NCBI RefSeq assembly: GCF_050920415.1
Contig: NZ_CP169309.1
Origin: Escherichia coli
GTDB lineage: Bacteria > Pseudomonadota > Gammaproteobacteria > Enterobacterales > Enterobacteriaceae
Reading direction: 5' to 3' (one strand)
Length of the DNA stretch: 64,000 nucleotides
In this document: positions 1-64,000 of the stretch, piece after piece
How the letters are laid out: the number at the start of each line of letters is the position of its first letter
How positions within the stretch are numbered: position 1 is the stretch's first letter
Made by a program: the position numbers and the translations under genes
Notes under the pieces: model-generated
The model's database searches: none
Seen by the model: the letters and a program-made list of their open reading frames with translations, nothing else
Told to the model about the DNA's origin: nothing

Positions 1-729
1 TTTTCGCTGGTGGCTGTTAACCTCGATCAAAAGCAACCGGGCTTCCCGGAACACGTTCTGCCCGAGTATCTTGAAAAGCTGGGCATTGAGTACAAGATTG
101 TGGAAGAGAACACTTACGGTATCGTGAAAGAGAAGATTCCGGAGGGCAAAACCACTTGCTCACTGTGTTCTCGTCTTCGTCGCGGAATTCTTTACCGTAC
201 CGCAACGGAACTGGGAGCGACGAAGATCGCGCTGGGTCACCATCGTGACGATATCCTGCAAACGTTGTTCTTAAATATGTTCTACGGCGGCAAGATGAAA
301 GGTATGCCTCCGAAACTGATGAGCGATGATGGCAAACATATTGTGATTCGTCCGCTGGCCTACTGCCGCGAGAAAGATATTCAGCGATTTGCCGATGCAA
401 AAGCGTTCCCGATTATTCCGTGCAACCTGTGCGGTTCACAGCCTAACCTGCAACGTCAGGTGATTGCTGACATGTTGCGTGACTGGGATAAACGTTATCC
501 GGGGCGTATCGAGACGATGTTCAGCGCGATGCAGAATGTGGTGCCGTCGCATCTGTGCGATACCAACCTGTTCGATTTCAAAGGCATTACCCACGGTTCT
601 GAAGTGGTTAACGGGGGTGATCTGGCGTTTGATCGCGAAGAGATCCCTCTACAACCGGCGGGTTGGCAGCCTGAAGAAGATGAAAATCAGTTGGATGAGT
701 TACGACTGAATGTGGTTGAAGTGAAATAA
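1..729 (+). CDS. ttcA: tRNA 2-thiocytidine biosynthesis protein TtcA, 3' portion (5' end outside window)
   Basis: ORF runs in from window start; translation matches TtcA C-terminal region (two CxxC pairs); stop at 727-729. Confidence 0.88.
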
Positions 730-857
730 CCCGGATAGCGCCCGATGCGCAAGCTTATCGGGCTACTCTTATGGAGGCCGGATAAGACGCGGCCAGCGTC
801 GCATCCGGCAATCCCGAAGAAGATGTTTACTCTTGCACCCTGCGATTCAACATTTCA

Positions 858-2231
858 TTATTTTAATAACCGCACCCGGCACGTTTTTCCTTTAATCTTC
901 CCGCCCTGTAACTGTTTCCATGCTTTATGAGCAACAGCCTGACGCACCGCGACATAGACATGCGCCGGATGCACGGCGATTTTGCCAATATCTGCGCCAT
1001 CAAGCCCGATATCTCCTGTCAGCGCACCTAATACATCACCCGGGCGCATTTTGGCTTTTTTCCCGCCATCGATACACAACGTTGCCATTTCTGCTTCCAG
1101 CGGCACAATGGAACTATTAACTGGCGGCGTTTGCCAGTTAAGTTTTATCTGCAACATGTCAGAAATGATATTGGCCCGCTGTGCTTCTTCCGGGGCACAG
1201 AAACTGATCGCCAGACCGCTATTTCCTGCACGCGCTGTACGACCAATGCGATGTACATGAACTTCAGGGTCCCACGCCAGTTCAAAGTTCACTACCAGCT
1301 CAAGCGATTTAATATCAAGACCACGCGCAGCAACATCCGTCGCGACCAGCACACGAGCGCTACCGTTAGCAAAACGTACCAGGGTCTGATCGCGGTCACG
1401 TTGCTCCAGATCGCCATGTAACGACAATGCACTTTGCCCTATGTCATTCAGCGCGTCGCAGACAGCCTGACAATCTTTTTTGGTATTGCAAAACACCACG
1501 CAAGAGGATGGCTGATGCAAACTTAATAACCGTTGCAACAGCGGAATTTTGCCTTTGCTGGATGTCTCATAAAATTGTTGTTCAATGGGAGGCAGAGCAT
1601 CTGTTGAGTCAATTTCAATCGCCAATGGATCGCGTTGAACTCGTCCGCTGATTGCGGTGATGGCTTCCGGCCAGGTTGCCGAAAACAGAAGCGTCTGTCG
1701 AGATGCTGGCGCAAAACGGATAACATCATCAATGGCATCGCTAAATCCCATATCCAGCATGCGATCGGCTTCATCCATCACCAGCATATTCAACGCATCC
1801 AGTGATACCGTGCCTTTTTGCAGATGGTCCAGCAAACGCCCCGGGGTTGCCACGATAATATGCGGCGCATGTTGCAACGAATCACGCTGCATACCGAACG
1901 GTTGACCACCGCACAAAGTCAAAATTTTGGTATTTGGCAGAAAACGCGCCAGCCGACGCAATTCACCTGCCACCTGATCCGCCAGTTCACGCGTAGGGCA
2001 CAGCACTAAAGCCTGGGTCTGAAATAGCGACGCATCAATTTTCTGTAGCAGCCCGAGGCCAAAAGCCGCCGTTTTGCCGCTGCCGGTTTTCGCCTGCACG
2101 CGAACATCTTTTCCGGCAAGGATCGCCGGAAGCGCGGCGGCCTGCACCGGCGTCATAGTTAAATAACCCAACTCATTAAGGTTCGTGAGTTGGGCGGGAG
2201 GCAAAACATTCAGGGTAGAAAAAGCGGTCAC
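858..2231 (-). CDS. dbpA: ATP-dependent RNA helicase DbpA (DEAD-box)
   Basis: 457 aa; GSGKT Walker A, DEAD box, SAT, HRIGRTAR motifs; apparent GTG start. Confidence 0.92.
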   Translation of the reverse strand: MTAFSTLNVLPPAQLTNLNELGYLTMTPVQAAALPAILAGKDVRVQAKTGSGKTAAFGLGLLQKIDASLFQTQALVLCPTRELADQVAGELRRLARFLPNTKILTLCGGQPFGMQRDSLQHAPHIIVATPGRLLDHLQKGTVSLDALNMLVMDEADRMLDMGFSDAIDDVIRFAPASRQTLLFSATWPEAITAISGRVQRDPLAIEIDSTDALPPIEQQFYETSSKGKIPLLQRLLSLHQPSSCVVFCNTKKDCQAVCDALNDIGQSALSLHGDLEQRDRDQTLVRFANGSARVLVATDVAARGLDIKSLELVVNFELAWDPEVHVHRIGRTARAGNSGLAISFCAPEEAQRANIISDMLQIKLNWQTPPVNSSIVPLEAEMATLCIDGGKKAKMRPGDVLGALTGDIGLDGADIGKIAVHPAHVYVAVRQAVAHKAWKQLQGGKIKGKTCRVRLLK

Positions 2232-2261
2232 AATCTGTTCTCGTGGTCATCGACGCAAAAA

Positions 2262-2435
2262 TTAGCAAGCGCGTATCCTCGCAGATCTACGCTCACGATG
2301 CGACAATTTAATCGGTTCTTCATCGGGTGGTGGGTCAGGCATGGGTTGCGGGCGAGGGATTGGATCGGGCACTGGAACAGGATCGCCAGGAATCGGTTCA
2401 GGGACAGGAATTTGCAAATAAATGAGTGTCGTCAT
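2262..2435 (-). CDS. hypothetical proline-rich small protein (57 aa)
   Basis: ATG at 2435 preceded by GGAGGG RBS; Pro/Asp-rich repeat-like peptide; too short for ORF track. Confidence 0.3.
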   Translation of the reverse strand: MTTLIYLQIPVPEPIPGDPVPVPDPIPRPQPMPDPPPDEEPIKLSHRERRSARIRAC

Positions 2436-2709
2436 ATTTCCCTCCGGTCATTGGGTGGACTCTTAAAGGGTAGACGCTGATATATAACAGGCAAAAAAAA
2501 GCCGACTCATCAAAGTCGGCGTCGTACGAATCAATTGTGCTATGCAGTAATTCAAAAAAGGAAGTAAGACAATATGGAGCGCAACGCCCATCGCTTGACG
2601 TTGCATTCACCTGCAAGAGAGATATTGCCCTGAATGGGTAGAGAGTTTATTGACTTCGCTCAAACTTTGCGGCGTTTTTGTATACAGATAGTAGGGAAAA
2701 TTGCTGTTG

Positions 2710-3714
<1,005 letters not shown>

Positions 3715-3947
3715 TTATTTTGTAGTCTAGCCTTCTGGCCCTGTTACGCAACATCTCATCACCCCATTACCCTGAAATGATTAATAAAATTCTGTCTAAA
3801 TTGAATACAAAAAGCAAAATGCTTTTCCATATACAAACCGTGTGAAGTGTTAAATAGCGTCTATCATTATCAGAATTATCTGATCATATGACGTGGCTTT
3901 TTTGCGATCGGATAGCAACAAAAATTGATAAAAATAACGGGATCTCA

Positions 3948-5180
3948 ATGATTACGCACAACTTCAATACCCTGGACTTACTCACCAGTCCTGTCTGGAT
4001 CGTTTCGCCCTTTGAGGAACAGTTAATTTATGCCAACAGCGCGGCGCGACTGTTGATGCAAGACCTCACGTTTAGTCAGCTACGAACCGGTCCCTATTCC
4101 GTCTCCTCACAAAAAGAACTACCGAAATACCTCTCCGATCTGCAAAACCAACACGATATTATCGAAATCCTCACTGTTCAACGTAAAGAAGAGGAAACAG
4201 CATTAAGCTGTCGGCTTGTTTTGCGAGAGCTGACAGAAGCAGAACCGGTGATTATTTTCGAAGGTATCGAAGCGCCGGCAACGCTGGGTTTAAAAGCCAG
4301 TCGTTCGGCAAATTATCAGCGCAAAAAACAAGGTTTTTATGCGCGCTTTTTTCTGACTAACTCTGCACCAATGTTGTTGATTGACCCCTCACGAGATGGC
4401 CAAATCGTCGATGCTAACCTCGCCGCGCTCAATTTCTATGGTTATAACCATGAAACGATGTGCCAGAAACATACCTGGGAAATTAATATGCTCGGGCGTC
4501 GCGTCATGCCTATCATGCATGAAATCTCGCATTTACCCGGTGGTCATAAGCCTTTGAATTTTGTTCATAAACTGGCGGATGGTTCGACTCGTCATGTGCA
4601 GACCTATGCTGGGCCGATTGAAATTTATGGCGACAAGCTCATGTTATGTATTGTGCATGATATTACTGAGCAAAAACGGCTGGAGGAGCAGCTGGAACAT
4701 GCTGCCCACCATGACGCGATGACCGGATTACTGAATCGGCGACAGTTTTATCACATTACCGAGCCAGGCCAAATGCAGCACCTCGCCATCGCTCAGGATT
4801 ACAGCTTATTGCTCATCGACACCGATCGTTTTAAACACATTAACGATCTCTATGGGCATTCTAAAGGTGATGAGGTGTTATGCGCCCTCGCCCGCACTCT
4901 CGAAAGTTGCGCTCGCAAAGGCGATTTGGTGTTTCGTTGGGGAGGCGAAGAGTTTGTCTTATTGCTACCAAGAACCCCACTGGATACCGCGCTTTCGCTG
5001 GCTGAAACTATCCGCGTAAGCGTGACAAAAGTGAGTATTTCGGGCTTACCACGCTTTACCGTCAGCATTGGTGTGGCGCATCACGAAGGAAATGAAAGCA
5101 TCGATGAACTGTTTAAACGCGTTGATGATGCTTTGTATCGGGCGAAAAATGATGGACGCAACCGCGTGCTGGCGGCATAA
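3948..5180 (+). CDS. dgcM: diguanylate cyclase DgcM (PAS-GGDEF)
   Basis: GGDEF domain with RWGGEEF motif; start chosen at MITHNF (410 aa) rather than upstream ATG of the 430-aa track ORF. Confidence 0.82.
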   Translation: MITHNFNTLDLLTSPVWIVSPFEEQLIYANSAARLLMQDLTFSQLRTGPYSVSSQKELPKYLSDLQNQHDIIEILTVQRKEEETALSCRLVLRELTEAEPVIIFEGIEAPATLGLKASRSANYQRKKQGFYARFFLTNSAPMLLIDPSRDGQIVDANLAALNFYGYNHETMCQKHTWEINMLGRRVMPIMHEISHLPGGHKPLNFVHKLADGSTRHVQTYAGPIEIYGDKLMLCIVHDITEQKRLEEQLEHAAHHDAMTGLLNRRQFYHITEPGQMQHLAIAQDYSLLLIDTDRFKHINDLYGHSKGDEVLCALARTLESCARKGDLVFRWGGEEFVLLLPRTPLDTALSLAETIRVSVTKVSISGLPRFTVSIGVAHHEGNESIDELFKRVDDALYRAKNDGRNRVLAA

Positions 5181-5200
5181 GCCGCGGATGCGTCTCGAGA

Positions 5201-5764
5201 TCAACGACTGCGCTTAGCGTGGCGCTCCCAGTTTTCTTGCTTTGCCTGCGCCGTTTTACGTAGTGCGACGTAACACGCCCCGCTGCCGCCATGATGCGGT
5301 AGCGCGGTACAATATGCCTGGACATCATCAAATTCGGTCAACCAGCGCGCCACATAGCTGCGGACAATATTGGCATGCGATTTATCTTCCCGCCCTTTAC
5401 CATGAATAATCAGCACATTACGCAAACCATCCGCCAGGGCTTGTTGAATGAAACTGAACACCATTTTGCGGCACTCTTCCACCGGCTGGCGCAAAAGATT
5501 CAGGCTCGCCTGTTGCGGATATTTACCACTGCGCAGCTTATCCAGCACCCCATGTTGCAACCCTTCCCGCCGAAACTCCAGCGGCTGGCTTAGCGGAATG
5601 ATGTCGAGAAATCCGGTGGTGAGGAAATTATCAAGTTGCAGCGTGTCGATACGCTGCGGCGCACGTTGGTTACGCGTTGGATGCCAGTGGACATCTGTAG
5701 CACGTTTCAGCGGCTGGACATCTTCCATGGCGTCAAGAAACAGCGATTTGTCGTCAAGGTTCAT
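5201..5764 (-). CDS. smrA: Smr-domain endonuclease SmrA (YdaL)
   Basis: 187 aa; C-terminal Smr domain (LIIHGKG motif). Confidence 0.8.
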   Translation of the reverse strand: MNLDDKSLFLDAMEDVQPLKRATDVHWHPTRNQRAPQRIDTLQLDNFLTTGFLDIIPLSQPLEFRREGLQHGVLDKLRSGKYPQQASLNLLRQPVEECRKMVFSFIQQALADGLRNVLIIHGKGREDKSHANIVRSYVARWLTEFDDVQAYCTALPHHGGSGACYVALRKTAQAKQENWERHAKRSR

Positions 5765-6093
5765 GTTACATCCTCCCGCAATTAAGAGCGCGATATGATA
5801 ACCAGACCGGGTCGGTCCAACAACGTATTACCCAAAATTCCAGTAATAAGTTCCAAATATTGCCGATATTTTAAGCAAAATGCTTATGCATGATTATTCA
5901 TTCACGATATTAATAATGTAACTTATATTTTCGTGAAATCTGTCACTGAAGAAAATTGGCAACTAAAGGTTAAAACCGTTATAACACAGTCACCGGCGCA
6001 GAGGAGACCATGCCGGATTTAAGACGCGGATGCACTGCTGTGTGTACTGTAGAGTCTGGCGGATGTCGACAGACTCTATTTTTTTATGCAGTT

Positions 6094-7002
6094 TTAACTT
6101 TGCAGATAGCCGCATTCTCGCCGAAATTGCGTGATTAATGACGCGGTCAGTGGTGTCTGGCGACTATCACGCCGCTGAATCAAATAATAGGCCGCTTTCG
6201 GTAAAATTTCGATAACCGGCAACATCACCAGCCCCTGTCCGTGCAAGGGATCGCAGCCCATTTCTTCAGGTAGTATGCTGAGAAAATCGCTTTTTGCCAC
6301 CAGACTGATACAGGCTGAAAACGTCTCGCAGACTACGCCGACCTGTGGCGTTTGCGCCTGATCGTCAAGCAATTCACTCAACTGTTTGTAGTAGCTGCCG
6401 TGTGGCGTCGGCATTGTCCAGCTGTAGTCCAGTAACTGTTTGATCGAACGGGCACCAATGGCGGGATGTCCCGGGCGGCAAAAGATCGCGAATTGCTTTT
6501 CCAGTAATTTCTCAAAAGTAAATTCGTGGTCGTAGGGTCCCTGATAATAGGTATTGATGGTGAAATCCAGTTCTCCCTGGCGCAATTCATTAATCATCGA
6601 CACCAGTTGCCCTTCCATAATGCGTACTTTTACCTGCGGATGCTGCTGATGAAAACGAGATATGACAGCTGGCATCAGACTGCGGGAAATACTGGCCCCC
6701 ATGCCGATATTAATTTGCCCTGCCAGTTGCCCTTGTCGTTGGCGAATATCCTCTTGCGCTGCGCGCAGCTCTTCAAGAATAAGACTGGCGTGCTGATAAA
6801 AACTTTCGCCGGCATCAGTTAACGTCACGCCTTTACTACGGCGAAAAAAGAGTTGTGCCGCTAACCCTTCTTCCAGCTCCTGAATAGATTTACTCAGTGC
6901 CGGTTGCGACATATTCAACATTCGGCTCGCTCCGCGAATGCTGCCCTGACGAGCCACTTCAACAAAAGCCCGAATTTGATGAATTTTTACCTGAAAAGCC
7001 AT
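6094..7002 (-). CDS. abgR: LysR-family transcriptional regulator AbgR
   Basis: 302 aa; N-terminal LysR HTH; divergent from abgABT. Confidence 0.85.
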   Translation of the reverse strand: MAFQVKIHQIRAFVEVARQGSIRGASRMLNMSQPALSKSIQELEEGLAAQLFFRRSKGVTLTDAGESFYQHASLILEELRAAQEDIRQRQGQLAGQINIGMGASISRSLMPAVISRFHQQHPQVKVRIMEGQLVSMINELRQGELDFTINTYYQGPYDHEFTFEKLLEKQFAIFCRPGHPAIGARSIKQLLDYSWTMPTPHGSYYKQLSELLDDQAQTPQVGVVCETFSACISLVAKSDFLSILPEEMGCDPLHGQGLVMLPVIEILPKAAYYLIQRRDSRQTPLTASLITQFRRECGYLQS

Positions 7003-7177
7003 GACGCCACCGATAACCGTTATTTATCAGACCAAAGAAACTGGCATCTACTTTAATGCAGATGATTGTGTCAGGGTAATTTATGAACGGTTAAAACTGT
7101 GAAAAATCAGTTAGTGATAAGTAAAAACTATCACTACGTGAACCGGGTCACATTTTTTACTGATGACGGGAAAGGTT

Positions 7178-8488
7178 ATGGAGTCTTTGAATCAATTTGT
7201 TAATTCGCTTGCCCCAAGATTATCGCACTGGCGACGTGATTTTCATCGCTATGCAGAGTCTGGCTGGGTGGAATTCCGCACAGCCACCCTTGTTGCAGAA
7301 GAATTGCACCAGCTCGGCTATTCACTGGCGCTGGGCCGCGAAGTCGTTAATGAAAGTAGTCGGATGGGACTACCTGATGAACTCACTCTACAGCGCGAAT
7401 TCGAGCGCGCTCTTCAACAAGGTGCGTTAGCACAATGGATCGCGGCTTTTGAAGGTGGTTTCACTGGCATCGTCGCCACCCTGGATACCGGTCGCCCCGG
7501 TCCGGTGATGGCTTTCCGTGTCGATATGGACGCGCTGGATCTCAGTGAAGAACGGGATGTCAGCCATCGCCCCTACCGCGACGGTTTTGCGTCATGTAAC
7601 GCCGGAATGATGCATGCCTGTGGTCATGATGGACATACCGCTATTGGGCTTGGGCTGGCGCACACCCTTAAACAGTTCGAGTCCGGACTTCACGGCGTCA
7701 TCAAACTGATTTTTCAGCCTGCAGAGGAAGGTACGCGTGGCGCGCGGGCGATGGTCGATGCAGGTGTAGTGGATGATGTTGATTATTTTACTGCCGTGCA
7801 CATTGGCACTGGCGTACCTGCGGGCACCGTGGTGTGCGGCAGTGATAATTTTATGGCAACAACCAAATTTGACGCGCACTTCACTGGTACCGCCGCTCAC
7901 GCAGGCGCAAAACCACAAGACGGTCACAATGCCTTACTGGCGGCAGCACAAGCAACTCTTGCGCTGCATGGAATCGCCCCGCACAGCGAAGGGGCTTCCA
8001 GAGTAAACGTGGGCGTTATGCAGGCAGGAAGCGGTCGTAATGTGGTTCCTGCCTCGGCGTTGCTGAAAGTTGAAACTCGAGGGGTCAGCGACGTCATCAA
8101 TCAATATGTTTTTGACCGTGCACAACAAGCGATTCAGGGCGCAGCAGCCATGTATGGTGTCGGCGTTGAAACTCGGCTGATGGGTGCAGCTACCGCCAGT
8201 TCTCCTTCGCCGAAATGGGTCGCATGGTTACAAAGCCAGGCGGCTCAGGTCGCGGGGGTCAATCAGGCCATTGAACGTGTTGAAGCGCCTGCGGGTTCCG
8301 AAGATGCCACATTAATGATGGCCCGCGTGCAGCGACATCAAGGGCAAGCCTCCTACATGGTATTTGGCACACAGCTGGCGGCAGGTCATCACAACGAAAA
8401 ATTCGATTTTGACGAGCAGGTTCTCGCTATTACCGTCGAAACGCTGGCGCGCACCGCGCTTAATTTTCCCTGGACGCGAGGTATCTGA
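7178..8488 (+). CDS. abgA: p-aminobenzoyl-glutamate hydrolase subunit A (M20 peptidase family)
   Basis: M20/amidohydrolase-like sequence; start set at MESLNQF within 441-aa track ORF. Confidence 0.85.
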   Translation: MESLNQFVNSLAPRLSHWRRDFHRYAESGWVEFRTATLVAEELHQLGYSLALGREVVNESSRMGLPDELTLQREFERALQQGALAQWIAAFEGGFTGIVATLDTGRPGPVMAFRVDMDALDLSEERDVSHRPYRDGFASCNAGMMHACGHDGHTAIGLGLAHTLKQFESGLHGVIKLIFQPAEEGTRGARAMVDAGVVDDVDYFTAVHIGTGVPAGTVVCGSDNFMATTKFDAHFTGTAAHAGAKPQDGHNALLAAAQATLALHGIAPHSEGASRVNVGVMQAGSGRNVVPASALLKVETRGVSDVINQYVFDRAQQAIQGAAAMYGVGVETRLMGAATASSPSPKWVAWLQSQAAQVAGVNQAIERVEAPAGSEDATLMMARVQRHQGQASYMVFGTQLAAGHHNEKFDFDEQVLAITVETLARTALNFPWTRGI

Positions 8489-9933
8489 TGCAGGAAATCT
8501 ATCGTTTTATCGACGATGCGATTGAAGCCGATCGCCAACGTTATACCGATATTGCTGATCAAATCTGGGATCATCCAGAAACACGTTTTGAAGAGTTCTG
8601 GTCAGCGGAACATCTGGCTTCGGCGCTGGAATCTGCAGGCTTCACCGTTACCCGCAACGTAGGCAATATCCCAAATGCCTTTATTGCTTCGTTTGGTCAA
8701 GGCAAACCGGTTATCGCCCTGCTGGGGGAATATGACGCCCTGGCAGGTTTAAGTCAGCAAGCAGGGTGCGCGCAACCTACATCCGCGACGCCCGGTGAAA
8801 ATGGTCACGGTTGCGGACACAATTTGCTCGGAACCGCCGCCTTTGCCGCAGCAATAGCCGTCAAGAAATGGCTGGAACAATATGGGCAAGGCGGCACGGT
8901 GCGCTTTTATGGTTGTCCTGGCGAAGAAGGCGGCTCGGGTAAAACGTTCATGGTCCGCGAGGGGGTATTTGATGATGTGGATGCGGCACTCACCTGGCAC
9001 CCGGAAGCCTTTGCCGGTATGTTCAATACCCGCACGCTGGCAAACATTCAGGCATCATGGCGCTTTAAAGGGATCGCAGCACATGCTGCAAATTCCCCTC
9101 ATTTGGGACGCAGCGCCCTTGATGCCGTAACGTTGATGACCACTGGCACCAACTTCCTCAACGAACATATTATTGAAAAAGCGCGCGTACACTATGCCAT
9201 CACAGAGAGCGGCGGGATCTCGCCCAACGTGGTCCAGGCGCAGGCAGAAGTGCTTTATCTTATCCGCGCCCCCGAAATGACCGACGTGCAGCATATTTAT
9301 GATCGGGTAGCCAAAATCGCCGAAGGTGCGGCATTGATGACCGAAACCACGGTTGAATGCCGCTTCGACAAAGCCTGTTCCAGTTATCTCCCTAATCGCA
9401 CCTTAGAAAAGGCCATGTACCAGGCTCTGTCCCATTTTGGAACCCCTGAATGGAAATCCGAAGAACTGGCTTTTGCGAAACAAATTCAGGCTACGCTCAC
9501 CCCCAACGATCGGCAAAACAGTCTGAATAATATCGCCGCAACCGGTGGAGAAAACGGCAAGGCTTTTGCACTACGTCATCGTGAAACGGTACTGGCGAAT
9601 GAAGTCGCTCCATATGCCGCCACCGATAACGTGCTTGCGGCATCAACTGATGTCGGCGACGTCAGTTGGAAACTGCCTGTTGCCCAGTGTTTAAGCCCCT
9701 GTTTCGCCGTCGGTACACCGCTACATACGTGGCAACTGGTTAGCCAGGGGCGAACGTCTATTGCTCATAAAGGAATGCTGCTGGCGGCGAAAACTATAGC
9801 AGCAACCACACTTAATCTCTTCATTGATTCAGGGCTATTGCAAGAATGCCAACAAGAGCATCAGCAAGTTACGGACACGCAACCGTATCACTGCCCTATC
9901 CCGAAAAACGTGACACCGTCACCTTTAAAATAA
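8488..9933 (+). CDS. abgB: p-aminobenzoyl-glutamate hydrolase subunit B
   Basis: 481 aa M20 family; start overlaps abgA stop (ATGA). Confidence 0.85.
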   Translation: MQEIYRFIDDAIEADRQRYTDIADQIWDHPETRFEEFWSAEHLASALESAGFTVTRNVGNIPNAFIASFGQGKPVIALLGEYDALAGLSQQAGCAQPTSATPGENGHGCGHNLLGTAAFAAAIAVKKWLEQYGQGGTVRFYGCPGEEGGSGKTFMVREGVFDDVDAALTWHPEAFAGMFNTRTLANIQASWRFKGIAAHAANSPHLGRSALDAVTLMTTGTNFLNEHIIEKARVHYAITESGGISPNVVQAQAEVLYLIRAPEMTDVQHIYDRVAKIAEGAALMTETTVECRFDKACSSYLPNRTLEKAMYQALSHFGTPEWKSEELAFAKQIQATLTPNDRQNSLNNIAATGGENGKAFALRHRETVLANEVAPYAATDNVLAASTDVGDVSWKLPVAQCLSPCFAVGTPLHTWQLVSQGRTSIAHKGMLLAAKTIAATTLNLFIDSGLLQECQQEHQQVTDTQPYHCPIPKNVTPSPLK

Positions 9934-9969
9934 CAACAACAACGCAAACACAACAAACGAGGAATGCCC

Positions 9970-11496
9970 ATGAGTATGTCATCCATACCGTCGTCCTCCC
10001 AATCCGGGAAGCTCTATGGCTGGGTCGAAAGAATTGGTAACAAGGTTCCCCATCCTTTTTTGCTCTTTATCTATTTGATTATCGTACTCATGGTGACGAC
10101 GGCAATTTTGTCGGCCTTTGGCGTCAGTGCGAAAAACCCGACCGATGGTACGCCAGTGGTCGTGAAAAACCTGCTCAGTGTGGAAGGATTACACTGGTTT
10201 TTACCCAATGTGATTAAAAACTTTAGCGGTTTTGCCCCACTAGGCGCGATCCTGGCGCTGGTTTTAGGTGCCGGTCTGGCGGAGCGCGTCGGCTTACTGC
10301 CAGCGTTGATGGTTAAAATGGCATCGCATGTGAATGCTCGCTACGCCAGTTATATGGTGCTGTTTATTGCTTTTTTCAGCCACATTTCTTCCGATGCGGC
10401 GTTAGTGATCATGCCACCGATGGGGGCGCTGATTTTTCTGGCGGTGGGCAGGCATCCAGTTGCAGGTTTACTGGCCGCCATTGCAGGCGTCGGTTGCGGC
10501 TTTACAGCTAATTTACTGATTGTCACAACCGACGTGTTGCTGTCGGGGATCAGCACGGAGGCTGCGGCTGCGTTCAATCCGCAAATGCACGTCAGTGTAA
10601 TTGATAACTGGTATTTTATGGCCAGCTCCGTAGTCGTACTGACGGTTGTTGGCGGCCTGATAACCGACAAAATCATTGAGCCACGGTTAGGTCAATGGCA
10701 GGGAAACAGCGATGAGAAACTGCAGACATTGACCGAAAGTCAGCGTTTTGGTTTACGCATAGCAGGTGTCGTATCGCTACTTTTTATTGCTGCGATTGCG
10801 CTGATGGTGATCCCGGTAAACGGTATATTGCGCGATCCGATCAACCACACCGTGATGCCATCCCCCTTTATTAAAGGTATCGTGCCACTGATCATTCTCT
10901 TTTTCTTTGTGGTTTCGCTGGCTTATGGCATCGCTACCCGCACAATTCGACGTCAGGCGGATTTACCGCATTTAATGATTGAACCGATGAAAGAGATGGC
11001 GGGATTTATCGTGATGGTTTTTCCCCTCGCCCAGTTTGTCGCCATGTTTAACTGGAGCAACATGGGGAAATTCATCGCTGTGGGGTTGACCGATATACTC
11101 GAAAGTTCAGGGCTTAGCGGCATCCCGGCGTTTGTCGGTCTGGCGTTGCTTTCCTCTTTCTTATGCATGTTTATCGCCAGCGGTTCCGCAATCTGGTCGA
11201 TTCTGGCCCCCATTTTCGTACCGATGTTTATGCTACTTGGCTTTCACCCGGCATTTGCGCAAATCCTCTTTCGTATTGCCGACTCATCCGTATTGCCTTT
11301 AGCGCCGGTATCTCCTTTTGTTCCACTGTTTCTTGGATTCCTGCAACGCTACAAACCAGACGCGAAACTGGGTACTTACTATTCGTTAGTTTTGCCCTAT
11401 CCACTTATCTTTTTGGTGGTATGGCTGCTGATGTTGCTGGCGTGGTATCTTGTCGGTCTGCCGATAGGTCCGGGGATTTACCCTCGTTTGTCTTAA
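9970..11496 (+). CDS. abgT: p-aminobenzoyl-glutamate transporter AbgT
   Basis: about 508 aa polytopic membrane protein; operon position after abgB. Confidence 0.85.
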
Positions 11497-11506
11497 GAGA
11501 GAACGG

Positions 11507-12022
11507 ATGCTGAGATTACTTGAAGAAAAAATTGCCACGCCACTAGGTCCACTGTGGGTGATTTGCGATGAGCAATTTCGCCTGCGGGCGGTTGAATGGG
11601 AAGAGTACAGCGAACGCATGGTGCAGTTGCTGGACATCCATTACCGCAAAGAAGGCTATGAACGCATTTCTGCCACCAACCCAGGTGGTTTAAGCGACAA
11701 GCTTCGTGAATATTTTGCCGGTAATCTTAGCATTATTGATACGCTTCCCACTGCCACGGGGGGGACGCCATTTCAGCGCGAAGTCTGGAAAACATTACGC
11801 ACAATCCCCTGCGGGCAGGTAATGCATTACGGCCAACTGGCTGAACAATTGGGCCGCCCCGGCGCGGCGCGTGCCGTAGGTGCGGCAAATGGATCGAATC
11901 CCATCAGCATTGTTGTGCCTTGTCATCGGGTCATTGGCAGAAACGGTACCATGACCGGATATGCAGGCGGAGTTCAGCGAAAAGAGTGGTTATTACGCCA
12001 CGAAGGTTATCTTTTGCTGTAA
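11507..12022 (+). CDS. ogt: methylated-DNA-protein-cysteine methyltransferase Ogt
   Basis: 171 aa; PCHRV active-site motif. Confidence 0.9.
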
Positions 12023-12183
12023 ACATTAAACAATTTGTGCCAGCTTGTTCACACTTTTATGTAAAGATACCCTTAACAACTTAAGGGTTTTCAAATAGAT
12101 AGACATATATTTACATCTAATATCGGAATTCTCTGCTGTTAAGGTTTGCTTAGACTTACTTGCTCCCTAAAAAGATGTTAAAA

Positions 12184-12197
12184 TTGACAAATATCAA
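12184..12197 (+). promoter_or_regulatory. FNR box (TTGAC-N4-ATCAA) in fnr promoter region
   Basis: ttgacaaatatcaa matches FNR consensus TTGAT-N4-ATCAA, about 20 bp upstream of fnr start; fnr is known to be autoregulated. Confidence 0.55.
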
Positions 12198-12216
12198 TTA
12201 CGGCTTGAGCAGACCT

Positions 12217-12969
12217 ATGATCCCGGAAAAGCGAATTATACGGCGCATTCAGTCTGGCGGTTGTGCTATCCATTGCCAGGATTGCAGCATCAGCCAGCTT
12301 TGCATCCCGTTCACACTCAACGAACATGAGCTTGATCAGCTTGATAATATCATTGAGCGAAAGAAGCCTATTCAGAAAGGCCAGACGCTGTTTAAGGCTG
12401 GTGATGAACTTAAATCGCTTTATGCCATCCGCTCCGGTACGATTAAAAGTTATACCATTACTGAGCAAGGCGACGAGCAAATCACTGGTTTCCATTTAGC
12501 TGGTGACCTGGTGGGATTTGATGCAATCGGCAGCGGTCATCACCCGAGCTTCGCGCAGGCGCTGGAAACCTCGATGGTATGTGAAATTCCGTTCGAAACG
12601 CTGGACGATTTGTCCGGTAAAATGCCGAATCTGCGTCAGCAGATGATGCGTCTGATGAGCGGTGAAATCAAAGGCGATCAGGACATGATCCTGCTGTTGT
12701 CGAAGAAAAATGCCGAGGAACGTCTGGCTGCATTCATCTACAACCTGTCCCGTCGTTTTGCCCAACGCGGCTTCTCCCCTCGTGAATTCCGCCTGACGAT
12801 GACTCGTGGCGATATCGGTAACTATCTGGGCCTGACGGTAGAAACCATCAGCCGTCTGCTGGGTCGCTTCCAGAAAAGCGGCATGCTGGCAGTCAAAGGT
12901 AAATACATCACCATCGAAAATAACGATGCGCTGGCCCAGCTTGCTGGTCACACGCGTAACGTTGCCTGA
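12217..12969 (+). CDS. fnr: fumarate/nitrate reduction regulator FNR (CRP/FNR family)
   Basis: 250 aa from [23 protein letters not shown]; N-terminal Cys cluster and C-terminal HTH; upstream ATG of track ORF rejected. Confidence 0.92.
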
Positions 12970-13120
12970 TTTTTCCGCATCACTCACTATCCTTCTGTCA
13001 TATCATTAAATTTTTCTGATTTATTGATCTGGCAGAAGGTTCATCACTGTTTCATTCACCAGATATGGGTTAATCTTTTAATTACAAACTGCGTTGACAG
13101 TTGTTGTAAGGAGACCCTGT

Positions 13121-14071
13121 ATGGCTATGTATCACAACATGCTCGTTGTTATCGATCCTAACCAGGACGACCAACCAGCATTGCGGCGAGCTGTTTATTT
13201 ACATCAACGGATTGGTGGCAAAATTAAAGCCTTTTTGCCGATCTATGACTTCTCATACGAAATGACCACCCTGCTCTCCCCGGACGAACGTACCGCTATG
13301 CGTCAGGGCGTCATCAGCCAACGAACAGCCTGGATCCACGAGCAGGCAAAATATTATCTCAATGCTGGCGTTCCCATTGAAATTAAAGTGGTCTGGCATA
13401 ACCGTCCATTCGAAGCCATCATTCAGGAAGTGATCAGCGGCGGGCACGATTTGGTGCTAAAAATGGCGCACCAACATGACCGTCTGGAAGCGGTGATTTT
13501 TACGCCAACGGACTGGCATCTGTTACGCAAATGCCCAAGCCCGGTGTGGATGGTGAAAGACCAGCCGTGGCCGGAAGGGGGTAAGGCGCTGGTGGCGGTG
13601 AATCTCGCCAGTGAAGAGCCGTACCATAATGCGCTCAATGAAAAACTGGTCAAAGAGACGATCGAACTGGCAGAACAAGTCAACCATACCGAAGTTCATC
13701 TGGTTGGCGCTTATCCGGTAACGCCAATTAATATCGCGATTGAACTGCCGGAATTTGACCCGAGCGTTTATAACGATGCCATTCGTGGGCAACATTTGCT
13801 GGCAATGAAAGCTCTGCGGCAGAAATTCGGCATTAATGAAAACATGACACACGTAGAAAAAGGTCTGCCCGAAGAGGTGATTCCTGATTTGGCGGAGCAC
13901 TTACAGGCGGGGATTGTGGTTCTGGGCACGGTCGGACGCACCGGTATTTCAGCAGCATTCCTTGGCAACACGGCGGAACAGGTGATTGATCATCTTCGCT
14001 GCGACCTGCTGGTCATTAAACCTGACCAGTATCAGACACCCGTTGAACTGGATGACGAAGAAGACGATTAA
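13121..14071 (+). CDS. uspE: universal stress protein E (tandem Usp domains)
   Basis: 316 aa from [10 protein letters not shown] with AAGGAG RBS; C-terminal DDEEDD. Confidence 0.9.
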
Positions 14072-14120
14072 CGACTCTTCAATAACTGACAAGGCCCGAG
14101 TTATCGGGCCTATTTTTTAC

Positions 14121-14378
14121 TTACTGCTCTTCGCCGCCAAGGAAATAAATACCCAACGGGATTGCCAGCAACACAGTAAAGACCAGGCTATAAACAAAAA
14201 TCATCGATGACTGAATCACATACATTGATGTCGTCCACTCAGACAGCGGAATATTGTACTGTTCTATAACGCCGCCGATGGTCGCGCGAGTCACAACCGA
14301 CGCCGCAATAATGAAAACCGCCAACAAACCAAAGAGAAATTTCTTCCCTTTCGCTGACTTCAGTTTCGCCATAATCAT
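14121..14378 (-). CDS. ynaJ: small inner membrane protein YnaJ
   Basis: 85 aa, two hydrophobic helices; conserved position next to uspE. Confidence 0.7.
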   Translation of the reverse strand: MIMAKLKSAKGKKFLFGLLAVFIIAASVVTRATIGGVIEQYNIPLSEWTTSMYVIQSSMIFVYSLVFTVLLAIPLGIYFLGGEEQ

Positions 14379-14621
14379 GATGTAATCCTTGTGCAGACAA
14401 ATTTCTTGTTACCTAAACGTAACAATACCATGACATTTCACCGTTGTCTGCTCTGAAAACCTCACCTCTTAGCTGGATTTACAATCAACGCATTGATTAG
14501 TTAGCTAATGTTGCTACTTCCTTCCCTGACTATTGATGATCTGAATGAATTGTCGCGGTAAAATAGCCCCGCCAGGGGTTTCCGGCATGACGACAATTAT
14601 CTGGAGGAGCCTGATAAAACA

Positions 14622-15653
14622 ATGATCGCTGAACTGTTTACAAATAATGCGCTTAATCTGGTCATTATTTTCGGTAGCTGCGCAGCATTGATTCTGATGA
14701 GCTTTTGGTTTCGCCGCGGAAATCGTAAAAGAAAAGGATTTTTATTCCATGCGGTGCAATTTTTCATCTACACCATAATTATCAGTGCTGTTGGTAGCAT
14801 CATTAATTATGTTATAGAAAACTACAAACTCCAATTTATCACTCCAGGCGTTATCGATTTTATCTGTACGTCCCTGATTGCTGTTATTCTGACGATTAAG
14901 TTATTTCTGCTGATTAATCAGTTTGAAAAACAGCAGATTAAAAAAGGTCGTGATATCACCAGTGCGCGGATTATGTCGCGTATCATCAAAATCACCATTA
15001 TTGTGGTACTTGTTTTGCTTTATGGCGAACATTTCGGCATGAGCCTTTCTGGCTTGCTGACCTTTGGTGGTATTGGTGGTCTGGCTGTTGGTATGGCCGG
15101 TAAAGATATTCTGAGTAACTTCTTTTCCGGGATTATGCTCTATTTCGACCGTCCTTTCAGTATTGGCGACTGGATCCGTTCACCGGACAGAAATATCGAA
15201 GGTACAGTAGCGGAAATTGGCTGGCGAATTACCAAAATTACGACCTTTGATAATCGTCCGTTATACGTCCCGAACTCGCTGTTTTCGTCTATCAGCGTAG
15301 AAAACCCGGGGCGAATGACCAACCGACGTATTACCACGACAATCGGTTTACGTTATGAGGATGCGGCAAAAGTGGGAGCCATTGTCGAAGCCGTACGTGA
15401 GATGCTTAAAAATCACCCGGCCATCGACCAGCGACAAACCTTACTGGTTTATTTCAACCAGTTTGCTGACTCGTCATTGAATATTATGGTTTATTGCTTT
15501 ACCAAAACCACAGTATGGGCTGAATGGCTTGCCGCCCAGCAGGATGTTTATTTGAAGATTATCGATATTGTACAGTCACACGGCGCGGATTTCGCGTTCC
15601 CAAGCCAGACGCTGTATATGGATAACATTACACCACCAGACCAGGGTCGTTAA
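14622..15653 (+). CDS. ynaI: MscS-family mechanosensitive channel YnaI
   Basis: 343 aa; N-terminal TM helices followed by MscS beta-domain-like region. Confidence 0.8.
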
Positions 15654-15698
15654 TTCAGACATCACTGGCGTTACCCACAAGGGTAACGCCAGTTCACA

Positions 15699-17309
15699 TC
15701 AATGTTTCACAATATACATAGTCCGGCTATACGCCACATCTTCCGGGTTATTAATGGGATAACCTTTCAGCCACGGCTTGATTAATCGTCCATTGGTATA
15801 TTGATAAATTGGTGCAATCGGTGCTTGCTCCATGAGGATTTTTTCTGCCGCATTGTAATCGGCATTACGCGCTTTAACGGTATTTTCCGTCGATGCCTGG
15901 GCCAAAACTTTGTCGTAGGCCGGGTTGTTAAAGCGTGAAATGTTGCCTGAATGCGTTGACGTTAATAATGTCAGGAAGGTGGAGGGTTCATTATAATCCC
16001 CCACCCACGAGGCGCGGATAACATCAAAATTACCTGTATTACGACTATCGATATAGGTTTTCCATTCCTGATTTTGCAGTTTGACATCTACACCAAGGTT
16101 CTTTTTCCACATCGATGCCACAGCAATCGCAATTTTTTGATGGTTTTCTGAAGTATTATACAAAAGCGTCAGCTTCAGCGGTTTTTGCGGACCATAACCG
16201 GCTGCGCTCAACAAAGTTTTTGCCTGCGCATTCAGTTCTTCCTGACTCATTTGTTCAAACGGCGAAGGCTCCGGCGTGAATCCGGCAGTAACATCTGGCG
16301 TAAAATGCCACGCTGGTTTTTCGCCCGTCCCCAACACTTTTTCGGTCATCAGGCGGCGATCTATCGTCATACTTAATGCCAGACGAACGCGCTGATCTGC
16401 CGTCGGCCCTTTTTGCGTGTTAAACGCATAATAATAGGTTCCGAGCTGCGGCGGTGTATAAACCTGCCCCGGAATATCCTTCAACAGCTTCTGATACATA
16501 TTTTTGGGGAAGGATTCGGTGATATCAATATCCCCCGCGAGATAACGCTTAGTGGCTGCGGATTCCTGATTAATTGGCAGGAAGGTCACTTTTTGCAACA
16601 CCGTTTTGGCGTTATCCCAATAATGGGTATTTGGCACCACGACCAGTTTTTCATTGACTACACGCTCTTTAAGAACATAAGCGCCATTGCCGACCAGATT
16701 TCCGGGTTTCGTCCACTCTTTCCCGCTTTCTACGTTAGCTTTTTGCACCGGGAAGAAGGCAAAATTGGCTGTTAAATTCACAAACCACGGCAACGGTTTA
16801 TCAAGCTGGATTTTCAAAGTACGGGCATCAACCGCGGTGACGCCTAGCTGATCAGGCGTAGCTTTACCATCAATAATCGCCTGTGCGTTGTTGATTCCCG
16901 CCAGCGCGGCAAACCAGGCAAACGGCGACAACGTTTTTGGGTCAACCAGACGTTGCCAGCTGTAGACAAAATCCTGTGCCGTTACCGGTGTGCCATCCGC
17001 CCATTTTGCGTTATCGCGCAGGGTGAAAGTCCAGATACGGTTGTCATTACTTTTCCACTGAGTCGCAACGCCGGGGACAATCTCCCCTTTCTCGTTCTGA
17101 TTCACCAGTCCTTCAAAAAGATCGCGAATGACCTGAATCTCTGGCAGACCCACGGCTTTAGCGGGATCCAGCGACGCAGGCTCATCTTTAATATGGCGCA
17201 CCAGCTCCTGCTTCTCTGCCAGTACTGTGCCGCTCGGAACTTCTGCAGCATACGAAAGAGACATTATGCAAAGTGGCAAAAACGATATATAAATCATGAT
17301 TTTATTCAT
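15699..17309 (-). CDS. mppA: murein tripeptide-binding periplasmic protein MppA (OppA paralogue) with replaced N-terminal signal peptide
   Basis: family-5 SBP sequence; mature part from SLSYAAEVPSG matches MppA; N-terminus MNKIMIYISFLPLCIM differs from the K-12 sequence as I recall it; start at 17309 chosen within longer track ORF. Confidence 0.78.
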   Translation of the reverse strand: MNKIMIYISFLPLCIMSLSYAAEVPSGTVLAEKQELVRHIKDEPASLDPAKAVGLPEIQVIRDLFEGLVNQNEKGEIVPGVATQWKSNDNRIWTFTLRDNAKWADGTPVTAQDFVYSWQRLVDPKTLSPFAWFAALAGINNAQAIIDGKATPDQLGVTAVDARTLKIQLDKPLPWFVNLTANFAFFPVQKANVESGKEWTKPGNLVGNGAYVLKERVVNEKLVVVPNTHYWDNAKTVLQKVTFLPINQESAATKRYLAGDIDITESFPKNMYQKLLKDIPGQVYTPPQLGTYYYAFNTQKGPTADQRVRLALSMTIDRRLMTEKVLGTGEKPAWHFTPDVTAGFTPEPSPFEQMSQEELNAQAKTLLSAAGYGPQKPLKLTLLYNTSENHQKIAIAVASMWKKNLGVDVKLQNQEWKTYIDSRNTGNFDVIRASWVGDYNEPSTFLTLLTSTHSGNISRFNNPAYDKVLAQASTENTVKARNADYNAAEKILMEQAPIAPIYQYTNGRLIKPWLKGYPINNPEDVAYSRTMYIVKH

Positions 17310-17351
17310 ATATTTTTTAACCTTAAAATAATATGGTACACACAATGGTAC

Positions 17352-17381
17352 ACAAAAAGAAACGAGGCGTTAGCCTCGTTT
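17352..17381 (-). terminator. rho-independent terminator after tail fiber gene
   Basis: hairpin aacgaggc-gtta-gcctcgtt followed on minus strand by TCTTTTTGTG. Confidence 0.55.
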
Positions 17382-17409
17382 CGCGGCGATGTTCTTCGCA
17401 CATCACCTC

Positions 17410-19782
17410 TTATTCTTCGCTTCCGGTCAACTGCTTAACAAGCGCAACCAGTTCGCTAACCTGATTTTCAAGATTGGTGATACGTTCATCCATGACAGTA
17501 ATGTTAGCACGTAAGCTGGCGTTTTCTTCTTCCAGTGCTGTAGCTTTCAACATTAAGGATTGTGTAACGTGCATTGTATCGAGCAATAAAGGCGTAGTAT
17601 CAAGCTCTTTCACCTCTATTTCTTTGTTGTTATTATCATAATGTGTTCTTGTTTTTACATATAACGGATCTATTAGTTCGGCTGATTGTGAAATAATGCC
17701 ACGCCGCACTCTTTCTTTTTCATCACCATTGAATACGAATGTTACGAAATCAAGGTTTTCTAAATTGCTCCACGCTTTATCTACGGTAGCGTGCTGCACA
17801 TTATGCTTAAATCTAATATCAGATATTGCATTTTTAGTAACCGTTGAGGTTTCTGTTACGGAATAATTATCCCATTTGGTAAAGTAAATGTTTGAATCAA
17901 ACGGGGCAATTTCAAGTCTTACTCCGTATTTGTTATCACTATCACCAACGCAGTTTAATGAAGTCCTAGCAAAACTAGTGGTATTGTGATGAATTAAACC
18001 GAGACTATACCAAGTCGCATACCCCGCTGAGGATGCTTGCCCTGCACTAAAATTGGAATTAAACGACCAGTTTTCACCTATATTAGTGTAAGGTACAACG
18101 AATGTTGCGCCGTGCGTTGGGATCTCACCCCAACTTAAAAGTTTTTGCGTTGTAGCCCTAAATGATGCTGATTCAAAAAGCCCGCTATCATTTACCGTAA
18201 TTCTCCCCTTGTTCCCTGATGTTTTATTTTCAACTTCAATAACTGCATAGTGGGATTGATCGATATACGCATCACCCCACATCGACACTTCGCATTCTGA
18301 GGCGTCACCGATCTTGTATACGGATTTTACAACACCTGTAGTTGATTTTGTTCCGGTTGATAGCCTTGTTTTGTCGGCGTTAATTACGCTCCAGGATGTA
18401 TTTGCAGCGGTAAAGCCACCAGATGCACGGATCACCCATACACCAACAAAGTTTCGTGTAAGAATTTCATCTGTTGATGCTCCATAAATCGGGCTACACC
18501 GTGACGCATCAAAAGTACATGTATTATAACGGCCTTCCAAAGCGGTTGTACCGCTAGGAATTGCATCACCTACACCGTCAGGAAATACACTGTTATCGGA
18601 GGAAAATGCACCATAAGATGTGCCAATGGCTTGCGCGTAACTCCCACCGGAATAAGTGGTAAAATAACCAGTAATATTTGGCGCGGCTGATTCAAATAGT
18701 TGTCCGTTTGCACTACTAACGCCACCATCACCTCGACCATAAAGCGCTCTGATCGATCCTTCTTGTATACCGTTTTTATCGGGAACGCGGAAAGTTGTTT
18801 CTCCGTCACCCGTGGAATATTTACCGCGTTGGAATTTATCAGCCAGCCATTCAGAATCATCTATAGCGCCCACCATTTGAGCGTAAGCCCACAATTCAGG
18901 CCAATCTGCACGGTTAAGTAATTGCCCGTCCGATGTAACCTCATAAGGCTGAATATAAGCGCGGCTATCGCGTAAGTGGAAATCCCCTACGCCGTAATTC
19001 ATAACACCGTTCATTGTTGGTCCGACTGTACCACTATTGATATAGTTCATTACCCAACGCATTGTTACAGCGTCGTAATCACTTACCGGATCGCCTGCTA
19101 ATGGCGTTGAACCTATTGGGCGAACGTTCAACCAGGCCGCCGCTCGGTCGGCAAGATCGGAAAGGTTATTTTGTATTCTTAGAAATGAATCCGGGTTTAT
19201 GTCGTTTTTGTACCCTTCCGCTATGTTTTTATATTCTTCGGCGTTAGCGGCGCTTTCTGCTGCGTTTACTGCCGCCCCTGTTGCGGTAACAGCCCCTTCT
19301 TCTGCTGTTTGTGCTGCTGCTTCTGCTGCTGCTTTAGATGATTCGGCGTCTGTTTTGTATTGCTGAGTTGTCGCTTTATCTGCGCTTACTTGCGCTGAGT
19401 CCGTGTGAACTTGGTTAACTAGTGCTATCAATCCATCAAGATCAAATTCCTGAAAAAATTCAACTGCGTTTGCAATTTCGGTTTCCTTGCCCTGATAGTA
19501 ACGCAGAGTTTCAGCAACATCTTGCGCTAAACCATCTACAGAAATCGAGTCTGAAAGCAGAATACTGAATTTTGTCCCGGCAGATATTGCAGGGTCGGCC
19601 GCAGGAGTTACTGATAATTCAGTTCCGCTCTTAATTTCGGTGATGGTAAATATCTGCACAGGATCGCTAACTGCAATCAGCGTGCACCCTTCCCGGATGA
19701 GCGAAAGCGGCGCGGTGAAGCTTGTCCCCAAGCCTGTAACAGTGTTACCACTAATAGCTATTGTTCCTGTTGTATAAATCAT
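17410..19782 (-). CDS. phage tail fiber protein with C-terminal intramolecular chaperone (peptidase S74-like) domain
   Basis: 790 aa; Ala/Glu-rich coiled region; C-terminal SDIRFKHN motif typical of self-cleaving chaperone domains; terminal coiled coil; GGAG RBS. Confidence 0.72.
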   Translation of the reverse strand: MIYTTGTIAISGNTVTGLGTSFTAPLSLIREGCTLIAVSDPVQIFTITEIKSGTELSVTPAADPAISAGTKFSILLSDSISVDGLAQDVAETLRYYQGKETEIANAVEFFQEFDLDGLIALVNQVHTDSAQVSADKATTQQYKTDAESSKAAAEAAAQTAEEGAVTATGAAVNAAESAANAEEYKNIAEGYKNDINPDSFLRIQNNLSDLADRAAAWLNVRPIGSTPLAGDPVSDYDAVTMRWVMNYINSGTVGPTMNGVMNYGVGDFHLRDSRAYIQPYEVTSDGQLLNRADWPELWAYAQMVGAIDDSEWLADKFQRGKYSTGDGETTFRVPDKNGIQEGSIRALYGRGDGGVSSANGQLFESAAPNITGYFTTYSGGSYAQAIGTSYGAFSSDNSVFPDGVGDAIPSGTTALEGRYNTCTFDASRCSPIYGASTDEILTRNFVGVWVIRASGGFTAANTSWSVINADKTRLSTGTKSTTGVVKSVYKIGDASECEVSMWGDAYIDQSHYAVIEVENKTSGNKGRITVNDSGLFESASFRATTQKLLSWGEIPTHGATFVVPYTNIGENWSFNSNFSAGQASSAGYATWYSLGLIHHNTTSFARTSLNCVGDSDNKYGVRLEIAPFDSNIYFTKWDNYSVTETSTVTKNAISDIRFKHNVQHATVDKAWSNLENLDFVTFVFNGDEKERVRRGIISQSAELIDPLYVKTRTHYDNNNKEIEVKELDTTPLLLDTMHVTQSLMLKATALEEENASLRANITVMDERITNLENQVSELVALVKQLTGSEE

Positions 19783-19941
19783 CTCAACAACTCCATAATG
19801 TTAACTTATGTGTCAATTCTACCATTTTGCGATCTGTGTTACATTTCTGTCTTATACAAAATGTATTTGTTGATTTACATCAATGTTGTGAAAATGCGGT
19901 TTGTGGATACTACAACCAACGAAACAACGGAGGGTAAGACA

Positions 19942-20181
19942 ATGAAAGGCTTAAAAAATATCGCTATCGCTGCAATGGTTGCTGGTCTGGTTGGTTGTGC
20001 TGATATGCCGAAACGTGAATGCACGGCAATTTATCAAACTGGCGGTAATGAGTATGCGGTTGCAGTCTTCGGTGTCGCGGATGTTGGTGGTCACAAAATG
20101 GCTAAGGCTGGGTATCCATTTAATTTTCAATGGGTGAGCGTTGACCACTTCAAGAAAACGGATTGCCCGGAATTGAATTAA
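19942..20181 (+). CDS. small lipoprotein (moron, opposite strand to tail genes)
   Basis: 79 aa; GGAGGG RBS; signal peptide with lipobox LVGC; own upstream promoter-like element. Confidence 0.5.
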   Translation: MKGLKNIAIAAMVAGLVGCADMPKRECTAIYQTGGNEYAVAVFGVADVGGHKMAKAGYPFNFQWVSVDHFKKTDCPELN

Positions 20182-20771
20182 TCATAGGCGTCGGTTTTAA
20201 TGGCGGTGATAGCGTTCCCGTGGTTAATATAGCCAGTTGGTGCATATACGCTACCCGCCTGGATGCCGTAAATTCTAGTTGTGCTTCCGTTGTAATAAGC
20301 CGCCGCATAAATGGATGCACTACCCTGTCCAACGAGCGCCCCTAACAATTGGGGGCAAATAGCATAAGAACCGGATAACGTTTGGTCTATATAAATTCCG
20401 CCGCTTGATCCTGCCGTCCCAACGGTTACAAGGTCTGTTAATATTCTTGATTCATTAGTTAGCACTAGTTCCCCGGAAGCGTTCCAAATAGCCATTCCCC
20501 ACTTCGGCAGCGATGGCGGGAAAATAGTGAAAATATACGCATACCCCGAACCAGCCCCGATTAGTAAAGTTGATGGGCTATTTCTATAAGCTAATACAGC
20601 GGCGGCGGTAGTGCTTTTTACAAATACCATCACGGGCTTCCCGGATGGCACGGCGACGGTTTGATTCGATGATGTTAATGTCACCCGTTCATATAAGCAA
20701 AGCGGCGTTGCTTCCGGTGTAACGAAAATATTCCCGTTACTTAATCTCAAATAAGCTCCGAAGGTTGCCAT
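20178..20771 (-). CDS. hypothetical phage tail-associated protein (MATFG paralogue, 197 aa)
   Basis: start overlaps stop of upstream paralogue (TAATG); shares N-terminal MATFG with 20771..21082; Gly/Ser/Thr/Ala-rich. Confidence 0.4.
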   Translation of the reverse strand: MATFGAYLRLSNGNIFVTPEATPLCLYERVTLTSSNQTVAVPSGKPVMVFVKSTTAAAVLAYRNSPSTLLIGAGSGYAYIFTIFPPSLPKWGMAIWNASGELVLTNESRILTDLVTVGTAGSSGGIYIDQTLSGSYAICPQLLGALVGQGSASIYAAAYYNGSTTRIYGIQAGSVYAPTGYINHGNAITAIKTDAYD

Positions 20772-21082
20772 TAAGCCACCTCCGCAAATATAACAATTTC
20801 ACACTGTGACGCGGGCCATATATTAGCGCCTACCGTATCCCCTGCCGAGGAAATGGAAACAGTACCACCCGAAATAGTGATCTTTCTGCGCGTCGTTGAC
20901 GTTGTGCCATAATCAAGCGTCATCCCATAAGATAATTTGCATCCGGTCGGCACTGTAAAGGTATATGTGCCGGATACCTGCCCGGATGATAAGGAAATAT
21001 AACCAACCACAACGGAAGGTTTAATTCCATAGTTATTAGCATTGCCGCTGGCGTCCCAGGTCGCTACGCCGAAAGTAGCCAT
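20771..21082 (-). CDS. hypothetical phage tail-associated protein (MATFG paralogue, 103 aa)
   Basis: AAGGAGG RBS; directly downstream of J. Confidence 0.4.
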   Translation of the reverse strand: MATFGVATWDASGNANNYGIKPSVVVGYISLSSGQVSGTYTFTVPTGCKLSYGMTLDYGTTSTTRRKITISGGTVSISSAGDTVGANIWPASQCEIVIFAEVA

Positions 21083-21134
21083 AATTACACCTCCTTAATA
21101 AAAAACTGAGGCCGAACAAGTCGGCCCCTTAATT

Positions 21135-24100
21135 CTACCATGATCCGGTAATTCGCCCAATCTGGACGCGCAAAACCCCGTTACCGTCTTTTACCGAAAT
21201 AGTGGTATTAGTTAATTTCATCGCGCCCTCACCACTCACCGCGCCGTAGTTTTCGAATGTCCCGCCTTTATCCAGTTTCCATCCGGTACTGCCGGAAACA
21301 TAGTTATTTGACTGGATGTAAGAACCTATTTTCGCGTTGGTGATTGAGGCGTCTTTTATAAATGCTTCGCGAACATACATAGCGCCGTTTTCAACATAAA
21401 ATGGTGTCGTATATGTGCCGTTGGCGGCTGTCATTAATACGAAGCGGTCAACAAGAAAAATACATTGTGATTGCGTATTTGCGCCATCACCAGTTACCCC
21501 AAGCGATATTCCTGACGCGTATTTCATACCGTTGTTATCAGTAGCGATCTTGAGACTCCAAGTTGCCGACATATCACCATTAATATTGGTAATTGCTGTT
21601 TTGTTTTCCTCAATAAGCACTGATTGCCCATTAATTGATGCGGTTACTTCGCTAATTTGCTGCGCGGTTGCTTTTTCAAGCGTAACCATTGCTTGTTCAA
21701 GGTTTGTGACCTTCCCTTGAATATCATCACTTATTTTTGCTTCAAGCTCTGATAATGCTTTTGCTGTTGCCTCTTTTTCCGTTGCGACAACTTCATCTAT
21801 ACGCGTGATCTCTGCTTTTGATTGTTTCAACTGAGCGGAAAGTGTGCGTCTTGATGTTGTTTGAGCTACGGAATTATTAAGAAGCGCAATGGAAACGTTT
21901 TGCAAGCGGGCGCGAGTTTGTGTTAGTTCGCTATCCTGTTCCGAAAGCTCGACACCTATTTCGTCAATACGACTTTCATGAACCCCTAACCCCTCTTCGT
22001 TATTCTGGACGCGATTAATTAGATCTGATGTGGTATCCTTCAGATCGGTAACATCCCCTTTAAGTGTGCTCGTGTCACTAATCAACCCTTGAAATTGCTC
22101 GCTTTCCATGACTTCTTTCGTCACGAAATCTGTAATTTCGTCGAAGTCCTCCGTAGGCTTCCCGGATGCCTCAATAAAATCTGACACACCGAACGCGTTG
22201 CGGGTGCGAATGTACACATAATACATGTGGCCTGTGCTCATGCCGCCGAACGTCCATTGATAACCACGTCCGGTATACTGCGCTGACGTGGTTATGGTTG
22301 CCGGATCCGTAATCCTGTTTTCTCCGGCGTAATAAAATTCATATGCCGTATCAGTGGTGAGTGTTGTTTTGCTTATCGGGTAGACAGTAGCCTGAAATAC
22401 ACCAGGCACCCAATTTACACCGACAGGCGCGGATGGCGCTCCAATCACCAGATCGACGATGCTTTCTGCACCCTTCATGCCAGTGTCATTTCTGCCGCGA
22501 ACACCTAACGTGTATGAACCAGCATCAATGCCATAAAAATCATAACTGTATTTCGTGGTTTCATAGCTTTTAACCACCGCACCATCTGCATTGTATATGC
22601 GGATCTCGAATGTCATGCGATGAGTGGTAGTCTGTGTCTCCCACGTTGCGCGGCATTGAACTGTTTCCGATCCAATGTTTACTACCTTCAGATTTTCGAT
22701 GTTCGGCACACGGAAGTGATTAAGCGTGTCGCTGTTGATTTCGAAGATTGCGCCTTCATCGACTACGGCTTGTTTGTTAGGGTCGTGCTGCGCGGCTTCG
22801 ATAGTGTATACGCTGTTATTTTGTGTTTCTGCTACGCTGGTGATCCTACACAAAACTGGTTTTGCTGCGTTAGTTGATACAGCAAAAACAGTGCCATTTC
22901 GAATCCATGTTGGGGCCGCAGCAAGGGTGATATTGTTTCCGTTAACTCCGGTGATCTGGTGTTTTTTAAATTTGCCATCGCTATCAAGAAGGCTTATTGT
23001 GTCGCCAGCGGTCACATATTCAGAATCAACCTTATCTACAGTGATCACACGTCCATTGTTAGAGACAATACGACCGCCTAAGCGAGCGCCAGCACGGTTA
23101 TTGTCGAGTATCTCGATGATATCACCTGGCGTAAAGTGAATCGCGTCACGGGCCATTTTAAACGTGAATTTTGAAGGCTCGCGCTTCGCTGTTTCTATCA
23201 GCCATTTACCCGCCCGGTGCGCTTGCCCGCGTGATGTACACCCGAAAGCCTCCAGCGTGGTTTCGTTGTAGCCGTCACGGGCGATTAGTTCATCATCTGC
23301 GACATACTCTTTTGATTGTTCCCAGCCGTTTTCCGGATCAGTCCATGACACAATTACCGCGTTGTAGCATTCTGATCGCGCGATACTTGAACGGGTAAAT
23401 GCACCATCCACGACGTTTGCGTTAGTGATGGTTGCGATTGGGTCTTGTGGTGCATCAATCATTATAGTAAGGCGCTGACCATCCCATAACGCTATACCAC
23501 GGAACATCCCGGCGATGTTGTCCAGTAGGTCGCGGGCGCTCATTTGCTCTGTGATGTACGCGTTTAGCGTGACGCGCGGCTCTAAGCCACCATAGCCATC
23601 ATCAACCAACTGATCGCAGTATTGAGAGAGCGTATACAAAGCACCATCATCAACATCGATATAACCAGCCTGTCGAGCAAGGCCAAAACGCTCGTTTTTA
23701 ACCAAGTAGCGGAATATCCACGCCGGGTTATTTGTGTATGCCTTTTTAAGTCCGCCAAGCCATAAACCGGAATAATTTCGTTTTTCCGGGTCGTAGTTAT
23801 CCGGTACATCGACAATCAGCCCACGCAGATGATAAGTGCGTGTAGGTGTATCGGAGTACTGGTCATGGTCAATTACCGCGCCAGCTACAGCAGTGTGAGG
23901 ATAAGACAAGTTATCGTCGATGATTTCGCTATAACTGTTCCAGCGGGTATCGTTCTGTAATAGGTCGCTTACACTATCAGCCGTCACGCGGCGCACGCGA
24001 ATATCAAATGGCTTTTCATCCGGCGCATCAATGATATGAGACTCCAGATATTCACCGCTAATCTTACCCGGACCGATTTGTACGGCCTTAACCGCCGACC

Positions 24101-24554
24101 AGGTGGAAGACGAGGACGGTTTAACATCGATTGCCATAATGACAGACGTTTCTTTCTGGTTTGATTGGTTATCGCTTTCCACCAGTGAATCCACGCCAAT
24201 ATTTAGCCGGACGCGCGTCACGTTCGGATCTGATACCGTCCTGACCAGTGGCGTATCATGCTTTACCTGTGCGTTAACCATCACCGTTGATTCAATGGCG
24301 TTAAAGCCGTTGATCGGTGACTGGTCGGCAGTACCCGGACGCCAGGCGACACTAACGCCTGGAATGCTGGTATTACCTACCGCATCCGTAACAGGAGTGT
24401 CATTAAGCATTACGCAGTTTAACGGCGCGGCAGTATTGACAGGCCCATAAATCGGCCCTTCGCTCAATATATCAAGCACGCGATAAAACTGCTTATGGAA
24501 CAAGTTATCGTTTATTAATGTTGGTGTTTTTGCTTTACCACCGCCGCCGCCCAT
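21135..24554 (-). CDS. tail tip / host specificity protein J
   Basis: 1139 aa; lambda gpJ-like length, position and sequence character. Confidence 0.9.
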   Translation of the reverse strand: MGGGGGKAKTPTLINDNLFHKQFYRVLDILSEGPIYGPVNTAAPLNCVMLNDTPVTDAVGNTSIPGVSVAWRPGTADQSPINGFNAIESTVMVNAQVKHDTPLVRTVSDPNVTRVRLNIGVDSLVESDNQSNQKETSVIMAIDVKPSSSSTWSAVKAVQIGPGKISGEYLESHIIDAPDEKPFDIRVRRVTADSVSDLLQNDTRWNSYSEIIDDNLSYPHTAVAGAVIDHDQYSDTPTRTYHLRGLIVDVPDNYDPEKRNYSGLWLGGLKKAYTNNPAWIFRYLVKNERFGLARQAGYIDVDDGALYTLSQYCDQLVDDGYGGLEPRVTLNAYITEQMSARDLLDNIAGMFRGIALWDGQRLTIMIDAPQDPIATITNANVVDGAFTRSSIARSECYNAVIVSWTDPENGWEQSKEYVADDELIARDGYNETTLEAFGCTSRGQAHRAGKWLIETAKREPSKFTFKMARDAIHFTPGDIIEILDNNRAGARLGGRIVSNNGRVITVDKVDSEYVTAGDTISLLDSDGKFKKHQITGVNGNNITLAAAPTWIRNGTVFAVSTNAAKPVLCRITSVAETQNNSVYTIEAAQHDPNKQAVVDEGAIFEINSDTLNHFRVPNIENLKVVNIGSETVQCRATWETQTTTHRMTFEIRIYNADGAVVKSYETTKYSYDFYGIDAGSYTLGVRGRNDTGMKGAESIVDLVIGAPSAPVGVNWVPGVFQATVYPISKTTLTTDTAYEFYYAGENRITDPATITTSAQYTGRGYQWTFGGMSTGHMYYVYIRTRNAFGVSDFIEASGKPTEDFDEITDFVTKEVMESEQFQGLISDTSTLKGDVTDLKDTTSDLINRVQNNEEGLGVHESRIDEIGVELSEQDSELTQTRARLQNVSIALLNNSVAQTTSRRTLSAQLKQSKAEITRIDEVVATEKEATAKALSELEAKISDDIQGKVTNLEQAMVTLEKATAQQISEVTASINGQSVLIEENKTAITNINGDMSATWSLKIATDNNGMKYASGISLGVTGDGANTQSQCIFLVDRFVLMTAANGTYTTPFYVENGAMYVREAFIKDASITNAKIGSYIQSNNYVSGSTGWKLDKGGTFENYGAVSGEGAMKLTNTTISVKDGNGVLRVQIGRITGSW

Positions 24555-24566
24555 AATAACCCCCTA

Positions 24567-25097
24567 TTAACTTACAACGTCCAGCGCGTCTTTATTGTTG
24601 GTTGTATCAATACCCAGGGATCCAACATTCGAACCTATTTTCATTTCACCCAATAAAATTGGAACGGGACGGCCCTGGCCTACTCTGTTTTCTACACTGG
24701 TGTAACTGTTATTTGTGATGCTATTATCCTGCGCACTTTCCGCTGATGTTTTTACTTTCATGTTTCGGGCCATGAAAATAGAAAACGCGATGCTTGCAAC
24801 GGAAAGGCCGATTAACAGCCAGCCAACCACACCGATCCCTGCGATACCACCTTCTACCACTGGCGCAACAATAATTGTTGTTCCGTCAGGGTATTCACTA
24901 TTAACGGCAGCAGGTGCGGTTTTTTCGTCGTAATCTTTCCCGGCAATGCGTAAGCGTAATGGCGTACTTAAAAACGCTCGCTTAAATTCCTGATTCTGTG
25001 CGGTCAATAAGCGAAGCCCTTGCGCGGGCGTATTAACGTTTAAACACACTTTGCTGTAATATCTTCGAAGATTGCCCGTAAATCTAAATTTGAGCAT
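24567..25097 (-). CDS. tail assembly protein I
   Basis: 176 aa between K and J; hydrophobic stretch; start overlaps K 3' end as in lambda. Confidence 0.65.
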   Translation of the reverse strand: MLKFRFTGNLRRYYSKVCLNVNTPAQGLRLLTAQNQEFKRAFLSTPLRLRIAGKDYDEKTAPAAVNSEYPDGTTIIVAPVVEGGIAGIGVVGWLLIGLSVASIAFSIFMARNMKVKTSAESAQDNSITNNSYTSVENRVGQGRPVPILLGEMKIGSNVGSLGIDTTNNKDALDVVS

Positions 25098-25771
25098 TTG
25101 TCAGATCTCCATATTGAATGCGTTTGTCGAACATACGCTGGCCGCATTTGCTCGCGGCGGCTTAATAGTCCGGCATGGTCATGATGCAAAACCGTGTTAT
25201 CACCCAGGTAAAGCATTGCGTGACATGGATCCGCGCCTTTAAACGGCTGCCGGATGATCACGTCACCAGGCTGGATGTTTTGCGTGTCAATCTGAAAAAA
25301 ACCGTTTAGCGGCAAGTTTTTTAAATACAGGTTTTCACCGCGTAGCCACCACCCATCAAGGCGATCGAAGTCCGGCAGGTCTACGCCGCAAAGGTGATAG
25401 GCATCCCGAAAAAGCGTGTAACAATCAGTTGTCCCGTGTACAAATTTACGTCCTAGCAAGTGCGCCACCGGACGGAACTTCCTGATCTTGCCGCCTGAAT
25501 ATAAAAACCACGGCAGCCCGGAAATAACATGCTGTTGTCGATCCCGTGCCGACAATACCGGAATATCATCAACGTGGGAGTGAAAAACGGCGGTTATAAC
25601 GCCCAATTCGTCAGCTTTGATGTAATCGTCCGGCAAAATTTTAAAGCTGTTATGCGGCGTCTCAGACACGTTCACGCACGGGTAAAAATATTCATTGTCT
25701 ATCACCAGTCCGCAAACTTCCTCAAACGGATGTGCGGCGGCATAACGAAACATTTTGTCTTTCAGCGTCAT
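25040..25771 (-). CDS. tail assembly protein K (JAB/MPN plus NlpC/P60 domains)
   Basis: FHSHVDDIP JAMM-like motif and Cys/His peptidase region; start ATGA-coupled to L stop. Confidence 0.8.
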   Translation of the reverse strand: MTLKDKMFRYAAAHPFEEVCGLVIDNEYFYPCVNVSETPHNSFKILPDDYIKADELGVITAVFHSHVDDIPVLSARDRQQHVISGLPWFLYSGGKIRKFRPVAHLLGRKFVHGTTDCYTLFRDAYHLCGVDLPDFDRLDGWWLRGENLYLKNLPLNGFFQIDTQNIQPGDVIIRQPFKGADPCHAMLYLGDNTVLHHDHAGLLSRREQMRPAYVRQTHSIWRSDKCSNLDLRAIFEDITAKCV

Positions 25772-25773
25772 AA

Positions 25774-26478
25774 TCAACCTACCTTGCTTGATCCTGGAAA
25801 ACATGAGATCGGCAATGGATTTGGACGCGGGAAACGCAAGCGACAACCGCTTAGGCGGTGGCTGCACCTGTCTAATGTTGGATCGTTTGTCGGCTCGTCT
25901 TTGTCTGTAGCAACTGGCCCGCCAGAGTACGCACAGCCATCACCTCTATACTGCCACTGGCAAACGTCAGCAAGAATGGTGCGGCCTGGGATCACCGCCT
26001 TATCTGCATCAATTGGCGTTGACAACTCATATTGCACCTGATCCGCTGTTTCTTCACTCATGGCCTCTATAACGTAAAAGGACACCGCCTCAATAGATGG
26101 ATCAGCGTCAGGATTGCCATTTGGGAAGTTAACAGCGTCAAGGTATTTCACTTCCACCTGGCGGCGCGTAACCTTCATGCCTCGAAGGTCGTTATAGTCG
26201 GTATTCATCCCGGTAATGAGTCCGCCAATGTTTGCTACAGCCATTTGAGGGCGAGAATAAACTCCTTCGTTTTTCATTTCGAAGCCAGTAGCCTCGATTG
26301 GATAGCTGTTATAAGCCACGCCCTTCCAGATGACCGGACCGTAATAACCATTCGCGCCGGAATGGAAGCGGACAACCTCGCCACCAAGGGGAGTAAGGTC
26401 CAATTCGAACAAGTCAATGATTGCGCCGACTCCCGCATCGACGGAATCAATAATCATCTCTGTAGGTATATTGCGCAT
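25774..26478 (-). CDS. minor tail protein L
   Basis: 234 aa from MRNIPTEMI with AAGGTGA RBS; lambda gpL-like C-terminal Cys motif. Confidence 0.82.
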   Translation of the reverse strand: MRNIPTEMIIDSVDAGVGAIIDLFELDLTPLGGEVVRFHSGANGYYGPVIWKGVAYNSYPIEATGFEMKNEGVYSRPQMAVANIGGLITGMNTDYNDLRGMKVTRRQVEVKYLDAVNFPNGNPDADPSIEAVSFYVIEAMSEETADQVQYELSTPIDADKAVIPGRTILADVCQWQYRGDGCAYSGGPVATDKDEPTNDPTLDRCSHRLSGCRLRFPRPNPLPISCFPGSSKVG

Positions 26479-26616
26479 TTTATCACCTTGTTGTTTTGTG
26501 ATCTGCATCACACCGTGAATGCCAAAATGGATTGATAGCGTGATTTACAATATGTATATTTTACTCAAACGAACGGTAGTAAACAAAATGGCACAGTTTG
26601 GAACAGGATAGGACAC

Positions 26617-26775
26617 TATGAGATCCGCAAAATACGCAGAAAAAGTTTTCGTTGAAGTGAAAGGCGACATGAAAAAATTTATGGATGTTCTTATCAAAGA
26701 GATGGGAAAACCGTTCCATATAGCCGAACGTCAGTATTACGCTTGCAAGGCTAATAGCTACAACAGATACGCATG
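26617..26775 (+). CDS. moron cassette A small protein A1 (52 aa)
   Basis: AGGA RBS; opposite strand to tail operon; MRSAKYAEKVFVEVKGDMKKFMDVLIKEMGKPFHIAERQYYACKANSYNRYA. Confidence 0.4.
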
Positions 26776-26891
26776 ACAATAAACACAAAGGTAACACTAT
26801 GCAAAAATATCGTCTTGATGTGTGGATGGCTGGAAATAAAGATTGGGAAGGTTTCGGATTATTTGACAGCCGCGAACTGGCTAACGACTAA
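26772..26891 (+). CDS. moron cassette A small protein A2 (39 aa)
   Basis: ATG overlaps A1 stop (ATGA); weak otherwise. Confidence 0.25.
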   Translation, partial: HDNKHKGNTMQKYRLDVWMAGNKDWEGFGLFDSRELAND

Positions 26892-26963
26892 GGGGAAAAA
26901 CTTGTTAACTTCTTTGGACGGGCCAGGGAGTTTTAAGTAACCCCGGTACAGATAGAAAATAAG

Positions 26964-27152
26964 GTGGAAGAGATGAAATACGATATTGATAACGACGCTT
27001 GCTTTAAACAAAACTTTGCGGATTCTATGGATCAGTCTTGCCCTGAAATACACGCACACGGTTTCCCGGCAGATAATCCAGACATGAAACGCGAATACGA
27101 AAAAGCGGCGAAAGATTTCTGCATCGACAATCTGGGCGCATTCGATAGATAA
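26964..27152 (+). CDS. moron cassette A small acidic protein A3 (62 aa)
   Basis: AAGGTGGA RBS; four Cys; no recognised domain. Confidence 0.45.
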   Translation: MEEMKYDIDNDACFKQNFADSMDQSCPEIHAHGFPADNPDMKREYEKAAKDFCIDNLGAFDR

Positions 27153-27161
27153 GGCGGCAAT

Positions 27162-27410
27162 ATGGCGAGGCGAAAACATAGCGATTATATGTACACGCTG
27201 AAGCAGGCCGCCCGCCTTATCGGTTATCATGAACACGAATTTATTGATTTGCTGATTGAGCGCGGGATTTTATACCAGGTCTGTTTAACGCTGTACCCGA
27301 AAGCGAAATACTTGCAGGAAAAGTTATTCATCATCATGACGGATGAAAACCAGGTTAATCACTCATTCGTCACTGCCAAAGGCGTTAATTATCTGCGCGA
27401 TAACTTATAG
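27162..27410 (+). CDS. moron cassette A putative HTH DNA-binding protein A4 (82 aa)
   Basis: AAGGCGG RBS; YTLKQAARLIGYHEHEFIDLLIERGIL resembles an HTH. Confidence 0.45.
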   Translation: MARRKHSDYMYTLKQAARLIGYHEHEFIDLLIERGILYQVCLTLYPKAKYLQEKLFIIMTDENQVNHSFVTAKGVNYLRDNL

Positions 27411-27420
27411 GTGACAGATT

Positions 27421-27537
27421 ATGAAAATAGAAGTTTTGGCGCTAATAGTAATGGGATTGATAGTATTTGGTGTTCATGCTGTAGATCTGGACTGGAAAAC
27501 GATAGCAGAAAATATAGCGTTAATGGAAATGGAATAA
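27421..27537 (+). CDS. moron cassette A small hydrophobic peptide A5 (38 aa)
   Basis: AGGTGA RBS; N-terminal hydrophobic helix. Confidence 0.35.
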   Translation: MKIEVLALIVMGLIVFGVHAVDLDWKTIAENIALMEME

Positions 27538-27542
27538 TAATA

Positions 27543-27568
27543 ACCCCGCTTCGCGCGGGGTCGTGTTT
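27543..27568. terminator. bidirectional rho-independent terminator
   Basis: ccccgc-ttcg-cgcgggg hairpin with T-rich flanks on both strands. Confidence 0.55.
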
Positions 27569-27752
27569 ATACGCCATCAAGTAAAAATAAAACTTCCTTG
27601 CCTTCTCTTGATCTGCATCCTACATAACCGTCACCCATGTCATGAAGATACCAGGTCTCACCATTATCAGCTTTTACAGTAAGATCGTTGATTTCATAGT
27701 CGTCAAACAATGTAAAAGCGCCCGTGCGGTCCACTACACAAATAGCATACAT
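27567..27752 (-). CDS. hypothetical small protein downstream of gpM (61 aa)
   Basis: GGAGG RBS before ATG at 27752; upstream ATG of track ORF overlaps M. Confidence 0.4.
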   Translation of the reverse strand: MYAICVVDRTGAFTLFDDYEINDLTVKADNGETWYLHDMGDGYVGCRSREGKEVLFLLDGV

Positions 27753-27765
27753 ATTGACACCTCCA

Positions 27766-28119
27766 TTAATTGACAACTTGCTCAAAAGTTGCGTTTAGCG
27801 TGTACAAAGACCCGTCTTTAGTCATGCTCCATCGGCGGCAAACAAAAAGCCTTTGCACGTTATCCATCGACGGCGACCAGTAAAAAGCCTCGACCGCGCC
27901 GCGCGCCCTCAAGAATGCTTCCGCCTGGATTGCTACGTTTTCACCATCACCACATCCGGCGCTACTGCCTTTAAATACCAGGGTGTAGCTATCAAGCAAT
28001 GGATTGATACCTTTTACCTGTCTTTGCTCATAACCATCGCCCAGCTTAACAACGGATACGTCCGGCTCCCTGGTCACGCTGTAGCTTCGTTGTGGCGTCC
28101 ATCTGAACACTTCCGGCAT
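27766..28119 (-). CDS. minor tail protein M
   Basis: 117 aa; lambda gpM-like, C-terminal FEQVVN as in lambda M. Confidence 0.82.
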   Translation of the reverse strand: MPEVFRWTPQRSYSVTREPDVSVVKLGDGYEQRQVKGINPLLDSYTLVFKGSSAGCGDGENVAIQAEAFLRARGAVEAFYWSPSMDNVQRLFVCRRWSMTKDGSLYTLNATFEQVVN

Positions 28120-28308
28120 AAAACCCCCATAAGTTACATTTTGTATATATCTTTACGCGCTTCTACGCGAAAAATAAGATCTTCATCACAATGATTATAG
28201 CTAGTTTACAAAATGGCTTCACATAGCACACAACAAGATGTATATAAAAAGCAAGAAGAAAAGCAGTACCAACGAAGGAGGCCCAAAAATGAAACGCTAT
28301 GAGTAGTA

Positions 28309-28443
28309 ATGCTAAACAACGCATTCGAACAAGTGGAAATAGCAATCGTTAAGGGTTTCGACGACGCATTTAAATACGGTCAATTCATGATTAATGCAAA
28401 AGAAGATGAATACCGTGATTTCTTCCTGAAGGCTCTTAATTAA
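28309..28443 (+). CDS. moron cassette B small protein B1 (44 aa; possible antitoxin-like partner)
   Basis: preceded by GGAGG and a 5-codon uORF; 20 nt upstream of B2. Confidence 0.35.
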   Translation: MLNNAFEQVEIAIVKGFDDAFKYGQFMINAKEDEYRDFFLKALN

Positions 28444-28462
28444 GAATAATCGGGGGTGAGCT

Positions 28463-28717
28463 ATGAAACTGGTAGCGATTGACAAAAACCTGAAAGTACA
28501 GAAAAACGCACAGGACCGGATTATCAAGAAAGGTAAGGAACTGCTTAAAGCATTTTTGAAGAAAGAGGCGCGCCCCAAAAAGTTACGCGATGGTTATGGC
28601 TTTAAATTCGATATCAATCATGACTGGCGGCTGTTCAGCGAAGACCTCAAAGTCTGGTTAATAATCGATCACCTGGAATATAACAGGCACTGCGGGGTTA
28701 AAGGGGCGCATAAGTGA
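28463..28717 (+). CDS. moron cassette B protein B2 (84 aa), RelE/YoeB-like toxin fold candidate
   Basis: GGGGGTGA RBS; basic N-terminal helix then HDWRLF and DHLEY segments resembling YoeB/RelE by eye. Confidence 0.4.
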   Translation: MKLVAIDKNLKVQKNAQDRIIKKGKELLKAFLKKEARPKKLRDGYGFKFDINHDWRLFSEDLKVWLIIDHLEYNRHCGVKGAHK

Positions 28718-28725
28718 GGCGGGAT

Positions 28726-28818
28726 ATGGAGGACGATAAATTCACCTGGCGGGAGATCTGGAATATTTGGTTGGTGATGTTTTCTCGCAGCTATATAGCC
28801 AGAAACGGAAGATTGTAA
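28726..28818 (+). CDS. moron cassette B small peptide B3 (30 aa)
   Basis: GAGG RBS; Trp-rich hydrophobic peptide. Confidence 0.3.
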   Translation: MEDDKFTWREIWNIWLVMFSRSYIARNGRL

Positions 28819-28836
28819 TTTGCGGAGGAAAATAAA

Positions 28837-29013
28837 ATGAAAAACCCGGCAAATAAAAGCAATGTAAAACGTATAGCCTGGATCGTGAAATGGATGGATA
28901 GTAAAGGAGACACATATACTGAACCATTTTTCAAACATACTGATGCAGTATTTGCAAGAAGCGTAAGAGGCGGGAAAATTGAAAGAGGATATACAAGTTT
29001 TGAGAATAACTAA
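28837..29013 (+). CDS. moron cassette B small basic protein B4 (58 aa)
   Basis: GGAGG RBS; followed by terminator. Confidence 0.4.
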   Translation: MKNPANKSNVKRIAWIVKWMDSKGDTYTEPFFKHTDAVFARSVRGGKIERGYTSFENN

Positions 29014-29020
29014 AATATAA

Positions 29021-29050
29021 CCCCGGCATTGTACCGGGGTTTTGTTTATT
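29021..29050. terminator. rho-independent terminator (bidirectional)
   Basis: ccccgg-cattgta-ccgggg hairpin followed by TTTTGTTTATTT. Confidence 0.6.
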
Positions 29051-31385
29051 TGCGGCGCGGTTGCAATATTCCCCCTGGTCTTTGTGATTCCCTTGTTATC
29101 ATTTTCATTGCCACACGTTCCATTGTTTGTTCAAGTCTGCGGCTATCTTCGTCGCTAAATCCGTTTGTGGTCTGAATGTTAATATTGACAGGCATACTAA
29201 TACCGCCGCCACCAATATCACGACCAGGTATAACCCTGCCATTCTCGCCAGGAATCATGTATTGATTGCCGTTAGACGTCTGGAATAGCTCCGGCCTGTT
29301 GTGTTCCCCTACACGGTACATGTTGCCACCAATGACGCTACCACCATTAAAGCGCCCGCCGCCGAAAATGGATGTTGCCAGTGACATGATCGCAGTAAGC
29401 GCCGCCGAGCCAGCCGCCGCCCAGCTACCGCCAGTTGATGCCGCTGTCGCTGCCGCCGCCGGGGCCGCCGCCGCAGCAATGCTTCCCTGAGCGGCAACCG
29501 CGCTTGCCGTTGTGCTGGCCTGCGTGGCCTTGCTTTGTGTCTCCATCATGATTTGATCTGCTATCCAGTTGGCAGCTATGTCCGAAAGTCTGTTACCGAT
29601 ATTCCCAAGTATATTGCTTCCTAAGTTAGCAAAAACATCACTTAATGATTGAGTGCCGTTTAGCAGGCCAACAAGGGCGTTACTCATACCACCTTTAAGG
29701 CCATTAACGCAATCACCGATCAGGCCGTTAGTATCGCTTTGCGCCTGCCATTGCTCCCATTTTAGATCGCGAATCTGTTGCTCATAGGCCAACAATTCCT
29801 GTTTCTGTTGCGCTTCGGTAGCGCCCAGGTCTATAAGCATTTGCTTACGGACGGCCCATTCATTTTGCGCCTGCTGGATGGGGTCAACTTCGCCTTTTAG
29901 CTGGTCCATCGGGCTAACTATTTGCGACCATTTATCACGCAATTCATCTACCGGAATTTGTGCTAACTCTTCTTTTAGCTCCTTGCCGATTCCCTTTTGA
30001 GCGGCGCGGTATTCAAGGAGTGTAATTTTCCCCTGGGCGAATGCAGCATCAATGGCCTTGCCGTTCTCTAACGCTTTGCGCATGGCGGCTGCGTCTTTGT
30101 TGTACTGGTCAGAAACGCTTATGCCTTTGTCACCAAGCCGATCAGCTTCAGTTTTCTTCTCTTTTTTCTGTTTTTTCGGCTTGTCTACTGGCTTGTCGAA
30201 TCCGGTAATAGTTCCGTCATTGGCGGCATTCTGTTCACTTTTCCTTGCTTCTTCTGTAGCCTGGATTGCAGCGGTCAGATCATCCTGTAATTGCATGACC
30301 TTACCAACGGTCTTACCATATTTCTTCTCATAGTTGCTGTCGTATTCGTCGGTTTGTTCTCCTACCACCTCTTTCATCCATTTGTAGCCGTCCATTAGCG
30401 CTTTGATTGGTGTCACCATTGCGATGATCTTCTCTGCCACCTCACCAGCCTTGATTCCGACATCCTCAAATATATCAATGAATTCGCTGCCAGCCGTCTT
30501 CAGGGTGATAAAGCAGGTTTTAGCGAAATCAGCACCATCACCTAAAGCCTTAACACCTTTCGTGACAAGATCGATACCAGCAACAACCGTATCGGATACA
30601 CCAAAAAGATCGTCCAACTGTTCGACAAGCCCCATAACTTCGACTTTAAGCTCATTCAGGGCCATACCGGATGTGCGCGGCAACTGCGCGAACTTCTCGT
30701 TTGTTTCCTGCGTAGCCGCCTGGATTGCGTTAACCATCCTTTCTGCCGTGATCTTACCGTCCAGCATTTCGGCGCGGAATTGGCCCATAGATAACCCCAT
30801 CTGGCGGGCCATTGTCTGTACGATGGTCGGGGTGTTCTCTAACAGGCTATTGAATTCTTCAGCACGAAGCACGCCGCCGTCGATAGACTGACGGAATTGA
30901 CGCATTGAGTTTGACATCTGCTCCGCAGATGCGCCGCCCAACGCCCCCATTTTCTGAATCGTACCTACCAGGTTAAGCAATTGCCCTTCAGTGGCGGACG
31001 TGTTCTTCAGGGAGATAGCCAGGCCTTGCCACAGATCCCCGGTATCCTTCATGCTTTGGCCTGTTTCTTTTGATATTGCTTTCAGGCCGTCGAAAACCCG
31101 CCCGGCGGACTCCGCATCGCCCGTAAGCATTTTGATTTTTACGCGAAGCATTTTTGCTTGCTCCGCCATATCCATAAATTGGCGCACAGCCTCCGCAGCA
31201 ATTAGCAGATGGATAACCCTGGTTAGTGCTTTGATTGATGTCTTCAGTGTGTTTACCTGGCGATCTGCCTGTTTAGCACCGCGCTCTATACGGTCAAAGG
31301 CCTGGTCTGCCTGTCGTTGTGCTACAAGAAGTTGTCCTGTTTTTGCGTCAACTTCGTAATAAATTGTGCCTACACTGGTAGCCAT
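29046..31385 (-). CDS. tail tape measure protein
   Basis: 779 aa, coiled-coil rich, Ala/Gly-rich hydrophobic segment near C-terminus; upstream of M. Confidence 0.85.
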   Translation of the reverse strand: MATSVGTIYYEVDAKTGQLLVAQRQADQAFDRIERGAKQADRQVNTLKTSIKALTRVIHLLIAAEAVRQFMDMAEQAKMLRVKIKMLTGDAESAGRVFDGLKAISKETGQSMKDTGDLWQGLAISLKNTSATEGQLLNLVGTIQKMGALGGASAEQMSNSMRQFRQSIDGGVLRAEEFNSLLENTPTIVQTMARQMGLSMGQFRAEMLDGKITAERMVNAIQAATQETNEKFAQLPRTSGMALNELKVEVMGLVEQLDDLFGVSDTVVAGIDLVTKGVKALGDGADFAKTCFITLKTAGSEFIDIFEDVGIKAGEVAEKIIAMVTPIKALMDGYKWMKEVVGEQTDEYDSNYEKKYGKTVGKVMQLQDDLTAAIQATEEARKSEQNAANDGTITGFDKPVDKPKKQKKEKKTEADRLGDKGISVSDQYNKDAAAMRKALENGKAIDAAFAQGKITLLEYRAAQKGIGKELKEELAQIPVDELRDKWSQIVSPMDQLKGEVDPIQQAQNEWAVRKQMLIDLGATEAQQKQELLAYEQQIRDLKWEQWQAQSDTNGLIGDCVNGLKGGMSNALVGLLNGTQSLSDVFANLGSNILGNIGNRLSDIAANWIADQIMMETQSKATQASTTASAVAAQGSIAAAAAPAAAATAASTGGSWAAAGSAALTAIMSLATSIFGGGRFNGGSVIGGNMYRVGEHNRPELFQTSNGNQYMIPGENGRVIPGRDIGGGGISMPVNINIQTTNGFSDEDSRRLEQTMERVAMKMITRESQRPGGILQPRRK

Positions 31386-31536
31386 GATTTAACCTCATGC
31401 AAAATGTGATCTATGCATCTATTTTATACAAAATGTCTTTATTTTAACGATACCGTTTTGTATAGATGATGTAGGGAAAGATAGAAGAGATGCAGGAAGG
31501 ACGGATGTCCCGGAGGAAGTGAAAGAGGATAAGGAA

Positions 31537-31620
31537 ATGAGAAACGTAAACTACCGTCCCAACGAATATGAACGCTATGCGGACCTTATCGAAGAAATGT
31601 TAAAAGCACTTAAAAAATAA
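31537..31620 (+). CDS. moron cassette C small peptide C1 (27 aa)
   Basis: AGGATAAGGAA RBS; MRNVNYRPNEYERYADLIEEMLKALKK. Confidence 0.3.
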   Translation: MRNVNYRPNEYERYADLIEEMLKALKK

Positions 31621-31681
31621 ACAATATGCGTGTATAACTAAGTTAAAGGAAGCATTTAGCAAATCAGAATAATTACAGGGG

Positions 31682-32101
31682 TTGATTATGAAACGGTTAG
31701 CAAAAATGGTACTTGCTGTGATTGCTGCACTGGCATTTAACGCGAACGCTAACGAGGCCATAAACATTAACTGTGAAGAAGTGGCAAACCATGTAGCCGC
31801 ATATCACGACATGATCAAAAAAGAACCAGCCGCACCCACAATTCTTTTTAAGGCAATTGATAAAAATTTTGAAGGGAAACCAGTTTGTGCTCGTTGGTTT
31901 AATTATGGCCTTGTAAACGAGGCTGCTGTAGGCGTAGTCTTTGAAAACAACAGCGAAATAAAAAACAGGATAGCTAACGAGTGTAAAGCAAATAAAGTTG
32001 CTTTCGCTGAAAGAATTTTTAATGAAGGCGGCGCTGGTGCAAAAAATCACGCAATTGTCGATTTAGGTAACGGTTTTATTGATATTGTTAGAATCAAATA
32101 A
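31682..32101 (+). CDS. moron cassette C secreted Cys-containing protein (139 aa)
   Basis: signal peptide ending AFNANA; four Cys; followed by terminator; opposite strand to tail genes. Confidence 0.5.
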   Translation: MIMKRLAKMVLAVIAALAFNANANEAININCEEVANHVAAYHDMIKKEPAAPTILFKAIDKNFEGKPVCARWFNYGLVNEAAVGVVFENNSEIKNRIANECKANKVAFAERIFNEGGAGAKNHAIVDLGNGFIDIVRIK

Positions 32102-32108
32102 GACAAAC

Positions 32109-32131
32109 GCCCGGATCTACCGGGCTTTTTC
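32109..32131 (+). terminator. rho-independent terminator
   Basis: gcccgg-atcta-ccgggc followed by TTTTT. Confidence 0.6.
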
Positions 32132-32803
32132 TTGCTCACGATTTTTCATTCTTTCGAGTACCTTTTTAGCGGCCTCCATTTGCTCGTCATAAGCACGTTT
32201 ATTTATGTGAACGTTTGGTTTGCTTCTTTCGTTTCTTTCGTCTGGCGGCGTTTTAGCACGCACAGCGGCCCTGTATCCGGTCATAGTCATATTCCATGCT
32301 TCGGATTCTGATAACCCCAGGTGAGCTACGGCAGAATAAACGAATTCAAGAACGTCAAATGTCGGCTTATACTCCCCCTCCCGGATCTCCCCGACGTCTT
32401 CTTCCGGGCCGTCTCCGATTAATCCATGGTACATGCAATGCTGCGCCAGCGTGATAACGTCATCAGTAGGCATCAAACCGGGCTTTAGTCGTAACTTGCC
32501 TGAAGGGGTAAACCTACATTCGCCCAATAACGAGCCTATTTCGTCGTCTGAGCAACATTTAAGGATGTGCATAGATGTTTGCACCATCTCACCATAACAC
32601 CGCGCCAGAATACGATTGCGTAGGTCTGGATCTGCTGGCAAGCGTGATGGATATTTGCCACCGTGGATTGTTGCGAAGTATTCGACCAGTTCGCTGTCAC
32701 CACCGATCTTAGCCATTGCAGCGAAGCACGGATTGAATACATAACGCTTGCCGTCTACCACCGCAGCGAATTGCCCGGTACGAACATGAATCATAATTAT
32801 CAC
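32117..32803 (-). CDS. putative tail assembly chaperone (G/GT-like position)
   Basis: 228 aa between major tail and tape measure genes; assignment by synteny only. Confidence 0.4.
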   Translation of the reverse strand: MIIMIHVRTGQFAAVVDGKRYVFNPCFAAMAKIGGDSELVEYFATIHGGKYPSRLPADPDLRNRILARCYGEMVQTSMHILKCCSDDEIGSLLGECRFTPSGKLRLKPGLMPTDDVITLAQHCMYHGLIGDGPEEDVGEIREGEYKPTFDVLEFVYSAVAHLGLSESEAWNMTMTGYRAAVRAKTPPDERNERSKPNVHINKRAYDEQMEAAKKVLERMKNREQEKAR

Positions 32804-32848
32804 CCTAAAAGAAAGGGGCCAAATGGCCCCGATTATTGATCTTGTTTG

Positions 32849-33325
32849 TTATTCTACCGGGATATCGCCTACCGTTACCTGGCCCGCGCTTTCGCACTCA
32901 ATAGACCAGGTGGAAACGTCGTCGTGTGGATCTTCTTCTTTGAAGGTCGTGCAAAGGAACGGACCTTCAGTTACGTCTACAGGAGAAACAATCTTCAGCC
33001 ATACATAAGGTTGCGCTCCGGTGGCTTCACCTGGCGTCATTACGTGGCGTTTCAGCGCTTTCTGATTATGGATTTCTTCAGTACGGGATACGCCGTCGCC
33101 GGAGAAAGAAACGGATTTGTAAGTAACCATTGATTCTTTCGTGTAATCGGCTGATTTATCGGCGGTGGCGTCTGCGGTTTCCCATTCAACGGAAAGTGTT
33201 TTACCACGCATCATGCCTAACGCTTTGTACGCTCCAGCTTCCGGCTTCGCATTTGGACAAGCGATAGCGAAGAATACAGCAACGTCACGGCCTGTAAACG
33301 TGCCTTTTTCGCAAGTCTGAGACAT
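32849..33325 (-). CDS. putative major tail tube protein
   Basis: 158 aa directly upstream of chaperone/tape measure; synteny. Confidence 0.5.
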   Translation of the reverse strand: MSQTCEKGTFTGRDVAVFFAIACPNAKPEAGAYKALGMMRGKTLSVEWETADATADKSADYTKESMVTYKSVSFSGDGVSRTEEIHNQKALKRHVMTPGEATGAQPYVWLKIVSPVDVTEGPFLCTTFKEEDPHDDVSTWSIECESAGQVTVGDIPVE

Positions 33326-33337
33326 GTTAATTACCTC

Positions 33338-33724
33338 TTATCTTGATATGATGGTTTGAAAAGCTACGGTAAAAATAAAGCGCCCTTCTCTTGTCTGTAT
33401 TGCAGGAATAGCGCCAACTGGCTTCATGTGTGTAATTTTATCAGTTTTATATTCTGTTAACATACTTTGGCGGATGGCGTCAGCAAGGTCTTCCACTTCA
33501 CTGATATTTGCATCATTACGCGCCGAAATAACCAGGATGCGGAAATAATCACGGGTTATTGATTCTTCACCAGCCGCGCCGCCGTTCTGCTGGATCACGA
33601 TGTATCTGTCATTATTCGAATTACTTCGCTCATTCCAGAAACGGGCCTGCAAAATATAGCCCTCATCGTATCCGTGAGACTGTATCCAGTCTCTTATATT
33701 GTCGTAGACTTCGCTGCGTTTCAT
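33338..33724 (-). CDS. putative tail terminator/completion protein
   Basis: 128 aa; synteny in neck module. Confidence 0.35.
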   Translation of the reverse strand: MKRSEVYDNIRDWIQSHGYDEGYILQARFWNERSNSNNDRYIVIQQNGGAAGEESITRDYFRILVISARNDANISEVEDLADAIRQSMLTEYKTDKITHMKPVGAIPAIQTREGRFIFTVAFQTIISR

Positions 33725-34185
33725 ACTTTGTAACCTTCTACAATCTCTTTATAAATATCGTCGGCGTTGTTTGGATCTTCGAATGCCTTACGCAAAAATT
33801 CCGGCTCCGCGTTTGGGTCCCAATATTTACCTTTGCCAGTACCGCCGCCGAACTCAATTACCTGTTTCGGGCCGAAATCTGAAAGGTTATTGGTTTTCCC
33901 GAAATGTTCGCGCGGCTGGCCTTTTAATGTGCCCGGCATATTGTGCACCCATTCAGCATAGCGGGCCGTGTATCCAAGACGTAATTGCAAACCGTCCGCC
34001 GTGTTACCTATATACTGAAATTGACTGTTAATTAAAAACCCCGTATCGACCGGGGTCATGTTCGCCGCGAAGCCACCAGCCAGCATCCCTACTCGCCATA
34101 ACACCTCATGAGTTTTCTTATCTGTGATTTCCTTTAGCTCCTGCTTTAATCGCTCCCTGACACGTTTAACACCCTTGATAGGCAT
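33721..34185 (-). CDS. putative head-tail joining protein (HK97 gp10-like)
   Basis: 154 aa; synteny; start overlaps upstream stop. Confidence 0.4.
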   Translation of the reverse strand: MPIKGVKRVRERLKQELKEITDKKTHEVLWRVGMLAGGFAANMTPVDTGFLINSQFQYIGNTADGLQLRLGYTARYAEWVHNMPGTLKGQPREHFGKTNNLSDFGPKQVIEFGGGTGKGKYWDPNAEPEFLRKAFEDPNNADDIYKEIVEGYKV

Positions 34186-34187
34186 GA

Positions 34188-34556
34188 TTAACCCCCTGTC
34201 ACGATCTTATAATCCGGCGTGTCGTTAAACATGCTCATGTCCCATTCAACGATCCCGGTAATAACGTTGGCCCCAGCCGCCAGCGGGTCGGAAATATTAG
34301 TAGTGTCGCCAGTGGCAATCATCCAGCCGTTTTTCGGGCGCTGCACTGGCTGCATATTATGAAGCAGTTCGGTAAATACGGTTATTGTATTGCTAACCTC
34401 ATTGCCGTTTGTGTCTGTTGCAGTGCCGTCGGTGCGCTCCCATGCGCAGTTAATCAGGTATGGTGCGCCGTATACGTCGGCGTTTGTCCAGTCGTCATGC
34501 GTTACGGGGTAGATGGTGGCTAATGCCTTGTAACTGAATCGCGCAATCTTACTCAT
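34188..34556 (-). CDS. hypothetical head-tail connector protein
   Basis: 122 aa; synteny. Confidence 0.3.
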   Translation of the reverse strand: MSKIARFSYKALATIYPVTHDDWTNADVYGAPYLINCAWERTDGTATDTNGNEVSNTITVFTELLHNMQPVQRPKNGWMIATGDTTNISDPLAAGANVITGIVEWDMSMFNDTPDYKIVTGG

Positions 34557-34734
34557 AGCCGTAACTCCAGCTAATGACCTTTGGATGATTTTTCGCCACG
34601 CGCGGGCAAAGAATCACCCATTCACCAGCATCATTGAGATATGCCGCCACCTGTCGCCCGGTGTCAGTCTTCACCCATACGCGGGTAAACGGCTTCGGCA
34701 TTAGTGGCTTCGGTAGTGTTAGGTCGTTCCACAT
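34549..34734 (-). CDS. hypothetical small protein (61 aa)
   Basis: ORF coupled between neighbours. Confidence 0.25.
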   Translation of the reverse strand: MWNDLTLPKPLMPKPFTRVWVKTDTGRQVAAYLNDAGEWVILCPRVAKNHPKVISWSYGYE

Positions 34735-34736
34735 TG

Positions 34737-35123
34737 TTACATCCTCCTACTCTTACCGATCCATAGTCCGGCGTGCGCGGTGGCTTCGGGATCTGCCGGG
34801 ATTAGTTCGGCTGTGCAATTATGTTTGTCAATTGAACGAAGCAACGAGCAAGCTGCCTTCCATCTTTTATTAAAATCGACATAGCGGTAGGACTGGCTCG
34901 CGCCGTTCGGCCCTGTCTGTGAGGAAATGTATTTATCAGCCTGAGTTAGTCCTAACAGGCCAATGAGATAAAGCTGAATTAATGTTGCAGTGGAGGCCGG
35001 ATAATTGGCATCAAGGCATTCGTTTACGCTATTAGCCTGCTCCACCAGCAAAGATAAGATAATGTCTGGCAGGTCAATACCCTGGCTTTCAAGATATTCC
35101 CGTGCCTGTTCTGTAGTGACCAT
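34737..35123 (-). CDS. hypothetical head completion/adaptor protein
   Basis: start placed at MVTTEQAREYL downstream of the capsid-gene terminator. Confidence 0.3.
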   Translation of the reverse strand: MVTTEQAREYLESQGIDLPDIILSLLVEQANSVNECLDANYPASTATLIQLYLIGLLGLTQADKYISSQTGPNGASQSYRYVDFNKRWKAACSLLRSIDKHNCTAELIPADPEATAHAGLWIGKSRRM

Positions 35124-35140
35124 TTTGTTTGCTCCACATA

Positions 35141-35169
35141 CAAAAAAAATCCCCGGCATTGCGCCGGGG
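35141..35169 (-). terminator. rho-independent terminator/attenuator after major capsid gene
   Basis: ccccggc-attg-gccgggg hairpin with 8-T run on minus strand. Confidence 0.6.
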
Positions 35170-35189
35170 AGTTACAGGAAACGTTCTAA

Positions 35190-36245
35190 TTAAGATTTTT
35201 TACCGTAAACGACACCGGAACGGCCTAACATGTCGCTGGTGATCTGTAAGCCTTCTGCTGACATGATGCGGAAGTTGTAGTTATCGGTAGGCATGAGGCG
35301 CGGTAGCGGAACTACACCAGTAGTCATACCGATCAGCGGGGTAATCACTGATTTCTGGCGCTGGTAAGCGATGAACTCGTTACCTTTCAGTGCGAAGGTC
35401 TGACGAATTTCACCAACCGGGATGTACGGTTTAATTACATCCAGGACGCGACCAACAACCGCACCATTAACGACGTGAGGCGCGGCAAGGTTAGCCATGA
35501 TTTCAGGGGATACCCACATAACATCGTATTTAGCTACGAAGTTGTTGCGGGCCAGAGTACCGAAAGCGCCAGTAGTAAAGAATGCGATAATTTCCTGGAA
35601 GGTCATCGTAGTGAGATCTTCATTGGTCATCTTTAACTGCTGGGTATTGCGGTGATTTTTGATACCCTGTGCTTTTTTGCCTTCAACGACGATACGGTCG
35701 CTCCCTTCAAGGTAGAAGCGAACACGTTCTTTGTTGAATTTTTTCAGTTTCAGGCGCTGGCTATCCAGAGCAAGGTCGACACCAACGGTGTTTAAACCTG
35801 CTGCGTGACGCCAGTTAACCCCGTAACCTGCCGTGAACATCGGAATCGGATCGCCATCGCTACCGTATTCAGTATGATCGAAGCCATGAGGGGCTTGACC
35901 ATCCATAGAAATGACGACTTCATCATTGATGTCACCTGCTACGCTGTACATTTTCAGTGTTTTACCGATTGGCAGTACAGTCTGCACCCCCATCAGGTCG
36001 TTTACGATCTCGATACCAATTTCTTCGGTGTTTAGTTCGATGATCTGGTTGTCAATTTCCTGCCAGAACTCACGGGCAAAACCGCCAACGGCGTTACATG
36101 CCAGCATTTCAGGGGTCATATTGGCACGGTTAGCAGCAATCATAGAATCATGCTGCTGATTAAAGATGTTACGTTGCGCCCACATTTCTTGCCAGTGACT
36201 TTGCATACGGGCGTTAGTAGCAAGGTTTTCCCTAGTAAAATACAT
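35190..36245 (-). CDS. putative major capsid protein
   Basis: 351 aa; position after scaffold-like gene and before terminator. Confidence 0.55.
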   Translation of the reverse strand: MYFTRENLATNARMQSHWQEMWAQRNIFNQQHDSMIAANRANMTPEMLACNAVGGFAREFWQEIDNQIIELNTEEIGIEIVNDLMGVQTVLPIGKTLKMYSVAGDINDEVVISMDGQAPHGFDHTEYGSDGDPIPMFTAGYGVNWRHAAGLNTVGVDLALDSQRLKLKKFNKERVRFYLEGSDRIVVEGKKAQGIKNHRNTQQLKMTNEDLTTMTFQEIIAFFTTGAFGTLARNNFVAKYDVMWVSPEIMANLAAPHVVNGAVVGRVLDVIKPYIPVGEIRQTFALKGNEFIAYQRQKSVITPLIGMTTGVVPLPRLMPTDNYNFRIMSAEGLQITSDMLGRSGVVYGKKS

Positions 36246-36260
36246 TATGTATACCTCTCG

Positions 36261-36683
36261 TTATGCAATACGGACGCGAATAAAGTCAACTTCTCCCAGG
36301 GTTACGTTTTCCTGGCAGTAGGCGACAGCAATTTCAGGTGTTTCTGCTTCTGCATTAACCAGACGGAAGCCAGTTGCATCAATGGTGATAGCTGCGTCTT
36401 TGACGTAATCGCCAGCCGGGAGACGGATTGCGAACTCACGCCCCTCTTCCATGTAGTCAGCGACCATCATTTCATCTTTTGCGATCTTGTCACCAATGCC
36501 TTTACCCTGGTGATAAGCAGGCATAGCAACATATAAACGACCTTCTCCTTTGGTTGCCGGAGTGAATTTGCCGTTAGCGATAACAACAGGTGCGCCAGGT
36601 TGAACGTCAGCGGCTGCTAGATAGCTTTCGGTAATGGATTTACCGTCAATATTTACACGACGAAAACGAAACATTGTTATCAC
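36261..36683 (-). CDS. hypothetical head protein (decoration/accessory)
   Basis: 140 aa; synteny. Confidence 0.3.
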   Translation of the reverse strand: MITMFRFRRVNIDGKSITESYLAAADVQPGAPVVIANGKFTPATKGEGRLYVAMPAYHQGKGIGDKIAKDEMMVADYMEEGREFAIRLPAGDYVKDAAITIDATGFRLVNAEAETPEIAVAYCQENVTLGEVDFIRVRIA

Positions 36684-36686
36684 CCC

Positions 36687-37961
36687 TTATGCTTTGAAAT
36701 AGGTGTTAAAGTCCGGGACTTCGCCTTTTTTACCTTCGTTTGCTGCGTTGGTTGCCATCGGCGCGGCTTTGCCCAGGGATTTAAACATTGCATCGAGCGC
36801 ATCACCGCTTAATGCGTTAGCAACAATTTCGCCGTGTACTTTCGCAACTGCGGCGCGTTTTTCTGCTTCTTCTTTATTTGCGTTGGCTGCAATTTTTTCT
36901 TTAATTGCTTTCTGGTTGGTCTGTAATTCTTCCACGCTTGCCTGTACTGGTTTCAATGCCTCTGCTACTGCATTAGCGATATTGGCTGATAAGCCTTCGT
37001 TAATTTCTTTTACCAGTTCGGCGCGTTCTTCTTTGGTCAAAGGCATGGGATCGTCCTCCGATTTATTGGCCTTAATTTTTTCATTCAGGGAGAAAAGATT
37101 AGAAAGGTGTTCAGCGAACTGCGTAAACCAGGATTTACTTTCCTCGTTGGTTGCAAGCTCGCCATTATTGAGAATAATTTTATCAGCCTGTTTTTCATAT
37201 GCGCAAACTTGAGCACTTTCTGTATTAGTGGCGATCGTCACCTCTTTATCAGTAAAGTCCACTACATACACATAATCAGCATCAGGGAATAATTCCCGCG
37301 CCGCGTCGGTTAATTGTTTCTCAAGTGTGCGGTAGCTGTTTTCTTTCATTGCCACTGCCATTAACGGTCTCGCCTGGTCAGTATTAACCATCAGGCCAAC
37401 CCCTTGCTCAGGTGATGCGGCGGGCGGCTCATGCAGCAAAATAGCGTCATGGTCGATCGACATGATTTTCACTACATGATCAGCACCCTGGGCTTTCATT
37501 TCTTCGGTGGCTGGCATACGCTGGCGATATACAGCGACGGAGGACCAGATCGGATCCTTGCTTTCACCTTTTTCCAGTGCTTCCAGTCGGGTTAATAATT
37601 CGCGCCCCTGTTCTGAATGGCTGGCTGTTTCAATATCCACCCATTTTTCCACATAAACACGATTGCCGCGTAATTCAACGTTTCTGTTCCACGCTCCACA
37701 AAAACCCGTATTCAATCCTTCAGGGCTAAATGCGGAAACAAATTTACCGTCCACGGTAGGATGGCCCAGCGGGGCAAGCGTACCCTCCAGTGACTGGTAA
37801 TTAGCGATAATTTCAGCTTCCGGGTAATATTCCCGATTCATTACGATGTTAAAGGGTAACGTGTAGGACGGGACAACAATATGTTCACGCCCGTTATACG
37901 TTTCACGGCGGATTGTATTAGCGGTTAATTTTGTATTAACCTGAATCAATTCTTTACTCAC
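36687..37961 (-). CDS. putative scaffolding / prohead core protein
   Basis: 424 aa with acidic, coiled-coil C-terminal half; between head morphogenesis and capsid genes. Confidence 0.4.
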   Translation of the reverse strand: MSKELIQVNTKLTANTIRRETYNGREHIVVPSYTLPFNIVMNREYYPEAEIIANYQSLEGTLAPLGHPTVDGKFVSAFSPEGLNTGFCGAWNRNVELRGNRVYVEKWVDIETASHSEQGRELLTRLEALEKGESKDPIWSSVAVYRQRMPATEEMKAQGADHVVKIMSIDHDAILLHEPPAASPEQGVGLMVNTDQARPLMAVAMKENSYRTLEKQLTDAARELFPDADYVYVVDFTDKEVTIATNTESAQVCAYEKQADKIILNNGELATNEESKSWFTQFAEHLSNLFSLNEKIKANKSEDDPMPLTKEERAELVKEINEGLSANIANAVAEALKPVQASVEELQTNQKAIKEKIAANANKEEAEKRAAVAKVHGEIVANALSGDALDAMFKSLGKAAPMATNAANEGKKGEVPDFNTYFKA

Positions 37962-37967
37962 GGTTTT

Positions 37968-38864
37968 TTACTCCCAATCTTCGCCATATTTAGCGTGCGC
38001 AACTTTATAGTTTTCTTGCGCCCGATTTAATATTCGTTCGTTTAATATGTTACCGTCTTCGTCAACTAATACGGTAATCGTGCTACATTTGCAGTTAATA
38101 GAATTTGGGGATCTGCTCCACCATTCGCGCTGCTCATCTATGGTGTATGTTTTCCCGTGCCGTTGCGCGTGCGATAGCCTGGTTGTCGGTGACAATGCCG
38201 AAATGTGCATTTGCATAGTGCGCAGATTAAATTCTTCTGTCGCCGCTTCTGCCTCATCCATACGCGCTGTGCGTAACGCTGTGCATATTTCAGTTCGGGC
38301 AATACGTTTGCATCTGTATAGCGGTAACTGCGTATCCTGATTCAATGTGCGCGCTATTTCCAGTGGATTTAAACCACGGGCCATGCCTTCAGTTAATCGG
38401 CGGGCCATATCCTTTTTTATCTGTGCGGTCAGACCGCGCATCTCTTCAAATACACGGGTACGCACCAGGGCAAGGCGTGTGCGGTAAGTTGTGCTGGATA
38501 GCACGGCGGATACATCAGGATAAGCGCTTGAATATGTGACAGACTGGTTAGCAAGGTTGGCGTATTCCTGCGCGGTCCCTCGCTGATATGCAACCTTCAC
38601 GTACTCCTGCCAAAACCAAAAACTTTCCGGGTCGGTTAGCTCGAATATCTCATCAATCATGTTGCTGGCATCCTCCAGCATGTCGTGCAATTCATCCATG
38701 TAAATCTGGAAGGTGTATTTCTTATTAACAGCCAGGCTATATTGTATTCTGTCCAGTATGGCGATATATGGATCGGCTATTTTCTTCAGGCAGGATTTAA
38801 AACGCTTAATAGCGCCCGACCGCAACTTACCTGTCATGGTCGGGTCTTCGGTGTTAGATGGCAT
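37968..38864 (-). CDS. head morphogenesis protein (Mu F / SPP1 gp7-like)
   Basis: about 298 aa following portal; start position uncertain (overlaps portal 3' end). Confidence 0.6.
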   Translation of the reverse strand: MPSNTEDPTMTGKLRSGAIKRFKSCLKKIADPYIAILDRIQYSLAVNKKYTFQIYMDELHDMLEDASNMIDEIFELTDPESFWFWQEYVKVAYQRGTAQEYANLANQSVTYSSAYPDVSAVLSSTTYRTRLALVRTRVFEEMRGLTAQIKKDMARRLTEGMARGLNPLEIARTLNQDTQLPLYRCKRIARTEICTALRTARMDEAEAATEEFNLRTMQMHISALSPTTRLSHAQRHGKTYTIDEQREWWSRSPNSINCKCSTITVLVDEDGNILNERILNRAQENYKVAHAKYGEDWE

Positions 38865-40227
38865 TATCGCGGAGGGCGGTATTCTCCTGATTATTTTCTT
38901 CACCTTCATCATCGTTTTCCTCGTCTTCCAGTTCTACTTCACTAGCTGGGCCATCGTATCCGGCAGCTTCGCGGATCTCATCGCCGCTAAATATTTCCTC
39001 ACCAGTAGCGAGACATGCCTGATTGATTTGCGCCATCTTGTGTGCCGCTTCCAGTAGTTCGGCTTTTGTCATAGCATTCAGGTCATCCCATAAAACTGAT
39101 ATATCGACTGGCATACTGATAAGGCGTAGATCTGCCATCTTGCGGAATAGTTCTTCAAGCTCGCCTCCGATTTCCTCACGACGGGTCATACAGCGATTAT
39201 TGAAGTAGCGGAGGTCTTCAGTTGATGCGCGTTCACCCTGCTGATTGCCAACCAGAATACGCGTTGGAATGTCGATACCAGCGGCGGCGGTTTGCAGGTT
39301 GACGTCATAGGTTGCAGATGGATCGGCTACGGCAGTGACCAGCGGGCTAACGGTAGCTCCCTGTAATGCCATCATCACATCATTACCTTTGTTTATATCC
39401 TCTGCCGCTTCATTGAATTTTTCGCGTAGCTCTGTAACGTCGCAACCGTATGTTGCAGCCAGAGAACGGAAATCAATCTCTTTGTCGAATGAGATAGCTA
39501 GTTGACGTGCGGCGTTTTTAAGGAATGACTCACCGCTACCACCTTCCACTTTCTCCAGCGAAACGAAAGCGTTATAGGATGGCTCAAGGAAAGCGATAGC
39601 ATCATCAGAATAGTCACCAAATATAAAGATCCGGTCTGGATGGATTTTCCTTGCTATGGTCTTATTGTTGATGCGTTCTTTGTATTCCCACCATGTCGGC
39701 AGGCCATAGTTTTCATTATCCGGGTTTTCTTCGAAGTCCTTCGGCGTCAGAGCGCCAGCCCACACAGGGGTGAATTTGGCAATGCCTGCACCTTTCGTCA
39801 CTGGCTTATCCCACGGCTGGCTATCTCTGACATGAATTAACAGGCCCGCATAACGACCGATGAGGCGGCGGCGATCACATTCAGCTATGACGCGCCAGAA
39901 TCGATTATCGAATCGTTTTTTGATTTCTCTTTCCCACGGCGTTTCCTTTTCTGCTTTCTCGTCTTCCGTGCCTTCAATCATCGCTGGCCTGGTGCGCCAA
40001 CACGTCGTGATAATCTTTTCAATAGCACCGTGAGCGATACCACCGCGACGATACAGCTTATAAAGATCATCATAGGTGATCTCTTCTTTGAATCCGTATT
40101 CACTCCAGGCGGCATCACGCTTTGCATCAATACCCATTGAGAAAGGATGCGCGGCGGCATAGCGTGCAAAGGCCACCTGACGTTGTGACAAGGCAGCATT
40201 AACCGCCAATTCTAAATTGGATGGCAT
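38854..40227 (-). CDS. portal protein
   Basis: about 457 aa from MPSNLELAV with AGGAG RBS; acidic C-terminus; directly downstream of TerL. Confidence 0.7.
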   Translation of the reverse strand: MPSNLELAVNAALSQRQVAFARYAAAHPFSMGIDAKRDAAWSEYGFKEEITYDDLYKLYRRGGIAHGAIEKIITTCWRTRPAMIEGTEDEKAEKETPWEREIKKRFDNRFWRVIAECDRRRLIGRYAGLLIHVRDSQPWDKPVTKGAGIAKFTPVWAGALTPKDFEENPDNENYGLPTWWEYKERINNKTIARKIHPDRIFIFGDYSDDAIAFLEPSYNAFVSLEKVEGGSGESFLKNAARQLAISFDKEIDFRSLAATYGCDVTELREKFNEAAEDINKGNDVMMALQGATVSPLVTAVADPSATYDVNLQTAAAGIDIPTRILVGNQQGERASTEDLRYFNNRCMTRREEIGGELEELFRKMADLRLISMPVDISVLWDDLNAMTKAELLEAAHKMAQINQACLATGEEIFSGDEIREAAGYDGPASEVELEDEENDDEGEENNQENTALRDNAI

Positions 40228-40306
40228 AATGTTTACTCCTGAATGCATGTTTACGCGTTGCTACGCGAAAAATAGAAAAATTCGTGATGGATTTGTGAGA
40301 TGGTTT

Positions 40307-41791
40307 TTAAAATCCGCGCAGGCGCTTAGGTAACATAAGGCCCATTGCCTGAGGCTGGCTTAATTCAGTGATACCCCATACCATTGCGTCGAGGCGGTCC
40401 GGGGATTTTTTAGCGGTAGCTGGCACGTATTCCATCATTTGATTTTCCAGCGTGTACAGGCTGCCTGTGTGGGCCACCCTTCCCTGTGCATACAGTGCCG
40501 ATATTGGCTCGGCGCGGGCGAATTTACCTTTGCTTGCGTGCACCTTAACAATGCGGCCTTTGAATCCGGCATTACGTAGCGTGGCTTCCGCCATCTCCCC
40601 GCCCTGGTTTGTTTCGATAACTATCGCGTCAGCTTCATGGATCTCATAAGCGTTCATTGCGGCTTGCGCCCAGTCGTTAGGAGACATGCGGCCTGAGTAG
40701 TCGCCGTCTACTGAATATTGCGCGTGCTTACCACCACCATAAGCGGAACAAGCCATAATCCCTGTTTCGTCAGACTCTTCCGATGATGTTGTTGCCGGGT
40801 CAATGGCTATCACCGTGCGGATCTTGTCCTGCGTTATCTGCATCCGGTGAGCGGCGGTTATCATCGCTTCAGTCCATAACGCGCCTTCTTCGTCGAATTT
40901 ACGCGGGCGCTGCATGTACTGGGCCTCAAATGACCGTCTGTGCGCCTTCAGTCCGGCTTCATGGCTGTCATTGTGCTTTTTAGGCCATAGCCAGCCGTCC
41001 GGCAGGTTGTGAGCAATAGGGATGGCGAATTCGTTTTCCGGGTACAGATCCCAATAGTCGATGCTATTGTCGATCTTCACTGGCAGGTTAAGGTGATACC
41101 ATTTCTCACCACTGCCACCGCGTAACAGGTAGCCGGACAAATCATCGTAGTGGATGCGCTGCATAATGACGATCACGGGCGTGGTTTGCACTGCCAGACG
41201 TGAAGCCAGCGTGTCGTTATAGTTGGTCTTTACCTTCTCCCGCATCACATCAGAGTAAGCGTCAGCGGGCTTTAATGGGTCGTCGATAATCATCGCGCCG
41301 TTAAAGCCTGGCTCCATGTAACCAGCACGAAAACCCGTAATCTGACCGTGTGACGATGCGGCATATATCCCGCCGCCCTGTTCCGTCCACCACATCGATT
41401 TACTGTTGGCATCGTTGCGGATCTTCATGGGCCATAGCTTTTGGTATTCCTGCGAACAAACCATGCTTCTGACTGTCGATGAATTGAGTAATGCCAGATT
41501 GTCGGAATAGGAAACATGAAGGAAGCGTGTGCGGGGATTTATTGCGAGGGACCGCGCCATCATATTGATGGTTGCGATCATGGTTTTACCGTACCCTGGG
41601 GGGATGTTAATGATGAGGCGGGTAATCTCACCATTAATAACACGCTGTAGCGCATCACGGATGGCTATGTGGTGTCCTGAGATTAACATCTTCGTTCCGT
41701 TTGCTTGCTTGTAGAAGTAACGGTTGAAGAACAGGCCATCGTTTTCACATTTTGACTGAATAACCCTTTCTTTGATGGACAACATAATCAC
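40307..41791 (-). CDS. terminase large subunit
   Basis: 494 aa; P-loop PPGYGKT, DDPLKP Walker B-like, C-terminal nuclease region; coupled to TerS. Confidence 0.85.
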   Translation of the reverse strand: MIMLSIKERVIQSKCENDGLFFNRYFYKQANGTKMLISGHHIAIRDALQRVINGEITRLIINIPPGYGKTMIATINMMARSLAINPRTRFLHVSYSDNLALLNSSTVRSMVCSQEYQKLWPMKIRNDANSKSMWWTEQGGGIYAASSHGQITGFRAGYMEPGFNGAMIIDDPLKPADAYSDVMREKVKTNYNDTLASRLAVQTTPVIVIMQRIHYDDLSGYLLRGGSGEKWYHLNLPVKIDNSIDYWDLYPENEFAIPIAHNLPDGWLWPKKHNDSHEAGLKAHRRSFEAQYMQRPRKFDEEGALWTEAMITAAHRMQITQDKIRTVIAIDPATTSSEESDETGIMACSAYGGGKHAQYSVDGDYSGRMSPNDWAQAAMNAYEIHEADAIVIETNQGGEMAEATLRNAGFKGRIVKVHASKGKFARAEPISALYAQGRVAHTGSLYTLENQMMEYVPATAKKSPDRLDAMVWGITELSQPQAMGLMLPKRLRGF

Positions 41792-42273
41792 ACCTCGTCT
41801 TCTACTTCCTGGACGATGCGGGCGATCTCTTCTTTCGTGACTTCAACCTGGACGGGCGCTTCTTCCTTGTTGCCAATAATCTCTTGTGTGACGCGTTCGC
41901 CATATTTACGCGGTTGCAGTTTTGCCAGTAACCATTTGCGCGTTTCAATCATTAGTTGGTGGCGGCGTAGTTGGTCTTTATCAACGTTTTTAGCATCATC
42001 AGCAATGTCGATGATTTCATCAGCTAATACCTCGAAACCGATCTCCTTCGCGCGCATATACATGTCCGAAAATTCAGGCACATCCCTAAACCACTTAAGA
42101 ATTGTTGAACGTGATGGCATACCAGGCATCTTCGAAATTTTGTTAACGCTCTGACCGTCCGCCACCAGCTCACAAATCTCTAACGCCTTTTCTTCGGTAT
42201 AACCATGCGGACGGCCCACCTTTTTAGCGGCTGGCTTTTTGTCGTCAGCATTTGCCTTTTTAGTGCGGGCCAT
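41788..42273 (-). CDS. terminase small subunit
   Basis: 161 aa; basic N-terminus and HTH-like region; GAGGTGA RBS; immediately upstream of TerL. Confidence 0.7.
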   Translation of the reverse strand: MARTKKANADDKKPAAKKVGRPHGYTEEKALEICELVADGQSVNKISKMPGMPSRSTILKWFRDVPEFSDMYMRAKEIGFEVLADEIIDIADDAKNVDKDQLRRHQLMIETRKWLLAKLQPRKYGERVTQEIIGNKEEAPVQVEVTKEEIARIVQEVEDEV

Positions 42274-42283
42274 ATTTCACCTC

Positions 42284-42367
42284 TCAATATTTATTGATGA
42301 TATATACGCAAGCTACAAAACTTGCACAGTATGTTAATACTTCCAACCAGTCGAATAGCTCTTTCAT
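42284..42367 (-). CDS. mini-ORF array member 10 (27 aa hydrophobic peptide)
   Basis: MKELFDWLEVLTYCASFVACVYIINKY; AGGGTAAACA RBS. Confidence 0.4.
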   Translation of the reverse strand: MKELFDWLEVLTYCASFVACVYIINKY

Positions 42368-42377
42368 TGTTTACCCT

Positions 42378-42449
42378 TTACATAATCGAAAGCGCCCAGG
42401 TAATAAGGACGATAGCCAAAACCATGCAGATAAAATCTGACTCTCTCAT
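42378..42449 (-). CDS. mini-ORF array member 9 (23 aa hydrophobic peptide)
   Basis: MRESDFICMVLAIVLITWALSIM; AAGGTGGA RBS. Confidence 0.4.
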   Translation of the reverse strand: MRESDFICMVLAIVLITWALSIM

Positions 42450-42463
42450 ATTGTCCACCTTGT

Positions 42464-42532
42464 TTACGCGAAGAAAACAATAACAGCTAACAGCGTGCAT
42501 ATAGCCATAATTAAGAAATCACTATCAGACAT
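42464..42532 (-). CDS. mini-ORF array member 8 (22 aa hydrophobic peptide)
   Basis: MSDSDFLIMAICTLLAVIVFFA; GGGAG RBS; start overlaps member 7 stop. Confidence 0.35.
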   Translation of the reverse strand: MSDSDFLIMAICTLLAVIVFFA

Positions 42533-42599
42533 TGATAATCACTCCCACGATAATTAACGCTGCTATACATACGAACAATACAGCTTCGATAACATCCAT
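42525..42599 (-). CDS. mini-ORF array member 7 (24 aa hydrophobic peptide)
   Basis: MDVIEAVLFVCIAALIIVGVIINV; AGGTGA RBS. Confidence 0.4.
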   Translation of the reverse strand: MDVIEAVLFVCIAALIIVGVIINV

Positions 42600-42607
42600 T
42601 CGCTCAC

Positions 42608-42676
42608 CTATTGAGTTAGCGCGGTCATGGTAAGAACAATCGCAACGATCAGGAAAAAGAAATCAAGCCATTTCAT
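42608..42676 (-). CDS. mini-ORF array member 6 (22 aa hydrophobic peptide)
   Basis: MKWLDFFFLIVAIVLTMTALTQ; ATGA overlap with member 5 stop. Confidence 0.4.
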   Translation of the reverse strand: MKWLDFFFLIVAIVLTMTALTQ

Positions 42677-42753
42677 TTTTTAAACTCCCGATAAACATCT
42701 ACGGCAATCACTGTAATAACAGCCACCAGCAATAGCATTTCATATGCGTTCAT
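42673..42753 (-). CDS. mini-ORF array member 5 (26 aa hydrophobic peptide)
   Basis: MNAYEMLLLVAVITVIAVDVYREFKK; AGGTGA RBS. Confidence 0.4.
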   Translation of the reverse strand: MNAYEMLLLVAVITVIAVDVYREFKK

Positions 42754-42761
42754 GCTTTCAC

Positions 42762-42836
42762 CTATACAACGTTATTCCACCAGAAATAGATAATGACTGC
42801 GACCAACGACCACCAGATGAGATCGTAAATGTTCAT
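42762..42836 (-). CDS. mini-ORF array member 4 (24 aa hydrophobic peptide)
   Basis: MNIYDLIWWSLVAVIIYFWWNNVV; weak RBS, likely coupled. Confidence 0.35.
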   Translation of the reverse strand: MNIYDLIWWSLVAVIIYFWWNNVV

Positions 42837-42848
42837 GATTAAATACCG

Positions 42849-42923
42849 TCAGCTCTCAATGAATATCATGATCGCCAGCCATACAGCGACGCAGGCAGAA
42901 AGAACAATAAGCGGATCAATCAT
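42849..42923 (-). CDS. mini-ORF array member 3 (24 aa hydrophobic peptide)
   Basis: MIDPLIVLSACVAVWLAIMIFIES; GGGTGG RBS. Confidence 0.4.
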   Translation of the reverse strand: MIDPLIVLSACVAVWLAIMIFIES

Positions 42924-42935
42924 ATTGCCACCCAT

Positions 42936-50635: not shown

Positions 50636-50870
50636 TGTATCCGGTTAATCCGGTGTTACTCACTGACCATTCAGCCGTCCGGCGCTTGATGGCTTCGTCC
50701 ATCGTGATTTCGCCACCTGGCCCGCCTGGCTCAATATATTTTTTTAAATCTCTTGCTATCCACGCCCTTAATTGTTGTGTATCACGGCACAACCTCGCGG
50801 ATAATGTCAGGTCATTAACCAGCTTTGCAAATAGATGTTCTTTTAATTTAGGCTTCATCATCGTCACCAC
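50589..50870 (-). CDS. hypothetical protein (93 aa)
   Basis: ORF in accessory array. Confidence 0.3.
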   Translation of the reverse strand: MVTMMKPKLKEHLFAKLVNDLTLSARLCRDTQQLRAWIARDLKKYIEPGGPGGEITMDEAIKRRTAEWSVSNTGLTGYIEGYNDCLQDHSNGK

Positions 50871-51048
50871 GCTTGTAAATTTTCACAGGCTTAATAGGGA
50901 TGGCGGGTAATTCACCTTCATTTAACGCGCTTGCCATACCCAATATTAAACGCGCTTCAGCACCAGTGACTTTTTTGCACCATGCGCCGCCTGTTTTATC
51001 TTCGAATAAGATAACGGCAAACTGATCGTTTATTTCCAGCTTATCCAT
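50848..51048 (-). CDS. hypothetical protein (66 aa)
   Basis: ORF coupled to upstream Q-like gene. Confidence 0.3.
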   Translation of the reverse strand: MDKLEINDQFAVILFEDKTGGAWCKKVTGAEARLILGMASALNEGELPAIPIKPVKIYKRGDDDEA

Positions 51049-51770
51049 TATTCACCCCGTGTTACTCGTTTAATCTCACTTTCCGCGCGGGCCTCTTCTT
51101 TGAATAGCTCAGCTATGGCGTCTTCATAGAAAACCCGGTATTTTTTCCACCATGTTGATCGGCTTACCGGAAAGACAAGCTGGTTAACCGCCTGCCGGAC
51201 AAGATCTACCGGGAAACGCGAGTACCCGCGCCCGCCGCAGTGTTGGCACGTTTTGAATACTGGCATTTCCGCCGCTTCGCTGGCTGCTTTATCCGGTATC
51301 TCGCCGCGACCTTTGCATTGTTTACAATGATTGCGAACCTTTCCATGCCCCTTGCATTTTTTGCAAAGGTGTTTTTCTCCGTAGTCGTCAAACGTAAATT
51401 TATATCCGCCGCACTCCATACAAGTTTTTTCCGTCGCGGCGCTTTGGCAATAATCCCGAAACGCGAAAACGGCAACAAGAATAATAAGATCATTGCGTTG
51501 TTCTTCATTTAATTCCATCACGTATTCGTAATCTTTCGCCATAGCTCTTAAACGCTCTGTAAGTAATACTACGGCCCTGTGTTTTTCGGCTTGCGATAGT
51601 TCCATCTTCCCTAAAAAAGCGCTATATCCAAGCTCTACGCGCGATTGCGCCATACCAGCGGCGGTAAGCGCATCCGTCGTATTAAGTGCATCAGGTGATG
51701 TTCCCCGGCTTTCGTCTGATAATCGCGGTGATTTTGGGAAGTGGAATTTAAGAATGGATTCTAAATTCAT
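51048..51770 (-). CDS. putative late antiterminator Q-like protein with four CxxCxGxG zinc-finger repeats
   Basis: 240 aa; position directly after RusA/NinG as for Q in lambdoid phages; repeats CMECGGYK, CKKCKGHG, CKQCKGRG, CQHCGGRG. Confidence 0.5.
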   Translation of the reverse strand: MNLESILKFHFPKSPRLSDESRGTSPDALNTTDALTAAGMAQSRVELGYSAFLGKMELSQAEKHRAVVLLTERLRAMAKDYEYVMELNEEQRNDLIILVAVFAFRDYCQSAATEKTCMECGGYKFTFDDYGEKHLCKKCKGHGKVRNHCKQCKGRGEIPDKAASEAAEMPVFKTCQHCGGRGYSRFPVDLVRQAVNQLVFPVSRSTWWKKYRVFYEDAIAELFKEEARAESEIKRVTRGE

Positions 51771-51952
51771 TATTTGCCCTCATAACGTGCCGCCAGCCGT
51801 TTACGATCAGAAATGGATTGCACCAGCTTTCTTTCAAACTCTTTCAGCGCAAGTAATTCGCGCATGTGGAAAGCCTGGATTTGTCTGACCGTCTCTAAAT
51901 CACGCTCGTCGCGCTGAATATCTATTTGCAGATCTTTAACTTCGTTTTTCAT
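51770..51952 (-). CDS. hypothetical small coiled-coil protein (60 aa)
   Basis: ORF between rusA and Q-like gene. Confidence 0.35.
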   Translation of the reverse strand: MKNEVKDLQIDIQRDERDLETVRQIQAFHMRELLALKEFERKLVQSISDRKRLAARYEGK

Positions 51953-52356
51953 TGCTCACCCCACATATTCGTCGCGTATTCGTCAATATCCGGTAGCAGG
52001 TCGCCGCGTTCGCGTACCTTGATAAACAATCGCCCGCCTTTTACCTTCCGGCAGCGTACAATTTTTATTGAGTCGATTTGTCCGTCGTCAGTCCAGAATC
52101 CGGCGTAAGTAAGGCTATCAAAAAGGCATTTGGGGATATTATCCAGATCTCTGATCCGGTTATCCGGCGGCGCGGCATAAATGGCGATTGCCAGTCGGCA
52201 AGATAGGTTAATGTCTAAATTTAATAATTCGATGATGTCTTTTACTTGCTCCCGGTATTCCTTCCCCACTTTGCTGATATAGTGAAAACCGCGCGAATGT
52301 CGGTAATAGCGGTTATTCGATGGCGGGTAAGGCAGGCTAAAAGTATATTCATTCAT
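51949..52356 (-). CDS. rusA: Holliday junction resolvase RusA
   Basis: 135 aa; LPYPPSNNRYYRH N-terminus and Asp-rich catalytic region as in RusA. Confidence 0.88.
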   Translation of the reverse strand: MNEYTFSLPYPPSNNRYYRHSRGFHYISKVGKEYREQVKDIIELLNLDINLSCRLAIAIYAAPPDNRIRDLDNIPKCLFDSLTYAGFWTDDGQIDSIKIVRCRKVKGGRLFIKVRERGDLLPDIDEYATNMWGEQ

Positions 52357-52958
52357 GCCGCCTTTCTCCTTAAGGCGTCCAATTTTGCCTGATAGATGTT
52401 TATTAGCTCCTTACATTCTGCGATCGTCCATTTGTGCGTATCGTTGTTGTTCTCCAGTGCTACCACCCTGGCGAGGCCAATTTTTCGAATCAGCGCCGGG
52501 CGATACCCTCCGATGTTGCCGTCTAGTGTCTGGTTGCAGTGCCTGCATTGCTTGTGACAATTATCCTCGTTGAAGCGAAGGTGTCCGGCGGCGGCTACCG
52601 TCCTGTAATGGCCTGCATCCCACCCGCATTGCTCACCGTAGTAAGTCCCGCATGATATGCACGGCAATCGCGCGTCACGCTCGCGTATATAAGCGTTAAA
52701 AACGTTTTGCGCCTGTTTAATCCAGTAGCTACGCGGATTTAACTGCTTCCGCTTCCGGTTGCGTTCTTCCCGCTGGCTATCACGGCGTTTCTTCCGTTCC
52801 ATAGCCTTCATAGCCTTCTCACGGTCGCGGCATAGCTGATCAAACTTCAGTTCTTCCAGACATTCATCGCTGCACCACGTTTGATTGTGATATTTAGGCT
52901 CAAAAAAAACGCCGCAGCATTTGCAACGGCGTCTTATGGGTTTTTTAGGGTTCTGCAT
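52353..52958 (-). CDS. NinG/Rap-like recombination protein
   Basis: 201 aa from MQNPKKPIRRR with GGGGTGG RBS; Cys/His-rich; nin-region position. Confidence 0.7.
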   Translation of the reverse strand: MQNPKKPIRRRCKCCGVFFEPKYHNQTWCSDECLEELKFDQLCRDREKAMKAMERKKRRDSQREERNRKRKQLNPRSYWIKQAQNVFNAYIRERDARLPCISCGTYYGEQCGWDAGHYRTVAAAGHLRFNEDNCHKQCRHCNQTLDGNIGGYRPALIRKIGLARVVALENNNDTHKWTIAECKELINIYQAKLDALRRKAA

Positions 52959-52972
52959 AAAAACCACCCCTA

Positions 52973-53149
52973 TTATTTTTGATTCTCTGTTTCGTTCAGC
53001 CTTTCGGCGTGTCCGGCCCTTAGCCGATGATCTAAGCATTCGTTGCACTCGTTACGGCCTCCTTTCTTCGTGCTGCATACATTGCACATTGCACGCATGA
53101 CGCTCTCTCGTTCATAGTCGTCATGCCATTGGTAATCATCAAAAGACAT
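52973..53149 (-). CDS. small zinc-ribbon protein (NinF-like, 58 aa)
   Basis: AGGAG RBS; two CxxC pairs; first gene after promoter-like element. Confidence 0.45.
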   Translation of the reverse strand: MSFDDYQWHDDYERESVMRAMCNVCSTKKGGRNECNECLDHRLRAGHAERLNETENQK

Positions 53150-53270
53150 AATGCTCTCTCCTTTTCAGGTGATTTCTACGCATTTCAGCGCTGCCGGATT
53201 TTTAAAGAGCATTTCGTTTGCTTGAAGTATACAAAATGGATGCACCTGAACAAGGCAAAAAGCGCCATTA

Positions 53271-53286
53271 TGTGACCAAAATCACA
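53271..53286. promoter_or_regulatory. CRP-like binding site TGTGA-N6-TCACA
   Basis: tgtgaccaaaatcaca is a perfect match to CRP half-site consensus; lies upstream of minus-strand promoter-like TTGTTC-16-TATACT. Confidence 0.4.
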
Positions 53287-53308
53287 CAATGACGCCATTT
53301 TGTAAACT

Positions 53309-54067
53309 TTAGTCCGGTAAAACGCGGTTAAGCGTAGTCCGCGTGATGGCCCGGTCGTTAGCCAGGAATACAGCACGGGCGAAGCCGCGCGGCGTTAGTG
53401 ACCGGATCATCTTTGTTCGCTTTGCCCGGCCTCCGGTTTTCGCCCACCCAGGGTTATCACCAGAGTTAAGATCTACAGGTCTAAAAATCGGCTGTTTAAA
53501 TCCGTTGCCGCACCAGATGCAAGTTTTCTTCGTGTACGCGTCGCGCGCCGGGTAAACATCCGGGAAAGCAGGATGCTTGTCATCTTCCGGCAGATAGCCA
53601 CCGTAAGCGCACGGATTGAAGATAAAATCTGGTTTACGCCATAACGTTGACAGTGCTCCTACCGGATTTTCCACCATCCACGGGACGTTATACATGTCAG
53701 CCAGTGTTTCGACCAGTTTCGCGTTATATGCCGCCTTCACCTGGAAGTCAGGATCTTTTTCACGCTTGCTGGAGAACCAACGAGCGCCGGACACGGCGAG
53801 ATCGTCGCATGGTGGGAAGGCAAAAATAATGTCAGGATCTGGATAAACAGACAATTCAGGGGAGAATATTACCAGGAAATGGCTATCAATCCAGACATTG
53901 ACATATTCAATATTGGGATGAATTACTTTTACTCCGTCATAATCCCCGTGATTAGCGCCGTCATAGTTGAAGCAATAGCACTTATATCCAGCTTCAGCCC
54001 AATCTTTAACGGCGTACCCGCTGCCATCGTAAAGCGACCATACCACCCAATTTTTAAGACTGCTCAT
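53309..54067 (-). CDS. putative DNA cytosine-5 methyltransferase-like protein (short)
   Basis: 252 aa; LYDGSGYA (motif I-like), FAFPPCDDLAVSG (PC motif IV-like), MVENPVGAL (ENV motif VI-like). Confidence 0.45.
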   Translation of the reverse strand: MSSLKNWVVWSLYDGSGYAVKDWAEAGYKCYCFNYDGANHGDYDGVKVIHPNIEYVNVWIDSHFLVIFSPELSVYPDPDIIFAFPPCDDLAVSGARWFSSKREKDPDFQVKAAYNAKLVETLADMYNVPWMVENPVGALSTLWRKPDFIFNPCAYGGYLPEDDKHPAFPDVYPARDAYTKKTCIWCGNGFKQPIFRPVDLNSGDNPGWAKTGGRAKRTKMIRSLTPRGFARAVFLANDRAITRTTLNRVLPD

Positions 54068-54609
54068 CTTCTACCCTCAAACGTAAAATAGCGGCGCATG
54101 ATGATAGTAATCACCGTTACCGCTGCCATTTTTGAGATGAATTGCATAGCTGATATTTCAGGCATGAATGCCATAAACGATAGCGTAGGAAAAATTAACG
54201 CATCGCCAATGGCGGACGCTATATTTGCAGGCCAGCGTTTTGAATCGAAATCACCAGGTAAAACCCGGTAAACGCCGCCAGAAATAAGCGCACCGGAAAC
54301 AACCGCGACGAATGACGCGATCGCCACCATCCCGGCGTCGTAATTTATCAGCACCGTGATTGCGCCAGCGGCGGCGCATGTTGTAGCCGACCATTTCAGG
54401 CCGCCGTCATATAACAAGAAGTCACGAATCATCATATTGACGCACACAGCGGCTACCGTGGTGATCGGAATTACCCACGGGCCGCAATGGTTAACAATAA
54501 GATTAATGATCACGAAAACGGCGACATAAACGCAGGCTAATAACCTGTCAATTGTCACCTTTTCCATTTGGATCATACCTCTTATCGCGAATAGCTTCTG
54601 ATCTATCAA
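54064..54609 (-). CDS. YhhQ/DUF165-like membrane protein (putative queuosine-precursor transporter family)
   Basis: polytopic; DSKRWPANIASAIGDALIFPTLSFMAF resembles YhhQ C-terminal region; start uncertain. Confidence 0.4.
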   Translation of the reverse strand: MIDQKLFAIRGMIQMEKVTIDRLLACVYVAVFVIINLIVNHCGPWVIPITTVAAVCVNMMIRDFLLYDGGLKWSATTCAAAGAITVLINYDAGMVAIASFVAVVSGALISGGVYRVLPGDFDSKRWPANIASAIGDALIFPTLSFMAFMPEISAMQFISKMAAVTVITIIMRRYFTFEGRR

Positions 54610-55060
54610 ACTTCACATTAAGCCGATTAGTGGCCTCACCGTTAAACATCACAGTATGGATTGTTTTTCCTGGAATAAGCGACGGATCCGGCCCTGATAA
54701 ATCATCGTAAAGTTTTATCCCTCCGCCAATTGGGAGATCAAAAACAGCTTGTTTCTTCCTTTGTTCTTCCTCACGCTCCGTTAATATTTGTTCAGCTTTT
54801 AGTGCGCTGTAGCTAATCAAATCGATTAACGTATCAGTAGGGTCGCTTCCATTGCTTAAAATGGCCTCTAATCGCGCTTCCTTAAGGCAAATCATTAGAT
54901 CCCATACATCAAGCGGGGTTAAATCTGCTCCCTTCTTAGCGTTGTAAATAGCGGCTATTTTTGGCGCTGATTTTTCCTCTTTTTTGTCGTAGCCGTTTTG
55001 TTTGCCTCTTTGCTCTATTGTTTCCGCTGCAAGTCTTAACAAGTCTGTTGCCTTAGTCAT
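54548..55060 (-). CDS. hypothetical protein (about 170 aa)
   Basis: start at MTKATDLL overlapping Dam stop. Confidence 0.35.
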   Translation of the reverse strand: MTKATDLLRLAAETIEQRGKQNGYDKKEEKSAPKIAAIYNAKKGADLTPLDVWDLMICLKEARLEAILSNGSDPTDTLIDLISYSALKAEQILTEREEEQRKKQAVFDLPIGGGIKLYDDLSGPDPSLIPGKTIHTVMFNGEATNRLNVKFDRSEAIRDKRYDPNGKGDN

Positions 55061-55592
55061 TATTCGCACCTCTTGCATATAGCTCTTTACGTGTTATCTG
55101 CGTGAAAATACATTCATGTCTGCACCGTGGATGCCAGATTAAAAACAAGCTCCCCTTATTATTCCCGCTCGCTGGCTTACCAGTAGCGGCATTAATAAAC
55201 GCCAGCCGCCCGCGCGTAATTAATCGGCATTCGTTTGCCGTCTCCACGCCGTTCATAAACCAGCCAACAGAAATGTCGGCTGGCAATAACATTACGCATC
55301 CGATATGGTTTCGGTTGTGTTCAAGCGCCGCTTTATCAACGAATGGCCCCGGATTAGAATATGGTGGATTAAGCCAGACATACTCACCAGGCATTGCCAC
55401 CGCTCCCCACGGATAATGCAACGTGTCCATTTCTTCGGTTATATATCGCGGAACTAATGCGTTTGCTTTGTTTGCCGCCACGTCCGCGACGAATTCGAAT
55501 TCCCGATCCATTCCTCTAAAAACTGGTTTTGGCGTTTGCCATAAGTCTTTTATTTCTTTCGGCGTATGGCTGCCGCCGTAATCATTTTTCAT
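55053..55592 (-). CDS. phage DNA N6-adenine methyltransferase (Dam-like)
   Basis: 179 aa; NPPY catalytic motif in WLNPPYSN. Confidence 0.75.
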   Translation of the reverse strand: MKNDYGGSHTPKEIKDLWQTPKPVFRGMDREFEFVADVAANKANALVPRYITEEMDTLHYPWGAVAMPGEYVWLNPPYSNPGPFVDKAALEHNRNHIGCVMLLPADISVGWFMNGVETANECRLITRGRLAFINAATGKPASGNNKGSLFLIWHPRCRHECIFTQITRKELYARGANND

Positions 55593-55601
55593 TACGCCCC
55601 C

Positions 55602-55886
55602 TTAGAAATAATCCTGATCTGTTCCCCAGCGGTTATTCAGATACCCCACCAACCACACAAAACGCTCAATACTGATTAGCGGGGCGACCTTGCGATAATG
55701 CTTGTCGAGTATCAGCCGCGTGGCTTTATCGCTGTAGCCGTTCTTTTCTACCTCCGCTTTGCAGGCCGAAAGCGCGGCGCGTGCGGCAGTCTTTACGGCG
55801 TTAAATTGCGGCTCAGACATATTAAATAAAGCCATAGGATCACCATGTATCATCCCAATCCGGCGCGGCAGTCCAGCAAAAACCAA
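55602..55886 (-). CDS. hypothetical protein (94 aa)
   Basis: ORF in early-left region. Confidence 0.3.
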   Translation of the reverse strand: MVFAGLPRRIGMIHGDPMALFNMSEPQFNAVKTAARAALSACKAEVEKNGYSDKATRLILDKHYRKVAPLISIERFVWLVGYLNNRWGTDQDYF

Positions 55887-56091
55887 TGAATGCGCTCACA
55901 GCCAATAAAGCGCGGGCTGCAAAAAGAATATTCCCAATGTCGTTAAATTCAGGCAGCGACCACGTAATAAACATAGCCCCAAGCATGACAACACCGATAA
56001 CAGTCAGGGCCGCAAGGAAAACAAAAAGCGTAGCCAAAAGCCACGCCCCCAACCAGTTAAAAAAGCTCTTAAGCATTTTAAACGTCCTCAA
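55840..56091 (-). CDS. small membrane protein (two TM)
   Basis: hydrophobic helices; ends DWDDTW. Confidence 0.4.
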   Translation of the reverse strand: MRTFKMLKSFFNWLGAWLLATLFVFLAALTVIGVVMLGAMFITWSLPEFNDIGNILFAARALLAVSAFIGFCWTAAPDWDDTW

Positions 56092-56281
56092 TTACCCCGC
56101 CTTTCACGCGTTCTTTAATATCCCATACGTGAGGCTTGCATATTTCTTGATAATAGCGATCCGGCCTGCTGCCGAAATACCATTTACCATCCATATAAAA
56201 ATAAACGCCAGAAAAATTACCAGGTGCGGCCTTTGTTGCTGATTCTGGAATTTTCCATTCTCTGTAATTTTTAAATCGCAT
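56078..56281 (-). CDS. hypothetical small protein (67 aa)
   Basis: Tyr/Gly-rich; loosely similar to neighbour 56271..56465. Confidence 0.3.
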   Translation of the reverse strand: MRFKNYREWKIPESATKAAPGNFSGVYFYMDGKWYFGSRPDRYYQEICKPHVWDIKERVKGGVIEDV

Positions 56282-56465
56282 GTAATGACACCTCCCTGAT
56301 AAGTTTGCTTAACTCAATGTTTATTAATCTGCGGAAATGTTGCTTTCCATCAGCAAAGTGCACCAAGTAAATATCACCAACAATGTTATAGTAGTAACAG
56401 CCGCTAAAACCAATTCCTGCCAATTTAGCGTTATCAGGCAACGTATAACCGCCAACATTTTTCAT
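56271..56465 (-). CDS. hypothetical small protein (64 aa)
   Basis: ORF in packed array. Confidence 0.3.
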   Translation of the reverse strand: MKNVGGYTLPDNAKLAGIGFSGCYYYNIVGDIYLVHFADGKQHFRRLINIELSKLIREVSLHAI

Positions 56466-56563
56466 ATATCACCTCATATGGTATTCAATAAACCACCTGA
56501 TAAACAGGCATAAGGCAATAAAACCCCAGCAACAGCACATATAAAACAATGTGTCGTCCATAA

Positions 56564-56782
56564 TTAAGCCTCAATAACACCGTAATCAAACGTGCCTAAA
56601 TACCGTTCGATACTTACAACCTCAATACCATCAATGCACCGTTTCCACACAGACACCTGGCTTTCATTTTCTCTGAAGTGCATATTAGAAAGCACTTCAT
56701 CGGCTGGATAGCCTTTCCCAGCGGCGTAGGCATCGTGACCTACGCCACCTTCTACGCAATAAAGCATGAATTCGCGTTCCAT
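56564..56782 (-). CDS. hypothetical small protein (72 aa)
   Basis: ORF. Confidence 0.3.
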   Translation of the reverse strand: MEREFMLYCVEGGVGHDAYAAGKGYPADEVLSNMHFRENESQVSVWKRCIDGIEVVSIERYLGTFDYGVIEA

Positions 56783-56859
56783 TTTTGCTTCCTCCGCACC
56801 GTAAACCTTTTGATTTCGGATTACAAAACGGATATGCGATTACAATACATAATGTATAT

Positions 56860-57501
56860 TCATGTGATCGGAATCACTCGGTTAATGCAGTACACGTTTT
56901 CCCTGTTCAGGCATCGGCTGTGCGTTTTTCCTTGCATCGTTAAGCGTAGCGATAGCTGCCTGTACTCCCAAAACACTAGCGCGCATATCATCGCCAACAA
57001 AATTACCGTAAAGCACAGGAATAAAAGCCTTAATGTTATCTTCTTCGTGTCCTTCCTCAATAAATTTCTGCAACATCTTAACTTCAAATATTTTTTCATC
57101 ATTCCGCGAATAGAATACAAAGAAGCGCTACCCATTCTGTTTTCATCAATAGGGAAGATAACAGCACTACCAAAAGCCATAGGATCAACATCTTCAGGCA
57201 CTGGAACGCGTCCGAATTCTTCCTCCATGCGTTTTACAAAAGAAAGGCAGAATACATAACGCGCCACCGTTGTTTTTTCTTCCAGGCTTAAAGACACGTA
57301 ATCGCGGATTGACGCATCCATCATAATATCAACAATATGTAGCGCCAGGTTTAAATCACCGTCATACACGCCAGCATCCATATCTTTTAATACTTCGTGA
57401 TAATCCTTAGTTACCACTTCGTGAAAGCTCGCGTCTTCTGTGTAGCGAGTGATTAACATGCCTTCGCTGCCGAGTGAATAAGCTGTTTTGATGTTGTTCA
57501 T
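56860..57501 (-). CDS. hypothetical protein, possibly frameshifted at an A6 tract (or two overlapping ORFs)
   Basis: N-terminal frame and a second frame (56882..57076) can be joined by +1 A at the A6 run 57091-57096. Confidence 0.3.
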   Translation of the reverse strand: MNNIKTAYSLGSEGMLITRYTEDASFHEVVTKDYHEVLKDMDAGVYDGDLNLALHIVDIMMDASIRDYVSLSLEEKTTVARYVFCLSFVKRMEEEFGRVPVPEDVDPMAFGSAVIFPIDENRMGSASLYSIRGMMKKYLKLRCCRNLLRKDTKKITLRLLFLCFTVILLAMICALVFWEYRQLSLRLTMQGKTHSRCLNRENVYCINRVIPIT

Positions 57502-57514
57502 GATATTTATCCTT

Positions 57515-57847
57515 TTATAGTGGGTGATGCCATTTCATTTCTGTTTCTGAATTAAACGGGTTTCCTTCGCTTGAAAGGAATAAATCACGCTCCCGTTTCA
57601 GTTCTTCCGGGCTTATTTCTATTTCATCAATCTGACCGAACGATCCCGGCATCATTCTTTTTAAATCAGATAGCGGACGCATAAGGCCGCAACCGCGTAA
57701 CAGCATATCGACCGCGAATTGTCTACGTCCGGCGGCGTCATTAAAGCGCCGTGCCCAGGGCACAACCACGATCCGGCGTTCGAATTCGATAAATAGTGAT
57801 AGCTTGTTTGTTTCGCTATCATATGCTTTATGGAATTTAATTTTCAT
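57515..57847 (-). CDS. hypothetical protein (110 aa)
   Basis: ORF. Confidence 0.3.
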   Translation of the reverse strand: MKIKFHKAYDSETNKLSLFIEFERRIVVVPWARRFNDAAGRRQFAVDMLLRGCGLMRPLSDLKRMMPGSFGQIDEIEISPEELKRERDLFLSSEGNPFNSETEMKWHHPL

Positions 57848-58028
57848 TTAACACCTCGACGTATTGCTCAAGATGCCATTTACCAACTTCATCCATGTTT
57901 TCGTCGTATATAATGACCTCTCCGCCTTGCCTGAATCTGAAAGCAGTAGCTGTAAATTCACGGCCCCACCACGCCTTTAAGCGCTCCCCGCCTTTCAGGT
58001 GTTTAACCTTTACTTCTTTTATAGCCAT
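57837..58028 (-). CDS. hypothetical protein (63 aa)
   Basis: ORF. Confidence 0.3.
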   Translation of the reverse strand: MAIKEVKVKHLKGGERLKAWWGREFTATAFRFRQGGEVIIYDENMDEVGKWHLEQYVEVLNEN

Positions 58029-58291
58029 ACGCCAAACATCCCATTCAGTCCGGCGAACAATTTCCGCCAGTGGTTTTCAGCATAAGCCCGGAACGGCTTA
58101 ACGCGAACATTGCGGGCCTTCAGTTCAATCTTGTCGAAGAAACGCGGCTCTATAATTGTTCCGTCCAGATATTTAACCAGGATCGGGCGCTCAAGATCGT
58201 TATAAGTCTTGTTCAGCACGACCAGGCCAGGGTCGCTACGATATTCTGGCAAAATAACAAGATCGCCCTCTTTTGCATTCCAAGTAACCAT
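58019..58291 (-). CDS. hypothetical protein (90 aa)
   Basis: ATG at 58291 coupled to upstream mini-ORF stop. Confidence 0.3.
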   Translation of the reverse strand: MVTWNAKEGDLVILPEYRSDPGLVVLNKTYNDLERPILVKYLDGTIIEPRFFDKIELKARNVRVKPFRAYAENHWRKLFAGLNGMFGVWL

Positions 58292-58410
58292 CACATCACC
58301 CCCTTACCAATAAAAGCCAATACCGCAGCAAGTGCTCCACAAAATACAACCGTAAACAGGAAACAAATAACGCAAAACGCGACATTCACAATGTCCTTAC
58401 CGACTTTCAT
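58291..58410 (-). CDS. small hydrophobic peptide (39 aa)
   Basis: MKVGKDIVNVAFCVICFLFTVVFCGALAAVLAFIGKGVM; GAGG RBS. Confidence 0.4.
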   Translation of the reverse strand: MKVGKDIVNVAFCVICFLFTVVFCGALAAVLAFIGKGVM

Positions 58411-58418
58411 GATTAACC

Positions 58419-58532
58419 TCACATATTAGTAATCAGTTTTATGATCGCTACCGTGATATAAAGAGAAGCAGCAAGATAAGCAACAGCTATTGCAACTCCA
58501 GCGGATAACGCTGCTATTTTGATTATGTTCAT
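58419..58532 (-). CDS. small hydrophobic peptide (37 aa)
   Basis: MNIIKIAALSAGVAIAVAYLAASLYITVAIIKLITNM; GGAGG RBS; ATGA-coupled. Confidence 0.4.
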   Translation of the reverse strand: MNIIKIAALSAGVAIAVAYLAASLYITVAIIKLITNM

Positions 58533-58780
58533 TTTTCAGCCTCCGCAATAAATCTATCCAACCATTTATTATTCGCCAGGCGTTCGGCATCTTCGCCAAA
58601 TGATTTACGATCGCTTAATTCCTGTCGAGTAGGGAAAGGCCATTTATCAACCCAGCCCGCAGACGTTTCGAATTCATAGTTGCCGCCGCCGAAATCAACA
58701 AATACATCACTATCATCAAGGCTTTCAGCAGTTCTCTGAAAACCTCTACCGTTATTTTCGCTTAATGTTGTAGCTGTCAT
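58529..58780 (-). CDS. hypothetical protein (83 aa)
   Basis: start placed at MTATTLSE within longer track ORF. Confidence 0.3.
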   Translation of the reverse strand: MTATTLSENNGRGFQRTAESLDDSDVFVDFGGGNYEFETSAGWVDKWPFPTRQELSDRKSFGEDAERLANNKWLDRFIAEAEK

Positions 58781-58793
58781 GATTAACACCTCA

Positions 58794-59072
58794 TTAATCG
58801 TTAATAACCTGGCCCATACGCCCGCGATATTTGCGCATACGTGGATCGACATATTCAGGCCAATGCATATCCGGTTTTCTTTGCAGTGGGTAAAAACTTG
58901 CCTGCCAGTTGTCGAACCATATTTGCTTTGCGTACAGGTCACTAAATCTTTTTGCCATCCGATCCGCTGCCGTGCCGCATAAAAAAAGCCCGCGATCGAT
59001 TTGATCACGGGCTTCTTTTAATACTTGCTCTTTTGTTCGTGGTTGCGGTGGCGGTTTTAGATAATCACTCAT
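58794..59072 (-). CDS. hypothetical protein (92 aa)
   Basis: start placed at MSDYLKPPP. Confidence 0.3.
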   Translation of the reverse strand: MSDYLKPPPQPRTKEQVLKEARDQIDRGLFLCGTAADRMAKRFSDLYAKQIWFDNWQASFYPLQRKPDMHWPEYVDPRMRKYRGRMGQVIND

Positions 59073-59088
59073 CGCTAACGCATTGATT

Positions 59089-64000: not shown

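Follow-up and report, generated by a model that had tools for sequence, protein, structure and literature searches.

A perfect match to the core of the CRP binding consensus lies in a prophage at the apex of a long inverted repeat, which raises the question whether it serves as an operator on the DNA, as the tip of a terminator hairpin on the RNA, or as both. The site (site B hereafter) is the 16-mer TGTGACCAAAATCACA in the window, that is, the whole 64-kb stretch of DNA analysed here. As the first-pass annotation of this DNA had stated, sequence inspection and search gave an exact TGTGA-N6-TCACA, with 10 of 10 core positions matched. Only two such exact cores occur in the window, at 53271-53286 (site B) and 26497-26512 (site A); 0.03 are expected in the shuffled window and none of 100 shuffles attained two, though this string statistic overstates the CRP specificity, because the site-B motif is embedded in a longer inverted repeat and, one arm being given, only one half-site must match. 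Read against the full 22-bp CRP consensus, site B has 14 of 22 matches and its flanks are unlike the consensus. We put at about one half the probability that site B is a CRP-type operator, placed in class-I-like fashion ahead of an internal early promoter (P_B), whose bases double as an RNA hairpin.

The window comes from an E. coli chromosome into which a prophage of the mEp021 ("mEpimmI") group is integrated. Its first 4 kb correspond to the E. coli dbpA-zntB-ttcA-dgcM region with identity up to 100%; the host flank at window 1-4000 reads dbpA-zntB-ttcA-ynaL-dgcM, and ttcA is the Rac prophage locus in K-12. Phages of the mEp021 group are Nus-dependent and non-lambdoid (PMC11893012). The site-B region was matched in only 34 of 5426 complete E. 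coli genomes, and also in seven phages of the group (mEp021, mEp010, mEp013, mEp044, mEp515, mEp554 and MagusPhagus). An Rfam scan of 52800-53500 gave no match, and zero matches were returned by a 39-nt pattern scan of species-representative genomes. Site B is located in the 159-bp gap from a cytosine-methyltransferase gene to ninF, where the features are as follows.

53309-54067, minus strand: DNA cytosine methyltransferase-like gene, 252 aa, the upstream gene (RefSeq/GenBank annotations of homologues)
53293-53308, minus strand: second copy of a recurring motif, AGTTTACAAAATGGCG, overlapping the base of the 5' arm of the hairpin
53261-53296, minus strand: inverted repeat of 36 nt with a 16-bp stem and a 4-nt loop, the CRP motif at its apex (terminator scan)
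53271-53286: site B, TGTGA-N6-TCACA, 17 bp from the -35-like hexamer
53257-53261, minus strand: T-run TTTTT, then GCCTTGTT, 3' of the hairpin (sequence and terminator scan)
53248-53253, minus strand: -35-like hexamer TTGTTC of P_B, 3/6 against the consensus
53226-53231, minus strand: -10-like hexamer TATACT of P_B, 5/6 against the consensus, inside the recurring motif ATCCATTTTGTATACT (53226-53241)
53199-53211, minus strand: boxA-like TGCTCTTTAAAAA of a nut site (nutR2 homologue)
53178-53191, minus strand: boxB-like hairpin GCGC-UGAAAU-GCGU of the nut site, by stem pairing
52973-53149, minus strand: ninF-like ORF, 58 aa, the first gene downstream
52902-52931, minus strand: terminator-like hairpin (CGCCG...CGGCG) with T8 inside the 5' end of ninG, strong in the scan

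The ninF-like ORF has no Pfam match and is annotated as 'putative NinF' in mEp021. NinG (Pfam E=7.7e-67), RusA and a Q-type antiterminator (E=1.9e-29) are encoded downstream of it on the minus strand, and the NinF-like/NinG/RusA/Q-like order of the first-pass annotation is thereby borne out, by Pfam for the latter three and by the mEp021 annotation for NinF. In three STEC genomes (among them L037, which is E. coli STEC308, 1501-1780), an HNH endonuclease gene stands in place of the methyltransferase gene and homology restarts about 20 nt before the old methyltransferase stop codon, so that the hairpin, the promoter-like element and the nut site travel with the downstream ninF module.

The promoter-like element TTGTTC-16-TATACT, claimed earlier for the minus strand, is present, with the -35 at 53253-53248 and the -10 at 53231-53226. 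The placement of site B upstream of it was also right, but the distance of about 40 bp was a loose figure, the real gap from the core to the -35 being 17 bp. With its 16-bp spacer, P_B falls below the threshold of a generic promoter scan and is hence unlisted there; a weak -35 is usual in activator-dependent promoters. Measured to the first base of each hexamer, the centre of the site-B core is 25.5 bp away from the -35 and 47.5 bp away from the -10, and it would stand at -59.5 if transcription starts 7 nt past the -10, or as far as -61.5 with later starts. In class I CRP promoters of the lac P1 type CRP is centred at -61.5, and in lac P1 17 bp separate the CRP core from the -35 hexamer. We infer that the geometry at P_B is class-I-like, with a predicted start at about 53219 on the minus strand. 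Among the 38 aligned homologues the -10 TATACT is invariant, and 'CTTGT' of P_B is kept between two hypervariable stretches. When layouts were compared by coordinates, P_B (TTGTTC-16-TATACT, spacer end CCATTTTG) was found to be similar to the PL-like promoter of the prophage (TTGACC-16-TAAACT, spacer end CCATTCTG), and its spacer/-10 sequence CCATTTTGTATACT resembles the CCATTCTGTAAACT of the latter. The 16-mer ATCCATTTTGTATACT is also found beside the PR-like promoter.

Between P_B and ninF there is a nut site, which the first-pass annotation did not mention. As in nut sites of the lambda type, a boxA-like sequence precedes a boxB hairpin whose loop is A-rich; the boxB stem pairs in all homologue sequences, and 3 of them show a compensatory change of one pair from G.U to C-G. 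Its location agrees with the published nutR2 of mEp021, which lies downstream of the cytosine-methyltransferase gene (PMC11893012). The hairpin with T8 inside ninG, about 283 nt downstream of the nutR2 boxA, is kept in 54 of 54 loci and is T7 by ARNold in mEp554; it may be a terminator that nutR2-modified transcripts must pass.

On the RNA side, the hairpin that carries site B starts 13 nt past the methyltransferase stop codon and is followed in the window by the tract TTTTTGCC. For RNA of the transcribed strand the predicted folding energy is -22.7 kcal/mol (z=-7.9), or -25.9 kcal/mol (z=-5) with the flanks included, versus -12.0 for the antisense strand. The four pairs of the stem that deviate from Watson-Crick pairing are all G.U on the transcribed strand. 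A stable stem-loop thus follows the gene directly on the transcribed strand, as is expected of an intrinsic terminator. In the GenBank record of mEp021 (MH706966) a predicted terminator, TERM_4 (t4, score 79), stands exactly at the homologous spot; t3 and t4 of mEp021 are predicted, while t1, t2 and t5 have been demonstrated (PMC11893012). Conservation of the T-tract is poor: the 38 homologues have 3-6 T among its first 8 nt (mEp021 has TATTCACC, L030 has ATTCACC), and just 13 of the 38 pass an approximate terminator score of the d'Aubenton-Carafa type. The ARNold-based annotation of mEp554 lists other terminators and none at the hairpin spot; that of mEp010 lists other terminators in the searched stretch. 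An intrinsic terminator conserved here throughout the family is therefore not well supported, though the copy in the window is among the better ones.

For the conservation of site B, 39 distinct homologues (38 aligned) were gathered by anchors outside the hairpin and by BLAST matches. The core reads CGTGA..TCACA in 26 of the 39, TGTGA..TCACA in 12 and TGTGA..TTACA in one (E21845). GTGA and TCAC are thus retained in 38/39 and the first T is C in 26/39, a pattern that the overlapping hairpin predicts as well. The central N6 is always six nucleotides long, despite 14 different sequences among the 38 aligned. Around this core, both stem arms are nearly invariant, the tail 3' of the stem is variable (again 3-6 T in 8 nt), the first six bases of the P_B spacer are hypervariable, and CTTGT (the -35 core) as well as the stretch from ATCCATTTTGTATACT through the nut site are conserved. 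Conservation by itself is weak evidence, because the intergenic region as a whole is about 92% conserved. In the big stem the 38 distinct but closely similar homologues show zero double compensatory changes and six one-sided changes that preserve pairing, a covariation result that speaks neither for nor against the RNA stem. At stem pair 45-60, 12 sequences have U-A and 26 a C.A mismatch; this T/C difference weakens the hairpin and the CRP core alike and does not discriminate between them. The TTACA of E21845 alters a critical CRP contact and keeps the RNA pairing.

Site B is not isolated in the prophage. With one mismatch allowed, six CRP-type cores occur in the window versus 1.7 expected, and four of the six are upstream of promoter-like elements with a gap of 17-19 bp from the core to the -35. 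Besides site B these are as follows.

56863-56878, minus strand: AGTGA-N6-TCACA (the 56.8-kb palindrome), 17 bp upstream of TTGTAA-16-TAATCC, in the layout of site B
61762-61777, plus strand: TTTGA-N6-TCACA (the PL palindrome), 18 bp upstream of TTGACC-16-TAAACT (61796-61823), which precedes a nutL-like site
26497-26512, plus strand: TGTGA-N6-TCACA (site A), 19 bp upstream of TTGATA-17-TATATT (26532-26560)

RNA structure at these three palindromes is within the background (-4.6, -4.7 and -1.0 kcal/mol; the -4.6 of site A has z=-0.2). Most simply read, all four modules have the short palindrome in common, and the long stem is an addition made at site B. In the sequence comparison site A stands out as the cleanest phylogenetic footprint among the four palindromes: across 38 distinct family members TGTGA and TCAC hardly change, and at least 12 different spacers occur. 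The promoter-like element next to it is a near-copy of the PR-like promoter and heads a reverse-oriented cassette of small genes inserted between tail genes; one gene of the cassette is a 'putative antirepressor' in mEp021. The PL palindrome is kept in 3 of the 3 available homologues. The 56.8-kb palindrome provides weaker evidence, because it extends into the end of a coding region and its core is disrupted in 5 of 18 homologues; the homologues have a C/TGTGA half-site and the -10 TAAACT. At this module (56818-56878, minus strand, between two small early genes) the -10 in the window is a degenerate TAATCC, TAAACT being the form in mEp021 and mEp554, and the module may be decaying in the present prophage.

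No CRP-type palindrome was found at the PR-like promoter, which makes it unlikely that the palindrome is the operator of the phage repressor. We rejected this candidate, as a lysogen must keep the PR-like promoter repressed and that promoter carries no such palindrome; a better candidate operator is the ACAAAATG-type motif. A putative promoter of the repressor gene, TTGAAA-18-TATCAA, is located at 61763-61792 on the minus strand, and its -10 overlaps the left half of the PL palindrome. Judged from this overlap, a protein bound at the PL palindrome could affect the repressor promoter and PL oppositely.

The motif in which the -10 of P_B is embedded recurs in the prophage. Its core ACAAAATGG has 10 exact copies in the window versus 0.6 expected, and the 16-mer AGTATACAAAATGGAT has 11 matches at no more than 3 mismatches versus 0.9 expected. 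Copies are found at the following positions.

53226-53241 and 53293-53308: beside site B
60965-60980, 60987-61002, 61775-61783 and 61810-61818: recurring-motif copies
47775-47808, 31428-31461, 28136-28216, 26522-26591, 19822-19864 and 56823-56831: further recurring-motif copies

Every predicted early promoter has such copies, frequently in inverted pairs; they overlap the -10 at promoters of the PL type and the -35 at those of the PR type. This motif is a candidate operator for a CI-like repressor; operators of the mEp021 group are undescribed in PMC11893012. Near site B, two direct ACA(A/T)AATGGCG copies 30 bp apart feed both arms of the hairpin. Some other features were seen in the same survey. 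The PR-like promoter is covered, from its -35 to roughly its start site, by an inverted repeat TTGACTCG-N22-CGAGTCAA at 60927-60964 (minus strand). At about 47815-47830 (minus strand, intergenic) 13 consecutive C are found just upstream of an inverted ACAAAATGG pair and of a promoter-like element TTGTTT-17-TATAAA.

Three other explanations have to be weighed. The hairpin may be a plain intrinsic (Rho-independent) terminator, t4, of the methyltransferase gene, which is overridden by polymerase modified with Gp17 and Nus factors, the CRP match being incidental and playing no role at the DNA level. The 16-bp stem, the 4-nt loop and the T-run found by the scan, the folding energy of -25.9 kcal/mol with flanks (z=-5) and the far better folding of the sense than of the antisense strand, the start 13 nt past the stop codon, and the TERM_4 annotation (score 79) together with the t4 predicted in PMC11893012 all suit this account; moreover, the lower stem is kept beyond what a CRP footprint would cover, and the TTACA variant of E21845 still pairs. 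The core conservation at site B could even be explained by the hairpin alone. However, the T-tract is unconserved, the C.A mismatch sits in the stem of 26/38 homologues, only 13/38 pass the approximate score, the ARNold-based mEp554 annotation is without a terminator at the spot, and the t4 status in PMC11893012 is that of a prediction. A terminator also leaves unexplained why stemless, near-identical palindromes recur at the same promoter spacing. We consider a terminator without any DNA-level role to be possible, though doubtful. It is very unlikely, on the other hand, that the inverted repeat has no regulatory function and is a chance product or relic of a local duplication of the AATGGCG-containing motif. 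The two direct motif copies contributing to both arms and the roughly 92% conservation across the intergenic region are compatible with such an origin, but the nearly invariant arms contrast with hypervariable sequence in the loop, in the tail and in part of the spacer, the 10 extra stem pairs beyond the core would arise by chance at about 5e-5 by our own estimate, and the palindrome recurs at a fixed spacing.

An unlikely explanation, too, is that the palindromes (yGTGAT-N4-rTCACA) are operators of a phage-encoded DNA-binding protein and not of host CRP, for example of the small helix-turn-helix protein heading the leftward operon or of a small protein of the antirepressor cassette. The palindrome is indeed present at four phage regulatory regions, gp14 of mEp021 is annotated as a helix-turn-helix protein, and by our own reading the PL copy overlaps a possible opposite-strand promoter of the repressor gene, where a Cro-like protein would be expected. 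Nevertheless, the sequence agrees exactly with the CRP consensus, down to the T and A adjoining the half-sites, the PR-like promoter is without a copy, and the sites are placed, with lac-like spacing, about 60 bp ahead of the predicted starts, which suits a class I activator and not a repressor covering the promoter. The reading that we prefer, a CRP-type operator doubling as a hairpin, draws on the perfect and statistically unusual core, the 17-bp gap as in lac P1, the pattern of conserved and hypervariable blocks, the likeness of P_B to PL, the structure-free palindromes at three other promoter-like elements and the footprint at site A; the constant N6 length despite sequence change, the E. 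coli host and the PR-like promoter without the palindrome were also counted for it. Against it stand CGTGA in 26/39 homologues and TTACA in E21845, a centre at -59.5 with a standard start (2 bp closer than in lac), a -35 of just 3/6, the 22-bp flanks off the consensus, the disruption of the 56.8-kb palindrome in 5/18 homologues and the TTTGA of the PL copy. The earlier suggestion of cAMP-CRP input into prophage genes has thus gained from the perfect core, the lac-like 17 bp and the recurring palindromes, and has lost from the prevalence of CGTGA in most homologues and from the one TTACA.

If site B is a CRP operator with a hairpin, the locus would work as follows. cAMP-CRP bound at 53271-53286 would aid RNA polymerase in starting at about 53219 on the minus strand in the class I fashion, and the P_B transcript would carry the nutR2 boxA/boxB inside its first 45 nt. 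Without Gp17 this transcript would halt at the hairpin and T8 in the 5' end of ninG, while with the N-like Gp17 and Nus factors it would pass this terminator into ninG, rusA and Q. The palindrome would have been extended to a 16-bp stem at site B, and in transcripts coming from the methyltransferase gene the same bases would fold into the t4 hairpin followed by the T-run. A wider and still more tentative proposal, which we rate as rather improbable, is that the mEpimmI group wires host cAMP-CRP into its development via sites at PL-type promoters and at the antirepressor cassette, site B doubling as a terminator hairpin; carbon status rather than DNA damage would then help to decide between lysogeny and lytic growth. 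The mEpimmI phages are common in the human gut and are not induced by UV (PMC11893012). If CRP acts, early and antitermination-dependent transcription in this widespread group of gut coliphages, and possibly expression of the antirepressor, would be tied to the carbon status of the host, which would give a testable account of when UV-unresponsive phages choose lytic growth. The third nut site would also be explained, as serving transcripts from an internal promoter. If CRP does not act, what is left is a predicted terminator already annotated in a relative, with a hairpin tip that mimics a protein-binding site.

Two parts of this picture are already known: the annotation of a relative lists the hairpin as a predicted terminator, and CRP sites as such are familiar elements. 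PMC11893012 and the phage records examined make no mention of a promoter or CRP site at the site-B spot; the recurrence of the palindrome-plus-promoter layout is absent from PMC11893012, and its supplements are without nutR2, terminators and promoters.

With regard to known systems, the closest likeness on the DNA is to class I CRP promoters such as lac P1, with which site B and P_B share the perfect TGTGA-N6-TCACA, the 17-bp gap and the weak -35. The two differ in the spacer (16 bp in P_B versus 18) and in the centre of the site, about -59.5 to -61.5 from a predicted start; moreover, the flanks of this candidate site are off the 22-bp consensus, and it belongs to an early operon of a phage and shares its bases with an RNA hairpin. 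Host CRP control of coliphage promoters has a precedent in phage T1, where cAMP-CRP acts directly on the pir, dam and recE promoters and links phage development to carbon status (PMC6737242). CRP inhibits in T1, whereas the geometry at site B suggests activation, in an unrelated phage group.

On the RNA, t4/TERM_4 and nutR2 of mEp021 have the same position and sequence in the gap from the methyltransferase gene to ninF, with a hairpin followed by boxA/boxB. The window differs from mEp021 in its perfect stem (U-A versus C.A), its perfect core and its better T-run (TTTTTGCC versus TATTCACC). The prophage also resembles lambda, whose nin-region terminators tR2-tR4 are overridden by N/nut antitermination, in having terminator-like hairpins between the replication/modification genes and Q in a phage with an N-like protein and nut sites. 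The lambda nin region is not known to have an internal nut site or promoter; in contrast, a third nut site follows immediately upon the hairpin and the promoter-like element in the present prophage. Site B may thus be likened to a lac-type class I CRP promoter on the DNA and to the nin-region terminators of lambda on the RNA, its membership in either class being putative.

Follow-up and report, generated by a model that had tools for sequence, protein, structure and literature searches.

The stretch of Escherichia coli chromosome analysed here (64,000 nucleotides, referred to as the window) carries a prophage belonging to the published mEpimmI (mEp021) group. On the minus strand, 53309-55592 holds four overlapping genes, encoding Dam, a DUF6378 protein, a protein of the VUT/YhhQ superfamily and a mini C5-cytosine methyltransferase. 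The initial annotation had assigned Dam, C5-like and YhhQ-like families to this cassette and these assignments held, as did its boundaries, which are exact to the base (the stop codon of the 252-aa open reading frame (ORF) ends at 53309 and the Dam start codon begins at 55592). It counted three genes rather than four, however, placing a single gene between the methyltransferases where there are two and overlooking the DUF6378 gene at 54548-55060 (Pfam, 7e-8). The features of the region are as follows:

56024..56050, minus strand: terminator-like hairpin upstream of the cassette, counterpart of mEp021 t3 (pattern scan)
55602..55886, minus strand: homologue of mEp021 'ipe' (inducer of pleiotropic effects; PHROG 303)
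55053..55592, minus strand: orphan phage Dam, N6-adenine DNA methyltransferase, 179 aa (TIGR01712, PHROG 111, PADLOC)
54548..55060, minus strand: DUF6378 protein, 170 aa from the ATG overlapping the dam stop (Pfam PF19905, PHROG 9871/474)
54064..54567, minus strand: short VUT-family polytopic inner-membrane protein, 167 aa from a conserved ATG (PHROG 4899)
53309..54067, minus strand: orphan mini C5-cytosine DNA methyltransferase of the phage 'Dcm' family, 252 aa
53261..53296, minus strand: terminator-like hairpin, counterpart of mEp021 t4 (pattern scan)

The longest ORFs of the two middle genes start further upstream, at 55078 for DUF6378 and at 54609 for VUT. Successive genes overlap by ATGACTAA (8 nt, between dam and the DUF6378 gene), by 20 nt and by ATGA (4 nt), consistent with the translational coupling proposed earlier. 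The four-gene order is repeated in 46 IMG/VR loci, as well as in a divergent contig whose protein identity is only 53-67%, and dN/dS across relatives is 0.043 for VUT, 0.054 for Dam, 0.087 for Dcm and 0.25 for DUF6378. Because the order recurs in this way and all four ratios are well below 1, the arrangement is not due to chance. The window contains no tRNA genes.

Genomes of the mEp021/mEpimmI group (MH706966; PMC11893012) share these four genes and their order with the window, at 87-91% DNA identity, differing in that the membrane protein is labelled just 'putative membrane protein' or hypothetical protein; none of the four genes has been functionally studied in these records. The hairpin at 53261..53296 has a 16-pair stem with a T run and lies 13 nt past the dcm stop, and the mEp021 annotation has a terminator at the equivalent place, where t4 and nutR2 are located (PMC11893012). 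The hairpin at 56024..56050, annotated as TERM_3 at its mEp021 equivalent, marks the start of the cassette's transcription segment. The ipe homologue, equivalent in position to mEp021 gene 29, ipe, lies immediately upstream of dam in the same segment, and we treat it as context outside the modification-gene set. The cassette region is part of the N-antiterminated early operon (PMC11893012) and therefore may lack expression in the lysogen. With expression timing of this kind, taken from the mEp021 literature, a methylome comparison of lysogen and cured strain may prove uninformative.

The DUF6378 protein matches Pfam PF19905 (E 7.1e-8, with residues 13-96 covering positions 2-79 of the 81 in the model) and is named 'DUF6378 domain-containing protein' in RefSeq. 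Its gene is fragmented in several relatives. A homologue search returned close relatives only, every one carrying that same name, so no function could be inferred. A 'phosphofructokinase' PHROG label on relatives was dropped as a likely propagated misannotation.

Dam and a compact C5-cytosine methyltransferase

Dam scores 141.5 bits against TIGR01712 (cut-off 97.05), with residues 7-174 aligned to profile positions 3-164 of 165, and carries the catalytic (D/N)PPY motif as NPPY at residues 75-78 (WLNPPYS in the translation), in agreement with the original reading of an NPPY adenine methyltransferase. It also matches PHROG 111 (E 2.5e-64) and the PADLOC orphan methyltransferase model (E 4e-24), and was the sole cassette protein that PADLOC recognised; an NCBIfam search gave no match for three of the four cassette proteins. 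Compared with orphan phage Dam enzymes (TIGR01712/Pfam PF05869), it likewise exceeds the curated cut-off, has NPPY and a similar size and is without a restriction partner, with nothing notable setting it apart. Neither methyltransferase has a nuclease partner nearby, and both are orphans, as had been suggested.

The 252-aa protein, earlier called C5-methyltransferase-like, belongs with these enzymes at the level of family and fold. It has motif I as YDGSG, the catalytic Cys87 in PPC, Glu133 in ENP and Lys180/181, and G15, S16, P86, C87, E133, N134 and P135 are invariant in 35 homologues. It is nonetheless divergent: Pfam PF00145 gives no match even at E <=10, and matches only 3 of the 35 homologues at E <=1e-3 and 11 at <=0.1. 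A family profile aligned motifs I-IV to DNMT3B (E 0.075), and single-sequence searches against PDB sequences returned nothing useful for either this protein or the membrane protein. Where a target-recognition domain would be expected, between the core and a motif-IX-like segment, IRSLTPRGFA, there are only ~60 residues (about 160-220), making the enzyme compact in the manner of DNMT3, and the canonical motif X (GN.V) is absent after that segment.

The closest characterised counterpart is the Dcm of Drexlerviridae phage K42 (KarlJaspers/Bas06-like), which is reported in a preprint to produce 5-methylcytosine (5mC) by LC-MS and to trigger retron Ec86 (bioRxiv 10.1101/2023.08.16.553469). Both are orphan, early-region mini C5-methyltransferases of ~230-250 aa with a DNMT3-like fold, and their key residues are identically spaced (C82/E128/K175-176 in K42, C87/E133/K180-181 here); we draw the link from family membership and this matching residue numbering rather than from direct alignment. 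Family members of 236 aa with the exact K42 numbering are 56% identical to the 252-aa enzyme, which differs from K42 Dcm in a 5-residue N-terminal offset, a ~20-aa C-terminal tail, residence in a temperate mEpimmI phage and coupling to a VUT gene.

The phage Dcm family occurs in 1,521 phage records, compared with 21 for VUT, and in about 1,500 phages it is found without VUT. Within the group, dcm is dispensable: 8 of 48 relatives have lost it, carry it frameshifted or have a homing endonuclease instead, with the VUT gene intact throughout, and in two of these eight an HNH-AP2 endonuclease is present alongside a 27-codon dcm remnant. A functional VUT-Dcm pairing was ruled out on this basis. DpdM-type preQ1 methylation was also ruled out as a role for the methyltransferases, DpdM being of an unrelated DUF3109 fold.

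A divergent VUT protein and its DpdA-adjacent relatives

The membrane protein, likened at the outset to YhhQ/DUF165, is a divergent member of the VUT family. Its own match to Pfam Vut_1 (PF02592) is full-length, yet reaches only E 0.37-0.4; among its 53 remote homologues (phmmer, E down to 1e-21), however, 49 match Vut_1 at E <=1e-3, and the protein itself falls in PHROG 4899 (E 1.3e-46). Its AF2 model (pLDDT 93.3) retrieved VUT-family and preQ0-transporter models from AFDB50 with Foldseek at TM 0.75-0.86 and E 1e-6 to 1e-3, while a VUT alignment profile searched against PDB gave chance matches to Tim22 only. With E. coli YhhQ (COG1738, TIGR00697) it shares superfamily, fold and conserved polar intramembrane residues, but it is not an equivalog: it has 167 aa against ~201-221 positions in the YhhQ models, neither TIGR00697 nor NF008406 matches it, and its relatives reach 20-39 bits where the cut-off is 50.95. 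A protein listed as 'hypothetical' or 'putative membrane protein' in public records thus gains a firm family assignment. All 49 copies of the gene are intact, which together with its dN/dS of 0.043 rules out a decaying relic.

Homologues of this protein have a consistent neighbour elsewhere. At every locus checked from other lineages, in 9 isolated phages and 5 metagenomic contigs, the VUT homologue abuts a DpdA gene, two of these cases having a weak match only; short VUT-DpdA pairs occur in PEAT2, AB3P2, Opt-719, LHE71, Lg3, RCIP0319, Phc, ECO111 5-P and Tbat1_6. The VUT proteins of these pairs share with the window's copy PHROG 4899, the fold, 27-36% identity and early-gene positions, whereas no DpdA or preQ0-synthesis genes were found with the latter, which has as its neighbour the C5-methyltransferase or, in some relatives, an HNH endonuclease. 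In phage CAjan, too, the yhhQ/VUT gene lies inside a 7-deazaguanine DNA-modification cluster (PMC7544227), although CAjan YhhQ is farther from the window's protein (no match at E <1e-3).

Searches with tblastn and a five-sequence HMM covered the window, bases 1-53347 of 54396 (98%) of the complete relative MagusPhagus, L001/L003 and the 46 IMG/VR loci (4 kb each side) and revealed no DpdA, in line with the earlier remark that no DpdA/TGT-like gene was visible; the window ends within the prophage replication region, and a very divergent or non-homologous transglycosylase would escape such searches. The same HMM detects DpdA beside VUT in 14 other loci. Three further phage lineages also had no DpdA found near VUT, and a locus search with a narrower VUT alignment returned mostly near-identical mEpimmI loci. 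The mEp021 and MagusPhagus annotations name no other DpdA-system genes, and none appears among PHROG matches of the window's early-region ORFs. The initial annotation had taken the transporter-like gene as a hint of base modification: the adjacency of VUT relatives to DpdA (9/9 phages and 5 contigs) bears this out for the family, but the cassette as a single pathway is not supported, no DpdA having been found.

The window's VUT retains six family-invariant residues (N22, G29, D49, D122, F131 and K146) as well as R48, N115 and Q142. In its DpdA-less subclade, N44, T36-T37, A123 and A149 replace the D/E, N-A, S and G of DpdA-adjacent VUTs. Short phage VUT genes nearly always lie in operons with DpdA, yet one subclade has lost this partner and remains under very strong purifying selection, with three conserved residues changed. 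The pattern offers a tractable route to the substrate of VUT transporters and to the reason for its import by a phage.

Function of the cassette

We propose that the cassette probably comprises independent early functions lying side by side, not one base-modification pathway, because no DpdA was found, 8 of 48 relatives have a missing or broken dcm beside an intact VUT gene, and the Dcm family stands alone in ~1,500 phages. As written, it is a routine anti-restriction set in a published phage group. Dam and the mini C5-methyltransferase would act as orphan SAM-dependent enzymes that methylate replicating phage DNA during lytic growth, giving N6-methyladenine and 5-methylcytosine; such methylation would help the phage to escape restriction on entering new hosts. 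The 167-aa membrane protein is probably a working transporter of the VUT/YhhQ superfamily. Since its nearest phage relatives lie in operons with DpdA, it most likely descends from an importer of 7-deazaguanine bases, but as no DpdA was found for this phage, 7-deazaguanine DNA is not predicted. The protein may instead import a small base, preQ0/preQ1-like or related, that serves some end other than DNA modification by DpdA, and its substrate may have shifted, because the clade has D44N, S123A and G149A at otherwise conserved positions. The gene overlaps, and an order kept across at least 46 loci and the contig of 53-67% identity, would also fit functional coupling.

A rival reading is that of one integrated base-modification pathway, in which VUT would import a precursor base, a non-DpdA enzyme (DUF6378, the Dcm-like protein or a host enzyme) would install or process it, and the methyltransferases would act on the same DNA. 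The tight overlaps and retained order agree with this, as do the pairing of VUT relatives with DpdA in every case checked beyond the DpdA-less clade, the very strong purifying selection on VUT despite no DpdA, and the presence of DUF6378 alongside VUT throughout this phage group. We nevertheless regard it as very unlikely: no DpdA homologue was found, dcm can be lost or replaced without loss of the VUT gene, the Dcm family that is alone in about 1,500 phages has one member reported to make plain 5mC, and DUF6378 is a small domain under relaxed constraint and often fragmented. NdeI restriction patterns from mEpimmI DNA argue weakly against bulk replacement of G. Slightly less probable still is that the orphan VUT marks a DpdA-independent route by which mEpimmI phages modify bases of DNA or RNA, with a 7-deazaguanine-like or other unusual base being imported, an unrecognised installer (DUF6378 and a host enzyme being candidates) and a conserved Dam-DUF6378-VUT core forming one module.

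Two readings concern the membrane protein itself. It may serve translation, with more uptake of preQ0, preQ1 or queuine letting host Tgt keep tRNA fully Q-modified and the methyltransferases being unrelated neighbours; we give this a modest chance. E. coli already possesses YhhQ and synthesises preQ1 de novo, which counts against the need for a second importer, and the three changed positions of the DpdA-less clade hint at another substrate. Retention of the fold and of the six family-invariant residues is in keeping with such a role; characterised members of the superfamily transport preQ0 (PMC6884629), and Hutinet et al. suggested that phages with Q-pathway genes and without DpdA boost tRNA-Q. 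Alternatively, the protein could be a non-transporting inner-membrane effector with a VUT fold, acting for example in superinfection exclusion or by interfering with a permease of the host, as might be expected of a short five- or six-helix protein encoded in an early operon near host-takeover genes such as ipe, with no partner enzyme and with substitutions at conserved positions. The protein retains, however, R48, N115 and Q142 together with the full set of six polar or charged intramembrane residues that are invariant in the family, and a dN/dS of 0.04 over the full length fits a conserved transport site, making the effector role unlikely.

For the 252-aa enzyme, transfer of a non-methyl group, such as carboxymethyl from host Cx-SAM as by CmoX-type C5-carboxymethyltransferases, or action on RNA, is highly improbable, given that a family member is reported to make 5mC by LC-MS (preprint), that identity to 8yf3 is 14%, no closer than to DNMT3, and that the phage is without a cmoA partner. 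If the enzyme instead methylates DNA, as the reading of separate early functions would have it, a side effect reported for a relative becomes pertinent: a Dcm-type enzyme can trigger retron Ec86, and membership of the family reported as that trigger predicts that prophage induction would be sensed by Ec86-bearing hosts.

The four-gene cassette and its prophage

Bases 1-15000 of the window are E. coli chromosome (abgT-dbpA-dgcM region, 99.9% identity to a complete genome), and the remainder is a prophage of the mEp021, or mEpimmI, group, a type present in 34 of 5,426 complete E. coli genomes. Its LexA-like repressor gene (61089-61736, minus strand) is divergent from a replication-initiator gene (62300-63400, plus strand), and the recombination, modification, nin, Q, lysis and structural genes all lie on the minus strand, the non-lambdoid layout described for mEp021. 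The segment at 53309-55592 (minus strand), 87-91% identical to MagusPhagus, mEp010, mEp013, mEp044, mEp515, mEp554 and mEp021, was initially annotated as three genes. It holds four ORFs, the additional one being a DUF6378 gene:

55053-55592, minus strand: dam, 179 aa
54548-55060, minus strand: DUF6378 gene, starting at an ATG that overlaps the dam stop
54064-54567, minus strand: polytopic membrane-protein gene (VUT), starting at an ATG conserved among relatives
53309-54067, minus strand: C5-methyltransferase-like gene (dcm), 252 aa

Read directly from the sequence, the overlaps are ATGACTAA (8 nt) between dam and the DUF6378 gene, 20 nt between the DUF6378 and VUT genes, and ATGA (4 nt) between VUT and dcm. 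A 16-pair hairpin followed by a T run lies 13 nt past the dcm stop, and a second terminator-like hairpin lies at 56050-56024. A homologue of mEp021 'ipe' (inducer of pleiotropic effects; PHROG 303) occupies 55602-55886 (minus strand), directly upstream of dam and in one terminator-bounded segment with it.

In mEp021, predicted terminators t3 and t4 flank the four counterparts, which are annotated as a putative N6-adenine methyltransferase, a hypothetical protein, a putative membrane protein and a putative cytosine methyltransferase, and nutR2 follows immediately downstream (PMC11893012); this placement puts the cassette in an N-antiterminated early operon. Functional work on the four genes is absent from that paper.

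Methyltransferases and the DUF6378 protein

Dam is an ordinary component. It scores 141.5 bits against TIGR01712 (phage N-6-adenine-methyltransferase; curated cut-off 97), bearing out its initial assignment, carries NPPY at residues 75-78 and also matches PADLOC orphan-methyltransferase models. The 252-aa protein gives no Pfam match with its own sequence and matches PHROG 757 'DNA methyltransferase' at E 2.4e-87. The C5-methyltransferase-like motifs noticed in the initial annotation hold up in an alignment of 35 homologues, where the catalytic elements G15-S16 (motif I, YDGSG/FDGSG), P86-C87 (motif IV) and E133-N134-P135 (motif VI) are invariant, as is a motif IX-like IRSLTPRGFA segment. PF00145 is matched at E <=1e-3 by 3 of the 35, motifs I-IV of the family profile align with DNMT3B, and the best Foldseek matches of an AlphaFold model (pLDDT 87.6) are DNMT3A/B (E about 1e-6). 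On this evidence, the protein is predicted to be a compact DNMT3-like C5-methyltransferase with a very short target-recognition region. No endonuclease partner for either methyltransferase was found near the cassette, so both are orphans.

The Dcm family occurs in 1,521 phage records (tblastn), among them Drexlerviridae, rV5-like and Klebsiella phages. For Drexlerviridae phage K42, a preprint on retron Ec86 presents a 'Dcm' of 236 aa, modelled on DNMT3A with active-site residues C82, E128, K175 and K176, that reportedly makes 5mC in msDNA (LC-MS) and triggers the retron (bioRxiv 10.1101/2023.08.16.553469). Homologues of 236 aa with exactly this numbering are present among the family matches, and the window protein has the same active-site spacing (C87, E133, K180, K181); the apparent tie between the two enzymes is one of family and numbering only.

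A homologue search with the DUF6378 protein returned only close homologues, none with a functional name. Its C-terminus varies in length, and several relatives (L037-L040, L039, L051) have the gene broken into two or three ORFs. The PHROGs that it matches, 474 and 1167, carry the label 'phosphofructokinase', apparently a misannotation that has spread between records.

VUT genes with and without DpdA

The window VUT matches Pfam Vut_1 over its full length without significance (E 0.4) and has no NCBIfam match. Exhaustive phmmer searching found 144 relatives; 49 of 53 aligned relatives match Vut_1 at E <=1e-3, and several match the YhhQ models TIGR00697 and NF008406 below the curated cut-off. An AlphaFold model (pLDDT 93.3) can be superposed, at TM 0.75-0.86, on AFDB models named 'VUT family' and 'preQ0 transporter'. 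Taken together, these results show that the YhhQ/DUF165 call made initially is right as far as the superfamily goes, but the protein falls outside the YhhQ equivalogs.

The short VUT (PHROG 4899) occurs in only 21 isolated-phage records (tblastn). Seven are mEpimmI phages, and the other 14 represent nine phages (PEAT2, AB3P2, the Opt-719 group, LHE71, Lg3, RCIP0319, Phc, ECO111 5-P and Tbat1_6). A gene resembling DpdA, the DNA-guanine-swapping transglycosylase of 7-deazaguanine DNA-modification systems, adjoins or overlaps VUT in all nine; these genes are mutually homologous and match PHROG 887 'queuine tRNA-ribosyltransferase'. DpdA is also adjacent in five metagenomic contigs with remote VUT relatives, two of them with a weak DpdA match only.

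This recurrent, usually overlapping gene pair (L012-L016, L068-L071, L008, L072-L075) is found in Drexlerviridae, Peatvirus, Obolenskvirus and metagenomic phages, mostly annotated 'hypothetical' and with no preQ0-synthesis genes seen nearby. In LHE71 (Tunavirus), a Dcm-family gene (L015:172-905) lies about 2 kb from the pair; it appears split into two overlapping ORFs and may be frameshifted or mis-sequenced. In the literature searched, no paper brings together 'DpdA' and 'VUT family'. Presence of yhhQ inside the 7-deazaguanine cluster of phage CAjan was already known (PMC7544227), and Hutinet et al. suggested that phages with DpdA only might depend on imported precursors.

Searches by tblastn and DpdA HMM detected no DpdA in the window, in 46 IMG/VR mEpimmI-like loci, in the divergent contig L003 or in the 98% of MagusPhagus, a complete genome, that was covered. 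VUT flanks also lack DpdA in two further lineages, L005/L062 and the large-phage loci L009/L064-67. At L005:6516-7363 and L062:4480-5327, VUT is followed by two paralogous genes (PHROG 2510) and an N6_N4 DNA methyltransferase, placing a DNA methyltransferase close to an orphan VUT, as in the window. DpdA-less VUTs retain six family-invariant residues (N22, G29, D49, D122, F131, K146) and differ from DpdA-adjacent ones at other positions.

Residues of DpdA-less and DpdA-adjacent VUTs
Positions 36-37: DpdA-less T-T; DpdA-adjacent N-A
Position 44: DpdA-less N; DpdA-adjacent D or E
Position 123: DpdA-less mostly A; DpdA-adjacent S
Position 149: DpdA-less non-Gly, A in 3/7 loci (window clade A); DpdA-adjacent G

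Since a single clade probably accounts for the DpdA-less sequences, these differences amount to one correlated change with no independent replication. The residue set may represent a switch in specificity or coupling, though shared ancestry is a confounder.

Probable independence of the parts and possible roles of VUT

The large majority of mEpimmI-like loci have the genes in the order Dam-DUF6378-VUT-Dcm, and so does L003, at 53-67% protein identity. Among 48 informative loci, dcm is intact in 40, replaced by an HNH-AP2 homing endonuclease in two (the last 27 dcm codons remain), absent in one, frameshifted in two and stripped of Cys87 and Glu133 by a deletion in three; dcm is dispensable. Every copy of VUT is intact. 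By Nei-Gojobori dN/dS, VUT (0.043), Dam (0.054) and Dcm (0.087) are all more tightly constrained than DUF6378 (0.25). VUT is therefore a working gene, and its function has no requirement for Dcm. The Dcm family is found without VUT in about 1,500 other phages.

The evidence best supports a modular early cassette made up of three sorts of part. The first is a pair of independent, orphan methyltransferases that would shield the DNA of progeny phage from restriction; the Dcm-type one potentially carries a liability toward retron Ec86, as reported for its family member. The VUT transporter, descended from or sister to DpdA-linked importers, would now act without DpdA, and the third part is the DUF6378 domain.

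For VUT itself, we favour import of a preQ0/preQ1-like or shifted small-base substrate that would be used outside DNA modification. Boosting of tRNA-Q ranks next, ahead of a role without transport. Service to a DpdA-independent modification route comes last and is highly improbable. We do not predict 7-deazaguanine DNA in this phage, and the NdeI restriction patterns published for DNA of mEpimmI phages are weakly consistent with its absence (PMC11893012).

The families of all components are already known, and the cassette is present in published, annotated phage genomes. Modestly new are the placement of the membrane protein in a family, the putative link between the window enzyme and the Dcm family reported to trigger a retron, and the contrast between VUT-DpdA pairs and orphan VUT. 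The HNH-AP2 ORF that replaces dcm (L017:4501-5028 and L029:4501-5028; 175 aa) overlaps the VUT stop by ATGA just as dcm does, and weaker homologues of its product occur elsewhere in L044, L049, L058 and L059.

Follow-up and report, generated by a model that had tools for sequence, protein, structure and literature searches.

A gene in the early region of an mEp021-like prophage in Escherichia coli has very probably lost a single nucleotide from a run of A's, in what we regard as a genuine and recent A7-to-A6 deletion in an accessory gene, ordinary rather than programmed. The gene belongs to the mEp021 gp25 / PHROG 1515 family, of which it is a disrupted copy, and its lesion is a textbook homopolymer frameshift. 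In the window (the whole stretch of 64,000 nucleotides analysed here), the gene appears as two overlapping open reading frames on the minus strand, for which an earlier reading of the sequence had offered three explanations. The comparisons below support the first of these, a recent inactivating frameshift; they leave the second, a sequencing error, unlikely, and lend no support to the third, programmed slippage.

Reading frames at the A run and the intact relatives of the gene

The layout of the locus in the window is as follows:

56860..57501, minus strand: 213-aa ORF, with its ATG at 57501
56882..57076, minus strand: 64-aa ORF, with its ATG at 57076 and its stop at 56882
56882..57501, minus strand: the whole frameshifted gene, homologue of mEp021 gene 25 and PHROG 1515, defined by intact homologues
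57091..57096, minus strand: A6 homopolymer, where the 1-nt deletion took place; all five intact close alleles have A7
57091..57501, minus strand: native N-terminal part, codons 1-137, from the ORF call and the AF2 model
56860..57090, minus strand: out-of-frame tail of the 213-aa ORF, 76 codons and a stop, non-homologous sequence
56882..57076, minus strand: native C-terminal part, read from the internal Met143, from the ORF call and conservation

The native start is the ATG at 57501 and the native stop is the TAA at 56884-56882, such that the gene occupies 620 nt in the window as compared with 621 nt in intact alleles. At the junction, the minus strand reads ATG ATG AAA AAA TAT TTG AAG TTA AGA TGT, where the six A's lie at 57096..57091. 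Since the native C-terminal frame is open 5' of its ATG as far as 57127, up to a TAG at 57130-57128, it overlaps the other frame at the A run. Addition of one A to the A6 run joins them into ...MMKK-IFEVK-MLQKF..., a protein of 137+5+64 = 206 aa. The sequence-only reading had proposed that the two minus-strand frames and one added A make a protein of about 206 aa; this is what we find, and its ORFs, A6 tract and coordinates are all correct.

Matches to the nucleotide sequence of the region were found in 33 E. coli prophages from complete genomes and in seven phages. In all three of the annotations that we inspected (E. coli 2017C-4173W12, mEp021 and MagusPhagus), the gene is a single CDS of 621 nt; it is called mEp021_25 in mEp021 and CDS0108 in MagusPhagus, and the E. 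coli genomes have it as a hypothetical protein without a name. These relatives are 78.7-87.9% identical to the window gene at the nucleotide level, and the window DNA aligns with mEp021_25 from end to end with a 1-nt gap at the A run. The best 120 of 453 protein homologues are all encoded by single ORFs and cover 100% of the query; 119 of them are 206 aa long and one is 205 aa. The repaired protein matches PHROG 1515 with an E-value of 4.5e-54 over residues 6-206, and is homologous over its full length to the mEp021 gp25-like family; the genes of this family are uninterrupted ORFs, and the window gene is instead spread over two frames. The family is a narrow one, as the only members that an exhaustive search of representatives yielded were one of full length at the 50% level and a homologue with 26% identity.

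The position of the gene is also shared. mEp021 gene 25 (AXN54144.1, 206 aa, hypothetical protein), MagusPhagus CDS0108 and PHROG 1515 occupy the same place in the early region as the window gene, with the mEp021 and MagusPhagus genes lying 3' of the ERF/SSB/Abc2 recombination genes and 5' of the Dam methylase, as in the window. These proteins are 76-97% identical to the window gene and both of its halves align with them. Relative to mEp021 gene 25, the window copy is short by one base and hence read in two frames; at codons 136-138, the window clade carries an A7 tract where mEp021 has AAATGC. As the relatives have one 206-aa protein to which each half is homologous, a chance juxtaposition of the frames can be dismissed: judged by homology, the ORFs at 56860..57501 and 56882..57076 are two halves of one gene, not chance neighbours. 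Comparison with intact homologues in other prophages had been suggested as a check on the original observation, and the single-ORF gene in the relatives supports a frameshift.

We also considered whether the 64-aa ORF (56882..57076) has a start of its own, in which case two products would act separately from a split gene. The ATG at 57076, which opens the native C-terminal frame, would allow for this, but we consider it extremely unlikely. Met143 is not conserved, being Ala in mEp021, P0016, P0076, P0091 and P0125, and we dropped the independent start on that ground. The stretch 5' of the ATG (GAAGTTAAG) reads poorly as a ribosome-binding site, there is no promoter-like site nearby, and scans for promoters, terminators and inverted repeats around the gene gave nothing above background. 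The exact 64-aa product is absent from the recorded called proteins. The sequence-only reading had named homologues with two ORFs and independent starts as the observation that would speak against a frameshift; none of the best 120 of 453 homologues has this arrangement, and the frameshift reading stands. The only other split allele that we found, in a prophage described below (L005), has the same 1-nt loss together with a further frameshift and looks like decay.

Alleles of the A run and the case for a real deletion

The repaired 206-aa sequence is on public record exactly as predicted, as protein P0003 in Logan assembly SRR27876974 (L004). This allele shows no substitutions relative to the window over 620 aligned nucleotides; the sole difference is A7 versus A6. 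About 2.6 kb of the surrounding prophage in L004 is at least 99.5% identical to the window. The window and L005 read ATGAAAAAATAT across the run, whereas L004 and L008-L011 read ATGAAAAAAATAT; all five of the intact close alleles examined (L004, L008-L011) therefore carry A7. Given that the intact close alleles have A7, this is the ancestral state of the window allele and one A has been lost; given the lack of substitutions relative to the intact L004 allele, the loss is recent. More distant relatives have AAAAAGG, AAATGC or AAAAAC at the site and no long A run.

L005 (run ERR10124945; product P0002, 197 aa) has A6 just as the window does. It shares with the window a block of ~1.8 kb that is 98-99.5% identical, and as its flanks are only 61-90% identical, it represents a different mosaic prophage. 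L005 carries a second 1-nt deletion within the gene, where a run of A5 has become A4 at L005:~5660, corresponding to window ~56925 (GGAAAAACGC to GGAAAACGC), as well as six substitutions, four of which are non-synonymous in the native frame. In sequence terms, the second deletion and the substitutions are consistent with decay following the first frameshift.

A6 is thus found in two of the seven close-clade alleles whose DNA was read. This share is high unless the tract is unusually mutable, and it counts against our preferred explanation. Over the shared block, the window differs from L004 by ~0.15% and from L005 by ~1%; used as a rough clock, these values suggest that the window and L004 are sisters, so that either A6 arose twice or L004 reverted. 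Of the six substitutions in L005, however, five occur in L005 alone and one, at column 154, is homoplasic across the alleles; none supports a grouping, and so a single origin of A6 is compatible with them as well. Whether there was one origin or two, the A tract acts as a mutational hot spot. The rate of slippage climbs with run length, and a hot spot is what is expected of a 7-nt homopolymer. Exact-pattern scans of IMG/VR and the JGI metagenomes returned no further A6 or A7 copies, so the clade is rare in those collections.

Two other differences in run length were noted. At window ~59535, where the minus-strand ERF gene (59508..60149) nears its 3' end, the window has A4 and L004 has A3 (L004:~2151); the A3 lengthens the L004 ERF to 227 aa and creates a 44-nt overlap with SSB, while the window and L005 have an ATGA stop/start overlap. 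A T5/T6 difference between near-identical prophages lies at window ~60624, in intergenic sequence.

The A6 in the window could in principle be a sequencing or assembly error; in that case, the true genome would have A7, the gene would be intact, and one A would have been under-called in the homopolymer. Under-calls in homopolymers are the commonest error on several platforms. A miscall would account for an allele that is otherwise identical to the intact A7 allele in L004, and for the fact that the exact 213-aa product is on record on one contig only. Several observations argue against it, however. There are no indels across the 17,261 bp of host flank compared with E. coli N96, to which it is 99.84% identical. 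When we used tblastn to place 70 annotated proteins from the closely related LSU61 prophage on the window, 68 of them aligned full-length as a single HSP in one frame; one gene was absent and one was divergent. Only one of the 70 is split over two frames, and it is the homologue of the gene studied here, which aligned as separate HSPs in frames -2 and -1. An independent sequencing run processed by another assembly pipeline, ERR10124945 (L005), also has A6, and the genes next to it in L005 match those of the window in length. The further homopolymer indels that mark an artefact-prone assembly were not seen in the host flank or among these prophage genes; the defect is isolated. A miscall is, in our judgement, unlikely.

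The open +1 frame and the possibility of programmed recoding

Downstream of the A run, the 213-aa ORF continues through a tail that includes a hydrophobic stretch of ~22 residues (LRLLFLCFTVILLAMICALVFW) and ends 22 nt beyond the native stop. The +1 frame is also open in all five intact A7 alleles (L004, L008-L011), and contains one to four stops in four non-A7 relatives. When synonymous codons were resampled over the 69 C-terminal residues, the probability of finding no stop was P = 0.023, with ~2.7 stops expected. We dropped the idea that the tail frame is an overlapping gene in its own right, as stops are present in the non-A7 relatives. A search with the 76-aa tail protein gave no match, though the search also missed the known carrier P0002, so its negative outcome carries no weight. 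The open +1 frame in the A7 clade is probably a coincidence: we treat it as chance because one clade is one observation, because comparable ORFs occur elsewhere, and because it was the long ORF that led to its being noticed.

These features nevertheless bear on whether the two frames serve a purpose, either through programmed recoding or dual coding, where -1 frameshifting or transcriptional slippage would yield 206-aa and 213-aa isoforms, or through a reversible A6/A7 switch of the phase-variation type. In keeping with such a role, A7 is retained in all five intact close alleles despite the variability of codon 137, the +1 frame runs without a stop through the rest of the gene in precisely the A7 clade and is closed in all four of the other relatives (P ~0.02), and A6 is found in two lineages whose block divergence suggests recurrence or reversion. 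We find a role of this kind very unlikely, given that most of the family lacks the A run at the site and has a single ORF, that the A7 clade amounts to a single phylogenetic observation, and that 3 of 34 gene-frames in other parts of the prophage contain an alternative-frame ORF of at least 76 codons.

The local sequence also argues against recoding. In the zero frame, the motif is G AAA AAA (ATG AAA AAA TAT) and does not fit the canonical X XXY YYZ pattern, of which A AAA AAG is an example; after a -1 slip, re-pairing in the P site would fall on GAA. No stable RNA structure is predicted downstream: 140 nt around and downstream of the run (57130..56990) fold with an MFE of -24 kcal/mol as compared with a mean of -26 for shuffled sequences, with z = +0.59 and 146 of 200 shuffles folding as well. 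Frameshifting of the dnaX and IS-element type shares with the window an A run read by tRNA-Lys, and here too a -1 shift would restore the native protein. Those systems, however, have an A AAA AAG heptamer that is preceded by an SD-like element and followed by a hairpin, whereas the window has no in-frame canonical slippery heptamer, no downstream stimulatory structure and no conserved two-frame layout.

Efficient transcriptional slippage (at A or T) and contingency loci typically involve tracts of ~9 or more. A run of A6 or A7 is short by this standard, which argues against both, and a long homopolymer conserved together with the frameshift, as transcriptional slippage would call for, is not found. 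With phase-variable contingency loci, the gene does share a change of tract length from isolate to isolate that toggles the frame and switches the gene off or on, with A6 in the window and L005 and A7 in L004 and L008-L011. Between-isolate polymorphism of this kind is the weakest of the features by which contingency loci are recognised, and the only one seen here. In contrast to such loci, the tract is short, and one of the A6 alleles, L005, has been irreversibly damaged further; its second, non-restoring frameshift fits decay and argues against switching. A little full-length protein could still leak through, whether from low-level spontaneous -1 shifts or from RNA polymerase adding an A, as background and not by design.

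The most elaborate version of this idea is that the A7 tract and the open +1 frame in the sub-clade form a dual-coding or contingency module that swaps C-termini by genetic or transcriptional slippage. If this were true, the C-terminus would alternate between the three-helix region and a 76-residue hydrophobic tail, possibly membrane-anchoring, and the window allele would be in the "tail-on" state rather than a dead gene. We regard the module as highly improbable, and return to the reading that the window carries an ordinary deletion.

The chimeric product, its prophage setting and what the lesion means

The deletion probably arose when a strand slipped at the homopolymer as the DNA was being replicated. 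As a result, ribosomes would be shifted into the +1 frame past Lys137, and the expected product is a 213-aa chimera in which 137 native residues are followed by 76 unrelated ones. As the chimera would lack the last 69 residues of the native protein, which are conserved, the A6 allele is most likely a loss-of-function allele. As the alternative frame is open to 22 nt beyond the native stop, the whole interval would still be translated, and polar effects on downstream genes are not expected. Homopolymer-slippage pseudogenes in bacteria and prophages likewise show the loss of a single base from a mononucleotide run in a non-essential accessory gene whose neighbours are intact; the window gene differs from the usual case in that its shifted frame is open to the end of the gene and gives a full-length chimera, not a short truncation.

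An AF2 model of the 206-aa protein (mean pLDDT 72.5, pTM 0.69) contains a confident N-terminal beta-alpha domain at residues 1-96, with blocks over residues 1-90 at pLDDT 78-95, followed by a low-confidence, disordered linker at 97-125 and then three C-terminal helices. The frameshift point falls inside the helix at 125-149. Codon 137 itself is variable across the family, and the C-terminal part contains residues that are invariant even in the homologue with 26% identity (Y165, G166, G179, N188, K192, E199, L205 and H206). From the sequence and this conservation, loss of function of the A6 allele is likely, although the retained N-terminal domain might keep some activity. PHROG 1515 is listed as "unknown function". 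Searches with the intact protein against Pfam, NCBIfam and PADLOC, and by sequence against the PDB, gave no match; Foldseek of the AF2 model against the PDB and BFVD gave no match with E < 0.1 and none better than E = 0.2. The paper on the mEpimmI group mentions neither gp25 nor frameshifts (PMC11893012).

E. coli chromosome makes up the first 17.26 kb of the window and carries ttcA, dbpA, the abg genes, fnr, ynaI and mppA, and the mEp021-like (mEpimmI-group) prophage adjoins this host flank. The frameshifted gene lies in its early region, on the same strand as the genes for an S24/LexA-like repressor, ERF and SSB upstream and for Dam, NinG, RusA and Q downstream. The prophage interrupts mppA (minus strand, 15699..~17312) at its 5' end (junction at window 17262-17380), and host identity to E. 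coli N96 ends at 17261, 51 nt within the mppA coding sequence. The phage end gives MppA a new N-terminus, with MNKIMIYISFLPLCIMSLSYA in place of MKHSVSVTCCALLVSSISLSYA ahead of the shared AEV and with the signal-peptidase motif retained; a GC-rich hairpin (AAACGAGGCTAACGCCTCGTTT) lies just upstream. Judging from its sequence, MppA probably continues to be produced, now with a signal peptide that the phage encodes and with new sequence upstream.

Other features of the window were noted in passing. The genes for two sRNAs are at their usual places in the host flank, FnrS at 2497-2614 (minus strand, 134.8 bits) and McaS at 5992-6087 (plus strand, 117 bits), near dbpA/zntB and abgR, respectively. 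The closest complete genome for the host flank, E. coli MFDS1022581 (L007), has a 13-bp deletion in abgT (~window 10739) and a 1-nt loss in a G run of mppA (~window 17073); both genes are annotated as "frameshifted" in L007, and the window copies are intact. Within the prophage, a 464-aa ORF at 38854-40248 (minus strand) lies between the genes for the terminase large subunit and a minor head protein. Its LSU61 homologue, with 94% identity, is annotated "anti-CBASS protein Acb1 family protein" and is in the expected position of the portal gene.

The 213-aa product has been entered once in the public record (WP_432780781.1 / XVM70476.1), on a contig of 5.31 Mb, where it is a "hypothetical protein" and not a pseudogene. 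Since the shifted frame stays open, the broken gene escapes pseudogene calling. The value of the finding for annotation is that WP_432780781.1 should be a pseudogene, about one-third of it (the last 76 of 213 residues) being out-of-frame sequence. Homopolymer frameshifts are already known, and there is nothing new in kind here. As the remaining prophage looks intact, the lesion suggests that the mEp021_25-like gene is not required for prophage maintenance. Its biological weight is small: it would be another homopolymer frameshift disabling a dispensable accessory gene of a prophage.

Follow-up and report, generated by a model that had tools for sequence, protein, structure and literature searches.

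The window analysed here, a stretch of 64,000 nucleotides of Escherichia coli DNA, contains two very small open reading frames, ORF A and ORF B, which lie next to each other in a prophage spanning approximately 15.7 to 63.4 kb (Table 1). The preliminary description of this DNA had listed two small ORFs of 39 and 37 codons with GAGG and GGAGG ribosome-binding sites, and its coordinates, codon counts and binding sites are all right on the minus strand. From 40 to 64 kb, the window is 87-90% identical to the Escherichia phages mEp010, MagusPhagus, mEp554, mEp044, mEp013, mEp515 and mEp021, and on this nucleotide identity the prophage is a member of the E. coli mEp021/mEp010 ("mEpimmI") group. The mEpimmI phages are recently described Nus-dependent, non-lambdoid gut coliphages with an N-like antitermination system, and they are reportedly common in the human gut (PMC11893012). 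They infect E. coli K-12.

Table 1. Position of ORF A, ORF B and neighbouring features in the window.
Feature	Position	Strand	Remarks
E. coli chromosome flank, dbpA-ttcA region	1-6000		
Repressor	61736..61089	-	First gene in operon order
N-like antiterminator (Gp17)	60589..60299	-	After the repressor
40-aa ORF with weak Kil match	60268..60146	-	Directly downstream of the N-like gene, before erf
Strong hairpin + U7, terminator-like	58981..59019	-	Inside abc2, ~450 nt upstream of ORF A, same operon
83-aa gene (mEp021 gp22-like; phrog_28542; weak DUF2737 similarity)	58529..58780	-	Stop overlaps ORF A start
Shine-Dalgarno GGAGG of ORF A	58544..58540	-	7 nt before ATG, within 3' end of 83-aa gene
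ORF A	58532..58419	-	37 codons + TGA, peptide MNIIKIAALSAGVAIAVAYLAASLYITVAIIKLITNM
GC-rich hairpin CAGCG-TTATC-CGCTG	58499..58513	.	Strand unassigned; ORF A codons 7-12 (Ala-rich, GCN repeats)
Shine-Dalgarno GAGG of ORF B	58420..58417	-	6 nt before ATG, overlaps ORF A stop (TGAGG)
ORF B	58410..58291	-	39 codons + TGA, peptide MKVGKDIVNVAFCVICFLFTVVFCGALAAVLAFIGKGVM
90-aa gene (mEp021 gp23-like; phrog_28396)	58019..58291	-	ATG overlaps ORF B stop by 1 nt

Nearly all genes of the prophage are on the minus strand. Downstream of the 40-aa ORF they follow in the order erf, ssb, abc2, the 83-aa gp22-like gene, ORF A, ORF B and the 90-aa gp23-like gene, and beyond these the prophage has further small genes, genes for methyltransferases and replication, Q, and then the lysis, terminase and structural genes. 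In the mEpimmI group a single direction is shared by the repressor, the N-like gene, Q and the genes for recombination, replication, lysis and structure, and nutR1 is placed upstream of the N-like gene (PMC11893012). The term "early-left region", used before for this neighbourhood, is therefore an analogy with lambda and P22 that draws on the recombination genes; the operon here is not a leftward one of the lambda type and continues into the replication and late genes. The downstream 90-aa gp23-like gene bears the PGAP name 'toxin-antitoxin system toxin subunit'; no family, HMM or PDB match was found to back this name, and the AlphaFold2 model of the product has a pLDDT of 42.

The two ORFs are tightly packed between their neighbours. 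The ATG of ORF A and the stop of the upstream gene overlap as ATGA, as had been claimed for both flanks of the pair. At the other flank the claim needs amending, since the ORF B stop and the downstream ATG share a single base in the window (TGATG), ATGA being present there in other alleles, and ORF A and ORF B themselves do not overlap, with a gap of 8 nt in the window.

Conservation of the two reading frames

We compared 55 loci with 72-98% nucleotide identity, comprising the window, seven phages, nine E. coli prophages and 38 IMG/VR contigs. One 38-codon open frame by itself is not significant, and it is the conservation of both frames over 55 loci at this level of nucleotide identity that takes ORF A and ORF B beyond chance. 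ORF B is intact in all 55 loci and ORF A in 54, the exception (L019) being due to a 5' frameshift; the preliminary description had staked the pair on conservation of the frames in related prophages, and this is what was found. The 55 loci encode 22 distinct ORF A and 30 distinct ORF B peptides, of 35-39 and 37-40 aa respectively, all indels are multiples of three, and the fused A+B peptides are 62-92% identical across distinct allele pairs. Gene order around the pair (gp22-like, A, B, gp23-like) is the same in every locus.

Start signals are kept to a similar extent. Both the GCGGAGG ahead of ORF A and the ATGA stop/start overlap at its beginning occur in 54/54 scorable loci. A GAGG-type Shine-Dalgarno precedes ORF B in essentially all copies, in most alleles as TGAGG and in the A3 allele as GGGGTGAG, and the spacer from the ORF A stop to the ORF B start measures 2-9 nt in 53 of 54 loci. 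An alternative GTG start, which would extend ORF B to 43 aa, is out of frame in the alleles that have a 7-nt spacer, and the 39-codon ATG start is thus the conserved call.

Selection acts in the proposed frames. Relative to the window, Nei-Gojobori dN/dS values are about 0.08-0.19 for ORF A, with dS saturated, and 0.11-0.47 for ORF B. Pooled over unique sequences, pN/pS is 0.31 for ORF A (28 sequences) and 0.41 for ORF B (33 sequences); over all estimates it ranges from 0.29 to 0.31 and from 0.39 to 0.41, the lowest of all frames. The control frames (the other two sense and two of the antisense frames) give 0.9-1.4 and contain 4-76 stops, and the mirror antisense frame gives 0.41-0.48, with stops present. 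Stop codons number 2-76 in the other five frames, and only the proposed ORF A and ORF B frames are free of them.

A further observation comes from E. coli STEC308, which carries a KilA-N gene precisely at the boundary of the pair, after the ORF A stop and before the ORF B start, with neither ORF damaged. Mosaic junctions of this type, at gene boundaries, are to be expected where phage genes are real, and the insertion shows that adjacency of A and B is dispensable. The alleles of the two genes are nevertheless strictly paired (A2 with B2 in 12/12 cases, A3 with B1c in 6/6), and it is the flanking genes that are reshuffled against them, the upstream one in its two forms and the downstream one in its N-terminal variants. 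This pairing of sequence types suggests that ORF A and ORF B are inherited together and perhaps also function together; close physical linkage would be enough to yield it as well.

The segment has been annotated in a different way in the original mEp021 GenBank record, which has no genes here and places a terminator, 'TERM_2', inside ORF A, at the GC-rich hairpin. In the window, this hairpin has a predicted energy of only -8.6 kcal/mol (z -0.8) and is followed by GAGUUGCAAU, its T-run being on the opposite strand; a minus-strand scan returned no terminator, and there is no gene-strand U-tract. A UUUGUCU stretch follows the hairpin in mEp021-type alleles only, those annotated with TERM_2. In a set of 13 diverse alleles, 81% of the cells for the six pairs are paired, and two compensatory changes fall at wobble positions, which exceeds what shuffled controls give (0/500). 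Sliding the hairpin partner by +/-3 still leaves 61-65% pairing, an effect of the GCN periodicity, the energy of the consensus fold is only -4.5 kcal/mol, and predicted folds vary between alleles. It is possible that a selected hairpin is overlaid on the ORF A coding sequence; such a hairpin cannot replace the coding explanation.

Taken at face value, the mEp021 record would make the region a non-coding spacer carrying a terminator or another RNA element, and the two ORFs chance frames. The output of PGAP, which in most E. coli genomes annotates nothing in these 240 bp (although ORF B is called in UMNK88), and the retention of the small hairpin in most alignment cells would agree with such a reading. 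We nevertheless regard it as highly improbable, as it does not account for frames that stay open in 54 and 55 of 55 loci with indels in threes and with purifying selection in these frames only, nor for a Shine-Dalgarno and an ATGA overlap kept without exception in the scorable loci, whereas the hairpin is weak in the window, lacks a U-tract on the gene strand and folds differently from allele to allele, and no Rfam family was found in the ORF A/B interval (the only two matches, both sub-threshold, are upstream in abc2). Virtually no credence is left for the idea that the real gene is a plus-strand ORF of 119 aa (58070..58429), the longest on that strand to overlap the region in the window. It is antisense to both ORF B and the highly conserved 90-aa gene, the antisense frames gain stops in relatives (2-50 over 13 sequences for the ORF B segment), and a low pN/pS in one antisense frame is what mirroring of the sense frame should produce; not being conserved and having stops in homologues, this ORF is effectively refuted. 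Because of the open frames, the selection acting in precisely these frames and the conserved start signals, we hold that ORF A and ORF B are very probably genuine, translated genes.

Peptide properties and the search for relatives

The predicted products, of ~4 kDa each, share one conspicuous feature, a stretch of 26 residues without K, R, D, E, H, N or Q that is bracketed by lysines (residues 6-31 of ORF A and 10-35 of ORF B). The highest Kyte-Doolittle mean over 19 residues is 2.36 for ORF A and 2.78 for ORF B. AlphaFold2, applied to an artificial A-B fusion with a 24-sequence alignment, predicts long helices at residues 3-38 and 42-73 (pLDDT 71), one for each peptide, in agreement with their earlier portrayal as single-helix hydrophobic peptides. 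Both fall in the descriptive class of small single-pass membrane proteins, whose members have no more than 50 aa and a single hydrophobic helix of 19 residues or more with charged flanks, and they are very probably membrane peptides. In all ORF A and ORF B alleles positive charge is higher at the N-terminal than at the C-terminal end of the helix, which by the positive-inside rule predicts an N-in/C-out topology for both.

Invariant residues include K5, I6, A7, L9, A11, Y19, S23, L33 and I34 in ORF A and F12, C13, F17, F19, G25, A28 and A29 in ORF B, with conservation being stronger in the C-terminal half of ORF A and in the N-terminal half of ORF B. If both peptides are N-in, these most conserved halves would lie at different depths of the membrane, which does not favour a simple parallel A-B dimer. 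A search for a binding face through 100-degree helical periodicity of conservation gave no significant signal (P = 0.19 and 0.44). The two peptides are not paralogues of each other, hhalign assigning a probability of 0.9% to that relationship. We also compared them, by hydrophobicity and charge polarity, with the larger array of small genes at 42.3-43.1 kb that they had been said to echo; the likeness extends to hydrophobicity, whereas most of the array peptides are acidic at the N-terminus and basic at the C-terminus, so that their polarity is reversed.

Database searches with ORF A and ORF B returned no match beyond noise in Pfam, PHROGs, NCBIfam, PADLOC or PDB. The best of the noise-level matches were TMEM70, phrog_36365, PDC-S55 and PsbI. 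A profile built from the fused alignment and run against 1.84 billion cluster representatives recovered seven proteins, all belonging to the ORF A and ORF B families, and no distant relatives. A tblastn search for the same arrangement in other phage groups, using the upstream DUF2737-like protein, gave only the same seven phages. Judging from these searches, the two families are confined to the mEpimmI phage group, so that their function cannot be inferred by comparison.

The exact ORF A peptide of the window is already deposited as a hypothetical protein (GDQ62516.1) and found on 55 contigs. For other ORF A alleles the number is 290-451 contigs per allele, and the sources are in all cases E. 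coli or Caudoviricetes MAGs. ORF B is represented by 29 homologous clusters of 37-40 aa, and all of those with a source name come from E. coli or a Caudoviricetes MAG; the exact ORF B peptide of the window, with Asn9, is absent from the protein collection. The same two genes, in the same position and with the same coupling signals, are mEp010_29/mEp010_30 (WWQ70192.1/WWQ70193.1) and MagusPhagus CDS0113/CDS0112. These phage orthologues and the deposited E. coli ones, GDQ62516.1 and, for ORF B, UMNK88 WP_000868625.1, show only allelic differences from the window, and no function is recorded for any of them. In phages annotated with PHANOTATE/Pharokka, mEp010 for example, both ORFs are called 'hypothetical protein'. 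ORF A and ORF B are thus new, group-restricted families of a well-known kind that have already been deposited as hypothetical proteins. Phage genomes and the intergenic regions of enterobacteria are rich in small hydrophobic ORFs (PMC11188072, citing Fremin et al. 2022).

The suggestion that the two peptides are Kil-like has no basis in homology. Kil (PF06301) is an FtsZ/ZipA-dependent division inhibitor and, to our knowledge, not a transmembrane peptide. The Lambda_Kil profile (PF06301 / phrog_2055) matches neither ORF A nor ORF B at E <= 1, and its weak match belongs to the 40-aa ORF (E 5e-5, 23.1 bits, under the gathering score of 27.6), which occupies the classical Kil position after the N-like gene; we therefore reject the two ORFs as Kil homologues. 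A "Kil-like protein" is counted among the mEpimmI core genes (PMC11893012). What ORF A and ORF B do have in common with Kil is that they are small early-operon products of a temperate coliphage, so that a host-inhibitor role is possible by position. For the type I toxin families Hok, Ldr, TisB and Ibs, no relevant Pfam or NCBIfam match to either ORF was found at E <= 1, and nothing significant relating them to exclusion or defence came from PHROGs, Pfam or PADLOC. By these profile comparisons, neither ORF is homologous to Kil, to type I toxins or to an exclusion protein described so far.

Expression signals and possible function

The pair does not form an independent transcription unit. Coupling through ATGA/TGATG is present in 54/54 loci, and our scan revealed no gene-strand promoter above chance ahead of ORF A and ORF B. 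Upstream in the same operon, the terminator-like hairpin within abc2 is very strong (-30.7 kcal/mol, z -5.5). The records of mEp010 and mEp554 list it as an ARNold terminator (T4), and an exact copy occurs in mEp554 and in 16 of the 38 IMG/VR loci. On the plus strand, a promoter-like site (58418-58445) followed by a hairpin and T-run (58499-58523) could mark the two ends of a ~70-nt RNA running antisense to ORF A. Promoter-like matches number 4 against 3.9 expected, and terminator-like matches 5 against 2.5 expected. Coding (IIKLITNM, KIA) and the Shine-Dalgarno dictate the bases of these plus-strand signals, and A2 alleles do not have the antisense terminator geometry.

The explanation that we favour, with moderate confidence, is that ORF A and ORF B encode accessory inner-membrane micro-proteins of early lytic development that would act on a membrane component of the host. 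Translation would proceed by coupling, entering ORF A through the ATGA overlap, passing to ORF B through a Shine-Dalgarno that contains the ORF A stop, and leaving it with the ORF B stop placed on the next ATG. The products would insert in the inner membrane with the N-terminus in and the C-terminus out, each crossing it once as a helix of ~26 residues, with lysines at the peptide ends. Because the pair lies behind a terminator-like hairpin in the early operon and has no promoter of its own, it is probably made only in lytic development, as delayed-early genes when the N-like antiterminator is active, and would be silent in the lysogen. In lytic growth the peptides, like other bacterial and prophage micro-proteins of <50 aa, may bind or perturb a component of the host inner membrane and so serve as accessory factors of host takeover or host modulation. 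They probably act as a pair, since A and B alleles are inherited together. Small membrane proteins generally work through larger membrane partners (PMC12648545). AcrZ, MgtS and MgrB, single-pass inner-membrane proteins of <50 aa, share with ORF A and ORF B their length, the single hydrophobic helix and short charged ends (PMC12648545); they have no sequence relation to ORF A and ORF B, which, unlike them, are phage-encoded and belong to an early lytic operon.

Among specific roles, two are the main options. ORF A and ORF B might be early toxins that damage the membrane and kill the host or stop its growth, functional analogues of Kil or of Hok/TisB, perhaps with an antisense RNA opposite ORF A. 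Their small size, hydrophobicity and lysine-flanked single helix fit the physical profile of type I toxins (PMC2887945, PMC8309996), and Hok/Gef, Ldr, TisB, Ibs and ShoB are likewise small, hydrophobic, lysine-flanked helical peptides (PMC2887945). The plus-strand sites that could frame a ~70 nt antisense RNA and the two covarying wobble pairs of the ORF A hairpin would also be in keeping with such a locus. We find this unlikely, however, since no toxin family of Pfam or NCBIfam and no antitoxin RNA of Rfam was matched, the promoter- and terminator-like sites occur at chance frequency in bases constrained by coding and the Shine-Dalgarno, and A2 alleles are missing the antisense terminator geometry. 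Unlike type I toxin loci, moreover, which stand alone with a promoter and leader, the pair sits inside an operon and is coupled in translation, and the phage already has a Kil-like ORF.

Superinfection exclusion, which the preliminary description had proposed along with a Kil-like role, would have the peptides block the entry of phage DNA at the inner membrane, either in the style of T4 Imm and HK97 gp15 or via proteins of the ManYZ/PtsG type. T4 Imm and HK97 gp15 block DNA entry of other phages. A precedent among small prophage proteins is DicB, which reportedly blocks inner-membrane proteins used in phage entry (ManYZ). An exclusion factor would normally have to be made in the lysogen, where exclusion is usually selected. 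ORF A and ORF B are predicted single-pass inner-membrane peptides of a temperate siphovirus, and T4 Imm, HK97 gp15, P22 SieA and DicB are similarly phage-encoded and located in, or acting at, the inner membrane; these proteins are, however, larger, multi-pass or expressed from the prophage, whereas ORF A and ORF B have no promoter of their own. The mEpimmI phages do carry other exclusion functions, such as Lpp (PMC11893012). The proposal finds no support in similarity to exclusion or defence families of PHROGs, Pfam or PADLOC, and with no above-chance promoter and an antitermination-dependent operon lying behind the hairpin and U7 of abc2, expression in the lysogen is unlikely, which argues against a classical, lysogen-expressed exclusion role, although exclusion during lytic growth would be possible. 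We consider this explanation quite unlikely. The lytic expression that we infer is compatible with host takeover, with host modulation or with exclusion during the lytic cycle.

Beyond the favoured explanation of accessory micro-proteins acting on the host membrane, one may imagine that A and B form a co-adapted module, peculiar to the mEpimmI phages, that binds a machine of the host inner membrane, and that the ORF A hairpin is a selected, dual-coding element. We think this unlikely. If true, the early target of the module might be, for example, a DNA-entry or transport complex or FtsH, the module would exclude competitors or tune the decision between lysis and lysogeny, and the hairpin would be a sense or antisense terminator in some alleles.

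As they stand, our results are unsurprising and do not overturn current understanding. Their value is mainly one of annotation, in that RefSeq/PGAP and the original mEp021 record miss two genes, or have a terminator in their place, although all the scorable relatives that we examined conserve them. Phage micro-proteins are poorly charted, and two families specific to this group are now added to them; the pair offers an easy experimental entry to the role of early phage membrane micro-proteins.

Hairpins within ORF A and abc2

The record of the related Escherichia phage mEp021 places a terminator, TERM_2, within ORF A, the upstream member of the pair of small hydrophobic peptide genes. Comparison across the alleles of this gene revealed two compensatory changes in the hairpin, both at wobble positions. 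A U-tract follows this hairpin on the gene strand in mEp021-type alleles only, and the A1 and A3 allele types carry a T-run after it on the opposite strand. Another hairpin of the same early operon, very strong and followed by U7, sits within the coding sequence of the anti-RecBCD gene abc2. It is annotated as an ARNold terminator in the mEp010 and mEp554 records, an identical copy occurs in mEp554 and in 16 of the 38 IMG/VR loci, and a sub-threshold Rfam match to Thr_leader overlaps it.

Features in and around the early operon and the tiny-ORF array
Feature	Location	Strand	Remarks
Array of ten successive tiny ORFs	window 42284-43123	minus	22-40 aa
90-aa gene	window 58019-58291	minus	highly conserved; downstream of ORF B
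Hairpin, TERM_2 in mEp021 record	window 58499-58513; mEp021 (L001) 3681-3697		inside ORF A
Very strong hairpin + U7	window 58981-59019	minus	-30.7 kcal/mol, z -5.5
40-aa ORF	window 60146-60268	minus	immediately downstream of N-like antiterminator gene
KilA-N domain gene, 237 aa	E. coli STEC308 (L010, NZ_CP091020.1) 1217-1930		inserted exactly at the ORF A/ORF B boundary

Variation at the ORF A/ORF B boundary and the gene downstream

The KilA-N domain gene of E. coli STEC308 takes over the start position of ORF B behind the stop codon of ORF A. ORF B is restored 11 nt past the stop codon of the inserted gene. Rare variants of ORF A itself were also seen: one related locus (L019) has a 5' frameshift, another (L021) has a tryptophan codon in place of the stop, which lengthens the peptide by two residues, and in a 72-aa E. 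coli database entry (P0030) the stop is read through, out of frame, into the ORF B region.

The gene downstream of ORF B is labelled 'toxin-antitoxin system toxin subunit' by PGAP, and mEp021 gp23 'putative toxin-antitoxin system subunit'. Searches of Pfam, NCBIfam, PADLOC and PDB gave no support for this name, and the AlphaFold2 model of the product was unusable (pLDDT 42).

The tiny-ORF array and a candidate Kil gene

Every ORF of the array, which is flanked by a 176-aa gene and by the gene for the small terminase subunit, codes for a single hydrophobic helix, and most of the peptides combine an acidic N-terminus with a basic C-terminus (for example MDESIIAGLIGISIFLVGFVIAVLITVMSKY and MIASILTFIGGMAAGFILCLFLVVMSMQD), a charge polarity reversed relative to the ORF A and ORF B peptides. 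The array is a mosaic, only partially conserved in MagusPhagus and mEp010, and a PHROGs scan of five of its ten ORFs returned no match.

The 40-aa ORF next to the antiterminator gene shows a weak match to Lambda_Kil: its PF06301 hit has an E of 5e-5 and, at 23.1 bits, does not reach the gathering score (27.6), and its phrog_2055 hit has an E of 4e-4. This ORF is likely the Kil homologue of this phage group.
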